DNA of 64,000 bases from Candidatus Eiseniibacteriota bacterium. Its GTDB lineage: Bacteria > Eisenbacteria > RBG-16-71-46. Positions 1 to 64,000 of the stretch are shown here, piece by piece (positions within the stretch are counted from its first letter, which is position 1; every line of letters starts with the position of its first letter). Both the position numbers and the translations under genes were made by a program. Where the stretch lies: positions 1,216,001 to 1,280,000 of the forward strand of contig OY970342.1 of NCBI GenBank assembly GCA_963717505.1, given 5' to 3'. The notes under the pieces are model-generated. The model was not told the DNA's origin and searched no databases. It saw nothing but the letters and a program-made list of their open reading frames with translations.

Positions 1-81
1 GAACAGCCCGAGCACGCCCACCACCCTCCAGGCGCGATGTGCGCTATGCCGGACGAGCCCGGGATGCGGCCGGTTCTTCAT
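1..81 (-). CDS. 5' end of a gene running off the window (possible signal peptide)
   Basis: GGAGG RBS, then ATG at 81; MKNRPHPGLVRHSAHRAWRVVGVLGLF is open to the window edge. Confidence 0.55.
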   Translation of the reverse strand, partial: MKNRPHPGLVRHSAHRAWRVVGVLGLF

Positions 82-97
82 GGTTCCTCCGAAAAGT

Positions 98-481
98 TCA
101 GTCCAGGACGGCATCGACTTCGATCTCGACCCGCCAGCGCGGATCGAGCAGACGCGACACGACCACCATGGTCGAGGCCGGCCGGATGTCGCGAAACACT
201 TCGCCGTGCGCTCGACCGATCGCCTCCCAGTCATGCGCGTAGACCAGGAACATGCGGGTTCGCACGACGTGTTCGAGCCCGGCCCCGGCTTCGCGCAGCG
301 CGGCCGCGATGATCTCGAAGCAGCGCCGGGCCTGCTGCTCCGGATCGGCGGGGCACGAACCGTCCGGCCACACCGGCGCGGTTCCGGCGACGAACACCCG
401 ATCGCCGGCCCGCACCGCGCGGCTGAAGCCGATCGTCGGCTCGTAGGGAGATCCCGAAGAGACGCGTCGGCGTGCGGTCAT
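98..481 (-). CDS. RidA/YjgF family protein
   Basis: SSGSPYEPTIGFSRAVRAG..VRTRMF..RPASTMV..VEIEVDA; ATGA overlap with the upstream stop. Confidence 0.9.
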   Translation of the reverse strand: MTARRRVSSGSPYEPTIGFSRAVRAGDRVFVAGTAPVWPDGSCPADPEQQARRCFEIIAAALREAGAGLEHVVRTRMFLVYAHDWEAIGRAHGEVFRDIRPASTMVVVSRLLDPRWRVEIEVDAVLD

Positions 482-1398
482 CCGTTCGAGTCCGAGGGAC
501 CTTCGTCGTGTGGGCCAGGGTCCGCGGATCCGTTGGCGGCATCGGGTCCGCCGCCCTTCTTGCGCTTGCCGCAGTGGCAATCCCCGCACTTGTGATAGGG
601 GCCGGGGGGCAGATCGGCGTAGGCAATGCGATGTTCCTGGCCCTCGTCGTCGCGCACCCAGACCGCCTCGCGGTAGGTCTCGGTGCGGGTGACCTGCACC
701 TCGCCCTGGCCGGTGCGGATCTTGGTTCCCAGGGCCGGCAGCCGCGCGGCGCTGTCCCGATAATGGGCCAGCTCGTACGCCAGACAGCACATCAGTCGCC
801 CGCAGGCGCCGGAGATCTTGGTCGGGTTTAGCGCCAGCTGTTGCTCGCGCGCCATCTTGAGCGTGACCGGATGGAATTCCTTGAGCCAGGTCGAGCAGCA
901 GAAAGCGCGGCCGCACGGGCCGCAGCCGTCGAGCCGCTTGGCCTGGTCCCGGATGCCGATCTGCCGGAGTTCGATCCGGGTGCGGAACTTCGCGGCCAGG
1001 TCCTTGACCAGCTCGCGAAAGTCGACCCGATGCTCGGCCGAGAAATAGAACGTGATGCGATTGCGGTTGAACGCGACTTCGGTCTCGGACAGATCCATAG
1101 GCAGTTCCCGCAGCTCGATGCGCTCGCGGCAGTAGGCGAACGATTCCTCTTCCAGCTCGCGATTGTGGTCCTCCTGGTCGAGATCCTCCTCGGTGGCCTT
1201 GCGGATGATCTCGTGGCTGACGTTCCCCGGGCGCTTGAGCTCGACCAGCGTGCCTTTCAGGTGAATGCGACCGAAGGCCTCACCCAGCTCGCTCTGGACG
1301 ATGACCGGATCGCGCAACGCGAGCCACAGGTTGCGGGAGTTGAGGAAGAACTCGCGGCGCGTGCCGCGCAAGGCGACCTGCATGATCTCGGACATCAC
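478..1398 (-). CDS. ricT: PSP1-domain Fe-S protein, RicT/YaaT family
   Basis: RVDFRELVKDLA..RIELRQIG, CGPCGRAFCC, KISGACGRLMCCLAYE; lies downstream of holB. Confidence 0.9.
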   Translation of the reverse strand: MMSEIMQVALRGTRREFFLNSRNLWLALRDPVIVQSELGEAFGRIHLKGTLVELKRPGNVSHEIIRKATEEDLDQEDHNRELEEESFAYCRERIELRELPMDLSETEVAFNRNRITFYFSAEHRVDFRELVKDLAAKFRTRIELRQIGIRDQAKRLDGCGPCGRAFCCSTWLKEFHPVTLKMAREQQLALNPTKISGACGRLMCCLAYELAHYRDSAARLPALGTKIRTGQGEVQVTRTETYREAVWVRDDEGQEHRIAYADLPPGPYHKCGDCHCGKRKKGGGPDAANGSADPGPHDEGPSDSNG

Positions 1399-1619
1399 GC
1401 ACCTCTATCGGGCGGCGGGACCGCCCAGACGCCGGGCAAGAGCCGGCGATTCCTCCGGAAGTCTATGAAGAGCCCGGAACCTGCCGGGCGACCGCCCGAG
1501 CATACTCCAGCGCCGGGGCGGGTTCATCACGGCCGGGCAGGTGGTCGGCCGAACCGCGCGCGAGGGCGGCCGGTCCAAGCTCGTGGCCCCGCCGGGTCGC
1601 GAGCGACCCGGTGGCGCGA

Positions 1620-2057
1620 CTACGCGGCGCGGGCTCCGTTCTCGGAAACGTCGTCGAGGTGGAGGACATAGAGGACGCTGCCGTCGTCGGGATCCGAGTA
1701 CCGGAGGATGAACTCCTCGACCTCGAGGTGAGACCGGCGAAAGTAGCGGTCGTCGGATTCGCCGACGCCGCGGTCGATGTGCTGGGTCGCCGACGTGACC
1801 TCGGGCGAGTTGAACTGCACCTGGACGACGTCGCAGCGCCGGATCGGGACTTGTCGGTGACTCAGCGCCGCGAGTGCCAGGAACACCGTGGTCCGATCGA
1901 TTCCGAGCTCATCGCTGTCCTGGATCCGGCGGCCGCGGCGGTCGAGAATCTCCTGGTAGTCGAGCGGGCGAAGACGGCTGGCCGCGGGACTGTCACTCCC
2001 GAAACGCTGGATGACCAGGTCGTCCCGACTCCGGCCGGGAGGTGGCTTCGCCGTCAT
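1620..2057 (-). CDS. hypothetical protein (145 aa)
   Basis: GAGG RBS plus ATG, protein-like composition, co-oriented with neighbours. Confidence 0.65.
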   Translation of the reverse strand: MTAKPPPGRSRDDLVIQRFGSDSPAASRLRPLDYQEILDRRGRRIQDSDELGIDRTTVFLALAALSHRQVPIRRCDVVQVQFNSPEVTSATQHIDRGVGESDDRYFRRSHLEVEEFILRYSDPDDGSVLYVLHLDDVSENGARAA

Positions 2058-2159
2058 GGGTCCTCGAGGCTGCTCGAGCGCCGGAACACAGCAAGAAGGG
2101 GCCCGGGCGGGCCCCGCTCTCCGGTTTTCGGCCAGTCGACCCTGCCGGTAGAGGTCGAA

Positions 2160-3350
2160 TCAGTAGCGCCAGCGGCCGGCGGCGTGCGCCGGCCATTCGC
2201 TCGTTTCGAACCCGGGATCGGCGGCGCGGCGCATGGCCGAGAACAACGCCAGGTCCGGGGTGACATTGCCCTCGATCGACCGCAACGCCTCCTCCAGCAC
2301 CAGCAGTCGGCGCCGGATCTCGGAGGCCGAGATCGTCCCGGCCAGGCGCCGCAGCTCGGGCTCCCGGTCGCGATTCACCAGGGCCTCGCGCGGCATGCCG
2401 GCACTCGCGCGCAGCAGGTCGCGCAGCCACAACTCCTGGAACTCGACCAACCGGCGCAGGGTCTCGCGCCCGGCGCGGCCGAAGCGATTCACCGACTGGA
2501 TCGCCTTGAGCAACGAGGCGCCGTCGCCGCGACGCGCGGCCTCGAGCAACGCCAGTGACTGATTGCGCGCCTCGAGCGGCTCGGTGTCACGCAGTGTGAT
2601 CGCGCGCCCGAGCGAGCCTCCGGAGAGTGCGGCGAGCATTCGCGATTCGGCCGGGGAAGCGCCGAGGGCTTCCTGCAGCGTGCCGGCCACCAGCGATTCC
2701 GGCAGCGGCGCGAATCGCACGCGCTGGCAACGCGAGCGGACGGTGGCCGGCAGCCGCGCCGGCCGTGCGGTGGTCAGCACCCAGACCGTGGACGCGCCCG
2801 GTTCTTCGATGGACTTGAGCATCGCCGAGCACTGGTCCTCGCGCATCCGGTCGGCGTCGCGCACTACCACCACGCGGCGCGAGGACTCGAAGGGCTTGTA
2901 GGCCAGCTCACGCAGCAGCTCGCGGGTGAGGGACAGGCGGATCGACGCGGCTTTCTCGTAGTTGAATACGAACCACGGGTCGGATCGCCAGGCCTCGAGC
3001 GTTTCCGAGATGGCGGTATCGAGTTGCTTCTCCTCGCCCGATACCGGGAACAGGAACTTGAGGTCGGGATGCTGGAGGCGGGCGGCGCGTTGGCAGGAAG
3101 CGCATCGGCCGCACGCGTCGGTCGCCGGGCGCGGCGCTTCCAGTTCGCCGAACAGACCGGGGGCGTCGCTCGTCCCGGGACTCGCGCACAGAATCGCGCG
3201 GGCGAAGGCGAGGGCTGCCGTGCCCTTGCCGACGCCGGATGGACCGTGGAAGAGATAGGCGTTGGCCAGACGGCCGGCGGCCAGCGTTCGGCGCAGGAAC
3301 TCCACCGGTTCCGCTTGTCCGAGGATGCGATCCAGCTCGGGAACCGGCAA
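2160..3350 (-). CDS. holB: DNA polymerase III delta' subunit
   Basis: AYLFHGPSGVGKG, CGRCASC zinc motif, HPDL, LKSIEEP, TVRSRCQ; TTG start after AGGAG. Confidence 0.9.
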   Translation of the reverse strand: MPVPELDRILGQAEPVEFLRRTLAAGRLANAYLFHGPSGVGKGTAALAFARAILCASPGTSDAPGLFGELEAPRPATDACGRCASCQRAARLQHPDLKFLFPVSGEEKQLDTAISETLEAWRSDPWFVFNYEKAASIRLSLTRELLRELAYKPFESSRRVVVVRDADRMREDQCSAMLKSIEEPGASTVWVLTTARPARLPATVRSRCQRVRFAPLPESLVAGTLQEALGASPAESRMLAALSGGSLGRAITLRDTEPLEARNQSLALLEAARRGDGASLLKAIQSVNRFGRAGRETLRRLVEFQELWLRDLLRASAGMPREALVNRDREPELRRLAGTISASEIRRRLLVLEEALRSIEGNVTPDLALFSAMRRAADPGFETSEWPAHAAGRWRY

Positions 3351-3379
3351 AGGAACTCTCCTGTCGGTGGGGGCTGCGG

Positions 3380-4576
3380 TTACTGCAGCCACTCCTGGGG
3401 ATTCAGCGACTGGCCGCCGCGGCGCACTTCGAAGTGGAGCGCAGGGCCCTTGAGCGAGCCGGTCTCGCCGCTCTCGGCGATGACTTGTCCACCCTGGACT
3501 TCCTGGCCGACCAAGACGCCGACTCCGGAAAGATGACCGTACAAGGTGTAATAGCTGTCCCCGTGATTCAAGATCAACATGACGCCATAGGTGCCGAAGT
3601 CCTCGCTCACGTACTCGACCCGGCCGTTGGCTACCGCCCGTACCGGCGTACCGATCGGGGTCGCGATGTCGATCCCGTTGTTCATGGTCACCGTGCCCCA
3701 CTTGGGATGGGTCTCGGGACCGAAGCGGCCGATCACCCGGCCGTCGACCGGCCAGTTCAGGCGCCCCTGGCCCCGCGAGAAATCCCCGGCGTAGGGCGGC
3801 CGGAACGACTTGGTGGCGCTCTTCTGTTTCTGTTCCAGGTCGGCGAGCAGGCGCTGGATCGCGCGCGCCGTCTTCTCGAGCTCGAGTGCCGCGGCTTCGA
3901 ATGCCTCGCGTTGCGTCTGGATCTTCTGCACCGACTCGGCGCGCTCCTGGCGCAGCGAAGTCAGGCGCCGGCTCTCCTGGTCGGTGCGCTGGGCATTGCG
4001 CTGGACGTCGGTCAGATTGCGCGACAGGCGGCTCTCGCTGGCTTCGACCATGTTCTTCTCGGCCTCGATGTTCTCGAGCAGGACGCGATCCTGCTCCGCG
4101 ACCATGACCAGGAAGTCCCAGCGCGACAGCAACTGGGCGAAGGACTGAGTCGACAGCAGGAACTCGAGCTCGCGTCCGTTGCCATAGATGTAGACACTGC
4201 GCAAGCGGCGAGCGAGTTTGGCGCGCTGGCCGCCGAGCGAAGCGACACTGCGGTCGAGGTCCGCGCGTGTCGCCGCCAGCTCGCGGTCGAGGCGCGTGCG
4301 CTGGCCCTGGAGCGCGCGCAGGCGCTTGCGAGACGTACCCAGGTCGCGCTCGGTGCGCTTGAGCTGACCGACCGCCTTGACCTCCTGGCCCTTGAGGCGT
4401 CGCGCCGCCTCGCGCTTCTCTCTCGCTTCGTTCTGGATGCGCTCGAGCTCGGCGCGCTTGGCGGCGGCGTTGAGGCTGTCCTGCGCCCCCACGTTCGGCG
4501 CGAGCAGGGCGGAGGCGAGCGCCAGCCCCAGGAGCGCGACGCGGTAGCGACGCGTTCGACCCGACCGCGGAATCAC
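3380..4576 (-). CDS. envC: EnvC-like murein hydrolase activator (coiled coil + M23 domain)
   Basis: Signal peptide, long coiled coil, WPVDG..NGIDI..YYTLYGHL..LHFEVR; follows ftsEX. Confidence 0.85.
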   Translation of the reverse strand: MIPRSGRTRRYRVALLGLALASALLAPNVGAQDSLNAAAKRAELERIQNEAREKREAARRLKGQEVKAVGQLKRTERDLGTSRKRLRALQGQRTRLDRELAATRADLDRSVASLGGQRAKLARRLRSVYIYGNGRELEFLLSTQSFAQLLSRWDFLVMVAEQDRVLLENIEAEKNMVEASESRLSRNLTDVQRNAQRTDQESRRLTSLRQERAESVQKIQTQREAFEAAALELEKTARAIQRLLADLEQKQKSATKSFRPPYAGDFSRGQGRLNWPVDGRVIGRFGPETHPKWGTVTMNNGIDIATPIGTPVRAVANGRVEYVSEDFGTYGVMLILNHGDSYYTLYGHLSGVGVLVGQEVQGGQVIAESGETGSLKGPALHFEVRRGGQSLNPQEWLQ

Positions 4577-5430
4577 GGTCCGACCGAACGCAGGACCCGG
4601 CCGAACGCGAGCACCGCCGACAGCCATCCGAGCACGACCACGGTACCGACGAACGCCAGTCCCCAGGTCCACGGCAGGAACGCGACGTTGCCGATCTGTG
4701 ATTCGAGCGCAGTCGCGAACGCGTACACCAGCCCGAGCGCCATGGTCGATGCGACCAGCGCCACGAACAGCGCTTCGAAGATGAACGGCGTCGCGATGAA
4801 CGCGTCGGTGGCGCCGAGCCGGCTCATGATCTCGACCTGCGGGCGGCGGGCGAGCACGGTCAGTCGATTGGTGTTGTACAGGACGAACAGCACCGCGAAC
4901 GCGACCAGGATGCCGACCACGATCGAGGCGCGCACCAGACCGGCTTGGATCTCGTCGAGACGACGCACCCATTCTCCGCCGTAGCGTACCGCCTCGACTT
5001 CGGGGAACTCCTCGACCTGCTCCGCGGCGCGCTCCATGGCTGAATGGTGCAACAGCTCCGGCCGCAGCTTGACCCGGAACGAGGCGGGCAGCGGGTTGCC
5101 GCCGACCGCGTCGAGCAACGAACGGTCGCCGATCTGCTGGGCGAATTCGTCCCAGGCGTCGTCGCGCGACACGTAAGTCACGCTGCCGTAGAGCTGTTGC
5201 AAGCGTCCCATCAGCACGTCGCGCTGCGCGGGGGTGACGCCGTCGTTCAGGTAGACCACCATCTCGCGGCGATCGCCGAGCAGGCCGATCGCGATCCGGC
5301 TGTTGTGCGCGGCCAACAGGAAGATGCCCGACAGGGTGAGTGCAGCCGCCAGCGAGAAGACCGCGGTCGAGACCAGGCCCCGGTGGTGGCGGATCGAGCG
5401 CCACGCCTCGGTGAAGAAGAAGAGGTGCAC
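4573..5430 (-). CDS. ftsX: cell division permease FtsX
   Basis: NPLPASF, EIMSRLGAT..PFIFE, four TM helices; GTG start. Confidence 0.9.
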   Translation of the reverse strand: MHLFFFTEAWRSIRHHRGLVSTAVFSLAAALTLSGIFLLAAHNSRIAIGLLGDRREMVVYLNDGVTPAQRDVLMGRLQQLYGSVTYVSRDDAWDEFAQQIGDRSLLDAVGGNPLPASFRVKLRPELLHHSAMERAAEQVEEFPEVEAVRYGGEWVRRLDEIQAGLVRASIVVGILVAFAVLFVLYNTNRLTVLARRPQVEIMSRLGATDAFIATPFIFEALFVALVASTMALGLVYAFATALESQIGNVAFLPWTWGLAFVGTVVVLGWLSAVLAFGRVLRSVGP

Positions 5431-5432
5431 GG

Positions 5433-6134
5433 TCAGGGCCTCCCGCCGGCGACCGCCTGGAGCGGCGGCATGCGGGTGTCCCCGCCGGTGATCCGCCCAT
5501 CCTCGAGCGTGAGCACCCGCCCGCCCACGGCGTGGGCGACGTCGGGGTTCGTGGTCACCAGCAGGATGGCCGCGCCTTCCTGGTGGATCCGGCGCAGCAG
5601 GGCGAGCACGTCGTCGGCGCTCCGCTTCTCCAGGGCGCCGGTCGGCTCGTCGGCGAGCAGCACCGCCGGACGATTCACGATCGCGCGCGCGATCGCCGCC
5701 CGCTGCTTCTCGCCGGCCGACAGCTCGCTCGGGAACGCCCACTGATGGTGCAGGAGCCCGACCTCGCCCAGGGCGTGCACGACGCGCGGCACGACATCCT
5801 CGGCCGAAAAAAGACCCAGGATCCGCACCGCCAGCGCGACGTTCTCGAACACCGTGCGGTCGTGGAGGAGGCGGAAGTCCTCGTACACGATGCCGATCGT
5901 CCGGCGCAGGAGCGCACGCTGCGGGCGCGTCAGGTTGCCGCTGCGGAAGGTGCCGACCGTGACGGTGCCCGACGTCGGCCTCGTCTCATGGGTGATCAGG
6001 CGAAGGAGCGAGGTCTTGCCGGCGGCACTGTGGCCGTGAAAGACCACGCACTCGCCCTCGTCCATGTGCCATGTCACCGAGTCGAGCGCCAGGCGCTCTC
6101 CGTAGCGCTTGGAGACCTGCTCGAAGGTGATCAT
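5433..6134 (-). CDS. ftsE: cell division ATP-binding protein FtsE
   Basis: GHSAAGKT, DFRLL, LSAGEKQR, LLADEPTG; directly upstream of ftsX. Confidence 0.9.
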   Translation of the reverse strand: MITFEQVSKRYGERLALDSVTWHMDEGECVVFHGHSAAGKTSLLRLITHETRPTSGTVTVGTFRSGNLTRPQRALLRRTIGIVYEDFRLLHDRTVFENVALAVRILGLFSAEDVVPRVVHALGEVGLLHHQWAFPSELSAGEKQRAAIARAIVNRPAVLLADEPTGALEKRSADDVLALLRRIHQEGAAILLVTTNPDVAHAVGGRVLTLEDGRITGGDTRMPPLQAVAGGRP

Positions 6135-6174
6135 CCGCTTCCACCCTATCAGAGGCCGAACGGTGCCTCAACGC

Positions 6175-7512
6175 CTACGACGTGCGGACCTCGATATGGG
6201 CCTTGCTGCGGAGTCCTTTCATCCAGTCGTCGTAGCGTTGCTTCTGCTTGATCTGCGCGACGGCCTCGGGCAGCTCCTTCTTGATCTCGGCCAGCTCGTA
6301 TTCACGCTCGGGCTTGCGATCGGTGAGCTTGAAGATGTTGAAGCCCGCTTGATTGGTCAGCACGTCGCTGACCCCGCCAATCGGCAGCTTGTCGAGCCCC
6401 GCCCGGATGTTCGGCTGGAGCGTGGCCATCGAGATGAACCCGAGGTCGCCATCGGCGCTCGCCGGGCCCTCGTACTTGCTGTATCGACGCGCGAGCGCCC
6501 CGAAATCAGCGCCTTTCTTGGCCTCGGCGTGCACCCGATCGGCGATCTTGCTCGCGCGCTCGGCGTCGGCGTCGGTCAGCGGCACCTGGATCAGGATGTG
6601 GCGGACGTGCGCCTCGATCACCGGGTTGCCCCGCGCATCCAGGGTGTCCTTGCCGGCGCGAGACTTCACCGTGTCCCGCTCGATCACCTCGAGGACGTGC
6701 CATCCGACCGACGAGCGCAGCGGGCCGCTCAGTTCGCCCGCCTTGAGCGAGAAGGCCGCATCGTCCAGCTCGCGATCGAGCAGTCCGCGGCGGAGGAACC
6801 CGAGGTCGCCGCCGTTCTTGGCGGTGGCCGGATCCTGGGACACCTCGCTCGCGACCTTGGCGAACTTCTCACCGGCGACCAGCCGCTTGCGCACCGCGGT
6901 CACGTCGCGGCGGGCCTTGGCATCGATCGCGGAATCGGCGGTCACCGGAATCTGGACGACCGACAGCCGGAGTTCGGCCGGCATCTTGGGAAACTCGGAG
7001 CGGTGGGCGGTGAAGTAGGCTTCGGCCTCGGCTTGCGGCACCGTCTGTTTTGGGAAGGTGCGCTGCATGAGCTTGCTGGCCACCAGCTGCCTGCGGATCT
7101 CCTCGCGATACTTCTCGCGCAGCTTCTCCTCGGTCGTATTCTCGCGCCGGAGCTGTTCCTGGAACTCCTGCTCGCCGCCGAAACGGTCGCGCACGTCTTT
7201 CATCGCCCCTTCCAGCTCGCGAGCGACCTCGGCGTCGGTGGCGCTCAGGCCCTGGCGCTTGGCTTCGTTGACGATGAGTTTTTCGTCGATCAGCTGGTTC
7301 AGGATCTCGCGCCGCAGCGTGTCGACCGTGGTCGAGTCCGGGCGGCTCTGGGAGCGCATCAGCAGCAGCGCGAGCTGCTCCTCGACGTCGCTTTGCAGAA
7401 TGACGTCGTCGTTGACCACCGCGGCGACGCCATCGGCGCGTTGCGCGGCCGCGGGCAGGCTGCCGAGCAGGAGGAGCAGGAGCGGAAGCAACCGAAACAA
7501 GCCTCGAGACAA
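6175..7512 (-). CDS. surA: SurA-like periplasmic chaperone/PPIase with two parvulin domains
   Basis: DGVAAVVNDDVIL N-domain, GGDLGF and HVRHILI rotamase motifs; TTG start after GGAGG. Confidence 0.85.
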   Translation of the reverse strand: MSRGLFRLLPLLLLLLGSLPAAAQRADGVAAVVNDDVILQSDVEEQLALLLMRSQSRPDSTTVDTLRREILNQLIDEKLIVNEAKRQGLSATDAEVARELEGAMKDVRDRFGGEQEFQEQLRRENTTEEKLREKYREEIRRQLVASKLMQRTFPKQTVPQAEAEAYFTAHRSEFPKMPAELRLSVVQIPVTADSAIDAKARRDVTAVRKRLVAGEKFAKVASEVSQDPATAKNGGDLGFLRRGLLDRELDDAAFSLKAGELSGPLRSSVGWHVLEVIERDTVKSRAGKDTLDARGNPVIEAHVRHILIQVPLTDADAERASKIADRVHAEAKKGADFGALARRYSKYEGPASADGDLGFISMATLQPNIRAGLDKLPIGGVSDVLTNQAGFNIFKLTDRKPEREYELAEIKKELPEAVAQIKQKQRYDDWMKGLRSKAHIEVRTS

Positions 7513-7754
7513 CGTCGAACCTCCGTCAGAGTGTCGCAGCGACCGGCCGGCACGGTTGACAGGGCCGTGACGGGGATCGCTGATGGGCGAGCGGCCGAGC
7601 AGTATAGCCATTACGACCGGGGGACCCAATGATTCCCCCGGGGCCTTCGATCCTGGCCCGTGGCGCTGGTCCGGCCCAACCGCCGCGCTCGTCATGGAAT
7701 AGCGAACCGAAACCACCTCGGGCAGGATATTAGGAGTCGAGGACCCCCACTCCG

Positions 7755-9908
7755 ATGCATCCTTCGTTTACGGGACGACGCCTGCTGGCAATCCTGGCCG
7801 TGCTGCTGGCGGTCGGCCTCGGCGTACCCCGGTTCCTGACCCACAATCCCTACCAGCGGCTCGGGGTCAACCTCCAGTGGCGCGGTCAGGACTTCCCTCG
7901 CATCGAGCGGCTGATCGGCCCTCCGGCCTCGGCACTGCTGCAGCGGGACGACGAGATCCGTGGCATCGACGGCAGGATGTTCTCCTCATCCGACGAAATG
8001 GAGGAGTACTTGAAGAAGGCGGGGTGGCCGACCGGGCCGTTCACCCTGACGATTGGCCGAAACGGACGCGTGTTCAACATCGTCTATCCGCCGCTCCGAC
8101 TCGGCGCCTGGCAGCGGCTGCGACTGTTCATCTTCCCGGTCTCGGCGATGGTCGCGGCACCTCTGGTTGCATTCCTGTTGGTGTGGCGGCGCCCCGACCT
8201 GCGTGCCGCCTGGGTGTTCCTGTGGTTCGCGGCGTTGCAAGCGATCGGCGTCATCTGGAGCATCTACAAGGTTCCGGTGGTCGAGCCCGGGCCGACTCTG
8301 CGGCTCTATCTCGACGTCTTTCGCGGACTCCTGCTCTGGTTTCCGGTCAGCTTCCTGCACTTCATGACCGTGTTTCCGCGGCCGCGCTGGGAGTCGAGCC
8401 GCCGCACCGAGTCACCCTGGTTCTGGCTGGTGGTCGTCGCGTATTTGGCGCCATTCGCACTGCTGCTCACCGGCCGCGGGCTGACCTACGAACCGGGCGG
8501 GCCGGTGGTCTGGTTCGCTGCCGTCACGCTCGGACTCGGGATCGTTTCGCTGATCGCGCGCTACGCGTGGCCCGGCGACTGGCGGCCGTCGGCCATGGAT
8601 CGAGTGCTCGGCATCTTGGTCGCCATCGTCCTGACCTTGGCGACGCTGCTCGAGGTGTTTCCCGAAGAGAGCATTGGGGCTTGGTTCCCGGTGCCGCTGG
8701 TGCGCATCGCCCTCACCGTGCATAGCATCGCCTGGCTCCTGTCGCCGTTCCTGATCGCCTGGCTGCTGGCCAACGATCCCGCCTTCGATCCGCGGCGGCT
8801 GCTGGCTCGAACGCTGCCGTACGCGATTCTCACCGGCGTGCTGGCCGCGCTCTATCTCGGCACCGTTCTGGTCGGCGAGCGGATGTTCGCGGCGATCACC
8901 GGCGAACAGGCCATGGCGTTCAACGTCGTGGCCGCGTTGGTCGTGGCGTTCGCCTTCGCGCCGCTGCGCGAGCGCCTGCAACGCTGGCTCGACCGGCTGT
9001 TCGGACGCGACCCCCACGCGCTGCGACGGGCACTCGACCAGTCCGGGCGCGAGCTGCTGGGTGCTCTGTCGCGCGAGCAGGTGATCGCCTCGGTCGAGGC
9101 CGGACTGGAACGCGGCCTCAAGCGCCCGGTGGCGATCGAATGGCCCGAGCGCGGAATGCCCCGGGTCGCCCCCGGCGAGGAATTGCCGATGGACGCCCTG
9201 GACGGCATCGAGAACTTGCTGGCTCAGGCCGGCATCCGACTCGAGAACCTGGCGCTCCAGGAGGAACAGGCGCAACACGAGCGCCGCGAGGTCGAGCTTC
9301 GGGAAGCCGCGACGCGCGCGGAGCTGCGCGCCCTGCAGGCGCAAGTCCAGCCCCACTTCCTGTTCAACGCGCTGAACGCGCTCGCCTATCTGATCGAGAC
9401 CGACTCGGCGGCCGCGCAGCGCTTCACCGAACGATTGGCCGACATGTTGCGCTACGCCGTCGAGGCCGGCAGCCGGCCGGCGGCGCTGCTCTCGGACGAG
9501 ATCGATTTCGTCGAGGACTATCTGGGTGTGGCGCGGGAGCGCTACGAAAACCCGCTGACCTTCGAGTACCATGGCGCCCGGGAATTGCTGTCGCTGACCG
9601 TGCCGCCGCTGCTCCTGCAACCGCTGGTCGAGAACAGCCTCAAGCACGGCTGCAGTCCCGATCGGCGCCCGCTCCACCTGGTGCTCGAGGCGCGCCGCAC
9701 GGCCGATTGGGTCGACCTGGTGTTCACCGACGACGGCACGCTGAACGGCAACGGTTCGGTGCGCGGGCTCGGCGTCGGACTCGAGAATCTGGAGCAGCGG
9801 CTGCGACGATTCGGCGGTCTGGATGCCAGCGTGACCGCCGCGCCCCGCACGCCGGGAGGTTTCGAAGTGCACATGCGCTGGCGGTCACCCGAAGAGGTCG
9901 CGGCATGA
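7755..9908 (+). CDS. LytS-family membrane histidine kinase with N-terminal PDZ-like domain
   Basis: LQAQVQPHFLFNALN, PPLLLQPLVENSLKHG, GVGLENL; many TM helices. Confidence 0.85.
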   Translation: MHPSFTGRRLLAILAVLLAVGLGVPRFLTHNPYQRLGVNLQWRGQDFPRIERLIGPPASALLQRDDEIRGIDGRMFSSSDEMEEYLKKAGWPTGPFTLTIGRNGRVFNIVYPPLRLGAWQRLRLFIFPVSAMVAAPLVAFLLVWRRPDLRAAWVFLWFAALQAIGVIWSIYKVPVVEPGPTLRLYLDVFRGLLLWFPVSFLHFMTVFPRPRWESSRRTESPWFWLVVVAYLAPFALLLTGRGLTYEPGGPVVWFAAVTLGLGIVSLIARYAWPGDWRPSAMDRVLGILVAIVLTLATLLEVFPEESIGAWFPVPLVRIALTVHSIAWLLSPFLIAWLLANDPAFDPRRLLARTLPYAILTGVLAALYLGTVLVGERMFAAITGEQAMAFNVVAALVVAFAFAPLRERLQRWLDRLFGRDPHALRRALDQSGRELLGALSREQVIASVEAGLERGLKRPVAIEWPERGMPRVAPGEELPMDALDGIENLLAQAGIRLENLALQEEQAQHERREVELREAATRAELRALQAQVQPHFLFNALNALAYLIETDSAAAQRFTERLADMLRYAVEAGSRPAALLSDEIDFVEDYLGVARERYENPLTFEYHGARELLSLTVPPLLLQPLVENSLKHGCSPDRRPLHLVLEARRTADWVDLVFTDDGTLNGNGSVRGLGVGLENLEQRLRRFGGLDASVTAAPRTPGGFEVHMRWRSPEEVAA

Positions 9909-10720
9909 ACCAGACGCGTCGAGCCCCTGCTCCCGCCTTGACCGCGCCGGCTCCGGTGCGGGTGTTGGTCGCCGACGACGAGCCGCGCGCGCGCCAGTTC
10001 ATCGAGCGGCTGCTCAGCGAGCATGCCGATCTCGAAATCGTCGGCACCGCCCGCGGCGGCGCCGAAGCGCTCGAGCTGACATCGCGCCACACGCCCGACG
10101 TCGTGTTCCTCGACATTCACATGCCCGATCTGTCCGGGCTCGAAGTCGCGCGGCAGATCGCGCGCGAACGCTCCGGCGCGCTGCCCCACATCGTGTTCGT
10201 CACCGCGTACGACCGCTACGCGGTGGACGCGTTCGAAGTCGCGGCCCTGGACTACGTGCTCAAGCCGCTCAAGCGCGACCGGCTGGCCGAGACGGTGCGC
10301 CGCGTGGTGACCGAAGTCCGCAACACCCCGCCCGCCGCGCGCGCTCGAGAACTGCGGGCCGCCCTCGAGCGGCCCGAGATCGAACGGCAGATGCCGCCGC
10401 TCCGGCGACTGCCGGTCCGCCATCGGCGCGAGGTCAAGCTGCTGGAATTGACCGACGTGCCGATGGTGTTTTCGCGCGACCGGCTGGTGCTCGCGCGGGC
10501 CGACGGCCGCGAATACCTGGTGGACTACACGCTCCAGGAGCTGGAGCAGCGGCTGCCGCGCGATCAGTTCGTACGCGTTCATCGCGGTGCGCTCGTGAAT
10601 CTGGATGCGATCGAGTCCTACGGCGGCGAGGACGGCGTGCTGGTCCTCAAGCTGCGCGACGGGACCCGCGTCGAGGCGAGCGAACGACGCGCGGCCGAGG
10701 TCCGCCGGCGTCTGAAGTAG
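9905..10720 (+). CDS. LytTR-family response regulator
   Basis: VADDE..FLDIHMP..TAYD..DYVLKP receiver; FVRVHRGALVNL LytTR domain; ATGA overlap. Confidence 0.92.
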   Translation: MNQTRRAPAPALTAPAPVRVLVADDEPRARQFIERLLSEHADLEIVGTARGGAEALELTSRHTPDVVFLDIHMPDLSGLEVARQIARERSGALPHIVFVTAYDRYAVDAFEVAALDYVLKPLKRDRLAETVRRVVTEVRNTPPAARARELRAALERPEIERQMPPLRRLPVRHRREVKLLELTDVPMVFSRDRLVLARADGREYLVDYTLQELEQRLPRDQFVRVHRGALVNLDAIESYGGEDGVLVLKLRDGTRVEASERRAAEVRRRLK

Positions 10721-10750
10721 AGCCGTGGGTCTCGGACCCGGCGCCGGGAA

Positions 10751-12181
10751 TCAGCCGCCGAGGCCCTGAAGCGCTCCGAGGTCGGGGAACGGCCACGCCA
10801 GGCGCTCGAGGCGCGCCGCATCGATCATCACCGGATGCTTGCGGCGCAGCGTCTCGGTGTACTCCTGCATCCGTGCGTTCTGGCGCTCCTCGAGGACCAT
10901 GCCGTGGAGCTGCTCCAGCAGATCCGGGGGCAGGGACTCGAACGGCGGCGCCTGAGGGCCCGCGCGCGCAGCGTACTCGGCGCGCAGGTCGCTCTCGGTG
11001 GGTGGCTCAACGTGCGCCAGTATTTCTTCCTGGTACAGCGCCTGGAGCGCCAGGCCGTCGGCGCGATCTTCGGCCGCGCGGCGCACGGCCGGCTCCTCGT
11101 TCAGGCGACGCGAGCGGCCTTCGACCAACACGATCTTCTGCAGCACCGTGGTCTCGAGCCAGCGCGCGATGGCCGCGGTGCTCGAGAGGTTCGGTCGATC
11201 GAGCCGAGCCAGGTCGACGATCGCTTCCGACAGCATGTACCGCTGCCAGCCTTCCTCGGTGCGATAGCGCGCCAGCAGGACCAGCTCATCCGGGAGACCG
11301 GTGGTGTCCGAACGCGTGCCCTGGACGCGCGAGAACACGGCCTGCGCCGCGTCGGGTTCGAGTCGGAAATCGTGGGAGCGCTGCATCTGCTCGACTGCAC
11401 GCTGCAGCAGCAACCGTTGTTTGCGCACGCGAATCTGCTGCTCGAGCTGGGGCGCAATTTCGGCGAGCGGCGGCACGTCCCGCTGTCGGCGGTCGGAGAC
11501 CTGCGCCAGGAACCACGCATCCGAGCCGACGCGCACCGGACCGATCACCTGGTTGAGCGGGGCGTTCCGCAGAAGACCGTCGAGCGGCTCAGGCATCGCC
11601 CCGCCCGGGACGTAGCCGAAGTCTCCGTCGGGTTGCACGACCCCGGTCGTGTTCATGCGCAGCGCGACCGACGTGAAGTCCTCGCCGGCCTCGATGCGTT
11701 CGCGCGCATGGAGGAGGAGCGCGTCGCTCTGGGCGTGGATCAGCCGAACGTGCGATTCGGTCTTGCTCCATTCGTAGTAGCGCTCGAGCTCGGCCTGACT
11801 GACTGGAAGGTTGGTCGGCGCGAAACGCGAGGTCATCTCGCGCATCAGCGCCGCGTCCTCGGCCTCCCGGGCGGCGCGCATCGACTCCTCGGGCGGGATC
11901 AACCCGCGTTGCCGAGCCTCGAGCCGCAACAGCTCGCGTCGCACCAGCTCGTCGAGCAGGACGAGCTTCGCGCTGTCGGGGTTCTGCGGATACGCGTTGC
12001 CCGAAGCGCGCGCTGCCTCGAGGAACTCGCCGACCGTGATCGTGCTGGGTCCGACGCGCGCCAGGGGGCGAGACTCGAGCGTGCACGAGGCGAGGAGGAG
12101 CGGGGCAGCGGCGAGCACGAGTGCCAGGACGCGAGCGGGGCACCGGCGCACTTCGAAAAGGAACACGGGTGAAGGAGTCAT
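10751..12181 (-). CDS. PpiC/PrsA-like peptidylprolyl isomerase lipoprotein
   Basis: LASC lipobox, HVRLI..GEDF..DGDFGY; next to mfd; start uncertain. Confidence 0.75.
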   Translation of the reverse strand: MTPSPVFLFEVRRCPARVLALVLAAAPLLLASCTLESRPLARVGPSTITVGEFLEAARASGNAYPQNPDSAKLVLLDELVRRELLRLEARQRGLIPPEESMRAAREAEDAALMREMTSRFAPTNLPVSQAELERYYEWSKTESHVRLIHAQSDALLLHARERIEAGEDFTSVALRMNTTGVVQPDGDFGYVPGGAMPEPLDGLLRNAPLNQVIGPVRVGSDAWFLAQVSDRRQRDVPPLAEIAPQLEQQIRVRKQRLLLQRAVEQMQRSHDFRLEPDAAQAVFSRVQGTRSDTTGLPDELVLLARYRTEEGWQRYMLSEAIVDLARLDRPNLSSTAAIARWLETTVLQKIVLVEGRSRRLNEEPAVRRAAEDRADGLALQALYQEEILAHVEPPTESDLRAEYAARAGPQAPPFESLPPDLLEQLHGMVLEERQNARMQEYTETLRRKHPVMIDAARLERLAWPFPDLGALQGLGG

Positions 12182-12256
12182 GAGCGAGCGACGGACGTTA
12201 GTCGAGCCGCACCAGAGTGGCAACCCACGGCGGGGGTTCGGGTCGGGCACTGCGCG

Positions 12257-15697
<3,441 letters not shown>

Positions 15698-15788
15698 GGC
15701 TCCCGTTCGTGCGGCAACGCAAAAAAGCCGCCACGAAGATCTCGTGGCGGTGCCCATCGTCTGCCGCTCGGGCGCTAGCCCCGGCGGC

Positions 15789-16412
15789 TCAAGGGTCCGA
15801 TACGTCCCCCGCGGTCGCCGGCTCGGCGATCACCTCGGTCAGAACCCGTGACAACTCCCGCATGGCGCGATCGCATTCCGCGTGACTCGACTGGTCGCTG
15901 GGATGGTATTCGCCACCGGGATGGATCCAGCGGACCCGCCCCCGACGGTCGAGCAGGAACGACACCGAGGTCCACTCGTGCTCGGGATGGCCGTCGAGCC
16001 AGTAGCGTCCCAGGGTCGTCCACTTGGAGTCGACCGCGATCGCGCCGCCGAAACCCAGCTTGCGCGCGTGATTCGCGATGTCGCGATCGGTCACTTCCTT
16101 CGGCACCTTGGGATGATAGACGCCGATGACCACGAGATCGTCGGGGTAGCGGAGCCTGAGCTTCTCGAGGACCGGCAGGGTCGCCTTGCAGTAGCGACAG
16201 CCGTCGGTCCACCAACGCATCAACACCACCTGACCGCGCAGGTCTTCGACCGACCTCGGCGTCGCCCCGATCCAGCGGTCGAACGACCAAGCCGGCGCTG
16301 GACGGCCGAGAAGTTCCTCCCCAGACTCGATCGCCGTCGGTCCGGCCACGGCGGACACCAGCGTGGCGAGAGCGACGGCGGCCTGGATCATCACCGATCC
16401 GATGAGCATCAC
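15789..16412 (-). CDS. TlpA-like thiol-disulfide oxidoreductase
   Basis: LRGQVVL..WWTDGCRYC (CxxC); N-terminal signal. Confidence 0.85.
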   Translation of the reverse strand: MMLIGSVMIQAAVALATLVSAVAGPTAIESGEELLGRPAPAWSFDRWIGATPRSVEDLRGQVVLMRWWTDGCRYCKATLPVLEKLRLRYPDDLVVIGVYHPKVPKEVTDRDIANHARKLGFGGAIAVDSKWTTLGRYWLDGHPEHEWTSVSFLLDRRGRVRWIHPGGEYHPSDQSSHAECDRAMRELSRVLTEVIAEPATAGDVSDP

Positions 16413-16506
16413 CGGGAAAGCCTAACGCAATCTGGTCTCTCGCCCCAATACATGCTATCGTCCCCGGCATTCGGAAACGGTCAAACCTGATCCAGGGAGG
16501 ATTCCG

Positions 16507-17315
16507 ATGAGGCGCGTACTAGTCCCTTCTGTTTCGCTGCGGCCCTTGTCGCCGGAATCGCATATGCGATGCCCGAGACGCTCGATTACGTCGATCGCGC
16601 CGCGCCCGACTTCACCTGGCCCGCCACGGACTGGGATGGTGACGGAGTCCACGACCGCCTCGACCGCTGCAACAACACGTCCAAGGGCTGCATGGTCGAC
16701 TCCTATGGCTGCGGATCGGACTTCGACGACGACGGCGTGTGCGACGGGGTCGACCAGTGCAACGACACGCAGCCGGGGACGAAGGTCGACAAGCACGGCT
16801 GCCCGGTTGGGAAGAAGGGCTATTCGACGCAACCCTCGGCGCAGAAGGCGCCGGTGTCCCCGCAGCCGGCGAAGCCGGCGCAGGACGACACGCCGGACGA
16901 GGTCCAGAAGCAGCTGACCGCGAAGGGCACCATCCGGCTCGAGAACGTCTACTTCGAGCCGAACAGTGCCAAACTGACGCCCGACTCCGAGGAAGCCTTG
17001 CGCAAGGTGGGACGCTCGCTCGAGAAATACCCGGACCTGCGCTTCGAAATCGAGGGCCACACCGACAGCAAGGGTGCTGCGAACGTGAATCAGAGGCTCA
17101 GCGAGCAGCGGGCACATTCGGTTCGGGAGTTCCTGATCTACAACTTCAAGCTCACTCCCTCGAACTACACGGCTCGCGGCTACGGCGAGACGCGGCTGGA
17201 GAACGACGAGCGCAACGACGAGGAGCGGATGCGCAATCGCCGGGTGGAGATGCGCCTGCTGAACCCCGATGCGCTGCCGAGCGGCGTCAAGGTCAAGCAG
17301 GATGACGGGCGCTAG
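16507..17315 (+). CDS. OmpA-family protein with Ca-binding thrombospondin-3-like repeats; frameshift within the signal peptide
   Basis: DWDGDGV..DFDDDGV, IEGHTDS, LSEQRA, NRRVE; GGAGG-ATG at 16507 joins FAAALVAGIAYA only through an indel near 16525. Confidence 0.85.
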
Positions 17316-17352
17316 CCCGTGGGGCGAATCCGGTGAAAGGTAGCTCGACCGC

Positions 17353-17802
17353 GTGAAAGCCAAGATGTTGCTCGCCGAAGCGGCGACCGGTCACCCCGAC
17401 GGCACGGTCAGCATGCTGCGGGCGGGGATCACGCACGTGTGGACCCAGCCGAACCCGCCCTTCGGCATCCAGGCGGCACTGGTGTCGCGCATCGAAGCCG
17501 ACCTCGGCGACACCGGCCAGCACCAATTCGACCTGCGATGCATGAACGACGATGGCGCCGAAGTCATGCCCCGGCTGTCGGGACACTTCGCGGTCGCGGC
17601 GGGCGGCGGCGCCAACAACCTCATCCTCAATTTCAACACACCGCTGCCCAAGCACGGTCGCTATACGTTCGTGCTGCGCGTCGACAACGTGCAGCTCGAT
17701 CATTGCACGGTGCAGTTGTCGCCGGCGCCCCAGGGCCAGCATCCGGGCGGGCCGGGATTGCCGCCGGGCGGGCCCGGGCCGGCCAAGCCCCCGGGCGCCT
17801 AG
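17353..17802 (+). CDS. hypothetical protein (DUF6941-like) with Pro/Gly tail
   Basis: Beta-rich ORF, ..LPKHGRYTFVLRVD; family assignment tentative. Confidence 0.6.
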   Translation: MKAKMLLAEAATGHPDGTVSMLRAGITHVWTQPNPPFGIQAALVSRIEADLGDTGQHQFDLRCMNDDGAEVMPRLSGHFAVAAGGGANNLILNFNTPLPKHGRYTFVLRVDNVQLDHCTVQLSPAPQGQHPGGPGLPPGGPGPAKPPGA

Positions 17803-17809
17803 GCCGCAG

Positions 17810-19917
17810 CTAGGCGGGTGCCGGTACCCGGCGCGAGGTCATCCCCCAGCGCGCGATCGTGGTTTCCGCCGCGAGCAGGATCAACGCGGCGATGATGAAC
17901 AGCCCCCAGAGTTCGCGGCCGAAACGCGCTTCGCGCACGCGCTGAGCGAGGTCGCTGCCCGGCCTCAACACCTGCGCGCGCCCGCGCGGAAACCCGGCGA
18001 CGATCGCCTCCGGAGCCAACGCCGACAAGTCCGACTCGCGCGGCTCGGGGTTCACGGCGAAGGTCCCGCGCAGCCGGCCGTCGCGCAGCACCCGGTAGAG
18101 CCCGGGCTGTTCGAGCGACTCCGATCGCAGGCGCAACGCGCCGCGTTCGGAGACCAGCTCGACCGCGACCTCACGACCGTCCTGTCGCTCGATCCGCCAC
18201 ACGCCGGTGCCGCCCGGCGCTACGTAGCGATCGCCCGGCGCGAGCGAAGCGGCGGCGGTGCCGCGGCCGAGGACTTTGACGGCCTGGTGCACCAACGGCA
18301 GGAACGCGCCGCTGACCGCGAAGTCGGATTGACCGGGGTCCAGGAGGACGTTGAGCACCAGCGCGCGCGGGGCCTCGACCAGCGCTGCGTGCGTGCGGTC
18401 GAACTCGAGCAGCACCCGGCCCTCGGCGCCGGGCGTGAACGCGCGCACAGATTGGAACCGAGCGCTCGAGAACGCCTCGCCGGCGCGCGACGGAAAACCC
18501 ACCAGCGCCGGGTGCCCGGCCACCGCGCGCATCAGCCGCCACACGGCACCGGCCGTCGCGGGCTCGATCGCGCCCACGGTTCCGGCGCCGGTCTCGCGCA
18601 GCACGGTCGAGTTCCAAAACGCGGGGTCGGCCTGGCGGCCAATCGCAAGCACCAGCGCGCCGCCACTCCGGTAGTAGTCGAGCACCGCCTGAAGCTCGAC
18701 CGGGCCCAGGCGCTCGACGTCGTGGATCACCAGCGCGTCGGCGTCGGCCAGCTGCGCGGCGAGTGCGGTGCCGCTCCCCACTTCGACCGCGAGGCCGGAG
18801 GCCGGCGAGCCGGCTTCGAGCGCGAGACGCAGGGCCGAAGGTGCGCCGTCCTCCCGGAGCACGATGCGCAGCGTTCCCGAACGTCCGGAGGCGAACACGC
18901 GTGCGTTGTCGCCCAGCAGGGCGTCGTCGGGGATGCGGGCGATACCGCCCTGGTCGGGAAGGCGTCCGAGCGGCAGCAGCGTGCTGCCCTCGCCGCGGGC
19001 GGGGATCGAAGCGAAGCCGCGCCCGAGAGCTTCCGAGGTTCCGACCTCGGTGACTTCGACCGCGAGATCGCCCGCCGGAGCGTCGAAGCTCGCGATGCTC
19101 ACCGACAGGGCGGCGGCGGCCGAGGACCCCGACGTCTCGACGTCGCCCGGGGCGAGCAGCGCGTCGGAGACCATGGCGTTCGCGCGGTTCACGGTGTTGA
19201 TCGGGATCACGAACACGCGGGACTCGCGCCACGGACCGTCGGGTGCCGTCAAACGGTCGGGCGGCGCCCCGCCGCCCTCGGTGCGCGCGGCACCGCCCAA
19301 TCCGGTTCGCTGGAAGTCGGAGATCCAGAACAACTCGCGATTGAGCGCGCGCGATTCGCCGAGTGAGCGCGCCGCCAGCGCCAGCGCCGCTTCGTGGTCG
19401 GTGGTGGCCGCACTCCCCGCGATCCCCTGAATCGCCGCACGCACGCGGCCCAGGTCGGAGCTGGGTCGTGGGGTCACCGGCTGCGGCGTGCGGTCGTAGG
19501 GGACGAGCAGAATCTCGTCCTGGGGGCCGAGCGAGCCCAGCAGGTCTTCGACCACGCGGCGGGCCTCGTCGAGCAGCGTCGCACCGCGCGCCCCGCCGCT
19601 GGCGTTGGCCCCCATGCTGCCGCTGCGATCCACCAGCACGACGACACTGGTCGCGGCACCACCCGCGAAGCCGACGGTGCCACGCAGCGCGGGCCGCGCC
19701 ATCGCCAGTGCGATCGCGGCAACTGCCAGCGTGCGCAGGATCAGCAGCAGCCACTGCTTGATCTGAGCCTGCGGATCTCGCTCTGGTTCACCTCGGAGAG
19801 GAATTCGAGCGAGGGGAAGCGGATCTCCTTGGGCCGGCGGCGGGTGAACAGGTGAATGACCACCGGGATCGCGGCCGCGAGCAGCCCGAACAGGAACAGC
19901 GGATTGAGGAAACTCAA
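17810..19917 (-). CDS. BatA/VWA-domain membrane protein; frameshift near 19764
   Basis: TTG start gives MSFLNPLFLFGLLAAAIPVVIHL (BatA double TM); LARP, DRSGSMG VWA motif; C-terminal ESDL..ELW..TM. Confidence 0.85.
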
Positions 19918-20531
19918 CGGGGGTACTCCGAGAATCGGCCGAGGGCGTCATCCCACCACTCGAGGCGCGTGACCGGATGGATCTCCCACGAGGACACGCG
20001 GCGATTGGTCGGGGACGTGAAGTCGGGATACTCGTAATCGTAGAGGAGCCAACCCGAGATGCGCACGCGCCGCGTGCCGCGCTCCCAGGCGGTCACGGTT
20101 CCGCGCGTCGGACGGAACAACTCGCCGAGCCGAGCGTAGCGCCAGGACGACGAGTGCCGGTGCCACTGGGGTGTGATCTCGGCGGTCACGTACAGGAAGG
20201 GCGGGTCGTCGGGTCGATGCTGGGCCGGCACGATCTCGAGATGCAGATCTCCGTCCGATGCGCGCACCATGCGCTGCACGTAGCCGTCGAGCGAGACCGC
20301 GCGCCGCTCGATGCCCGAGTACTCGGCCACGCTCAGCTGTCGCGGCAGATCGGCCATCGCCGCGAACGTGGTCGGTTCGACGGCCGCCGGTTCCTCGATC
20401 CGGTCCTTCATGTCGCGCAGATGCCGAGCGGCGACACTCGCGGTTGGCGACTTGCCCACCAGGTGAAGGTAGAAGGCGGAGGCGGCCATCCCCGCGAGCA
20501 GCGAAACGGTCGCTGCGGCGCGCAGGATCAC
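19914..20531 (-). CDS. exported hypothetical protein
   Basis: N-terminal hydrophobic segment; DGDLHLEI..ISGWLLYD..WEIHPV; overlaps both neighbours by 4 nt. Confidence 0.7.
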   Translation of the reverse strand: MILRAAATVSLLAGMAASAFYLHLVGKSPTASVAARHLRDMKDRIEEPAAVEPTTFAAMADLPRQLSVAEYSGIERRAVSLDGYVQRMVRASDGDLHLEIVPAQHRPDDPPFLYVTAEITPQWHRHSSSWRYARLGELFRPTRGTVTAWERGTRRVRISGWLLYDYEYPDFTSPTNRRVSSWEIHPVTRLEWWDDALGRFSEYPR

Positions 20532-21488
20532 ATCAGCCTCGCCCGCTTCTCCAGGTAGGCGAGCAGCGCCCGGTCGAACGGCGTGCGCGTGTCGATCTGC
20601 ACGTAGTCGATCCGGGCCTCGCGGCAGCTACGGCGATAGAGGTCGGTCCACGCCGCGAGCTTCTCGCGGTAGCGCCGCGCGATCTCCCACGGCTCGGTGG
20701 TCAGCCGCTCGCCGCTCTCCATGTCGACGAAGGTCGCCGTGTCGGTGTAGGGAAAATCGAGTTCGTCGGGGTCGAGGATGTGGAACACGATGACTTCGTG
20801 ATTCCGATGCCGGAAGTGCTGGAGCCCGGACAGGACCTCTTCGGGCCGTCCATGAGGTCCGAGCACAGGATCACGAGCCCGCGGCGCTTGATGCGTTCGG
20901 CCAGCTCGTGGAGCACCGGCCCGAGGCGGGTGCTTCCCTGCGACGCGTGGGCGCCAAAGGTCTTGAGCAGGACGTCGAGGTGCGAGCGCATCCGCGCGCG
21001 GCGGGCACGTAGGCCAGCGGACGATCGGCGAACAGCAGAGTGCCGACGGCGTCCTGCTGATGGAGCATGAGGTAGGCGAGGGCGGCGGCCAGCGACTGGG
21101 CGTATTCGAGCTTGCTCATCGCGGCCCGCGGCGAGCGAAAGGCCATCGAGCCGGACAGGTCGAGCAGCAGGTGGCAGCGCAGGTTGGTCTCTTCGGTGTA
21201 CTGCTTCACCAGGTAGCGGTCGCTGCGCGCCCAGACCTTCCAGTCGATGTTCTTGAGCGGATCGCCGGGCATGTACGGGCGGTGCTCCGCGAACTCGACG
21301 CTGAAGCCGTGGAACGGGGAGCGGTGCATGCCGGCGATGAACCCTTCGACCACCAGGCGTGCGCGCACGTCGAGGTGCGCGAGGCGCGCGACCACGGCGG
21401 GATCGAGAAACTGCCGGTCGGCGGCGGCACCCCGGGCGACGCCGCGGTCGGGCTGGGCGCCGGACGAGGCGCGCGGAAACGAGCTCAC
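20528..21488 (-). CDS. DUF58 MoxR-associated protein; frameshifts near 20995 and 20845
   Basis: GMHRSPFHGFSVEFAEHRPY, IDWKVWAR, EETN, LDLSGSM; C-terminal part continues in other frames. Confidence 0.85.
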
Positions 21489-21489
21489 G

Positions 21490-22242
21490 TCAGTCCCGCC
21501 ACGCGGTCCACACCATCTCGTCGATCTCGTGTTCGAGCGGGCGCCGGTCGAACCCGCCCCAGACCTGGAAGCGCTGGAAGCCGGCGGCTCGGAGGAGCAG
21601 CTCCATCTCGTAGCGGAACGTCCAGCGCAGGGTGAAGCCGTAGCGCTTGGTTTCGCCCGTGGAATCGAGGACCTCGCGCTCGCTGGTCAAGATCTGATTC
21701 ACCGCGTCGTAGTGCGGCGTAGACCAGATGGACACCGATTGCCCGCCCTCCGGATCGGTGACGTCGCGCTCGTGCATGCGCTGGTCGTGATGCTCGACGA
21801 TGTAGCGAAATCCCGGAAAGAACAGATTGAATACCAGGAACCCGCCGGGTTGCAGGTGTTCGCGCATGCAGCGCAGCGCACGGATTTGATCGTCGGTGGT
21901 TGCCAGGTGCATGAATGCGCGGAACGGGATGGTGATCAACGCGTAGTGGCGCGGCATGGTGAAGTCGCGCATGTCGGCGACGTGGACGCGCGGCGCGAGC
22001 TTCTGCGCGGCGGCTTTGTCCTTGAGCCGGGCGAGCATCGCCGGCTCGCGATCGATGCCCTCGATGTCGACACCCGCGGCCAGCGTCGGGATCAGGATGC
22101 GGCCGGTGCCGCAGCCCGCCTCGAGCACCGGGCCACGGGCCGCACGGGCTTTCTCGAGGTAGAACGCGAGGTCGGCGTCGTACCACGAGTAGATCAGGTC
22201 GTACAGAGCCGGGTCGGTGTAGGTGTGGGCCGACGCGGTCAT
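21490..22242 (-). CDS. class I SAM-dependent methyltransferase
   Basis: VLEAGCGTGR, ADMRDF, HLQPGG. Confidence 0.9.
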   Translation of the reverse strand: MTASAHTYTDPALYDLIYSWYDADLAFYLEKARAARGPVLEAGCGTGRILIPTLAAGVDIEGIDREPAMLARLKDKAAAQKLAPRVHVADMRDFTMPRHYALITIPFRAFMHLATTDDQIRALRCMREHLQPGGFLVFNLFFPGFRYIVEHHDQRMHERDVTDPEGGQSVSIWSTPHYDAVNQILTSEREVLDSTGETKRYGFTLRWTFRYEMELLLRAAGFQRFQVWGGFDRRPLEHEIDEMVWTAWRD

Positions 22243-23606
22243 GCCCGGTGTCCGCCGGCGCGACTGCGGCCTTTCCATACCGCATAGACCGGCAGGCCGA
22301 GGGCCGCGATGATCACGCCGGCCGCCGCCCGCCAGCCACTCGAGAGCAGGTCGCTGGCGATGATCACGACCACCACCACCACGAACAACAGCGGGGTCAC
22401 CGGATAGAACGGCGACCGGTAGGGCGGCGGGGGGCCTCCGGTCGTCCGCTCGCGATGGCGCTGGACGAAGAGCGCGGCGGTGGTCAATCCGTAGAACAGC
22501 CACGACGTGGTCACGAACCAGCCGGAGACGTCTTCGAAGCCGCCCGACAGCAGCAGCCAGACGCACGACAGCACACCCTGGATCCACAGGGCGAGCGAGG
22601 GCGTGGCGCGCCGCGGATCGAGCGCCGCCAGCGGCTTCCACAGGAGCCCGTCCGCCGCCATCGCCTGCGTCACGCGCGGACCGGTGAGGATGGCGCCGTT
22701 GGTGGTGCCGAACGTCGACACCGCCACCAGCACCGCGAGGGCGGCGCGGCCCCACTCGCCAAGCAACCGTCCGATGGTCTCCGAACCCACGGCCTCGTAG
22801 GTCGCGACTTCCCGCGGGGTGAGCACCGTGAAGTACGCCAGGTTGGTCAGCAGGTACATGACGATCACCAGCACGGTGCCCCAGATGATCGCGATCGGCA
22901 GCGTGCGCTGGGGCTCGACGATCTCGCCGGCGACGTAGGTCGCGTCGGTCCAGCCGTCGTAGGCGAAGAACACCGGGATCATCGCGACGATGAAGGCGAG
23001 CAGCAGCGGCTTGGAGCTGGCGGCGGACGCGGCCTCGGGCGCGGGTCCGGGCGGGTATACCGCCGGCAGCAGGAACGCCGCGGCGCACAGCGCCAGGATG
23101 CCGATCACCTTGGCGGTGGTGAACAGGGATTGCGTGCGCGCGCCCTCGCGCACGCCGAGCCAGTTGACGAACGTCAGCAACAGGATCGCGGCGCAGCCGA
23201 TCGGCATCTGGGCCGAAACCGGCAGCCGGACCGCTTCGCAGAAGTAGAGCGCAAACACGCTGGTGATCGAGGCGATGACCGTCGGCTTGATCACCCACAG
23301 ATTGGCCCAGCCGAACGCGAAGCCCCAGCGATCTCCGAAGGCCTCGCGAATGTAGACGTAGAGCCCGCCGGTCTTGGGACGCGCCGAGGACAGCTCGGCC
23401 AGCACCAGCGAGCCGCACATCGACATGACGCCGCCCAGCACCCAGGCCAGCAGCACCAGGCCGACGGTGGTGATTTCCTGAGCCACCGAGTGCGGCGAAC
23501 GGAAGATGCCGGAGCCGATGATGTTGCCGACCGTGATCGCGGTCGCGGCATAGAGTCCGATTTGGCGTTTGAGCTCGACGTGCTGCACCGGGGCGGCGGT
23601 GGCCAT
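22239..23606 (-). CDS. APC-family amino acid permease
   Basis: GNIIGSGIF, AELSS..GGLYVY, FAYDGW, about 12 TM helices. Confidence 0.92.
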   Translation of the reverse strand: MATAAPVQHVELKRQIGLYAATAITVGNIIGSGIFRSPHSVAQEITTVGLVLLAWVLGGVMSMCGSLVLAELSSARPKTGGLYVYIREAFGDRWGFAFGWANLWVIKPTVIASITSVFALYFCEAVRLPVSAQMPIGCAAILLLTFVNWLGVREGARTQSLFTTAKVIGILALCAAAFLLPAVYPPGPAPEAASAASSKPLLLAFIVAMIPVFFAYDGWTDATYVAGEIVEPQRTLPIAIIWGTVLVIVMYLLTNLAYFTVLTPREVATYEAVGSETIGRLLGEWGRAALAVLVAVSTFGTTNGAILTGPRVTQAMAADGLLWKPLAALDPRRATPSLALWIQGVLSCVWLLLSGGFEDVSGWFVTTSWLFYGLTTAALFVQRHRERTTGGPPPPYRSPFYPVTPLLFVVVVVVIIASDLLSSGWRAAAGVIIAALGLPVYAVWKGRSRAGGHRA

Positions 23607-23610
23607 GGGC

Positions 23611-24610
<1,000 letters not shown>

Positions 24611-24794
24611 GAGATCCTCGGTCGGAGAGGTTGAAACGCGAGCAGGGGGCCGCGGTGCCTCGAGTGAGCCCCACGGGCGCAGGAAAGTCGCAGGAGCCTA
24701 GCACGCCCCTAGGAGCGCGACCAGGATTCCACGGTGCGGACGCGGCGAGTCGCGTGTCCGGCGCGGCGCCGGGTCACGGAGAAGTCAGGGATGA

Positions 24795-26027
24795 TCATCC
24801 AGGTCGGGCCGTCAGTCGAACCAGGCGGAGCGATCTGCGATCTCCGTCGCGTTCGATCCAGCACGCGAGGGCCGCGCGCTCGCCGGCGACCGCGATCCAG
24901 GGTTCCTCGATGTTGCCGCCGAGGAACGTCCACGGTGTGAAGTTGCCGGCGGCGTCCAACCGGCGGAGGGCGAGCACCGTGCGCGCCGGCCCAGCCCGCG
25001 GCGTGGCTTCGACCGCGATCAGCGTCGAGCCGTTCCATGCCGCGACCTGCGGCCGCGTCGCCGAGGCCAGGCTGTCGCCGACCGCGCGGCGGAGCCCCAT
25101 GGCGCCGCGCTCGGCGCTCCACGGCGCGATGTAGACGCCGGTGTCGGGGGCCGCCGTGAACCACGCGTAGTGCCCGCCGTCTTCACGGCTCCAGCTGATC
25201 GAGGCGCCGACCCCGACGCAGCCCCCATCGCGCCAGGCGTCGGGCGAGATCACTTCGTCGACCACGAACGTTGCGTTCTCGTCCGACACCGCGATCGCCG
25301 GATCCCGAACGCCGTCCTCATCGGTCCGGTAGGCAATCGCGATGCGACCGTACGCGTCGCTCAACGCGCACGGTCCGCAGCACGGGCATACGCGGTAAAA
25401 CCCGCGTTGCGCCGTCCAGGTGCGCCCGCCCTCGAGGCTGGTCGCGTAGAACAGATCGGCGCCGCCAGCGCCGGACCCCGGGTCGCGGGCGCCGATCCAG
25501 GCCACCAGCAGGGCGCCATCGGGACGAAAGACCAGGGCCGGCATCGAGTGGTTCCGCACCGATGGGAACTCTTCGTGGACCGAGGTCGGCGCGCCGAGTG
25601 TGGCGCCACCGTCCCCGCTCGCGCGCACCACGATGTTCGAAGCACCGGGGTCCTGTTTGTCGCGTTCGTTCCAGGCGATGGCGAACGCCGCTCCAGGGCC
25701 GAACGCCGCGGCCGGCCGGTTTTCGCGTGAAGCGAGGACGCTCCCCGGCCGTGCGTTCACACGCACCGGCTCCGAGAACGTGAGGCCGCTGTCCGCGGAC
25801 AACGCGAGCCAGACGTCCTGCGCCCCCGCGGCACCGGTGACGAACGTGAACGCCACGCGGCCGTGCGGATCGGCGGCAATGGCCGGCGCCCGCACGTCGA
25901 GGGTCGCGAATCCGTGCGGGGTCACTTCGCGGAGTCGAAACTCATCCGGAACCGGCGTCGAGGCGCCGCAACCCGCGAGCGCGGGGAAAAGCAGCAGCCA
26001 GGCCGAGGTGCGGCGCGCGAGGTGCAT
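24795..26027 (-). CDS. BNR/Asp-box (sialidase-like) lipoprotein
   Basis: LAGC lipobox; SADSGLTF, SGDGGAT, SLEGGRTW; VCPCC. Confidence 0.75.
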   Translation of the reverse strand: MHLARRTSAWLLLFPALAGCGASTPVPDEFRLREVTPHGFATLDVRAPAIAADPHGRVAFTFVTGAAGAQDVWLALSADSGLTFSEPVRVNARPGSVLASRENRPAAAFGPGAAFAIAWNERDKQDPGASNIVVRASGDGGATLGAPTSVHEEFPSVRNHSMPALVFRPDGALLVAWIGARDPGSGAGGADLFYATSLEGGRTWTAQRGFYRVCPCCGPCALSDAYGRIAIAYRTDEDGVRDPAIAVSDENATFVVDEVISPDAWRDGGCVGVGASISWSREDGGHYAWFTAAPDTGVYIAPWSAERGAMGLRRAVGDSLASATRPQVAAWNGSTLIAVEATPRAGPARTVLALRRLDAAGNFTPWTFLGGNIEEPWIAVAGERAALACWIERDGDRRSLRLVRLTARPG

Positions 26028-26040
26028 GCGCGCAAGACTA

Positions 26041-28098
26041 CTACCGGAGCTTGAGAACGCGCAGGGCGGGGCCTGTCACGCCACGGGCGGTCCACGGCGC
26101 CAGCCAATAGAAGCCGGCGGGGACGCTCCGGCCCTGATCGTCGCGCCCGTCCCATGCGGCGGTTCCATCGGCGCCGATCCTCAGCTGCCGCACTCGGCGT
26201 CCCGCGAGGTCGAACACGATCGCCGGTCCGGACTCGACGCCCGCGAAGCGAACGAAATCGGCGAAGGGATTGGGCCATGCCCGTCGTGGGCGAGACTCGG
26301 GGCTCGGCACGTGCGCATTCGCATGGCGGACGCGGCCGATCACCGTGAAGCCGAAGCGTGCCTGGTCGAGCGGCAGGGGCAGGAACTCGCCGGCGTCCGC
26401 CGAATCCGCGCCCGCCGCGCGATAGACGTAGCCGCGAAGCGTGAACCAGCCCGGCTCGATGCTCGCCACCTCGGACCACGGCGTCACGTAGGGCATCGCG
26501 AAGTCACCGCGCATCGTGGTCGTCCCACCCACCCGCGGCCAGACGCGAATCGAATCCTCGAAGGAGTCGGGAACCGCCACGGTGGCGGTGACTTCGTAGA
26601 GCACGGCGGGCCGCACCATGCGGTCGCGGTCGAATTCACCGAGCCCGCGTTCGAGGACGTTGAGCGTGTCGGCTCGCACCTCGCGCCACGCGGTTGCGGC
26701 GACTTCGTCGTGCCAGATCCCGATCTCGGGTTGGACCCGGTCCAGGGCCGCGGCCACGTCGAGCCGCCCCGCGCCGGTCTCGGGGTCGTGGCCCGTGGCG
26801 CCGAGGTCGTGAGCGCCGAGTCGCAACAGATTCTGGAAGTCGGTGTCGATCAATTCGGGGCGCCGCGACGCCAGGAGTCCGACCGCGCCGGTCACGAAGG
26901 GCGCCGCGAACGAAGTTCCGGCCGCGGCGACATAGCCGGGATGGACTCCGCCCGCGGCACTCGGGTAGGTCATGAAGGTCGTCCATACCCCCTCGCCTGG
27001 TGCGACGAGATCGAGACCCGGTCCGTAGGAGGAGAATCGGGCTCGACGGTCGGTCGGGTCCGAGGCGCCCACCTGAATGCACAGTCCGTCGGCCGCGTAC
27101 GCGGCCGGATACTGCGGCGCCGATCCGTCGCGATCCCCGCGGTTGCCGCTGGCCGCGACCACGACGCAGCCGTGCACCAGCGCTTCGTGGAGTGCCACCC
27201 GTTCGAGCGTGCTCGGGGTCGATCCCGCGAACGACAGATTGACCGCGCGAGCGCCGGCGCGCACCGCGTGATGGATGGCTTGCGCGATCCAGAACGATCC
27301 CGACACACCCGAGGCGCCGGAGGTGATCTTGATCGGCAGGATGCGTGCACCGCTCCCGACCGTGCCATCACCGCCGCAGACGCCCGCGATCCCCAGGGAG
27401 TCGAAGTGCGCGCCATCGTGAGTGCCTGCGGCGGCGACCCCGGTCACCGGCGTGCCGTGTCCCCGCAGGTCGCGGACGTCCGTCCCGCCGTCGGCGACGT
27501 TGATGCCGGCGAGGAGTCGCGCGCTCCCGTCCGCGAGGCGGCCGGAGAACTCCGGGTGATCCGGATCGATGCCGGTGTCGGCGAACGCCAGCACGACGTC
27601 GGCGTTGCCGACGCTCGAACGCCAGGCATCGCGCGCGCGGATGTCGGCGCCTTGCATCCCGCGATTCTCGAGCCCCCACTGGCGGCCGTCGCGGAACAGC
27701 GGATCGTTCGGAAACGAGGCCGAATCGGATTGGGTCACGGCGGGATCGACCGGAGCGAGCCACCAGACCGCGGGTTCACGCCGGGCGTGTCGCTCGACCC
27801 ACGCGACCGAGGGATCGCGCTCGAGTGCGGCGAGCGCCGAGTCGGCCGCGGCCGAATCCCGCGCTGCCAGCAGAAGAACCCGTGATGCCGAGGGGCCGAG
27901 AGCCGGGTCGTCGATTCGTGCCGCGACGCGCAATCCCCAGCGCTCGGAAAGCCGACCCAACACGGCCGCTGACCACGCCGGCGACACCTCCGTCGACGCC
28001 GAAACCGGGGGACGCAGCGCGACGATCAACTCGCGAGCCGGGTCGGACTCCGCGGCGAGTGCAACGCCGGCCAGGATCGAAAGCGCAACCAACGACAC
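26041..28098 (-). CDS. secreted S8 subtilase with FlgD-Ig/T9SS-like C-terminal domain
   Basis: DTGID, GHGT, GTSFAAP triad; WPNPF..FDLAGRRVR..WDGRD..G.Y tail. Confidence 0.92.
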   Translation of the reverse strand: MSLVALSILAGVALAAESDPARELIVALRPPVSASTEVSPAWSAAVLGRLSERWGLRVAARIDDPALGPSASRVLLLAARDSAAADSALAALERDPSVAWVERHARREPAVWWLAPVDPAVTQSDSASFPNDPLFRDGRQWGLENRGMQGADIRARDAWRSSVGNADVVLAFADTGIDPDHPEFSGRLADGSARLLAGINVADGGTDVRDLRGHGTPVTGVAAAGTHDGAHFDSLGIAGVCGGDGTVGSGARILPIKITSGASGVSGSFWIAQAIHHAVRAGARAVNLSFAGSTPSTLERVALHEALVHGCVVVAASGNRGDRDGSAPQYPAAYAADGLCIQVGASDPTDRRARFSSYGPGLDLVAPGEGVWTTFMTYPSAAGGVHPGYVAAAGTSFAAPFVTGAVGLLASRRPELIDTDFQNLLRLGAHDLGATGHDPETGAGRLDVAAALDRVQPEIGIWHDEVAATAWREVRADTLNVLERGLGEFDRDRMVRPAVLYEVTATVAVPDSFEDSIRVWPRVGGTTTMRGDFAMPYVTPWSEVASIEPGWFTLRGYVYRAAGADSADAGEFLPLPLDQARFGFTVIGRVRHANAHVPSPESRPRRAWPNPFADFVRFAGVESGPAIVFDLAGRRVRQLRIGADGTAAWDGRDDQGRSVPAGFYWLAPWTARGVTGPALRVLKLR

Positions 28099-28173
28099 GC
28101 GAATTCTCGCCGGGGTGGACGCGGGGGCTGGCGCAAGATCACGTCAGCAATTCGTGGGCCGGGGTGAATCGCT

Positions 28174-29046
28174 TCAGCGAACCGATTCGAAAGAGGTCCT
28201 GGCCTCGTTCGACAGGCGCAACTCGTCGATCTTCCCCTGGAACGCGTAGAACGGGGGGTGCGTGATGCGGCCGCCGGTCGTGAGGTTGCCGCTGAAGTTG
28301 CTGAGACGCCTGGTGTCGAAGTAGTTGCCGATCAGGACCGGCGCCATGCTCGAGCGCACGACGCCACGCACGGCGTACTGAGCGTCGAGCGTGCCGTTGA
28401 TGAAGACGCGCACGACCTCGCCGTCGAGCGACACCGCGACGTGCGTCCAGCGATTGACGAAGATTTCGCTGACCGAGGCGAACGACTGCGGTGGGGTGGC
28501 ATCGTCGGCCTGGTAGACGAAGACCAGACGCGACGGACTGACCCCGAACGTGATGCGCTCGAAATACGCGGGGGCGGTCGGATCGGTGAATGCGTTGACC
28601 AGTTGGCGGCCGGTCAGTGCGAGCAGCCAGCTCTGCTCCTGGGGTTGCTCGGTCCAACGCGCGGCGATCATGCTCAGCTCGGCGTTGCTGAGGTCCGAGG
28701 GCTCGATCCAGGCTTCGACGGTGAAGCGCGAGGTATTGAGTCCCGGTGCGAAAGGAACGAACACCCAGGACTCGATCGAGGACGTGAACACCCGCGCGCT
28801 GCTGAAGCGGCCGAAGTCGGTGCGCGTGTCGAGTCCGGCGGTGCCGTGGAACCCCTGGCGTCCGCTGTCGGCCGAACGCTGACTGCCGATCTCGTTGAAG
28901 TGCCATAGCGCCACCGTCACCGAATCCTCGGCAGGCGGGATCGACGCCGGCACCGGGTTCGCCGGGTTGCCCGCAGGCCGCGCGCACGAGTTCACCGCGG
29001 CCGTCCACACGGCGAGCACCAGCGCCAGCCCGATCGCGCGGCTCAC
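28174..29046 (-). CDS. LamG/concanavalin-like lipoprotein
   Basis: VALWHFNE, FTVEAWI, WTHVAVS, FQGKIDELRLS; GTGA overlap. Confidence 0.85.
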   Translation of the reverse strand: MSRAIGLALVLAVWTAAVNSCARPAGNPANPVPASIPPAEDSVTVALWHFNEIGSQRSADSGRQGFHGTAGLDTRTDFGRFSSARVFTSSIESWVFVPFAPGLNTSRFTVEAWIEPSDLSNAELSMIAARWTEQPQEQSWLLALTGRQLVNAFTDPTAPAYFERITFGVSPSRLVFVYQADDATPPQSFASVSEIFVNRWTHVAVSLDGEVVRVFINGTLDAQYAVRGVVRSSMAPVLIGNYFDTRRLSNFSGNLTTGGRITHPPFYAFQGKIDELRLSNEARTSFESVR

Positions 29047-31154
29047 GGCATCTGCTCCACGGCCGAAAGCTGGATCCGAACCGCATTCTCGGCCTCGAAG
29101 TCGCCGACCTGCGCGTAGAGTTCGCCCATGCGCCCTAGAGTGTAGGGGTCGCGCGTGGCCGTGATCACGGGACGCCAGGTGGCGGCCGCCTCCTGGGACT
29201 TGCCGGTCAGGAGCAGCGACCAGCCGATGCCGATCGTCGCCATCGGATTCCTCGGGTCGAGCGCGCGCGCGCGCTGGAAGGCCCGGCCCGCGGGCTCGGG
29301 TTCGTTCGAGGTCAGCAGGACTTCGCCCATCATGAGCCAGATGCCGGCATTGTTGGGCACCATTCGGATCAGTCGTTCGAGGCACGAGCGGGCCTCGTCG
29401 AGCCGGCCCAGCAGTCGCGACAACATCGCGAGGTTTCGGAGCGCCTCGACGTCGTTGCCGTGAATCAGGAGCCGAGAGCGCAGCCGGTGGTAGGCGACCA
29501 GAGAGTCGTTCTCGAGCCAGGCGGGCCGCGTGCCGAACTCGGGCCCGACCTCGTAGAGCACCGCCGGGTGCGGACGCGTCGAGGCGCGCACGGTGAGACC
29601 GGGGATCACCGCGGCGGTGTCGAGCATCCACACCACCTGCGGGCGGGTTTCCGCTTCGGGCCAGGAGAAGTAGATCCAGCGGATCTCGTTGTCGTGGACG
29701 TACCGGGCCAGGACCTCGAGCGAATCCACGAACGGAAAGCCCACCGGCTCGAGTCCGGCGAGCCAGGAAATGTGCCCCTTGCGGGCGACGATCTTGTCGC
29801 CGGGGCGCGCATGCCGGCGCAGCGAATCCGCGACTTCGAGGGTTTCGACTGGAAGCTGGTTCATGACGCGCGCCTGGACGCGCTGCGACGCCGCGATCGC
29901 GGGGATCAGCGGCAGCACGACCAGCAGCGGCTTGAGCCAGACGCGAGGGGTGCGCAGGACCAGGGCGAGCCGCGGCGAGGCGAAAGCCCAACCCGCGAGC
30001 ATCGCGTACACCGGCAGGATCGCGAGCGAATAGCGCTCGGAGTAGAAGACCGGCACCAAGGTCAAGAAGAGCAGCGCGCCGGCGAGCAACAGCGGCCACA
30101 CGCGCCGGACGATGCCGTCGACCACCGCGAGGGCCAGGCCGATCGCGGCGCACGTCGCGACCGGCAGGGTCAGCAGCTGGGTGGCATCCTGCCGGAGGTG
30201 GTCCCAGACGTTGAAGGCCATGCGGGCGAACACGGCGCCCGGATCGCGCGCGATGACGTGCGCCAGCGTCGGGAATTGCGACTGGAGATCGCGCTGATAG
30301 TCGTCCCAGGGAATGCCGCGCGCGCGCGCGAACACGTCGTAGGCGATGTTGTGGTGGAACTGGAATCCGGCGGCACCGCCGTGCAATGCCGACCACGCCA
30401 TCCACGGAACGACCGGGACCAGGAACCCGGCGGCGAACGCGAGCGCGCTCCGCGTGCGCGCCCCGGTGCCGGCGGCACCGAACGCGATCGCGACCAGGCC
30501 GGCGGGCAGGAGCACGGCGCCGTTGTAACGCGTGAGAAACGCGAGTCCGATCACGGCTCCGGCCAGCGCGGCGCGGCCGGCGGCGATCGGTTGCGCGGGA
30601 TCACGACCGAGCAGCACGAAGAGCCCGGCGGCCTGGAGCGCGATCGCCAGCGCGTCGGTCGTGGCGGAATAGGCATGTCGCAGGAAGTGCGCATTCGCCG
30701 CGATGAAGACCACCGCCATCAGGCCGAGGCCGGCTCCGACCCGCACCCGCAGCAGCAGAAACCAGAGCGCGAGGATCGCGACCGAAGCGGCGACCGAGAT
30801 GAGCTCCGCCGCCAGGAACAGGTCGCGGATCACGAAACCCACCAGGGCGAGAACCACTTCGTACCCTGGGCCCACGACGCCGTAGCGGCTCGCGTCGAGC
30901 CGCCCCCGCTGAATCTGTGCCGCCCCATCGGCGTAGGACCCGTAGAAATCGGTCTCGGTCATGATGTCGCCCACGCGGTGGGGCCCGAGCGCGATCGCGA
31001 GGGCCACGATCGCGAACGCTGCGATCGCCACGGCCGCTGCAATTGCGATTCCCCGGTCGGAGGCGATCACGGCGCCGGCGGGTGCATTGGGCCGGAGCCA
31101 AGGCTCGGCCGACGCGGCTGGCGGTGGGGCGGAGCGCTTCTTCGCGGGCGTCAT
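29043..31154 (-). CDS. GT-C (ArnT/PMT-like) glycosyltransferase with C-terminal TPRs
   Basis: Many TM helices, ETDF, TTD, LAFLTRY, ERY; TPR-like helices at the C-terminus. Confidence 0.75.
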   Translation of the reverse strand: MTPAKKRSAPPPAASAEPWLRPNAPAGAVIASDRGIAIAAAVAIAAFAIVALAIALGPHRVGDIMTETDFYGSYADGAAQIQRGRLDASRYGVVGPGYEVVLALVGFVIRDLFLAAELISVAASVAILALWFLLLRVRVGAGLGLMAVVFIAANAHFLRHAYSATTDALAIALQAAGLFVLLGRDPAQPIAAGRAALAGAVIGLAFLTRYNGAVLLPAGLVAIAFGAAGTGARTRSALAFAAGFLVPVVPWMAWSALHGGAAGFQFHHNIAYDVFARARGIPWDDYQRDLQSQFPTLAHVIARDPGAVFARMAFNVWDHLRQDATQLLTLPVATCAAIGLALAVVDGIVRRVWPLLLAGALLFLTLVPVFYSERYSLAILPVYAMLAGWAFASPRLALVLRTPRVWLKPLLVVLPLIPAIAASQRVQARVMNQLPVETLEVADSLRRHARPGDKIVARKGHISWLAGLEPVGFPFVDSLEVLARYVHDNEIRWIYFSWPEAETRPQVVWMLDTAAVIPGLTVRASTRPHPAVLYEVGPEFGTRPAWLENDSLVAYHRLRSRLLIHGNDVEALRNLAMLSRLLGRLDEARSCLERLIRMVPNNAGIWLMMGEVLLTSNEPEPAGRAFQRARALDPRNPMATIGIGWSLLLTGKSQEAAATWRPVITATRDPYTLGRMGELYAQVGDFEAENAVRIQLSAVEQMP

Positions 31155-31241
31155 AAGGCGAGGAAGCGAGAGGTGACGTTGGACATTCGCGCCAGTCTAC
31201 GCGCGCGTTCCGGGCCGCCCAAACGGTAGGATGGCGATCGC

Positions 31242-31454
31242 ATGCCCGAATCCACGCGTTCCGAAGCGAGCCCCGGCTTGTGCGCGACCTGCCGGCACGC
31301 GCAGCGGGTCGAAACTCCGCGCGCGGTCTACTGGCTGTGCCGGCTGTCGTTCACCGACCCCCGGTTCGACAAGTACCCGCGATTGCCCGTGCGCGCGTGC
31401 GACGGATACGAGCGAAGCGAACCGGAGGAGCCGAAGCCGCTTCCCGAGTCGTAG
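31242..31454 (+). CDS. small four-cysteine protein, probably metal-binding
   Basis: GLCATCRH..WLC..FDKYPRLPVRACDGY. Confidence 0.7.
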   Translation: MPESTRSEASPGLCATCRHAQRVETPRAVYWLCRLSFTDPRFDKYPRLPVRACDGYERSEPEEPKPLPES

Positions 31455-31492
31455 GCGCAGGGGGCCGAAGGCCACGACCGCGCCGCGACTGC

Positions 31493-33454
31493 CTAAGGCA
31501 ACACGATGATGCGCTGGACGGCGTGGTGCCCCGGGGTGGTGAAGCGCGCGAAGTAGAGCCCGGGCGGGGTGCGCCCGCCCGCCGCGTCCCAGCGGACGTC
31601 GTGACGGCCCGCCTCGAACGTGCGATCAGCGACCGTGGCCATCAAGCGTCCGGTGAGGTCGAAGACCTCGATGCGCACCGGGGCCACGGAAGGCAATTCG
31701 AAGTGCAGGGTCGTTTCGCGCGTGATCGGGTTCGGCCGCGCCGGAAAGAACTCCACGGCCGCCGGCAGATGGTCCCCGACGCCCGTGGTGGTTACCGGGC
31801 GTGCGCGCAGCAGCACGACCAGGTCGTTCTGCGTTGCGGCGCCGGGCAAGGGCTCGTCGGAGGACTCGAAGGTCAGCAGCGCTTCGTAGGTTTGATCGAG
31901 CGTGGCGCCGTCGTCGTCGAAGTGGATGTTGTACGTGCGCCCCACACCCGCGACCAGCCCGCCGCTGAACCCGCCGACGATCGAGAAACGGCCGCTGCCG
32001 CCGACGATGCTCCCACCATCGAGCGAGAGACGCGCCTGGAGCGCGTCGTAACCGGCGTTGTGCACGCGGACACTGCTGTCCCGGAAGCCACCCAGCTCGC
32101 GGGCGCCAAGATACAGCGTGTCGATCGGCACCAGCGCGCTCGAGTCGAGCGAGGCCACGGCGTGGTCGAGCACCGTGCCGGTGAGCGAGACGTTCGCAGT
32201 CGGCAGATCGACGTCGTCGCTGGCGATCGCGAGGGTCCCAGCCTTGGGGCCGGCAGTCGCCGTCGACATGCCGATCGGGTGGACGTTGCCCGGGGACCCG
32301 GTCAGGGCCTCGAACGAACCCGCCGGAGCCGTGAACCCTGCCGGCGGCGTCATCGAATAGGTCAGCGCATCGACCGGCAACAGGGTTCCGACGTTTTCGA
32401 CCGTCAGGTTCTGGCTCGCGGCCCCGCCCACGATCGCAGCCCCCAGGTCGAGCGCGGTGACCACGCCGATCTTGGCCGGGAGCTGCAAGGTGGCAACCAC
32501 CGGCAGGTGATCGGCGGCCAACTTCAAGGCGTCGGCGACCGCGAGCGGGACGGCGTCATTGCGGCCGTCTTGATTCACCGACTCGTTGAAGTGCTGGCCG
32601 TCGTTGCCATAGGGCGCCTGGCTGACGAACTCGACTTTTTGGCCATCGGCCATCGCGTACGAATGAAGGAAGAAATCGAAACGGTCGTCGAGTCCGCCGC
32701 CGCTCTGACCTGCAAGGCACCCGGAGGCGCACGGCGCCTGCGAGTGGAAGAAGCGATAGGCGAATTGATTCCAGGTCCCGGGCAACGTGGCGGAATCACG
32801 TAGGCGGCCGTCGTCGTCGGCCTGGTCCTCGAGCAGGCGGAGGTAGCCGCCCTCCCAGTCCCCGTAGAAGTTGGTGTCGCCGCCCAGCAGCAGGTTGGGG
32901 ATCGCGGGCGACTGCACATTCAGCGTGTTGCGCAGGTTGGTGCACTCGGTTCGCCGCGTCGCCGAATCCGCCAAGGTGTTTCCGGCCTTGAAATGAACGG
33001 AGTAGATGCGCAGGCGGGCCTGGCTGTTGGTGTAGCCGCGCGGAGTGATCACCGCCTGGTAGACGTCGCGTGGTCCCCCAGTGACCAGTCCGGCGAGGTT
33101 GGCGATCCCCGAGACGGTCAACGAGTCGTAGTACAACGTGCTCTCGGTGCTGAGCAGGAATCCCGCGTTCTTCCACACCCGACTCGAATTGGTGTTGCGC
33201 AGCACGTTGATCAGGAAGGAATCGGCGCCGGCTGGCGTCGCCAGTTCCTGCACGATCAGGACGTCGGTATCGAGATTCTGCATGACCGTCCGGAACAGCG
33301 GCTGCCGGGTGCTCAGGGCGCTGCCCGGGTACTGCCAGAGATTCCAGGTCGTGACCTTGAACGCATGCGCCGTCGAGGCCCCGAGCAGCGCGATCCCGAC
33401 GGCGCACCAGACCGGGCCCCGAGGACGTGACTTCCGGCGCATCGTCGGGGGCAT
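31493..33454 (-). CDS. secreted endonuclease/exonuclease/phosphatase (EEP) with Ig-like and FlgD/T9SS-like C-terminal domains
   Basis: TWNL, VQE, HFKA, GDTN, DDRFD, ADHLPV; PNP..FDLTGR..W..GLYF tail. Confidence 0.88.
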   Translation of the reverse strand: MPPTMRRKSRPRGPVWCAVGIALLGASTAHAFKVTTWNLWQYPGSALSTRQPLFRTVMQNLDTDVLIVQELATPAGADSFLINVLRNTNSSRVWKNAGFLLSTESTLYYDSLTVSGIANLAGLVTGGPRDVYQAVITPRGYTNSQARLRIYSVHFKAGNTLADSATRRTECTNLRNTLNVQSPAIPNLLLGGDTNFYGDWEGGYLRLLEDQADDDGRLRDSATLPGTWNQFAYRFFHSQAPCASGCLAGQSGGGLDDRFDFFLHSYAMADGQKVEFVSQAPYGNDGQHFNESVNQDGRNDAVPLAVADALKLAADHLPVVATLQLPAKIGVVTALDLGAAIVGGAASQNLTVENVGTLLPVDALTYSMTPPAGFTAPAGSFEALTGSPGNVHPIGMSTATAGPKAGTLAIASDDVDLPTANVSLTGTVLDHAVASLDSSALVPIDTLYLGARELGGFRDSSVRVHNAGYDALQARLSLDGGSIVGGSGRFSIVGGFSGGLVAGVGRTYNIHFDDDGATLDQTYEALLTFESSDEPLPGAATQNDLVVLLRARPVTTTGVGDHLPAAVEFFPARPNPITRETTLHFELPSVAPVRIEVFDLTGRLMATVADRTFEAGRHDVRWDAAGGRTPPGLYFARFTTPGHHAVQRIIVLP

Positions 33455-33459
33455 TCGGG

Positions 33460-35477
33460 CTACTTCACGACGGCGAAGCGAACGACCGTGCGCCGCTCGT
33501 CGCCGGTCATGCGCAGGAAGTAGACGCCCGGCCCGAGCGGGGCACCGCCGTCGCGCACTGCCCGCCACGAGAGGGCGTGCCGGCCCGGCTCGAAGCTGCG
33601 ATCCACGGGGGTCGCCACGCGCCGGCCGGCCAGATCGAGGACGTCGAGACGCACCCGTCCGGCACGCGCGAGGTCGAAGCGCAGGGAGGCCGCACCGGAG
33701 AGCGGATTGGGCGCCGGCGCCAGCAATCGGGTGACCGACGGGAGGGGCTGATCGGGCGTCGAGACCGACGGGCTGCGTACGATCCCACGCAGCGCGATCA
33801 CCAGATCGGCGTGGGTTTCGGCGCCGGGCAGCGACTCGTCGGCGCTCGCGATCCGCATCTCGCCCGTGTAGACCACGTCGGGCACGGCGCCGCCTTCGTC
33901 GAAGCGCACGGTGTAGGTCCGACCGACGCCGGCAAGCAGCGCGTCACCGCCGTCGACCACCGTGAACAGCGGGCTGCCGGTGATCGAAGGCTCCTGAACT
34001 TGAAGCCGAGCCTGGTTCGCGTCCCAGCCGAAGTTGTGAATACGAAGGTCACGGTCGGCGAGGGTGCCGGACTCGCCGTCGAACGCGAGGGAGTCGGCCC
34101 CATTGGCGATGACGCTCGAGTCGAGCGAAGCCACCGAGTGATCGAGAATCGTCGCGAACAGGTCGATGTCGTAGAACGGCGCATCGGCAGCGTCCGAGGT
34201 GACCGTCAGAATGCCGGCACGCGGACCCAACTCCCCGGGGTCGTGGCGATGGTGACGATCTCGCTCTGGCCCGGCGGAATCTCGCCGCCCGCGGGGGCGA
34301 GAAAACCCTCGGACGTCGACAGCGTGTAGGTCAGCCCGTCGGCCGGCGCCACGGCGGGGTTCGTGATCGTCAGATCGGCGCTGCCATCCCCGATCAGCGT
34401 GCCGAAATCGAGCTCGACGGCGGCATTCAGGATCGCCGGCAACCGGAGGTCGACGCGGATCGGCAGATGGTCCGCCGACATCTTTAAGGCATTTGCGTAA
34501 GCCGCGCCCTCGGGCAAGGTTGGAGCGTCCGTGATGTTCAGGTTGAAGTGTTGCCCGTCGTTGCCGACCGGAATGTAGGTATTGACCAGGAGTTCGAGCC
34601 CGTTGCCGTCGTTCAGCGCATAGGTGGGCAGGAACATGTCGAAACGATCGTCGAGCCCGCCGGTGGCGGCGCCACTCGCGCACGGGGCGGCGAGGCACGG
34701 ACTCTGGGTGTGGATCGCCGCGAGGCTGGCTGTGTTCCAAGTGCTCGCTGGAGCGTTCAGCGGGTCGTAGAGCCGGCCGTCGTCGTCCGCCTGGCTCTCC
34801 TTGAACTTGAGAAACGCCGGCTCGTTGCCCGTGTAAATGTTGAAGTCGCCCATGAGGATCGCATGGGTGCCGGGCGGCATGGCGTTCATGCTGTCGCGAA
34901 TGCCGATCGCCTCGGCGTGTCGCTGAGCCACATCGCCCGAGGTGTTGCTGGCCTTCAAGTGCTGCGAATACACGCGGAACTCGGCGGCGTCACTCGAGTA
35001 CCCGATCGGCCTCAGGCGATAGCAGTCGACCAAACGAAGGTTGGTCGCTGGATTCGGGTACCAGCTCCAGTGGCCCAGCAACTCGACGCTCGCCGGTTTG
35101 TAGAACAGCGCATTGTTGGTGTCGTTGCCGTCGTTGAAGGGTGCGGCGACCCACTGCCCCGGCTCCATCGTGTTGAGCACGTTGGTGAGAAAGCCGTCGA
35201 CACCGACCTGGCTCTGCATTTCCTGGACGACGACCACCTCGGCGCCGAGCGGCTCGAAGATGGTGCGAAAGAGGGGATTGCGGGTCGGCCCACTGGGGCC
35301 GGGGTAATTCAGGATGTTGTAGTTGACGATCCGGAGCGCCAGGGACTCCGAGGTCGCCATCAGCGCGAAAGCGGCGCTGATCGCCAGGACGCGCGCGATG
35401 GCCGCAGAACTGCGGCGGAATCGCGGGGAAATCGGCAAGAACGAACCGTCACCGGGACGGGCCATATCGGGGGCCAT
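33460..35477 (-). CDS. second secreted EEP paralog; frameshift near 34235
   Basis: NYNIL, VQE, HLKA, GDFN, ADHLPI; the 33460-frame C-terminal half matches the neighbour (DHSVASLDSS, DESLPGA, PNP tail). Confidence 0.85.
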
Positions 35478-35665
35478 GCGGTCTCCTGGGAGAAAAGAGC
35501 AGCGATGCCGGCGGCCCGATCGGACCGAGGGGTGGTCCTCGAGGGCGAGACGGTCTCAGCAATGGCTAGCCAGCAGGGATTCTAGCGGGTCGGGGGGTGG
35601 GTCCGGAAGGGTGGGATTGTGGGGGCCGGCGGCCGCTGCGGGTGGCGGCCGCCCAGGGTGCTTCG

Positions 35666-35908
35666 CTATTCGATTAGCACGAAGGCGCAGATCGCCTCGG
35701 CCCCGCCCTGAAACGACGGGTCGTGGGCCGCGAGAATTCGAGCAAACGCACACACCTTGTGCGCCCAGCGGGAGGACCAATCCGGCTGCGGGTCGATCAC
35801 AACCGGGCGCTCGGGCGCGGCGTGGCTCTCGGCCCGCACCGTGCCCGGGGTCAGGAGGATCAAGGCGAGTCCCACGACGCCGACCGCACGGCGAAAGGAT
35901 GTGGACAT
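35666..35908 (-). CDS. small secreted two-Cys peptide (array ORF4, 80 aa)
   Basis: GAGG RBS; signal ending TVRA; core VCAF..GGAEAICAFVLIE. Confidence 0.7.
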   Translation of the reverse strand: MSTSFRRAVGVVGLALILLTPGTVRAESHAAPERPVVIDPQPDWSSRWAHKVCAFARILAAHDPSFQGGAEAICAFVLIE

Positions 35909-35933
35909 GGACGTGCCTCAGGGGGGCGAGGGA

Positions 35934-36059
35934 TCAGATGTCGTTGGCGATGATGAACGCGCACAGCATGGCGCCACCCCAGCGATCGATCAGGCTGCCG
36001 ATCGACAGGCCATAGGCGCAGACCACCACGCCACACCAGGAAGCCAGGACTTCGTTCAT
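35934..36059 (-). CDS. small leaderless Cys-containing peptide (array ORF3, 41 aa)
   Basis: GAGG RBS, ATG 36059; MNEVLASWCGVVVCAYGLSIGSLIDRWGGAMLCAFIIANDI. Confidence 0.6.
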   Translation of the reverse strand: MNEVLASWCGVVVCAYGLSIGSLIDRWGGAMLCAFIIANDI

Positions 36060-36094
36060 TGGGTCCTCGAGCGCGGGGGCGGGTCCAAGTCGAA

Positions 36095-36373
36095 TCAGCG
36101 TCCGGGGGAGAAATAGTCTTCGAGGTCGACGTGAATCGCGTAGAGACACGCTCCCAACGCGAGCCCGCCGACGCCGGGAACCTCCCAGGCGATCTTCCAA
36201 CTAACTCGGCACACGGCCCAGGACAAGCGGGTTTCGTTGCGCCGGGCTGCCTCGGCATCGGTGGTCGCCGAAGAGCTGTCGGGAGTTTCGGGCGCGGAAT
36301 CGGCGGACCCCACGCGTGCGAACGGCAGCGCGAGCAGGCCCGCGAGGATCAGGGGGGCGAGACGGCGAACCAT
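36095..36373 (-). CDS. small secreted two-Cys peptide (array ORF2, 92 aa)
   Basis: GGAG RBS; signal MVRRLAPLILAGLLALPFA; core VC..PGVGGLALGACL..HV. Confidence 0.7.
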   Translation of the reverse strand: MVRRLAPLILAGLLALPFARVGSADSAPETPDSSSATTDAEAARRNETRLSWAVCRVSWKIAWEVPGVGGLALGACLYAIHVDLEDYFSPGR

Positions 36374-36412
36374 GTGGGGCTCCATCCCGGGGGACGACGG
36401 CGGGGGCGTGAC

Positions 36413-36541
36413 TCAGAGATTGTCGAGGGCTTCCAGTACGTGAAGCACCAGGCACGCGAGACCACTCGCGGCGCCGACGATCGGGATCCAGCGAAGCGGG
36501 CTTTCGAGGCTGCAGAGGGCGGCGATGGCCCCGTTGAACAT
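36413..36541 (-). CDS. small leaderless two-Cys peptide (array ORF1, 42 aa; not in the ORF track)
   Basis: GGAGGT RBS; MFNGAIAALCSLESPLRWIPIVGAASGLACLVLHVLEALDNL, translated by hand. Confidence 0.65.
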   Translation of the reverse strand: MFNGAIAALCSLESPLRWIPIVGAASGLACLVLHVLEALDNL

Positions 36542-36740
36542 GACGATACCTCCGGGGGATGGGTCACCGGGGGCGGTGTCGACCGGCGGGCGGGATGTCC
36601 GTGGGTCGACGTCACCGGCGGGGCAAGTCGGGGTGACGGCGCCGCTACCGGTTGGAGTCGCCGCTACAGCACGGCGCGTGCCGGGCGAGCCAACTCGATG
36701 GGGGCAATTCCCGCCGCGATCGAGCCCGACCCAGGAAGGC

Positions 36741-37505
36741 TCAGCGCGTGTCGCCGTTCCCGCGCACGCGATCCCACAGGATTTTCAGCGGATCGTAGAA
36801 CCGATCCACCACCCGCTCCTTGAGCGGGATGATCGCGTTGTCGGTGATGTGAATGCTCTCGGGGCAGACCTCGGTGCAGCACTTGGTGATGTTGCACAGG
36901 CCGAGGCCACCTTCGTCGCGCACGAACTTCAGCCGATCGGCGCCGTCGATGGGGTGCATCTCGAGCCCGGCGATGCGCACGAAGAAGCGAGGTCCGGCGA
37001 ACTGGTGCTTGAGTTCGTGGCTGCGCAGCACGTGACACACGTTCTGGCACAGGAAGCACTCGATGCACTTGCGGAATTCCTGGGCGCGGTCGACGTCTTT
37101 CTGCTCCCAGCGCCACTCGGCGCCGGCGCGCGGCGTGAACGGCTGAATGCGCTGGTTGACCTCGTAGTTCCACGACACGTCGGTCACCAGGTCCTTGATG
37201 ATCGGGAAGGTCTTCATCGGCCGCACCGCCACCGGCTGGTCGTGCGGCATGTGGTCGAGCCTGGACTTGCACATCAGCGCCGGCTTGCCGTTGACCTCGG
37301 CGCTGCACGAGCCGCACTTGGCCGCCTTGCAGTTCCAGCGCACCGCGAGATCCGGGGCCTTGTGCCCCTGAATCCAGTGAATCGCGTCGAGCACGACCAT
37401 TCCGGGCTCGACCGGCACGTCGTAGCTCTCCATGTGGCCGCCGGAGGCGTCGCCGCGAAACACCTGCATCTGGATCTTCCGGTTCGCCGTCGCAGTGTCG
37501 CTCAT
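36741..37505 (-). CDS. sdhB: succinate dehydrogenase/fumarate reductase Fe-S subunit
   Basis: CKAAKCGSC, CIECFLCQNVC, CNITKCCTEVCP. Confidence 0.93.
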   Translation of the reverse strand: MSDTATANRKIQMQVFRGDASGGHMESYDVPVEPGMVVLDAIHWIQGHKAPDLAVRWNCKAAKCGSCSAEVNGKPALMCKSRLDHMPHDQPVAVRPMKTFPIIKDLVTDVSWNYEVNQRIQPFTPRAGAEWRWEQKDVDRAQEFRKCIECFLCQNVCHVLRSHELKHQFAGPRFFVRIAGLEMHPIDGADRLKFVRDEGGLGLCNITKCCTEVCPESIHITDNAIIPLKERVVDRFYDPLKILWDRVRGNGDTR

Positions 37506-39322
37506 CCGACCTTCTCCTTGGCGGGCTCGAACAGAACTTTCAGCTCCTCGGGCATCACGGGCAGCGGCGTCGGCCCAACATTCATCCCGGCACCACTCAG
37601 CCGCGCGCACATGTTCACCGTCGAGAACTCGGCGCTCGGTTTGGGGAAGTCGAGGCGTGAATGCGCACCGCGGCTCTCCTTGCGAAGCAACGCGCTGCGA
37701 GCGATGACTTCGGACACCGTGATCAGACGCAGCAGGTCGCGGCTCATGTGCCAGCCCGGGTGGAAGACCCGCGAGCCCTCGACACGCACCGTCTGCGCCC
37801 GGCGCTTGATCTCGGCCAGCTCGCCGATCACCGCCTCGAGGTCGGATTGTATCCGGAAGATCCCGACTCGGGTCTGCATGGTCTTCTGCAGGTCGCGGTG
37901 CACCGCGTACGGGCTCTCGCCCTGCGCGCGCTCGAACGGCGCCAGCATCAGGCGGATCTCGTCGTGGACTTCGGGCTCGCTGACGCTCGGTGCGGAGGCG
38001 AGTCCCTTGGCGTACTGCGCGGCCGCGAGCCCGGCCCGGCGGCCGAACACGATCAGGTCCGACAGCGAGTTCCCTCCCAGACGATTGGCGCCGTGCAATC
38101 CGGCGGCGACTTCGCCGGCGGCGTAGAGACCGGGCACGGTCGCCGCCGCGGTGTCGGGCTCGACCCGAATGCCACCCATCATGTAGTGCATGGTCGGGCC
38201 GACTTCCATCGGCTGCTTGGTGATGTCGACGTCGGCCAGCTCCATGAACTGGTGGTACATCGACGGCAGCTTCTTCTGCACGCGGTCGGACGGCATGTAG
38301 CTGATGTCGAGGTAGGCACCACCGTGCGGCGTGCCACGACCTTCCTTGACCTCGGTGTAGATCGCACGCGCGACGTTGTCGCGGGTCGAAAGCTCGGGCG
38401 GGCGGCGTGCTTCCGTCTGGCGTCCGGCAACCGCGGCCTCGACCCAGGCGCGCGCTTCGGCCTCGTCTTCGGCGTACTCGTGCTTGCGCTCCTCGGGCAG
38501 GTACTTCCACATGAAGCGCTCGCCCTTCTGGTTGCGCAGGATGCCGCCCTCGCCGCGCACACCCTCGGTGACCAGGATGCCCATGACGCCCGGCGGCCAC
38601 ACCATGCCGGTCGGGTGGAACTGGACGAACTCCATGTCGATCAGCTCGGCGCCCGACTCGAACGCCAGCGACTGCCCGTCGCCGGTGTATTCCCACGAGT
38701 TGGAGGTGATCTGGAATGCCTTGCCGACGCCGCCGGTGGCGAGCACAATCGCTCTTGCTCGGAACAGCACGAACGTGCCGGTGGCGCGCCAGTAGCCGAC
38801 CGCACCCGCGATTCGCCCGCCGTCGAGGAACAGCCGCGTGATCGCGCACTCCATGTAGGTCTGAATGCCCTGATGTACGGCACGGTCCTGCAACGTGCGG
38901 ATCATCTCGAGCCCGGTGCGATCGCCGACGTGCGCCAGACGCTTCCAGGTGTGACCGCCGAACGCGCGCTGGAGAATCTTGCCGTCCTCGGTGCGATCGA
39001 ACAGCGCGCCCCAGTGCTCGAGCTCGCGAACGCGATCAGGTGCTTCCATCGCGTGGAGCTGCGCCATGCGCCAGTGATTGAGGAACGACCCGCCCTTCAT
39101 GGTGTCGCGGAAGTGAGTCTGCCAATCATCCTGGGGATCGACGTGGGCCAGTGCCGCAGCGACCCCGCCCTCGGCCATCACCGTGTGCGCCTTGCCGAGC
39201 AGCGATTTGGTCACGAGTCCGACCGAAGCACCTTGGGCCGCGGCCTCGATCGCGGCGCGCAGCCCGGCGCCGCCGGCGCCGATCACCAGAACGTCGTGTT
39301 CGTGGACTTCGTACTTCTCCAT
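37502..39322 (-). CDS. sdhA: succinate dehydrogenase/fumarate reductase flavoprotein
   Basis: GAGGAG, AHTVMAEGG, QFHPTG, HGANRLGGNSL, ESRGAH. Confidence 0.95.
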   Translation of the reverse strand: MEKYEVHEHDVLVIGAGGAGLRAAIEAAAQGASVGLVTKSLLGKAHTVMAEGGVAAALAHVDPQDDWQTHFRDTMKGGSFLNHWRMAQLHAMEAPDRVRELEHWGALFDRTEDGKILQRAFGGHTWKRLAHVGDRTGLEMIRTLQDRAVHQGIQTYMECAITRLFLDGGRIAGAVGYWRATGTFVLFRARAIVLATGGVGKAFQITSNSWEYTGDGQSLAFESGAELIDMEFVQFHPTGMVWPPGVMGILVTEGVRGEGGILRNQKGERFMWKYLPEERKHEYAEDEAEARAWVEAAVAGRQTEARRPPELSTRDNVARAIYTEVKEGRGTPHGGAYLDISYMPSDRVQKKLPSMYHQFMELADVDITKQPMEVGPTMHYMMGGIRVEPDTAAATVPGLYAAGEVAAGLHGANRLGGNSLSDLIVFGRRAGLAAAQYAKGLASAPSVSEPEVHDEIRLMLAPFERAQGESPYAVHRDLQKTMQTRVGIFRIQSDLEAVIGELAEIKRRAQTVRVEGSRVFHPGWHMSRDLLRLITVSEVIARSALLRKESRGAHSRLDFPKPSAEFSTVNMCARLSGAGMNVGPTPLPVMPEELKVLFEPAKEKVG

Positions 39323-39346
39323 GCGCCGAGTCCCTGTCGCCCGTGC

Positions 39347-40249
39347 CTAGAGCCCGAGTGGCGTTGAAGTGGTGAACAGATCGAACGGGAAGATCACCCA
39401 GTCCTGAATGACTCCCATCGAGCACAGGCGAACGTAGAGATCGGCGAAGCAGACGCCGCCGAGACTCCACCATGCCCAGCCCATGTGGTGCTCGTTGAGG
39501 GCACTGACCACGCTCCAGGTCTTGTGGCGTGGCCCGCCGGCCGCGACGCACGAGAAGCAGTCGAGCTTCCCGCCGATCAGGTGGCGCAGCGAGTGGCACG
39601 ACAGCGTGTACATGGTCAGGAGCCCAGTGCTCGCCAGGATCGCCAGCGTGCCGCCGCCGATGCCGAAGCGCGTGCCGGTCGGGGTCACGAAGATTGCGGC
39701 TTTGATCACGTCCCACCACAGAATGACGAGGATGATGAGCGCCGCATAGAGGAAGTAGCGGTGCACGTTCTGCAGGATGAACGGGAACTTGGTCTCGCCG
39801 CAGTAGTCCTGCGGCCGCTCGCCAACCGCGCAGGCGACCGGGTCGGCGAAGAACGACCGGTAGTAGGCCTTGCGGTAGTAGTAGCAGGTGGTGCGGAAGC
39901 CGAGCGGGAAGATCAGGATCAGGAGCGCCGGCGAGAACCACTGCGGCAGCCACGACGGGCGGATGTAGGGCGAGAAGAACGGCGACAAATAGTGTCGGCC
40001 GTTTTCGAGGTAATGGTGGTGGCCCTCGCCGAGGATCGCGGCGTAGTTGGCGTAGCCGATCAGGAGTACCAGCCCGGTGGCCTGGAGAACCGGGATCAGC
40101 CACCAGAGGTCGGTGCGGTCGGTCTGGCCGAAGGATTCCTGGGCACCGCGGCCAGGGTGGGCGCCCTTGGGCGTTGCGCCGGTTGTGCTTGGCCCACGCA
40201 TTGAGCCGGCGGCAGCACCTCCCGACCAGCGACGATCGCGATCAGCCAT
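39347..40249 (-). CDS. Sdh1-type (Rv0249c-like) membrane anchor subunit
   Basis: FRTTCYYYRKAYYRSFF, QNVHRYF, SCHSLRH, HMGWAWWSL; first gene of the operon. Confidence 0.85.
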   Translation of the reverse strand: MADRDRRWSGGAAAGSMRGPSTTGATPKGAHPGRGAQESFGQTDRTDLWWLIPVLQATGLVLLIGYANYAAILGEGHHHYLENGRHYLSPFFSPYIRPSWLPQWFSPALLILIFPLGFRTTCYYYRKAYYRSFFADPVACAVGERPQDYCGETKFPFILQNVHRYFLYAALIILVILWWDVIKAAIFVTPTGTRFGIGGGTLAILASTGLLTMYTLSCHSLRHLIGGKLDCFSCVAAGGPRHKTWSVVSALNEHHMGWAWWSLGGVCFADLYVRLCSMGVIQDWVIFPFDLFTTSTPLGL

Positions 40250-40378
40250 GTGCGCTCTCCGGTTTTTCGACGGCGAAGGTCACACGAGGGAAACCGACCT
40301 CGGACCATACCACCGGGTTTGTGGAGGCCAAAGTCGCGCACACTCCGCGACGGTCCGCTACTCGGCTTCGCCGCCCCG

Positions 40379-41470
40379 TTAGCGCACGAACACTCGCGCC
40401 AGTCCGTAAGCCACCAGCGCCAGGAACACCCACTGCGCGGCACCCGCGGCGAGCGGCCTCACCCCCGCCGCCCGCAGCTCGCCGAAGCGAATCTGCAGTC
40501 CGACTCCCGCCATGCCGACGCACAAGAGCCAAAGATCCGCGCGCTGGATGAACGCGACCCACTCCTTGGGAATCACTCCCAGCGAGTTGATCGCCGTGAA
40601 GATCACGAACGCGGCCAGGAACCACGGCGCCGGGCTCACGTGTGCCGTGCCGGCCGCGACGTGGCGGCGGCGCAGCATCCAGCCGAGGTAGAGGACCACC
40701 GGGGCCAACAACGCGATCCGCGCGAGTTTGACCACGGTCGCGACGCGCGCGGCTTCGTCGCTGACGCCGAAGCCGGCCGCCACCACCTGCGCCATCTCGT
40801 GCAGCGTGGCGCCGTCCCACACGCCGAAGAAGAAGTCGGTCATGCCGAGGGCCGCGGCGATCAGCGGGTAGACCAGAATCCCGATGGTGCCGAGCAGCGT
40901 GATCACGCCGAGCGAGATTGCGGCGTCGCGTTTCTCGCCCTGGACGACTGAATCCGCGGCGACCACGGCCGAGGCGCCGCAGATGGCGCCACCGACCCCG
41001 AGGAGCAGGCCCATTTTTTCGGGTATCCCAAATCGGCGTGACACCCACCAGCCGAAGAACAGCGCGGCGAAGGTCGAGAGCACGACCACGCCGAGTGCCG
41101 GGCCGCCGATCCGCACCAGCTCACCGAGGCTCAGGCGAAATCCGAGTCCGGCGACCGCCCAACGCAGCAAAGGTCGTTGCGCGAGCCTCAGTCCCGGCTC
41201 GAGCGCCGGCGGCAGGCGCACCGTCGAGCCCACGATCATTCCCAGCACGATCACGAGCAACAGCGCGCTCAGGTGCAGCGTGTCCTTGATCCACGGCTGA
41301 TCGGCGAGCAGGAAAGCGGCGGTCGCAAGCACGACGCACGCGGCCAGCCCGGGAATGATTCGGCGCCACTCCGCGACGGGCGGGGTGGCGCCGGAAGACT
41401 TGGTTGCGCCGGTCGACAATGATGAGCCGGCGGAGGGCGCTTCGCCGGGCGACGTCGATGCGGCGCTCAC
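40379..41470 (-). CDS. YeiH/putative sulfate exporter family membrane protein
   Basis: ICGASAVVA, GATLHEMAQVVAAG, VKLARI. Confidence 0.9.
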   Translation of the reverse strand: MSAASTSPGEAPSAGSSLSTGATKSSGATPPVAEWRRIIPGLAACVVLATAAFLLADQPWIKDTLHLSALLLVIVLGMIVGSTVRLPPALEPGLRLAQRPLLRWAVAGLGFRLSLGELVRIGGPALGVVVLSTFAALFFGWWVSRRFGIPEKMGLLLGVGGAICGASAVVAADSVVQGEKRDAAISLGVITLLGTIGILVYPLIAAALGMTDFFFGVWDGATLHEMAQVVAAGFGVSDEAARVATVVKLARIALLAPVVLYLGWMLRRRHVAAGTAHVSPAPWFLAAFVIFTAINSLGVIPKEWVAFIQRADLWLLCVGMAGVGLQIRFGELRAAGVRPLAAGAAQWVFLALVAYGLARVFVR

Positions 41471-42045
41471 GCCGTGTACGCCAGCTCCTTGTATTTGCGC
41501 AGGTAGGTGCCGTCGGTCATCGGCTCGAAGATGTGGCAGTGGGTCATCTCGCCGCCGTAGACGTGGAGCGTGATCGACGGGCTCGCGATCGGATTGGCGA
41601 TCGTGTGGTACTCGAACGGTGGGATCAGGGCGCCGGCCTCACCGGGACCCGCCCGCACCACGGTCTCCCGCTCGAACTTGACGCAGTCCTTCTCGGGATC
41701 GCCGCCGCGTACCGAGTACGACGTGACCTCGATCGTGCCGCGGTACACGCACTCGACGCACCAGATGCCGGCGTGGTCGTGGAGCGGCGTCTTCTGGCCG
41801 ACGCCCCACACCATGACCAGCACGGTGTAGCGGCCCTGCGGATCCTTGTGCAAGAGCCGGCGCGCGTAGCGATCGGGTGCCGGCTCGAGGAAAGGCGCCG
41901 GGACGAACGAGCCGCCGCTCGCCACGACGTCTTCGAGGACTTTCTTCACGTTGCGACATCGGATGGCATCGTCGGCCACGGCGACCGCCAAATCGAGGCG
42001 GCGGATCAGCTCGTGGACCATCGAGGAATCGGTCTGTGTCGTCAT
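41467..42045 (-). CDS. cysteine dioxygenase family cupin
   Basis: YARRLL, TPLHDH, YHTIAN, TLHVY. Confidence 0.88.
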   Translation of the reverse strand: MTTQTDSSMVHELIRRLDLAVAVADDAIRCRNVKKVLEDVVASGGSFVPAPFLEPAPDRYARRLLHKDPQGRYTVLVMVWGVGQKTPLHDHAGIWCVECVYRGTIEVTSYSVRGGDPEKDCVKFERETVVRAGPGEAGALIPPFEYHTIANPIASPSITLHVYGGEMTHCHIFEPMTDGTYLRKYKELAYTA

Positions 42046-42083
42046 GGTCTGCTCCTCCGGTTGCCGCTATCGTAGCAGAGCCC

Positions 42084-43366
42084 ATGGAGCCCACGCAGCG
42101 GCAAACGCCGCCGGTCCTCGATCCTTCGGTGCGCGCTCTGGGCGTGGTCTCGATGCTCAACGACCTGGGCAGCGAGATGCTGATTCGTACGCTGCCGCTG
42201 TTCCTCGCGAACGTGCTCGGCGTACGTACCGGCATTATCGGCGTGATCGAAGGTCTGGCTGAGAGCGCCTCGACCCTGCTCCGGCCCGCGACCGGTGCGC
42301 TCGCCGACCGCTGGGGTCGGCGCAAGCCCCTGGCGGTCGCCGGTTACGCGCTGTCGGCGCTCAGTCGGCCGCTCCTGGCGTTTGCGACGTCGTGGGGCTG
42401 GGCCCTCGCCTACCGCGTGACGGATCGCATCGGCAAGGCCGTGCGCACGCCGGCGCGCGATGCGCTGATCGCCGACCTGACTCACGCCAGCCACCGCGGG
42501 CGCGCATTCGGTTTCAATCGCGCGCTCGACGAGGTCGGTGGCGTGGGCGGAATGTTGATCGCCGCGGCCATCGTGTTCGCGACTCAGCAGGGCTCGGCGC
42601 TGCTGACCGCGGCGACCTGGAAGTGGATCGTGGCGTTCGCGTCGATCCCGGGGTTCTTCGCGGTCCTGGTGATCGCGCGCTGGGTGCACGAAGCGCCGCA
42701 TCATGACGCGAGCGGCCAAGCCGCCCCTGGCGCCATCGGGACCAGCACGTCGCCTACGGGGGACTCCGGCAGGAATTCTGCGCGGCCGCACGTCCCGCTA
42801 TCGGCCCTCGGCCGACCGTTCGCAATCTATCTCGTGTTGCTCGTCGATCTTCTCGCTCGGCAACTCGAGCGACGCGTTTCTCATGTTGCGCGCGCAGAAC
42901 GTGGGTGTGCCGGTGGGCGCAATGTTTCTGGTGCTCGCGGGCTACAGCGCAATGACCGCGATCACCTCGATTCCCGGGCGGCGTGCTCTCCGATCGTTTC
43001 GGCCGCCGTCGTCTGATGGTGGTCGGGGCGTTGATCTACGCCGCCATCTACTTCGGCTTCGCATGGGCGACTACTGCCTGGCACATCGTGGTGCTCTACG
43101 TGGGTTACGGGCTCTACTACGGCGCCTTCCAGGGCGCGGCGATGGCGCTGGTCGCCGATCTCGTGCCGCGCGAACGTCGCGCCACCGCCTACGGCTTCGT
43201 CCACGCCGCAGTCGGCATCACCGCGTTCCCGGCGAGCGCCGTGGCCGGCGTCCTGTGGCAATGGCTGGGCCCGCCGGCGCCGTTCGTGTTCGGCGGCGCG
43301 CTGGCGCTCATCGCCGGCATCGGCTTTTCGATGCTGCCGGGCGCGGTAGAGCGATCCGTGCGGTAG
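42084..43366 (+). CDS. MFS transporter; frameshifts near 42846 and 42974
   Basis: LNDLGSEM, GALADRWGRRK, RTPARDALI; FSLGNSSDAF and SDRFGRRR in shifted frames. Confidence 0.85.
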
Positions 43367-43396
43367 AGTGACGCGTCACCGCCTGCGGAGGAAGCC

Positions 43397-44353
43397 ATGA
43401 AGTCCGCTCCACGACTCGCGACCGGCGCCGAGCCGGCGCCGCCCCGCCTCGAGCCGCTGCGCCGCGTGCTCGTGGCCACCGACTTCTCGAAGTCCGCACG
43501 CCGCGGCACCCAGCGCGCGGTGCGATTGCCGTTGGCACTCGGCGCCCGCATTCACGTCGTCCACGTGCTGCCGCCGCAGGATCGCCGTACCCGTCGGGTC
43601 GACGCCCTGCTCGAGGAGTACGCCGGCCGCGAGTTCCGTGCCCTGGTGCGCGAGATGGAGCGGGCCCTGCACCGCCAGGGGCGTACCGACGTTTCGGTCG
43701 AGAGCGAGGTCGCCTACGGCAGTGGATTCGTCGAGATCGTGCAGAGCGCGCTCGCGGTGCGCGCCGAGTTGATCGTGGTCGGGCGCATTGGCCGCCAGAA
43801 CTGGCGTCACCTGCTGATCGGGTCCACTGCTGAACGGGTGGTTTGGAGTAGTCCGATCCCGGTGCTGGTGACGCACGACAAAGAGCCGCGGCCCTACCGG
43901 CGGATCCTCGCAGCGCTCGACGGCACCCACGCCTCGCGTGCCGCCTTCCGCCTGGCGATTCGCCTGGGGGATGCCCAGCGCATGCGCGTGGAAGCCGTGC
44001 ACGCCGTGGACCTGAGCCTCCTGCTGGCGGTCCGGCGGGCGGGTGCCCCCGAGCGCCGCATTCGCGAGCTGGCCGACGGCGCGCGGCGCAAGACCCAGCT
44101 CTGGCTGGACGGCGTCGTCGACTCGGTGGGCGCCGATGCCGTCGACGTGCGACTGACCGTCGGCCACGGCCATCCGGTCGACGTCATCCAGAAGGCGATG
44201 GCGCAGCGCAAGCCCGACCTGGTGGTGCTCGGCACGCGCCGGCAGGGCGCCGTACGCCGCGCGTTGCTCGGCAGCGTCGCCGAGGCGATCGTGCGGCGGG
44301 CCAACTGTGACGTGCTGATCGCGCGCGAGCGCGCTACCGGGGGCTCGCGCTGA
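43397..44353 (+). CDS. tandem universal stress protein
   Basis: VLVATDFS..GSTAERV; ILAALDG..LLGSVAEAIVRRANCDVL. Confidence 0.92.
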   Translation: MKSAPRLATGAEPAPPRLEPLRRVLVATDFSKSARRGTQRAVRLPLALGARIHVVHVLPPQDRRTRRVDALLEEYAGREFRALVREMERALHRQGRTDVSVESEVAYGSGFVEIVQSALAVRAELIVVGRIGRQNWRHLLIGSTAERVVWSSPIPVLVTHDKEPRPYRRILAALDGTHASRAAFRLAIRLGDAQRMRVEAVHAVDLSLLLAVRRAGAPERRIRELADGARRKTQLWLDGVVDSVGADAVDVRLTVGHGHPVDVIQKAMAQRKPDLVVLGTRRQGAVRRALLGSVAEAIVRRANCDVLIARERATGGSR

Positions 44354-44357
44354 CGGC

Positions 44358-45148
44358 CTAGCGCTTCATCAGTTGGTCGTAGATGATCTGGTAGGACTTC
44401 GGACTGATCCCCAGGTCGCCGCGGAATGGGCGATCGAACGCGAGCACCACGAAGATCACCAGCGCCATGAAGGCGGCGAGCAGGACGACGAGGATGAGGT
44501 GCAGTCTCGGATCTTCGACGCGAAAGAAGCACGACGCGAGCAGTGCGATCACCGCGCCGCCGAGGATCACCGACCACATGGCGCCGGGGAGAGCGATGCG
44601 CACCGAGTCGAGCCGTATGCGACGCGATCTCGATCATCCGGTTGTAGGCGCGACAGGGTTTCGGCGTGCAGGATCTTCTGGCCTTCGGTGGCCGGCTCGA
44701 AATTGTGAGATCGCTTGAAGCTCGTCCAGCGCAGAACGACCGCGCCGCGCGGCAACCGCCCCGCCTGCTCTCGGGCCACGCTTCGCGGATCAGGTATCGA
44801 GGTGTAGTTCCTGCAGCGCGTCCCTGAGCGCAGTCTGGATCGGCGCCGGGTAGCTTCTGACGTCACGGTAGAGCGCCGCGATGGCCGTCGCTTCCTGCGA
44901 GACCACTTTCGAGTGTCCGAGTACGTTTGCCAGACGTTGACCGCGATCAGGGCGACCGCGAGCCCGTAAAACACCATGATCGCCTGGACGATGGCGCCGC
45001 TGAATTCCGAGTCCTCGGTCCGAATTCGGAGCGAGGCAGAACGAATCGGCGCACGATCAGGAGCCCGCCGGCGGCGAACAGTCGCCAGCGTGAGGATCAG
45101 AGCCGGTGCGGCGATCACCAGGGGGATGTCGAACAGGAAGTTGAACAC
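44358..45148 (-). pseudogene. DUF4239-like membrane protein with several frameshifts
   Basis: VFYGLAVALIAVNVWQ..FEPATEGQKILHAE..LAFDRPFRGDLGISP spread over different frames; may be assembly error. Confidence 0.7.
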
Positions 45149-45238
45149 GGGGGCAGGATGCAGTGGAAGTCCAGCCCGGATCAAGACGAAGTCAACGCTG
45201 GCCAAGGCTGGCTCCGGGCTCCTCGCCAACGGCACCGG

Positions 45239-45385
45239 TCAGGGGCGCCAGTCCACGGAGAGTCCGGTTGGCCAGTTCGGCTGCGTGATCACAACGCCCG
45301 TCAGGATCAGGACCCCCAGCAGCAAGACTCCGAATACGAGCCGAGCCGTGAGGTCCATGATTGCGTGATGGGTCGTTGCCGTCAT
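45239..45385 (-). CDS. 48-aa single-TM protein (not in the ORF track)
   Basis: GGAAGAGG RBS; MTATTHHAIMDLTARLVFGVLLLGVLILTGVVITQPNWPTGLSVDWRP. Confidence 0.5.
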   Translation of the reverse strand: MTATTHHAIMDLTARLVFGVLLLGVLILTGVVITQPNWPTGLSVDWRP

Positions 45386-45421
45386 CTGTGCCTCTTCCGC
45401 GGTCACTGGGCGTGTGTCGGA

Positions 45422-45925
45422 CTAACGCGAGCGCCAGCCGTGGAAGGTGATTCCACCGAGGAGCGCAAACTGCGAGAATTCGCTTGCCGTGTAGCGCCCC
45501 TCGAAGAAGTAGTGAACCGCCGGCGCCGGGATCCGGAACCCGCCGATCAGGTTGAGTCCCAGTTGCGTGTCAGACTGGTTCGACCGCTCATCGTCAATGA
45601 AGTTGACGCCGAGGCCGGCACCGACGTACGGAGTCACCTGACCCTCGGCCATGAAGTGATAGTAAAGGTCGGCATTGGCGCTCAGATCGCCGACGTCGTT
45701 GGTCTTCCAGTACATCACGTTCGGGATCAGGTGCAGGCGGGAGCCATGTTGCTCGAACTCCATGTGTCCGGCCACCGCGATGGTTCCGTCGAGGTTCTCA
45801 GGCGTCAGGTACCCGAGCTTCCCTCCGAATCCGGTCAGGTTGAAGGCACTCGCCGGCGGCGGCGTGGCGAGGATCCCGACCAGGCAGATGCAGGCGAGGA
45901 ATGACAACAACAAGGTGATTCTCAT
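45422..45925 (-). CDS. outer-membrane beta-barrel protein (OmpW/OmpA-barrel-like)
   Basis: Signal peptide, TPYVGAGLG, alternating beta strands; AAGGA RBS. Confidence 0.8.
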   Translation of the reverse strand: MRITLLLSFLACICLVGILATPPPASAFNLTGFGGKLGYLTPENLDGTIAVAGHMEFEQHGSRLHLIPNVMYWKTNDVGDLSANADLYYHFMAEGQVTPYVGAGLGVNFIDDERSNQSDTQLGLNLIGGFRIPAPAVHYFFEGRYTASEFSQFALLGGITFHGWRSR

Positions 45926-45988
45926 GATGTGGTTCCTTTCGAGGTGATCTGTGTGCTTCATGAACCAGTTGCCAGGGTCTCAAGCACC

Positions 45989-46060
45989 GCAGGAAGGGTG
46001 CCAGCGCCCGGTCGACCACCTCGATTCGCCCCGAGTGTGTTGCGGCGGAAGGCTTGGCGG
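45989..46060 (-). promoter_or_regulatory. sigma54 promoter within a 72-bp repeated element (copy 1)
   Basis: Minus-strand TGGCACCCTTCCTGC at 45989-46003; 58/72 ungapped identity to 50431-50502 (hand count). Confidence 0.75.
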
Positions 46061-46178
46061 TCTTGAACATCCCTGTGGCGGGAACCTGATCGACGCCCAG
46101 CTCACCGACGGATGAGGACAATCCTCCAACGCGTCGAATTCCATACAACTGGGATGTCAGGGACTGTCGAGGTCAGCT

Positions 46179-46367
46179 TCAGCCGATCTGGATATTCCTG
46201 ATATTGCCGAACAGCCCGAACACGTTGAGCACCCACAGGACTACGGCGATCACAGCCACGACGTTCATGATCCGTTTGATCTTGCCGTCCATCGGGATAT
46301 AGCTGTTGGCGAGCCACAGCAAGACTCCCATGACGACCAGGGTTACGAGAACGTTCACCAGTGGCAT
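46179..46367 (-). CDS. Thivi_2564-like small membrane protein
   Basis: MPLVNVLVTLVVMGVLLWLANSYIPMDGKIKRIMNVV; GGAG RBS. Confidence 0.85.
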   Translation of the reverse strand: MPLVNVLVTLVVMGVLLWLANSYIPMDGKIKRIMNVVAVIAVVLWVLNVFGLFGNIRNIQIG

Positions 46368-46473
46368 ATCAAACTCCAGTCTTGGGCGACCCGTGCTTCG
46401 CGGCAACCGAATCGGTCGCATTACTCCGGTTGCATGCCCCGCATCGTGCTGCGCGGTGGCGCCTTGGATGAAA

Positions 46474-46488
46474 GCATCATCCATGCCG
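46474..46488 (-). promoter_or_regulatory. candidate sigma54 promoter
   Basis: CGGCATGGATGATGC with correct GG/GC spacing, about 107 nt upstream of 46367. Confidence 0.45.
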
Positions 46489-46737
46489 TCCGGCCGTCGA
46501 CAGATCAATTGGGGCGGGACTCGCGTGTATTCGGAAGGTTCAGACGGCAGCGGCGGGGTCTGCTATGGGAAACCGCCGGGATGAGTGCCAAGGCCACGGC
46601 TCGAGCGGCAGGATCTCCGATCTTTTTGGAATAACCGGCACCCGTTTCCCTTGCCGGACGGGCTTCAAACGTCACCCGGTCACAGCCATGGGGCGTGTTT
46701 GGGCGCTTTGTCCCCTGTTCCCCCACCGACGCGCAAT

Positions 46738-46752
46738 TGGCCCCGGGCTTGC
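46738..46752 (+). promoter_or_regulatory. candidate sigma54 promoter
   Basis: TGGCCCCGGGCTTGC, about 100 nt upstream of 46855. Confidence 0.6.
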
Positions 46753-46854
46753 GAGTACGGTTCGTGCCCTGGACTCGCGCGCTATCGCGAGTCCGGACGA
46801 ATACCGAATCGGCTACTGGGCTGGTTTGGAATCACGCCACCTTGGAGGTGTTCC

Positions 46855-47394
46855 ATGTCGGACAAACTGACGGATCTGCAGCAGCCGATGATGGCTCGCA
46901 CGTTCCGTGATCGCGAATCCGCCGAACGTGCCTACGCTGCAATCACAGCACGCGGGTATAAGCATGATGAGATTCATCTCCTGATGTCAGATGAGACTCG
47001 CAGCCGCCTGTTCACCAAAGACGATGAGAAGACCGACATGGGCCACAAGGCGCTCGAGGGAGCCGGGGTCGGCGGCGCGGTCGGCGGGGTCGTCGGCGGC
47101 GCGGTGGGTGCCACCCTGGTGGGCTTCGCGGCGGCGGCAGCGGCATTGGCCATTCCGGGCCTTGGGCTCGTGATTGTCGGTCCGCTGGCGGGCGCCATTG
47201 CCGGAGCCGCCGCAGGCGCGACAACGGGAGGGTTGGTCGGCCTACTCGTGGGAGCCGGAATCCCTGAGGAGCGCGCCAAGGTCTACGAGACCGAGCTGAA
47301 GGAAGGCGGGATCGTTCTGGGCGTCCAGCCTCGTCATGAGGCCGATGCTCGGTACTTCGAAACCGAGTGGCAGGAACAGGTCACTCGCACGTAG
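46855..47394 (+). CDS. general stress protein-like glycine-zipper membrane protein
   Basis: GGAGG RBS; EGAGVGGAVGG..IPGLGLVIVGPL..GIPEERAKVYE..GGI. Confidence 0.85.
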   Translation: MSDKLTDLQQPMMARTFRDRESAERAYAAITARGYKHDEIHLLMSDETRSRLFTKDDEKTDMGHKALEGAGVGGAVGGVVGGAVGATLVGFAAAAAALAIPGLGLVIVGPLAGAIAGAAAGATTGGLVGLLVGAGIPEERAKVYETELKEGGIVLGVQPRHEADARYFETEWQEQVTRT

Positions 47395-47593
47395 TTCGAT
47401 CACTGCTTGAAACGGGCGCCCCTCTGGGGCGTCCGTCTCTCGACCGTCATGTCAGACCCCACGAGTCGATTTTCGGGGTTGTGTTGAAGGTTCCAGACGG
47501 CCATCCTTGTCCCGCGACGCGAGAACCCGCGGGGGCAAGGCAGCCGGGCCAGAAGAACGCGGCGCCGATCGTCACCCCGTGCTGGAGTCGAGA

Positions 47594-49577
47594 ATGACGA
47601 ACTCGAAAGGTTCAAAGGACGAACCCAAGCCCAGGCGCGAACCCGTTGGCGGAAAGCCTGTCGCTGCAGGCCGAGCGGAGCAAGCCCCGGGTGATGCGCG
47701 GGTGTCCCTCGACGAAAATGCTCGGGCTTGGATTACCAGCCTGACCGCCACGCCGCCCTCGGCGAGCATCGCCCAGCTGCGGGTCGGCGAACTCGAGGAG
47801 GCCGAGAGCAAGCTCGCGTCCACCCACGAACAGCTCCGGCAGGAAATCTCGGAACGCGAGCGAATTGCAGCAGAAGCACGGGAAGCAGAGCGAGTCCTGA
47901 GGGAGGTGCGCGAGCGCTTCGAGACCGCGTTCGACAATGCTCCGATCGGCATGGCGCTCATCGCCATGGATGATCGCTGGCTGCAGGTCAATGATGCGCT
48001 GTGTCGGATCACCGGTCACACCGAGGAAGACCTGAAGGCGACGACGCTTCGGGCGATGACACATCCCGACGACATAGAACTCGACATACAGAGTGTGCAG
48101 CAGCTCCTGGCCGGCCAGATCCCCAGCTACCAGGTCGAGAAGCGGTACCGCCACGCTTGGGGTCATCATGTCTGGGTCTTGGTGACCGCATCGATCGTCC
48201 GCGACGAAGATGGAAGTCCTCTATATGTCGTTACGCAAGTCCAGGACATCTCGGAACGAAAAGAGCTCGCGCGGCGCCTCGAGTACCTCGTGGATCACGA
48301 CTTTCTGACCGGTTTGTTCAACCGGCGACACTTCGAGCAGGAGCTCACAAAGGAGACCGATCGAGTGGCCCGCTATGGGGGTCCCGGAGCCGTACTCGTC
48401 ATCGATCTGGACAACTTCAAGGACGTCAACGACTCCTTTGGTCACAAGGCCGGCGATGATGTGCTCAAGGGAGTGGCGGGGCTGTTGAGGGAGCGCCTGC
48501 GCCAAACGGATCTCGTGGCGCGGATCGGCGGTGACGAGTTCGCCGTGCTCCTTCCACAGACCGACGCCGACCAAGCACAGAGCATGGCCGACGAGCTGGT
48601 CAAGGCCCTGGGCCGGCAGGTCGCCGTGCTCGCCGATCGGTCGATCCATATCACGGCAAGCATCGGCGTCACGCTGTTCGAGGGGCTGACGGACATCGAG
48701 GTGCTCGCCTACGCTGACCTCGCCATGTACGAGGCCAAGGAGGCCGGGCGTAATCGGTTCGCGATCTATCGGCCGGCTCCGGACGGTAAGGAGCGAGGGT
48801 CCAGGCGGCTTGCCGAAGCGGAGCGGATTCGCAACGCGCTCGAGGAAGATCGCCTGATCCTTCACTGTCAGCCGATCCTCGATCTCGGCAAGAACGAAAT
48901 CTGTCAGTACGAACTCTTGCTCCGCCTCCCGGACGATCTGAGGACGGAACCGCTCCGTCCCAGCGCCTTTCTCTACGCCGCCGAGCGCTTTGGCCTGATC
49001 CAAGCCATCGACGGCTGGGTCGTGCGCAAGGCGATCGCCCTGATTGCCGAACACGCGCGGGCAGGGCTCAAGCTGGTGCTCAACGTCAACCTGTCGGGCA
49101 AGTCCATCGGAGACCGCAAGCTGGCGGCGCTTGTCGAGGAGGCTTTGACGGAAACCGGAATCGATCCCGCGCGATTGATCTTCGAACTGACCGAGACGGC
49201 GGCGATCGCCAATATCGAGGACGCCAAGGCCTTCGCAAGCCGACTACGTGGCCGGGGCTGCCAGATTCGCCCTGGACGACTTCGGCGCTGGGTTCGGCTC
49301 CTTCTACTACCTCAAGAACTTCCCCTTCGACTGCCTCAAGATCGACGGCGACTTCATCCGCGGCATCACCACCAGCGCGATCGACCAGCTCGTGGTTGAA
49401 GCCATCGTCAGCATCGCGCGGGGAATGGGGAAGAAGACCGTCGCCGAGTTCGTGGCCGACGAGGAGACAGCGGACCTTCTCCGAAGGATCGGAGTCGACT
49501 GCGCCCAGGGCTATCACATCGGCATGCCGAGACCGGTATCCGAGATGCTTCGTGTCGGGGGGTCCGCGCTGGTTTGA
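47594..49577 (+). CDS. PAS-GGDEF-EAL protein; frameshift near 49264
   Basis: FDNAPIGM PAS, RIGGDEF, ELLLR, ELTE; DDFGAG..KIDG..QGYH in the next frame. Confidence 0.9.
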
Positions 49578-49598
49578 CGCCCGCCGGCGGCGGCCGGT

Positions 49599-50351
49599 CT
49601 ACCGATACCGAGTCTTGATCATGGCCCACGTCGCTCTGATTGTGGGCGTTGCCGTGTCGCCAGGGCTGGTGATGCTGTTCGAGTCCATGGTCACCGCACC
49701 CGTTTGCGCCAGGGCCCTGCCCGAGAGGACGGCACCGGTATTGAGTGTGATGCTCGCGCTGGCGAGAATATTGCCCTGCGTCGAGGAAGATATTCCGAGA
49801 GTCGCGGAGCTACCGACTTGCCACCAGACATGTCGATTCTGGGCGCCATTGGACATGATCACTGAAGATAAGTCGGCGCCTGTGAGTGTGCTCCCAATTT
49901 GGAAAACGAATTCGGCGCCCGGGTCGCCCTGGCCGTCGAGAGTAAGGGTTCCTGTCAACGGGACCGATGACGAAAAACAATAGACGCCCGGCCCGAGCGT
50001 CTTCCCGCCCAGATCCTGGCCGGTCATGTCGGTACCGCACGCCATGCTTGCCAGCAGATTGTATGCAGTGGTGAGGTCATCCTGAGCCTGTGCAGCGACG
50101 GGATCGCCAGCGTGAATCGTTCCTTCGGTGGGCTGCCCCGCAGGAAGGCCGGTAATCGCAGTGCCGGGGCTCACTCCCACATCCGCGTTGATTGTCGTCG
50201 CGCCGGTATTGGTGATCGTTGAGCCGGCCAGCACAGCGAAACTCGCCGCGGAGCCCAACCCGGACTGGGCGAATCCGAGTGAAGGGAGGAATAGCAACAC
50301 CGCCAGTCCAGCGCCGGCCACGATGGTCGAGTGCCGATATTCATGATTCAT
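49599..50351 (-). CDS. secreted DUF3494 (ice-binding-like) protein with TWxxIKxxYR tail
   Basis: FAVLAGSTITNTG, LGPGVY, FVFQIGSTL, WQVGSSATLG; GGAGG RBS. Confidence 0.9.
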   Translation of the reverse strand: MNHEYRHSTIVAGAGLAVLLFLPSLGFAQSGLGSAASFAVLAGSTITNTGATTINADVGVSPGTAITGLPAGQPTEGTIHAGDPVAAQAQDDLTTAYNLLASMACGTDMTGQDLGGKTLGPGVYCFSSSVPLTGTLTLDGQGDPGAEFVFQIGSTLTGADLSSVIMSNGAQNRHVWWQVGSSATLGISSSTQGNILASASITLNTGAVLSGRALAQTGAVTMDSNSITSPGDTATPTIRATWAMIKTRYR

Positions 50352-50430
50352 GAGGAACCTCCGCGACGGCGAGAAGTGGTCCAACAATCAGGATGGAATG
50401 TCGTCCACAAATGCCAGCCCTCGCGTTGCT

Positions 50431-50502
50431 GCAGGAACAGTGCCAGCCACCGGTCGACAACCTCGATCCCGGCCCATCGCGTTGTGGCGGAAGGCTTGGC
50501 GG
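50431..50502 (-). promoter_or_regulatory. sigma54 promoter within a 72-bp repeated element (copy 2)
   Basis: Minus-strand TGGCACTGTTCCTGC at 50431-50445. Confidence 0.75.
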
Positions 50503-50656
50503 CTTTCTATCTCCGCCGCGGCGGGTACCTAATCCGCGCCCTGACCCCGGCCGGAAGAGGAGAGTCTTCCAACGCAGCGAAATCCATGCAACCGGGCGAG
50601 AGGAAGTCGTCCCGGCCTGAGGGGGACCGGGGGTTCGCGGATGTGAGCGCTTCGCC

Positions 50657-51130
50657 TCAGCGCCCGCCCGACGTCACCTCTGCCAGCGTGGCCCGGTAGA
50701 CCGAGTCACGCCCTCCGCCTGCAGCCACGGCGCGCCCGGCGAGCGCACGGGCCTCATCCAGGCTCCGCCCTTGTCTGAGCAAAGCGATCGCCAGGTTGTT
50801 CATCGCGTCGTAATCCGTCGTGGAATCGCTGAGCGCTCGCCGGTAGCACTTCTCAGCGCTGCTCCAACGCCCTGCCGCAGCCTCGATGTTGCCAAGGTTG
50901 ACGCGCGCCCGGGATTGGTGGGGATCGAGCTTGAGAGCCTTGCGGTACTCCTTCGCTGCCAGATCGAGCTTGCCGCTCGACTCGTATACGACGCCGAGGT
51001 CGTTGTGCTCGCTAGCCGTCAGCGGGTCGTGCAGCACCACCAGATGGGCGCAACCCGATAGTGCGGCAACCCATACCGACGCCAGCGCGAGCGCGACCAC
51101 GACCGGGCGGGCGAGGCCCCGCGCATTCAT
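50657..51130 (-). CDS. TPR lipoprotein
   Basis: LSGC lipobox; HNDLGVVYE, ARVNLGN, AMNNLA. Confidence 0.88.
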   Translation of the reverse strand: MNARGLARPVVVALALASVWVAALSGCAHLVVLHDPLTASEHNDLGVVYESSGKLDLAAKEYRKALKLDPHQSRARVNLGNIEAAAGRWSSAEKCYRRALSDSTTDYDAMNNLAIALLRQGRSLDEARALAGRAVAAGGGRDSVYRATLAEVTSGGR

Positions 51131-51648
51131 GGTGACACTCTTCGGATGATCAGCGCCTGCGAACCCGCCGTCCGCCACCGTTTCGCGAGCTTGTCACCGT
51201 CCACAACGCTCGGTCGGGCCCCGCCATCATTCAGGCTGAAGGCCTCGCGTGCGGGATCCCAACCGGTTACCACCCCAAAGTGTGCGACCGTAAGCGGGGC
51301 TCGCCCGCTCTGGTAGAGGACGATAGGTGGCACTCCCAACACGAGCAGAGCGACCAACGAATCGGGGGTGAGGGTCGCGACCGTGGCGTCGTAGCCGGCT
51401 CGGCGCGCGGCGGCTGCGAGGTCTGTGATGAGCGACCCGCGCAGGATGGGATCGTATGCACTGTCTGCTTCATGAAGTGCCGCGGCGTCGGCGCCGTAGT
51501 AGCGCAACACCATTTCGAGCGCGGCCTGGCCGCAACGCTCGCGCTCCTGCACCACGATCGGTACGTCCAGGTCCACCACGGCCGCGGCCAGCCCGGAACC
51601 GGTGCCCGGCGAGGCTCCTAGCAGCAAAGCCACCAGCAGGCTCAGCAT
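51127..51648 (-). CDS. C39-like cysteine peptidase (PA2778-like), catalytic residues intact
   Basis: LDVPIVVQERERCGQAALEMVL, AHFGVVTGWD; signal peptide. Confidence 0.85.
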   Translation of the reverse strand: MLSLLVALLLGASPGTGSGLAAAVVDLDVPIVVQERERCGQAALEMVLRYYGADAAALHEADSAYDPILRGSLITDLAAAARRAGYDATVATLTPDSLVALLVLGVPPIVLYQSGRAPLTVAHFGVVTGWDPAREAFSLNDGGARPSVVDGDKLAKRWRTAGSQALIIRRVSP

Positions 51649-51685
51649 CGTTTCACGGGCAATGCCTTGTCTCCGTGTTTGAGAA

Positions 51686-51835
51686 TCACAGCACCTTCCG
51701 GCCCTGAATGACACGAATCAGCACGACGATGATGGCGATGACGATCAGAATGTGGATGAAGCCACCCATCGTGTAGGACGTCACCAGACCGAGCAACCAA
51801 AGAATGATGAGCACGACCGCAATCGTCCACAGCAT
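51686..51835 (-). CDS. lmo0937-like small membrane protein (49 aa; not in the ORF track)
   Basis: GGAGGT RBS; MLWTIAVVLIILWLLGLVTSYTMGGFIHILIVIAIIVVLIRVIQGRKVL. Confidence 0.88.
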   Translation of the reverse strand: MLWTIAVVLIILWLLGLVTSYTMGGFIHILIVIAIIVVLIRVIQGRKVL

Positions 51836-52216
51836 CTGCTACCTCCCATGTTCTTCGATGGACGCGCCAGCGACGGTGTATGAGTCGACCCTGAAGCCGT
51901 CCTGTGCGGCCAGCGAGGAACGATAGAGAGTCTCCGCCCGCGCACGGAACGAACGCAACAGAAAATGCGAGTTAGCTCTCGAGCCGGACACAAGCGTGAC
52001 GTTGCAGTACCGCCTCAGACCCTGCGACTACCCAACCGTGTCCTTCCGAAGGACCTGGGGCTTTGAAGATCCCTGCCCTTCCTTTGCAGTTCATTGCTGC
52101 GCTGAAGGTCGTTCGTCGTCTTCCTTCCCTTTCAGGGGGCGAGTCCGGAGCAGGCGGAAAGCCCCCAAGCAGAGCGGCAGCACGGATCTAGCGGCAACCG
52201 GGAGGTAGCTTCCACC

Positions 52217-52236
52217 GCTGGCACCATTCGTGCGCT
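52217..52236 (+). promoter_or_regulatory. sigma54 promoter
   Basis: GCTGGCACCATTCGTGCGCT, identical to 60585-60604. Confidence 0.75.
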
Positions 52237-52296
52237 TCGAATGGGTCTGAAGCGGCAATGCCTTACTTGCGGTCCCCCTACTCTGAGGAGTTGTCC

Positions 52297-53361
52297 ATGC
52301 GTCATGCACACGTAGTTCGTCGATCACGCCCGGTCGCGGCGTGGTTCCTGGCAGTCCTTCTGATCGCGATGGCTGGATGCAGTTCGGATTCCGAAAACCC
52401 GGTCGGTCCTGGAGACACCGTGGCACCGACAATTAGTGCCACCAACCCGCTCAATGGCGCGATAGGCGTGGCGGTGATCACCGCTTCGTTCAGCGAGGCA
52501 ATGAACGCCTCTACGATTACGACGGGGAGCTTCGGCGTGAACGGGCCCGGCGCGACGCCAGTGGTTGGGACCGTCGCGTATGATGCGTCGACGAACATCG
52601 CGAGATTCACCCCTACAGGCGCCCTCGCGGCTGGTACGGCATACACGGCGACGGTCACGACCGGGGTCAAAGATGTCGCCGGGAATTCCCTGGCGAGTAA
52701 TCAGGCATGGAGCTTCACGACGTCGTCGACGGCAGGTGCCCAGCTGGCGCCGGCTCTCGGCGATGCGGGAGGCTTCGTGATTCTCGCGGGTTCGACGGCG
52801 ACGAGCACCGGCGCCACCGCGTTGACGGGCGACATGGGCGTCAGCCCCGGGACCGCAATCACCGGCTTCCCGCCGGGAACCCTGTCCGGCACGATCCACG
52901 CGGGAGATGTTGCCTCAGCGTCCGGCATGACGGACCTCACCACCGCATACAACGACGCCGCAGGAAGAACGGTCGGGCCGGTCAGTGTGGCCGGGAATCT
53001 CGGCGGGCTGACCCTGCCCCCGGGCCTCTATAAGTCCACGTCGTCACTTGCGATCTCCTCAGGCGATCTCACGCTCGACGCACAGGGCGACCCGAACGCC
53101 GTCTTCTTGTTCCAGATGGCATCGACGCTGACCACGACCTCTGGTCGTGCGGTGATCCTGAGTGGAGGTGCGAAGTCATCGAACGTGTTCTGGCAGGTCG
53201 GAAGTTCGGCGACCCTGGGAACCTCCTCCACCTTCAAGGGCACGATCATGGCCAATCAGTCGATCACTCTGAATACCGGGGCGACGCTGAATGGCAGGGC
53301 GCTGGCACGGATTGGCGCGGTAACGATGGCCGGCAATGCGGTGGTAATGCCAACGCCATAA
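52297..53361 (+). CDS. lipoprotein with Ig-like (Big_5) domain and DUF3494
   Basis: MAGC lipobox; ASFSEAMN..WSFTT; LPPGLYK..FWQVGSSATLG. Confidence 0.9.
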   Translation: MRHAHVVRRSRPVAAWFLAVLLIAMAGCSSDSENPVGPGDTVAPTISATNPLNGAIGVAVITASFSEAMNASTITTGSFGVNGPGATPVVGTVAYDASTNIARFTPTGALAAGTAYTATVTTGVKDVAGNSLASNQAWSFTTSSTAGAQLAPALGDAGGFVILAGSTATSTGATALTGDMGVSPGTAITGFPPGTLSGTIHAGDVASASGMTDLTTAYNDAAGRTVGPVSVAGNLGGLTLPPGLYKSTSSLAISSGDLTLDAQGDPNAVFLFQMASTLTTTSGRAVILSGGAKSSNVFWQVGSSATLGTSSTFKGTIMANQSITLNTGATLNGRALARIGAVTMAGNAVVMPTP

Positions 53362-53399
53362 GGATTGCGAACACCGAACGGCGATACCACTGTAGGACG

Positions 53400-53452
53400 A
53401 CGTCGCGCACCTCGACCGGTTGAAGTCAGACCGGGATTGAGGTGTGCGACGT
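53400..53452 (+). terminator. long hairpin after the DUF3494 lipoprotein gene
   Basis: ACGTCGCGCACCTC pairs with GAGGTGTGCGACGT, inner CCGGT/ACCGG stem, followed by ATTTGTCTT. Confidence 0.5.
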
Positions 53453-53847
53453 ATTTGTCTTATGACGCTCGAGAGAACATGCGCGTGCTCGGGCTGTTGT
53501 GTGCACATAGGTCTGTCATCTTGAGTGTAGGTCTGTGCTAGCGACTGTCGGGGCCCGATTTGTCTTGCGCTCGGTCGCGCATGGGTAGACACTGCGTTCA
53601 CTACCCGCTCGATGCACGGGGCGGCCCGAGGCCCGGCCCCCACACCGCACGCGAGCCACGAATCGCCTGACCAACCAACCTCGGTTGGCCTGCGGTCGAA
53701 TCTCGGACCGCTCACAGCGACGATTTCAAGGGAACCCGGAACAAGAGAATCCGGATCGTCCCGATACTTGATCATCATTAGCGATGAGGCCGCCGCATCC
53801 GCGGCAGTTCCTCACTTGCCAATACCTATCATCGAAGGAGTCGTCTC

Positions 53848-54477
53848 ATGCGTTATGCACCATTCATCAGCAGCGTCGCGCTGCTCGCGGCCACGGTCTT
53901 GTCGGGTTGTCGATCCGATGATGCGGCCAGTGAGAACAACGCCAACGGCAATGGCGGCACGAGCAACTACTTGAGTTTGCCGTCGGGCTCATCGATCGAC
54001 ATCACGCTGAGCACGCCTCTAACCTCAGAAACGGCCGGTGTCGGCACGGCATGGACCGGGTCGACTCGGAGCGCGGCGGTCGTCGATGGCCGGAACGTCA
54101 TCCCTGCCGGCAGCTCGGTCGCGGGCACAGTCACGACCGTCAAGGCAGCTCGCAAGGGTGACCGCGCCATGCTCGACCTCGGGCTCGCCTCGATCACGGT
54201 TGCCGAACACAGGTACTCGGTGCACGGCAGCACGGAAGCCATCATTGCCGGATCGACCCGAGCGCGGAACCTCGGTGCGATCGCCGGTTCGGCGGCAGGC
54301 GGTGCGCTGATCGGCAAGGTAGTCACCGGGACCGGCACGGGCGCAGTGGTTGGTGGCGTCATCGGCGCTGGGGTGGCAACCGGAGTCGTCGCCGCTTCGG
54401 ACGGGTTTCAGGTGGTACTCAAGGAAGGAACCCCACTCACGTTCACGACCAACGAGGCTGTCGCCGTGCGCCCCTAG
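53848..54477 (+). CDS. lipoprotein with TrbI/VirB10-like beta domain and glycine zipper
   Basis: LSGC lipobox; LPSGSSI..IPAGSSVAG..GGALIG..GTPLTF; AAGGAG RBS. Confidence 0.75.
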   Translation: MRYAPFISSVALLAATVLSGCRSDDAASENNANGNGGTSNYLSLPSGSSIDITLSTPLTSETAGVGTAWTGSTRSAAVVDGRNVIPAGSSVAGTVTTVKAARKGDRAMLDLGLASITVAEHRYSVHGSTEAIIAGSTRARNLGAIAGSAAGGALIGKVVTGTGTGAVVGGVIGAGVATGVVAASDGFQVVLKEGTPLTFTTNEAVAVRP

Positions 54478-54493
54478 CGCAGGCGCACACGAG

Positions 54494-54844
54494 ATGGCAC
54501 GAATTCCCCGCAAGTCGGACGGTCGGCGGATCTTCACCGACGAGTTCAAGCGTGAGCAGATCGAGCGCGTATGGCGCGGCGAGCTGACCCTTGCGGAACT
54601 CAGCCGAAAGCTGGGGATCGCACGGAGCCTGCTGCAGCGATGGAAGCGACTCAATCCCCAGGGGGCCGAAGTCAACGGTTCACCCAGGGGGCGCGTGACA
54701 CCGGCAAGCGCTCTGCCGACGGAGCGCTACATCTTTGAGCTCCAACGGCTGGTCGGGAAACAGACGGTGGAGCTGGAGCTTCTTCGCGCAGAGTTGGATG
54801 CACTCAAGAATCGACGGCGCTCCCCGGGAGCGTCGAGGCGGTAA
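54494..54844 (+). CDS. IS3-OrfA-like HTH plus coiled-coil protein, no OrfB
   Basis: RRIFTDEFKRE..LAELSRKLGIARSLLQRWK..ELQRLVGKQTVELELLR. Confidence 0.75.
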   Translation: MARIPRKSDGRRIFTDEFKREQIERVWRGELTLAELSRKLGIARSLLQRWKRLNPQGAEVNGSPRGRVTPASALPTERYIFELQRLVGKQTVELELLRAELDALKNRRRSPGASRR

Positions 54845-54946
54845 TCGGGTCGGACGGTGAGCCTTTCAGCTCACCGCCGGGCCCCGCCGGTCAACTCGGG
54901 TCGGGGACGCCTCTGGCGTCGTCACGGCCGGAAGGGAAGAGCAAAG

Positions 54947-55162
54947 ATGAAACCCAGTGGATTCGCACTCGTGATTCTAGGAGTCCTCGCGCTTGTCTAT
55001 GGCGGAATCAGTTACAGCCGGCAGAGAACGGTCCTCGAGGTGGGTTCGATCACAGCGACTGCGACCGAGCAGAAGAACATTCCGCTGTCGCCCATCGTTG
55101 GAGGGATCGCGCTGGTCAGCGGCCTGGTTCTTCTGATGGTACCGAGGAAGCGCCTTGTCTGA
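54947..55162 (+). CDS. DUF3185-like small membrane protein
   Basis: GVLALVYGGISY..VLEVG..IPLSPIVGGIALVSG. Confidence 0.8.
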   Translation: MKPSGFALVILGVLALVYGGISYSRQRTVLEVGSITATATEQKNIPLSPIVGGIALVSGLVLLMVPRKRLV

Positions 55163-55196
55163 ACCAAGACACATCAGGAACGAAAGGACGCTGTAA

Positions 55197-56264
55197 ATGA
55201 GGACGATTGAAGGCAGGTCGCACCTATTGCGGCGCATGGTGGCGGGCGCATTCGCCCTGACGGTCATGCTGACGATCGGGAACGCGCTTGCAGCGATCCC
55301 GACTACTACCGCGTACCACTTTTCATCCCACCCGATGATCTCAGGGACGGTGGTGACGGTAAACGACCACCAGATGGTCGTGAACACCGACCAGGGCGAA
55401 CAGATCACGCTGAACATGGATTCGCACACGATGGCGCCCCGAGATCTTGCACCCGGTATGGTCATGCGCGCCGATTTCGTGGCGCTGGATAACTGTCACT
55501 TCTACGCGCAGCGAATCATGCCGATTCGTAGCGGCATGTCCACGGAACGCCTCCAGGCCTACGCGAACACCAGTGACAGTCCCGAAGCGATTGCGCGCAA
55601 CGCCTCGGCCGTGGGCGGCGATCGCCAGCCAAGCAGTCAGGGTCAGGTAGTTACCGAGAGTTGGGAGCGCTCGTCTCACACGATGGACGAGCATTCACTC
55701 GGTGCGACGGTGACGGCAGGCCCGTCGACCGCCGACTATCAGTTCTCCACCCGGCCGATGATCTCGGGCAGGGTAGTGTCGGTGAACGATCATCGGCTGG
55801 TCGTCGACACCGATCAGGGCCAGCAAGTCGGCATGGTCATGGACTCGCGCACGTTGTTGTCCGGCGAGGTCGCGCCCGGTTCCGACGTGCGTGTCGAGTT
55901 CACGCAGATGAACGACGGTCGCTACTACGCGACGCGACTGAACCTGATCAGTAGCGACGTTGCCGACCGCGAACAGGCATACGCACACACCCGCGACAGC
56001 GACGTGCTGCTCGCCCGGAATTCGTCGGACTGCGGGTATTCGAGCGCCGAAACCGGGAGCGCCGCGATGTCCACCCTGGAGCTTCGCGAGTCCGTCGAAC
56101 CGCAGGACGCGGTCGTTGCTCAGAGTGTTCCGGTGCCGGTGGTCGAAGAGCTGGAGACGCTCCCGCAGACTGCAAGCGAACAGCCGTGGATCTTGCTACT
56201 TGGCCTGCTCGGGTTCCTGCTGGCGGGCCTCATCATGGTCGTGCGTGGTCTCCGGAAGGTTTGA
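55197..56264 (+). CDS. secreted two-repeat protein with LPQTA sorting signal
   Basis: Signal peptide; duplicated PMISG.VV.VNDH..VV.TDQG domain; LPQTA, TM helix, RGLRKV. Confidence 0.85.
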   Translation: MRTIEGRSHLLRRMVAGAFALTVMLTIGNALAAIPTTTAYHFSSHPMISGTVVTVNDHQMVVNTDQGEQITLNMDSHTMAPRDLAPGMVMRADFVALDNCHFYAQRIMPIRSGMSTERLQAYANTSDSPEAIARNASAVGGDRQPSSQGQVVTESWERSSHTMDEHSLGATVTAGPSTADYQFSTRPMISGRVVSVNDHRLVVDTDQGQQVGMVMDSRTLLSGEVAPGSDVRVEFTQMNDGRYYATRLNLISSDVADREQAYAHTRDSDVLLARNSSDCGYSSAETGSAAMSTLELRESVEPQDAVVAQSVPVPVVEELETLPQTASEQPWILLLGLLGFLLAGLIMVVRGLRKV

Positions 56265-56351
56265 TCGCGCATTGCCTCGGCGCGTCCACCCGGTGTTCGG
56301 GCTCGCTCGCCCCCCGGGTGGCACTGCTCCTGTCGCATGCCTACTCGCACC

Positions 56352-57032
56352 ATGACTCGGCACCTTCGGTTCCGCTGGCTGGAGATGGGTTTCCTGGCTC
56401 TCGGGCTGCTTCTTCTCGCGCTATGGTCCAAGACCGACCTCGAGTCGCGCCGGTTCCAGGCGATCGAGGGAGATCGGCTCGAGGCCGCGCTACGCGAGAC
56501 CGAATCCGGACCGTCCGAAGCCGCCGCGAGCAACGCGGCATTCGTCGACTTGCCCGCATCCAACCCGCCGAAGCCTCCAACAGAGCAACGGGGCGTACTC
56601 GGCAGGATCGAGATCCCCCGCCTGCGCATTTCGGCGATCGTCGCCGAGGGCTCGGATGTGAAGACACTCAAGCGCGCCATCGGCCATATTGCATCGACCG
56701 CGCTGCCCGGTGCCCCCGGCAATTGCGCGCTCGCCGGCCATCGCGACACGTTCCTGCGTGGTCTCGGAGGCGCGCGCGTAAACGACCTGATCCGCATCGT
56801 GACGCTCGAGCGCACGTACACCTACCAGGTGGAGTGGTGTGTCGTGGTCGAGCCGCAGCGTGTCGACGTCCTGGATTCGACGGCCACCCGCGCGTTGACG
56901 CTTGTCACCTGCTACCCGTTCAAGTTTGTCGGCCCCGCGCCTCAGCGGTTCGTGGTCCGGGCACGACAGGTCGAAGCCGTCGCGGGGCGCCTGGAAGCCA
57001 CTGCGACCAATGGAGGATTTGGTCATGAATGA
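56352..57032 (+). CDS. class D-like sortase
   Basis: N-terminal TM; GRIEIPRL, LAGHRDTF (His), TLVTCYPF (Cys), RFVVRA (Arg). Confidence 0.93.
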   Translation: MTRHLRFRWLEMGFLALGLLLLALWSKTDLESRRFQAIEGDRLEAALRETESGPSEAAASNAAFVDLPASNPPKPPTEQRGVLGRIEIPRLRISAIVAEGSDVKTLKRAIGHIASTALPGAPGNCALAGHRDTFLRGLGGARVNDLIRIVTLERTYTYQVEWCVVVEPQRVDVLDSTATRALTLVTCYPFKFVGPAPQRFVVRARQVEAVAGRLEATATNGGFGHE

Positions 57033-57125
57033 GAACCCGCAGGTCAAAGGCAAATGCGATTGCTGAACCCCGGCTCTGCCGTGGGATACTTGGAAAGTAG
57101 TCTCCAGTTGCCGAGGGTTACCCAA

Positions 57126-58472
57126 ATGCTCCGAGCGCTTTTCATCGACGATGATGCGGATTTCCTCCTGGGCGTGGCCGAAATTGCCACCAATGAAGGG
57201 TTCGCCGTCACCAGTGTCGGCACACTCAAGGAAGCTCGCGAGCATCTCGCGAGTGGCCCGGCAGACCTGGTCATGATCGACCTGATGCTGCCCGACGGCG
57301 ACGGGATCGGGCTGCTCAGAGAGCTCAAGGAGACGTCCAGTTCCGACGTGATCCTGGTTTCGGGTGTGGCCACGGTCGATTCCGCGATCGAGGCCCTGCG
57401 GCTCGGCGCCCTCGACTACCTCACCAAGCCCTTGGACAACCGGCGCCTGAAGGCGGTGCTCGCTCACGTCCTTCGCTTGCGATCGCTCAAAGAGGAAGTT
57501 GGCACCCTACGAAGTGAGCTCCGCAAGTTTGGCCGCTTCGGCCGGCTGATCGGCATCTCTTCCGCGATGCAGAAGGTGTACGACCAGATGATCAAGGTCG
57601 CGCCGACGGATGCCACGGTTTTCATCACCGGTGAGAGCGGCACCGGCAAGGAGATCGTGGCGCAAACAATCTACGAGCTCAGCAGCCGCCGCCGGGCCCC
57701 ATTCCTCCCATTCGACTGCAGCGCAATCCCTCGGGACTTGATCGAGAGCGAACTGTTGGGCCACGAGCGGGGCAGCTTCACGGGTGCGACCCAGCTGCGG
57801 CGCGGCTGCTTCGAGCGGACGAAGGCGGGTACACTGTTCCTCGACGAGATTACGGAGTTGCCGATTGAACTCCAGGTCAAGTTCCTGCGCGTGCTCGAGT
57901 CAGGGTCCCTGATCCGCGTGGGAGGAGAACAAGCCGTTCCAGTGAATGTGCGCCTGATCGCGGCCTCCAACCGCGATCCCCACGTGGCCTTGCAGGAAGG
58001 CAAGCTGCGGGAGGACCTGTACTATCGGATCAACGTGTTCCCGATCGCCTTGCCGCCCCTTCGCGATCGTGAGGGAGACGCGCTCTTGCTCGCGGACCAT
58101 TTCCTGGAGTCACTCAACGCCTCGGAAGGGACGTCCAAGCGCCTGAGTGCCGCGGCCCGCGACCGCATCCAAGCGCACCCGTGGCGGGGGAACGTGCGCG
58201 AGCTCAAGAACGAGCTGCAGCGAGCCTTCATCATGTCTGAGGGGGTGATCGAGTTCTCGGATTTGAGCGTCGGGCGGGGTCCCGCGCCGTCAAGCCCCAA
58301 GGTGGGAAGCTCGCTCGAGGAGTCCGAGCGCGATCTGATCCTCGCGACCCTGGAGCAGTGCGCCGGTGACAAGAAGAAGGCGGCGCAGATTCTGGGCATC
58401 AATCTCAAGACGCTATACAACCGGCTTCATCTGTACGCCGGTTCCGAGCCCGGGCATCGGGCCCCCTCATGA
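57126..58472 (+). CDS. NtrC-family sigma54-dependent response regulator
   Basis: Receiver domain, GESGTGKE, GSFTGA, LFLDEI, WRGNVREL, Fis-type HTH. Confidence 0.93.
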   Translation: MLRALFIDDDADFLLGVAEIATNEGFAVTSVGTLKEAREHLASGPADLVMIDLMLPDGDGIGLLRELKETSSSDVILVSGVATVDSAIEALRLGALDYLTKPLDNRRLKAVLAHVLRLRSLKEEVGTLRSELRKFGRFGRLIGISSAMQKVYDQMIKVAPTDATVFITGESGTGKEIVAQTIYELSSRRRAPFLPFDCSAIPRDLIESELLGHERGSFTGATQLRRGCFERTKAGTLFLDEITELPIELQVKFLRVLESGSLIRVGGEQAVPVNVRLIAASNRDPHVALQEGKLREDLYYRINVFPIALPPLRDREGDALLLADHFLESLNASEGTSKRLSAAARDRIQAHPWRGNVRELKNELQRAFIMSEGVIEFSDLSVGRGPAPSSPKVGSSLEESERDLILATLEQCAGDKKKAAQILGINLKTLYNRLHLYAGSEPGHRAPS

Positions 58473-58516
58473 GAAGCCGGGGGTGTTAGGTATGAATCGC
58501 GGAAGGTGGACCCACC

Positions 58517-60401
58517 GTGCCTGAATGGTCGTTCCAGCGTCGCCTAATCACCGGAATGGTGTTGATCGGTCTACTGGCGATCCTGGCCAGTGGCGCATCG
58601 TTGTTCGCATCGCGAAGCCTCATCACTAGGATGGCGAGCGTGGCGACGGGCGAGAGCCGCGATCTCGCGGACGCCAGGGCGCTGCAGCTCATCGGTGTCA
58701 AGTGCATTGCGGACGTGCGCGCGTGCCTCCTCACGGGTGGCGCGCAATGGGCCCCTGCGGCAATCGCGGCAAGCTCCCAGTTGCGCACCCTGGCCACGAG
58801 CTTGCAGACGCGGATCGGGGATTCGAAGGGCCTTGCTCTTCTCGACGATGTCGTGGCTGCCGAACGCGCCCACGAGGGCGCGTTCCAGCGCGCGCTGATC
58901 GTCTCGGGCCCTTCCGAGCGCACGCCCGCGGCGTCTTATCTCGAATCGGTCCTGTTGAGCGCTGAACAGCTCGAACGGTCGCTGGCATTGTTCGTGACGC
59001 AACGTCGAATCGGCCAGGATTCGCAGCCTGGCGCCGTCGCGGGCGGCCGTGAGCCGCGCTGAATCCCTCCTGAGCGTCATCACCGTCGCGACGATCTTTC
59101 TATTTGCGCTGTTCTGCTGGTTGATCATTCGCACCCTCAATCGGAGTTACGGGTATCAGTCGTCCGCCCGCAACCTGGCTGAGAAGGGCGAGACCCAGGC
59201 GAACGTGACGCTGTCGGAAGTGGAAGCGGCCAGCCATCTGAAGGACGAATTCTTGGCGACCGTGTCGCACGAACTCCGAAACCCCCTGGCGCCGATCCTG
59301 ACCTGGACACAGTTGCTTCGAAGCGGCACGCTCGACAAGGAAAAAAGCCGGCGTGCGCTGGAAGTCATCGAGCGCAATGTCATCTCTCAGGCCCAGCTCA
59401 TCGACGATCTGGTCGACGTCTCACGCGTCGTGTCCGGAAAATTCCGGCTCGACGTGAAACCGATCGATCTGGTCCCGGTGATCAAGTCTGCGGCGGAATC
59501 GCAAATCCCGGCCAGCGACGCCAAGCACATCCGGCTGCAACTCGTTCTCGATGAACGGGCGGGTTTGATCTCGGGCGATTCGGAGCGCCTCCAGCAGGTC
59601 ATGTGGAACCTGATGTCCAATGCCATCAAGTTCACCCCCAAGGGCGGCAGGGTGCAGGTGGTACTGCAGCGGACGGGGTCGCAGGTAGAGGTTGCGGTCA
59701 GCGACAGCGGCGTCGGTATCGACGGGAATTTTCTGCCGCACGTCTTCGAGCCGTTCCAGCAGGCCACCGGCGGGTCCATGCGACGCCACGGCGGCCTCGG
59801 ACTGGGACTCTCGATTGTGCGCCACATCGTCGAACTACACGGAGGGGAGATCACCGCGGAAAGCGAAGGTGCAGGACTCGGCTCGAAATTCACAGTCAAG
59901 TTCCCGGTGCTGGCGACGGCTGGACGGGTCGCTGAACCGGTGCGCAGGCATCCGATCGCCGGGGACTCAGGTTCAGGGGCCCTGGCCGGGCGGTTGGACG
60001 AAGTCCGCGTGCTGATCGTGGACGATGAACCGAGCGCGAGCGAGGCACTTCTGGAGTTGTTCAATTCCTGCGGCGCGGATGCGCGGATCGCGGGGTCTGC
60101 CGCCGAAGCGCTCGCCGTGTTCGATGTGTGGCAGCCGGACGTCCTGGTCTCCGACATCGCGATGCCCGAGGAAGACGGCTACTCGCTGATCCGAAGGATC
60201 CGCCTGCGCTCCCCTGAGCGAGGTGGCGTTGTTCCCGCAGTGGCGCTGACCGCCTACGCCAAGATCGAAGACCGCGTGACCATCCTGGCCGCCGGATTCC
60301 AGATGTACTTGACGAAACCGGCGGATCCAAGCGAACTGGTCGCGGTGGTGGGCAGCCTCGCGAAGCGCCGAGGGCTGGACGAGCACAGAGTAGCTTTGTA
60401 G
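58517..60401 (+). CDS. hybrid sensor histidine kinase; frameshift between about 59000 and 59060
   Basis: TM and periplasmic part in the first frame; second TM, SHELRNPL, NAIKFT, GLGLGL and receiver in the second. Confidence 0.88.
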
Positions 60402-60584
60402 ACCCGTCACCCTCGCTCCGCCGGATCCAGGTCCACCCAGACGCCCTCGGGTTGGTGATCCGGCCTGTCTCTTGGAGTTCCTTCCTCGGCACCTCGTCGT
60501 GCAGCGCTGAGTTGCGAATCTCGCGCACGGTCCCAACCCGATGGACCTCAGCGGTCTAGACGCGTTTCAGGGTCGCTTTCGCAT

Positions 60585-60604
60585 GCTGGCACCATTCGTG
60601 CGCT
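60585..60604 (+). promoter_or_regulatory. sigma54 promoter
   Basis: Exact 20-bp copy of 52217-52236, upstream of the 60725 operon. Confidence 0.75.
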
Positions 60605-60724
60605 AAGAACCAGATAGCGACCAAATAGCGAACAACGGCGCGACCGTCTTGGCGCGCTTCAGCACCTCCATCGGGCGACATCAAGTCGCTCGTCTATCCC
60701 CAACTGGCCGTAGAGGAGTCCATC

Positions 60725-61294
60725 ATGACCAACAAAGACCTCCGCACGTTTGCGGAGCAGCAGCTCGTGGGAGTCTTCATGCTCGCCACTCTTACGATCG
60801 CAAGCGCGGGCGTGGCGCAGGCGTGGGAGATCATCCCCTCGATCGGCGTCACAAAATCTACGGACACGAACGCCGATGACGCTCAAGGCTTCGGTGGCCT
60901 CGCCGTCCGCGTCCCACTGATGTCGTTTCTCAAGGCCGAGGGTGGAATCGGGTATCGGCAGGATTCCTTTGGCGACGGCGATCTCGCGATCCGCCAGTGG
61001 CCGGTGACGGCCTCGCTCTGGGCCACGCCGCTGCCCATGCTCTACGCCGGCGGTGGCATCGGTTGGTACCGCACCACCTACGACTATGACAGTGCCCTGC
61101 CGATCGAGGACACGACCGATATGCAGATGGGAGTCCACCTGGGTGGCGGCATCAACATGCCGATCGCATCGAACCTCGGCCTCGACCTGAACGGCCGCTA
61201 CATCTTCATGCAGGAAGGCGACGATCTGCAGCTGCCGACGGAGTTCAATCCCAATTTCTGGACGACATCGCTCGGACTCGCGATCAGGTTCTAG
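60725..61294 (+). CDS. outer-membrane beta-barrel protein
   Basis: GAGGAG RBS, AQA signal, LYAGGGIGWY, C-terminal LAIRF. Confidence 0.85.
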   Translation: MTNKDLRTFAEQQLVGVFMLATLTIASAGVAQAWEIIPSIGVTKSTDTNADDAQGFGGLAVRVPLMSFLKAEGGIGYRQDSFGDGDLAIRQWPVTASLWATPLPMLYAGGGIGWYRTTYDYDSALPIEDTTDMQMGVHLGGGINMPIASNLGLDLNGRYIFMQEGDDLQLPTEFNPNFWTTSLGLAIRF

Positions 61295-61297
61295 ACC

Positions 61298-61717
61298 ATG
61301 ACAACTCGAGGAAAGCTGCACCCGTTCCCAAGAACGCTTCGCTTCTGGACGACGATCCTCGTGGTCGTGTCGATGAGTGCGATCGACATCTGCCCGGCGG
61401 TCGCCGGCCTCGCGCCCTCACGCGTCTCGGGTGCGACCAGCATCACCTCGGCACGCGATGCCGACATGCTGATGGCACAGCGAGTACTCGAGCACAAAGT
61501 CGTGGCGCAGAAGCTTCGGGACTACGGGGTGACGCCTGCCGAAGCACAAGTGCGGCTCGCCAGCATGTCCGACGACGACCTGCACACTTTGGCCAGCGCC
61601 TCCAAGGGTTTGCCCAGCGGCGGGGATGGCACCGGCGCGATCATCGGCGTTTTGCTGGTGATCCTTCTGGTCATCGTCATCCTCAAGCTGATGAACCGGG
61701 ATGTGGTGGTGAAATGA
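61298..61717 (+). CDS. PA2779-like protein
   Basis: LRDYGVTPAEAQVRLASMSDDDL..LPSGG followed by a TM helix. Confidence 0.8.
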   Translation: MTTRGKLHPFPRTLRFWTTILVVVSMSAIDICPAVAGLAPSRVSGATSITSARDADMLMAQRVLEHKVVAQKLRDYGVTPAEAQVRLASMSDDDLHTLASASKGLPSGGDGTGAIIGVLLVILLVIVILKLMNRDVVVK

Positions 61718-61769
61718 ACCTCCCGGGTAATCGATGGAGCGCGCGACGGATGCCTCCAAGAGTCACATC

Positions 61770-62591
61770 ATGAACAGTCTGCTCTTGGCGATTCTAATCC
61801 CACTACACTTCACGGCACCCGCGGACACGGTGGGTGTGGGCGCGGGGGCGCTGGTGTACTTGCCGGCGCCTCCGGTCCACGCCTACGTCTTCCACCAGCT
61901 CGATTCGAACGGGACGTTGACGGCGACCCCGGGGTACGCGGACTCGGCTGGAAGCACGATTCTCATCCCCCACGCACCGGGAACGCGGGAAACGGTATGG
62001 CTCACGCCCGGTGCGGATGGCAACCCCGTGACGATCTACATCATGTCGCTCGATGCGGGTGGCAACCTGAGCGCCCCGAGCAACGGATGCGTCATTGGAG
62101 AGCTTTCGATTCCTGCCCAGTTGGCGATGCGCCGCAGGGCCGGGACCGCACTCGATGTGCCTCTCGTGAGGCAGGCGCAAGAACGCAGCGGCCAGGCAGC
62201 GCTCGCGATGGTCTTGAGCTACCACGGGGCCGCCCCCGCCGCGCTTCAGGAGGTGGAAGGCGCATACGATCCGGTTCTTCGTGGCTCGCGTATCACTGAC
62301 CTCGCTGGCGCCGCGCGCCGGGCGGGTTACGAAGCTGCGATCGCAACGCTCACGCCGGACTCGCTGATCTACCTCCTGAGTCATGGCGTGCCGCCGATTG
62401 TGCTCTATGCGTACGGATCCGGACCCGCAACGGGCGGACAGTTTGGCGTAGTCATTGGCTGGGATGCCACCGAGGCGTCTTTCACGCACGACGGTACTTC
62501 GCGTCGGCGCGTGGCGCGCCGCGATGAACTCGTGAAGTGGTGGGAGCCCGCCGGCTCGCAGGCGCTGATCGTCCGGCAGAGGGCCCCCTAG
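61770..62591 (+). CDS. secreted protein with degenerate C39-like domain
   Basis: LDVPLVRQAQERSGQAALAMVL (C to S), GQFGVVIGWD (H to Q); paralog of 51127-51648. Confidence 0.8.
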   Translation: MNSLLLAILIPLHFTAPADTVGVGAGALVYLPAPPVHAYVFHQLDSNGTLTATPGYADSAGSTILIPHAPGTRETVWLTPGADGNPVTIYIMSLDAGGNLSAPSNGCVIGELSIPAQLAMRRRAGTALDVPLVRQAQERSGQAALAMVLSYHGAAPAALQEVEGAYDPVLRGSRITDLAGAARRAGYEAAIATLTPDSLIYLLSHGVPPIVLYAYGSGPATGGQFGVVIGWDATEASFTHDGTSRRRVARRDELVKWWEPAGSQALIVRQRAP

Positions 62592-62651
62592 TCAGCTCTG
62601 ATGGTCGGTCCCGCGCCGACGTGTAGCGCGGCAGGGGATCGACGAGGAAGG

Positions 62652-63338
62652 ATGAACGTCGTGCGAAACAATTTACGTTTCGCGAGTATGTCGGCCCTGG
62701 CCGCTCTGGTGCTGCTGGGGGCGCCGGGATGTGCCATGAACAATGCCAGCAAGGGCGCAATTGTCGGCGCCACCGCCGGCGGCATCGGAGGCGGGGTGAT
62801 CGGCAACCAAACGGGTTCGACGGCGCGGGGTGCAATCATCGGGGCCGTGGTCGGGGGGACGGCGGGAGCGATCATCGGCCAGCAGATGGACCAGCAGGCC
62901 AAGGAGATCGAGCAGAACGTTCCGGGTGCCGTGGTCGAACGAGTCGGCGAGGGCATTCAGGTCACGTTCGCGTCCGGACTGTTGTTCGACTTCGACTCCG
63001 ACGTCGTTCGGAGCAACGCAGCCGGCAACCTGAACGAGTTGGCCAAGAGTCTGAAGAAGTACGACGAAGCGAACCTCATGATCGTGGGTCACACCGACGC
63101 CCTCGGTAGTTCCGAGTACAACCAGGGCCTCTCCGACCGACGCGCCGGGTCGGCGAGTCGCTACCTGACCACGCGAGGAGTCACCCGCCACATCGCCACG
63201 GCGGGACTAGGGGAGCGCGAGCCGATCGGATCGAACACGACGGAATCCGGCCGGCAGCAGAATCGCCGCATCGAGCTCGCGATCTACGCGAGCGCAGCCC
63301 TGCAGGAAGATGCAAGGCGCGAGGCGGGCGGTCGCTGA
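62652..63338 (+). CDS. OmpA-family lipoprotein with glycine zipper (YiaD-like)
   Basis: KGAIVGA..MDQQA..VGHTD..LSDRRA..NRRIE. Confidence 0.92.
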   Translation: MNVVRNNLRFASMSALAALVLLGAPGCAMNNASKGAIVGATAGGIGGGVIGNQTGSTARGAIIGAVVGGTAGAIIGQQMDQQAKEIEQNVPGAVVERVGEGIQVTFASGLLFDFDSDVVRSNAAGNLNELAKSLKKYDEANLMIVGHTDALGSSEYNQGLSDRRAGSASRYLTTRGVTRHIATAGLGEREPIGSNTTESGRQQNRRIELAIYASAALQEDARREAGGR

Positions 63339-63357
63339 ACCGAAAGAATCGAAATCG

Positions 63358-64000
63358 ATGTCCGTGCATCGGCTGATCCCGGCGTGTCGACAGCTACGAG
63401 GGTGCCTGCGTTCCCTGGTGCGGGTGGCCCTCGCCCTCGCCCTCGCCAGTTCGCTCTTGGGCTGTGCCCGGCACGTCGCCCAGGCCGCCGATGATGCCGG
63501 TGCCCCATTACGGAGCCTCGTCGAATCGAGTCGGCATCCCGACCTGCACTGGCCCGCATTTCCTGAGTTCGAGCTCGAGATCGCGCGGCTCTATGAACGC
63601 GCCGCCTGGCGGCCGTTGTGGCTCCGGGGCACGCGGCCCACCGAAGCCGCAACCCAACTGATCGCACACCTGGCAGGCGCCGACAGTCTCGGCCTCGAGC
63701 CTGCGGACTACGACGCAGAGTGGCTCGATCGGGCGGCACGCAAGCTTCTCGCGGAGCGCGGCACGCCGACGCTGGACGAGCTGGCTCGATTCGATCTCGG
63801 ATTGTCGGTGGCCGCCGTGCGCTTCGTTTCGGCGCTGCATCGGGGCCGGGTGAGTCCTCGCGTGGTCTACGCAGAACTCTTCATCCCCCGCGCGTCCCTG
63901 GCCGTCGAGATGGCGGTGGACTCGCTCCGCGATGACAAGCAGCAGGGTTCGATCCTGGAGCGACTGCAACCACGCTTCCTCCACTACCACCTGCTCAAGA
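63358..64000 (+). CDS. YcbB/LdtD-like L,D-transpeptidase, N-terminal part (runs off the window)
   Basis: LLGC lipobox; LYERAAWRPLW..GLEPADY..FDLGLS..LHRGRV scaffold; catalytic domain not in the window. Confidence 0.75.
   Translation, partial: MSVHRLIPACRQLRGCLRSLVRVALALALASSLLGCARHVAQAADDAGAPLRSLVESSRHPDLHWPAFPEFELEIARLYERAAWRPLWLRGTRPTEAATQLIAHLAGADSLGLEPADYDAEWLDRAARKLLAERGTPTLDELARFDLGLSVAAVRFVSALHRGRVSPRVVYAELFIPRASLAVEMAVDSLRDDKQQGSILERLQPRFLHYHLLK

Follow-up and report, generated by a model that had tools for sequence, protein, structure and literature searches.

The DNA analysed here (the window) is a stretch of 64,000 nucleotides, C1:1216001-1280000, in a genome of 4.16 Mb that is assembled as a single contig (G000, the source genome). 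Four small genes on its minus strand form an array downstream of sdhB, which codes for the Fe-S subunit of succinate dehydrogenase (36741..37487, minus strand) and marks the site of insertion. They are ORF1 (36413..36541; 42 amino acids), leaderless and hydrophobic with two cysteines, C10 and C30; ORF2 (36095..36373, with an alternative start at 36385; 92 or 96 amino acids), which has a signal-like N-terminus, an acidic spacer and a hairpin core; ORF3 (35934..36059; 41 amino acids), a leaderless hairpin peptide with core cysteines C14 and C33; and ORF4 (35666..35908; 80 amino acids), in which a signal-like N-terminus is followed by a hairpin core with C53, C74 and a D-P-x-F turn. Signal peptides of these and all related precursors were assigned by eye. 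Downstream of the array is a gene for a secreted EEP-family phosphoesterase with a FlgD-like Ig end (33460..35477, minus strand). It consists of two overlapping frames, split near 34206, which may be an assembly error or a real frameshift; there is an intact paralog at 31493-33568, and the copy in a related genome, G031, is continuous (687 amino acids). The succinate dehydrogenase operon (36741-40249, minus strand) includes a 300-residue membrane anchor without a Pfam family match, which we take to resemble the actinobacterial Sdh1 type. Elsewhere in the window, GC content falls from about 0.69 to 0.62 over positions 45000-64000, a possible island, and an IS-like transposase fragment is present near 54350-54844.

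The four ORFs are real genes. We scored all six frames of each with a codon model fitted to 1050 long ORFs of the source genome, and the annotated frame came first every time (0.19, 0.09, 0.37 and 0.09 bits per codon for ORF1 to ORF4, against 0.04 or less for other frames). Each is preceded by a Shine-Dalgarno sequence, GGAG or GAGG, so that the initial annotation of this DNA, made from the letters alone, was right to describe four co-oriented small ORFs with a ribosome-binding site apiece. Taken on their own, the scores of ORF2 and ORF4 are no better than those reached by the top 5-25% of non-coding frames free of stops, and because of this overlap conservation outweighs codon score as evidence. 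Relative to its counterpart in a metagenome (L060), ORF3 differs by 9.7 synonymous and 7.3 non-synonymous substitutions (dN/dS 0.21, from one pair only), and ORF4 has a dN/dS of 0.27 (control gene 0.11; again one pair only). The exact sequence of ORF1 exists on record as a gene call. A scan for promoters and terminators gave no signal above chance. Among RNA runs, three had a share of 0.05, with contigs on the sdhB of other organisms and no real cover of the array.

Two cysteines lie 18 to 20 residues apart in every core, as first noticed; the measured spacings are 19, 20, 18 and 20 for ORF1 to ORF4. The description as two-cysteine peptides holds for the core pair of all four, but ORF3 carries an extra cysteine, C9, which is not conserved (Tyr occupies the site in the homologs P0024, P0034 and P0035). 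The pattern of the array family is C-x(18-21)-C-x(5-6)-[DE] with Pro or Gly in the centre, and one homolog of ORF2, in G031, has Phe in place of the first cysteine. The motifs thought to be shared within the pairs ORF1-ORF2 and ORF3-ORF4 can be aligned only with gaps, and as judged by shuffling the likeness is borderline: with cysteines fixed, 14 of 1000 and 47 of 1000 shuffles, respectively, reach the observed score, in a set of 34 scored comparisons. AlphaFold2 models ORF2 as a helix (residues 42-68), a turn (69-72) and a second helix (73-92), with C59 and C80 placed symmetrically on either side of the turn, at a pLDDT of about 70-78 in the core and 60.6 overall. This helix-turn-helix, together with a related peptide pair that lies beside a CPHC thioredoxin-like gene (see below), supports the idea of a disulfide-stapled helical hairpin. 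For ORF1 to ORF4 no family in Pfam, NCBIfam or PHROGs exceeds its cut-off, in line with the original remark that no described family was recognised; in PHROGs, 24 peptide members gave four single weak matches, and an ESM Atlas search with ORF4 gave no usable match.

A core-profile search of 206 genomes of the phylum, which is Candidatus Eisenbacteria as judged from how homologs of partner genes are labelled, found strong matches only in G000, G008 and G031. We examined 30 sdhB loci, and the array follows sdhB in all three of these genomes and is missing from the other 27 (two of which have no downstream DNA); in G006 the EEP gene comes directly after sdhB. The array of G031 has the order secreted-short-secreted-short and contains ORF2-like, ORF3-like and ORF4-like genes and a fifth, leaderless type (the ORF5 family). 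The array of G008 is secreted-short, made up of an ORF2-like gene and the fifth type, and has no adjoining EEP gene. In L060 the order is ORF2-ORF3-ORF4-EEP, and the EEP gene is downstream of the array in G000, G031 and L060. The arrangement of a short and a secreted peptide, repeated twice, is therefore not conserved: the profile search did recover related arrays in two other genomes of the 206, but not strict pairing. Of what was originally observed, the genes and the cysteine spacing stand and the strictly paired layout does not. Protein searches added three extra homologs of ORF2 and seven of ORF4, with every type represented except ORF1, for which neither the 206-genome profile search nor the protein searches yielded a homolog. 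A search of 61 relatives with the single ORF2 protein gave noise apart from one match (E = 0.085) that was later shown to be real. Scans of metagenomes produced 106 candidates with profile A2, none of them confirmed, and one locus with profile A7. We dropped P0022 and P0026 as repeat artefacts and, after inspection, G042, G101 and the weak A11 matches L066, L069-L071, L073-L075 and L079.

Four of 13 weak matches of a wider profile proved to be real two-cysteine precursors at a second site, between prfA and prmC. The gene order there is prfA, a multi-pass membrane protein, a membrane-anchored CxxC thioredoxin-like protein, peptide A, peptide B, prmC, and we refer to the four inserted genes as the cassette. 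In the source genome it is outside the window, at C1:457283-458870, with a leaderless A of 42 residues and a signal-bearing B of 95. This locus was reached through relatives only; a paralog search of the source genome with the single ORFs had found nothing and so had missed it.

The CxxC gene is present in 66 of the 206 genomes: besides the source genome, 65 of the 88 other members of its family (f1) have it and none of the 117 genomes outside f1. We obtained loci for all 66, and 46 of these span the CxxC gene to prmC. At least two peptides were found by filter in 42 of the 46 and a pair was seen on a second look in G022 and G142, giving 44 of 46. In G001 (L172) and G126 (L161) the CxxC gene stands alone between prfA and prmC, the membrane gene and the peptides are absent, and no B peptide was found genome-wide. 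When 35 genomes without a CxxC match were queried, 30 prmC loci were obtained: at 20 of them prfA is within 200 bp of prmC and there is no peptide, three have other inserts, and seven have no prfA on the locus. One genome without prfA on the locus, G155, has a peptide pair at the start of the contig. The B-peptide profile matches 62 of the 206 genomes, 61 of them shared with the CxxC gene, which is a tally rather than a test because the profile was built from loci linked to that gene and kin are not independent. The CxxC gene of the cassette is not essential, since 23 of the 88 other f1 genomes, several of them near-complete, have no match to it. A contig scan with its protein beyond the phylum gave 397 candidates and no confirmed one, so our distribution counts cover the phylum only. 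Across about 20 genera the cassette is single-copy at one fixed housekeeping site. Mean column identity across the cassette is 32-36%, compared to 57-67% for PrmC among f1 genomes, and such fast divergence of the whole block would fit conflict systems.

Some loci depart from the common form. In G027, where no CxxC gene was found, a gene between prfA and prmC (L210:1520-2188, minus strand) codes for a 222-residue secreted protein that ends in a two-cysteine hydrophobic hairpin, possibly a fusion or replacement form of the cassette. At L209 (G137:C344:3600-16000) an inverted 7.5-kb MoxR-type AAA operon separates the CxxC gene from the peptide pair. Three peptide candidates per cassette occur at L158 (G024, all leaderless), L171 (G005) and L174 (G163), and the CxxC and membrane genes are swapped in order at L104, L162, L169 and L174 (G034, G035, G009 and G163).

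Peptide A has the pattern C-x19-C in most genomes and peptide B has C-G-x(20-26)-C..D. The overall pattern is C-x(17-27)-C-x(5-6)-[DE], an Asp or Glu standing 6-7 residues past the second cysteine in nearly all members; cysteine was part of the peptide filter, so its invariance in the A15 and A16 sets is partly built in. Three doubtful candidates, in G139, G005 and G024, were excluded from the A and B sets. The two peptides are related to each other (88% in hhalign), their sequence types are genus-specific, and their cores are seldom cationic (net charge zero or below in 55 of 58 A cores and 56 of 56 B cores). By eye, the precursors have either Sec-like signals ending in A-x-A or no leader, and none has a double-glycine leader; RR occurs within the first 15 residues of 43 of 110 long precursors. 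Short, leaderless peptides make up seven of the 117 candidates, among them the A peptides of all three array-bearing genomes. At the prfA locus most genomes have a secreted member of the A family; in G000, G008, G031 and G024 the member has no leader. Presence of a leader therefore does not mark opposite roles. The initial annotation had proposed toxin and immunity, or signal and antagonist, for the secreted and short peptides; such roles find no support in the varying order of the arrays and the occurrence of the A family in both forms. Of that interpretation the stapled hairpin is supported, the opposed roles are not, and a multi-peptide system is plausible. A predicted complex of A and B from the source genome (score 0.06, mark 0.32) counts for neither side.

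To compare the array with the cassette, we scored array cores on the A and B profiles against 300 shuffles in which cysteines were fixed and the other residues permuted. None of 300 shuffles matched the score on the B profile for any of the four members of the ORF2 family, and ORF2 ranks third on this profile among 68374 six-frame segments of the source genome. Conversely, 45 of 56 B cores exceed the 95th shuffle percentile on the array profile. Three of four members of the ORF5 family (G031 and G008) resemble A at no more than 2 of 300 shuffles. ORF4 gave 2 of 300 against B (30 for P0020; family range 0-30), ORF3 gave 9 (102 for P0010; family range 7-102) and ORF1 gave 31. On these sequence comparisons the link is firm only for ORF2 and the ORF5 family, and weaker for ORF4 and then ORF3; common descent with the cassette has a high probability for ORF2 and is likely for ORF4 and ORF3, and for ORF1 a link is unsupported. 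Profile-profile probabilities between array and cassette from hhalign are low (15.6%, 2.6%, 0.3% and 31%), and a search of the phylum genomes with the B profile at E = 0.003 did not recover the array.

An element upstream of the genes, CGCCCCC, is to judge by its occurrence an independent, non-coding link between the two loci. In the window it lies, always on the minus strand, upstream of the ribosome site of ORF1 (36569..36575) and upstream of ORF2 (36402..36408), ORF3 (36075..36081) and ORF4 (35922..35928). Besides these four of four, it precedes 6 of 8 of the homologous genes in arrays, and in the cassette it stands before 33 of 58 genes for A and 10 of 56 for B. For comparison, the counts are 0 of 61 for the CxxC gene, 9 of 57 for the membrane gene, 3 of 72 for prmC and 7 of 369 for control genes of the source genome. 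The element may pair with the G-rich ribosome site, for which computed folds are weak. If the array were unrelated to the cassette, its products would be independent small membrane proteins, for example accessory to Sdh or to the EEP protein, that have come to look alike by convergence. The low hhalign values, the unproven links of ORF1 and ORF3 and the constant place of the array behind sdhB are what one would then expect, but most sdhB loci have no array, the G008 array has no EEP gene beside it, ORF2 and ORF5 score above shuffles on B and A, and both loci have the upstream element, so we consider convergence improbable. The array genes appear to be lineage-specific extra paralogs of a family-wide cassette.

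The CxxC protein has about 165 residues and an N-terminal membrane anchor. All 61 sequences contain C-x-x-C, and in 32 of them the motif is CPHC, which is typical of DsbA-type oxidases. The best PDB matches of its profile, the Dsb-type structures 3tdg (E = 0.011) and 8pxe (E = 0.022), are weak and centred on the active site. The protein has in common with these DsbA/DsbG-type proteins the CPHC motif, the N-terminal anchor and this weak active-site match, but it differs from them in its length, in its tie to specific peptide neighbours, and in that none of 49 members matches a thioredoxin or any other family in Pfam. The statement that no modifying enzyme is adjacent is thus correct for the array but not for the related pair of the source genome, which has a candidate oxidase alongside. 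VKOR, a candidate for re-oxidising the CxxC protein, was found in G000, G008 and G031; our searches did not find it in G010 or G013, and DsbB was found in none of the five genomes, so that in cassette-bearing G010 neither was found. The VKOR gene at G000:C1:1414996-1415391, like the one at L219:1907-2689, adjoins or is fused to a DsbA-like C-x-x-C domain that was called as a separate frame. A quite different use of the thiols would be metal or redox carriage, in which a soft metal would be bound by the two cysteines and the acidic residue after them, and the role of the CxxC protein would be to keep the peptides reduced. The near-constant acidic residue fits this, as do the neighbours of the CxxC protein in the Atlas (Thioredoxin_2/Redoxin at 0.94-0.96, including reductases of the Redoxin/AhpC-TSA type). 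We see little chance of it, given that an oxidase motif dominates and that the loci examined contain no metal transporter or sensor.

The cassette membrane protein is modelled as a helical bundle with a pLDDT of 92.6. Fold searches gave no match (best Foldseek E = 0.42, best VIA-align Z = 7.3), from which a new fold does not follow. By eye it looks like a Yip1 protein, but by sequence it does not score as one: none of 51 members matches PF04893, hhalign against three true Yip1 copies gives 0.2%, and a six-frame search of five genomes with PF04893 at E = 1 matched other genes only. Neither fold search listed a Yip1 chain. A true Yip1-family gene of the source genome (C1:3157476-3158123) is unlinked to both peptide loci.

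Several known systems combine small hydrophobic cysteine-containing peptides with a CXXC oxidoreductase: Blp peptides or thermophilin with BlpG, pediocin with PedC, and sublancin with BdbA, in which the oxidoreductases serve bacteriocin maturation according to passages of PMC4919988. It is possible, if somewhat unlikely, that A, B and ORF1 to ORF4 are likewise an unmodified multi-peptide bacteriocin of the Blp/BlpG type, Sec-exported pore formers closed by a disulfide; we would put it no higher that the CxxC protein is a BlpG/PedC-type oxidase and the membrane protein an immunity protein. In favour of this are the existence of those dedicated oxidoreductases (PMC4919988), the Gly/Ala-rich two-cysteine hairpins of 40-50 residues in leaderless and signal-bearing forms, the fast divergence of the cassette, the confinement of extra arrays to one lineage, and the fact that some near-complete genomes lack the block altogether. 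Several peptides per locus are also common to the cassette and Blp-type loci. On the other side, no family matches were found in Pfam (none of 58 A and 55 B members matches any bacteriocin family, nor do ORF1 to ORF4) or in NCBIfam, where 16 proteins gave no bacteriocin profile. Class II bacteriocins of the Blp type carry double-glycine leaders, whereas the cassette precursors have Sec-type signals or no leader; the cores are anionic, and the cassette has neither an ABC exporter nor a regulator. No C39-ABC exporter is linked to array or cassette loci, and none was seen among the flanking genes of the array that were scanned, as the initial annotation had stated. Bacteriocin genes are usually patchy and mobile in distribution, unlike a single copy at one prfA-prmC site in about 20 genera.

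The source genome has two C39-like peptidase hits, in short ORFs 15 and 26 kb from the array (window positions 50657-51714, minus strand, and about 61298-62390, plus strand). They stand alone, one beside a TPR lipoprotein-like gene and the other following a small secreted protein whose C-terminus is hydrophobic, and presumably recall the PA2778/PA2779 arrangement.

Other systems are more distant. The SDP system of Bacillus subtilis exports a hydrophobic peptide with a disulfide, SdpC, by a signal peptide, as the cassette would, but the cysteine spacing in SdpC is far longer and the cassette has two or more peptides; NCBIfam models for SdpA, SdpB, SdpC and SdpI matched none of 16 proteins, which included the membrane protein, the CxxC protein and peptides. 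Conjugative pilins and filamentous-phage coat proteins are hydrophobic helical subunits stored in the inner membrane, made with or without a signal peptide, and in this they resemble A and B. A TraA/VirB2 pilin was rejected, the one match among 16 proteins being a weak TraA hit (P0012, E = 0.021, 14.8 bits against a cut-off of 50), and no pilin assembly genes or secretion ATPase were found in the loci examined. No LanM, LanBC or radical SAM enzyme of modified RiPPs occurs among the flanking genes scanned. Some clusters for leaderless or circular bacteriocins, as far as described in passages of PMC11580447, place small peptides beside a multi-pass Yip1 membrane protein with a supposed immunity or transport role; the cassette differs in that its membrane protein is not Yip1 by sequence and its peptides are anionic and cysteine-paired. 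By analogy, the system would work like peptide-plus-oxidoreductase bacteriocin loci and is not a member of the families tested.

The peptides might instead be secreted, pheromone-like signals, the membrane protein their receptor or processing partner and the paralogs lineage-specific variants. Genus-specific sequence types, export signals and an upstream element that suggests regulated translation are in line with this; against it, the cassette loci examined have no sensor kinase or regulator and the cores are longer and much more hydrophobic than one would expect of a diffusible signal, and we think it has only a slim chance of being correct.

The cassette occurs once per genome, its place among housekeeping genes is fixed, its peptides are anionic, and it has neither exporter nor regulator. 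For these reasons we tentatively favour, at a little under even odds, a role in the cell's own envelope: the peptides would be anionic helical hairpins, stapled by a disulfide, that are exported and then assemble in the membrane of the cell that makes them. Peptide output would be high, owing to strong ribosome sites under the control of the C-rich element. Delivery to the inner membrane's outer face would depend on the Sec signal or, where there is no leader, on the hairpin itself, and there the DsbA-like protein would close one disulfide across the helix-turn-helix; delivery and closure together are probably correct. In the source genome VKOR might then re-oxidise the DsbA-like protein. The stapled hairpins would lodge in the outer leaflet, each with its two acidic ends facing outwards, and A and B would co-assemble as hetero-oligomers; the membrane protein would act as insertase, chaperone or scaffold. 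The product would be part of the envelope of the producing cell, either structural or surface-active. ORF1 to ORF4 would supply variant subunits, relying in trans on this machinery. More speculatively, and on balance doubtfully, the dedicated oxidase and membrane protein would insert and polymerise A and B into a heteromeric coat, channel or filament. It is equally conjectural that such an envelope module is an undescribed, vertically inherited one that handles signal-bearing and leaderless subunits alike, with the sdhB array providing variants.

In the literature searched (titles, starts of abstracts and some passages; supplements lie outside, and tables of PMC7472256 and 10.1101/818815 may list loci) we found no description of the cassette, which is undescribed as far as this search goes and has a fair chance of being a new kind. 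It is a four-gene system, found in roughly three of every four genomes of a single family in an uncultured soil and sediment phylum, and it offers a clear substrate-enzyme hypothesis, with two short peptides, one CPHC protein and one confidently modelled membrane protein. If antimicrobial, its peptides would form a disulfide class that is anionic and either Sec-exported or leaderless, and would come from a phylum that has no described bacteriocin in the literature searched; if structural, it would be a new kind of envelope assembly. Natural leaderless and secreted versions of one core inform how leaderless peptides cross membranes.
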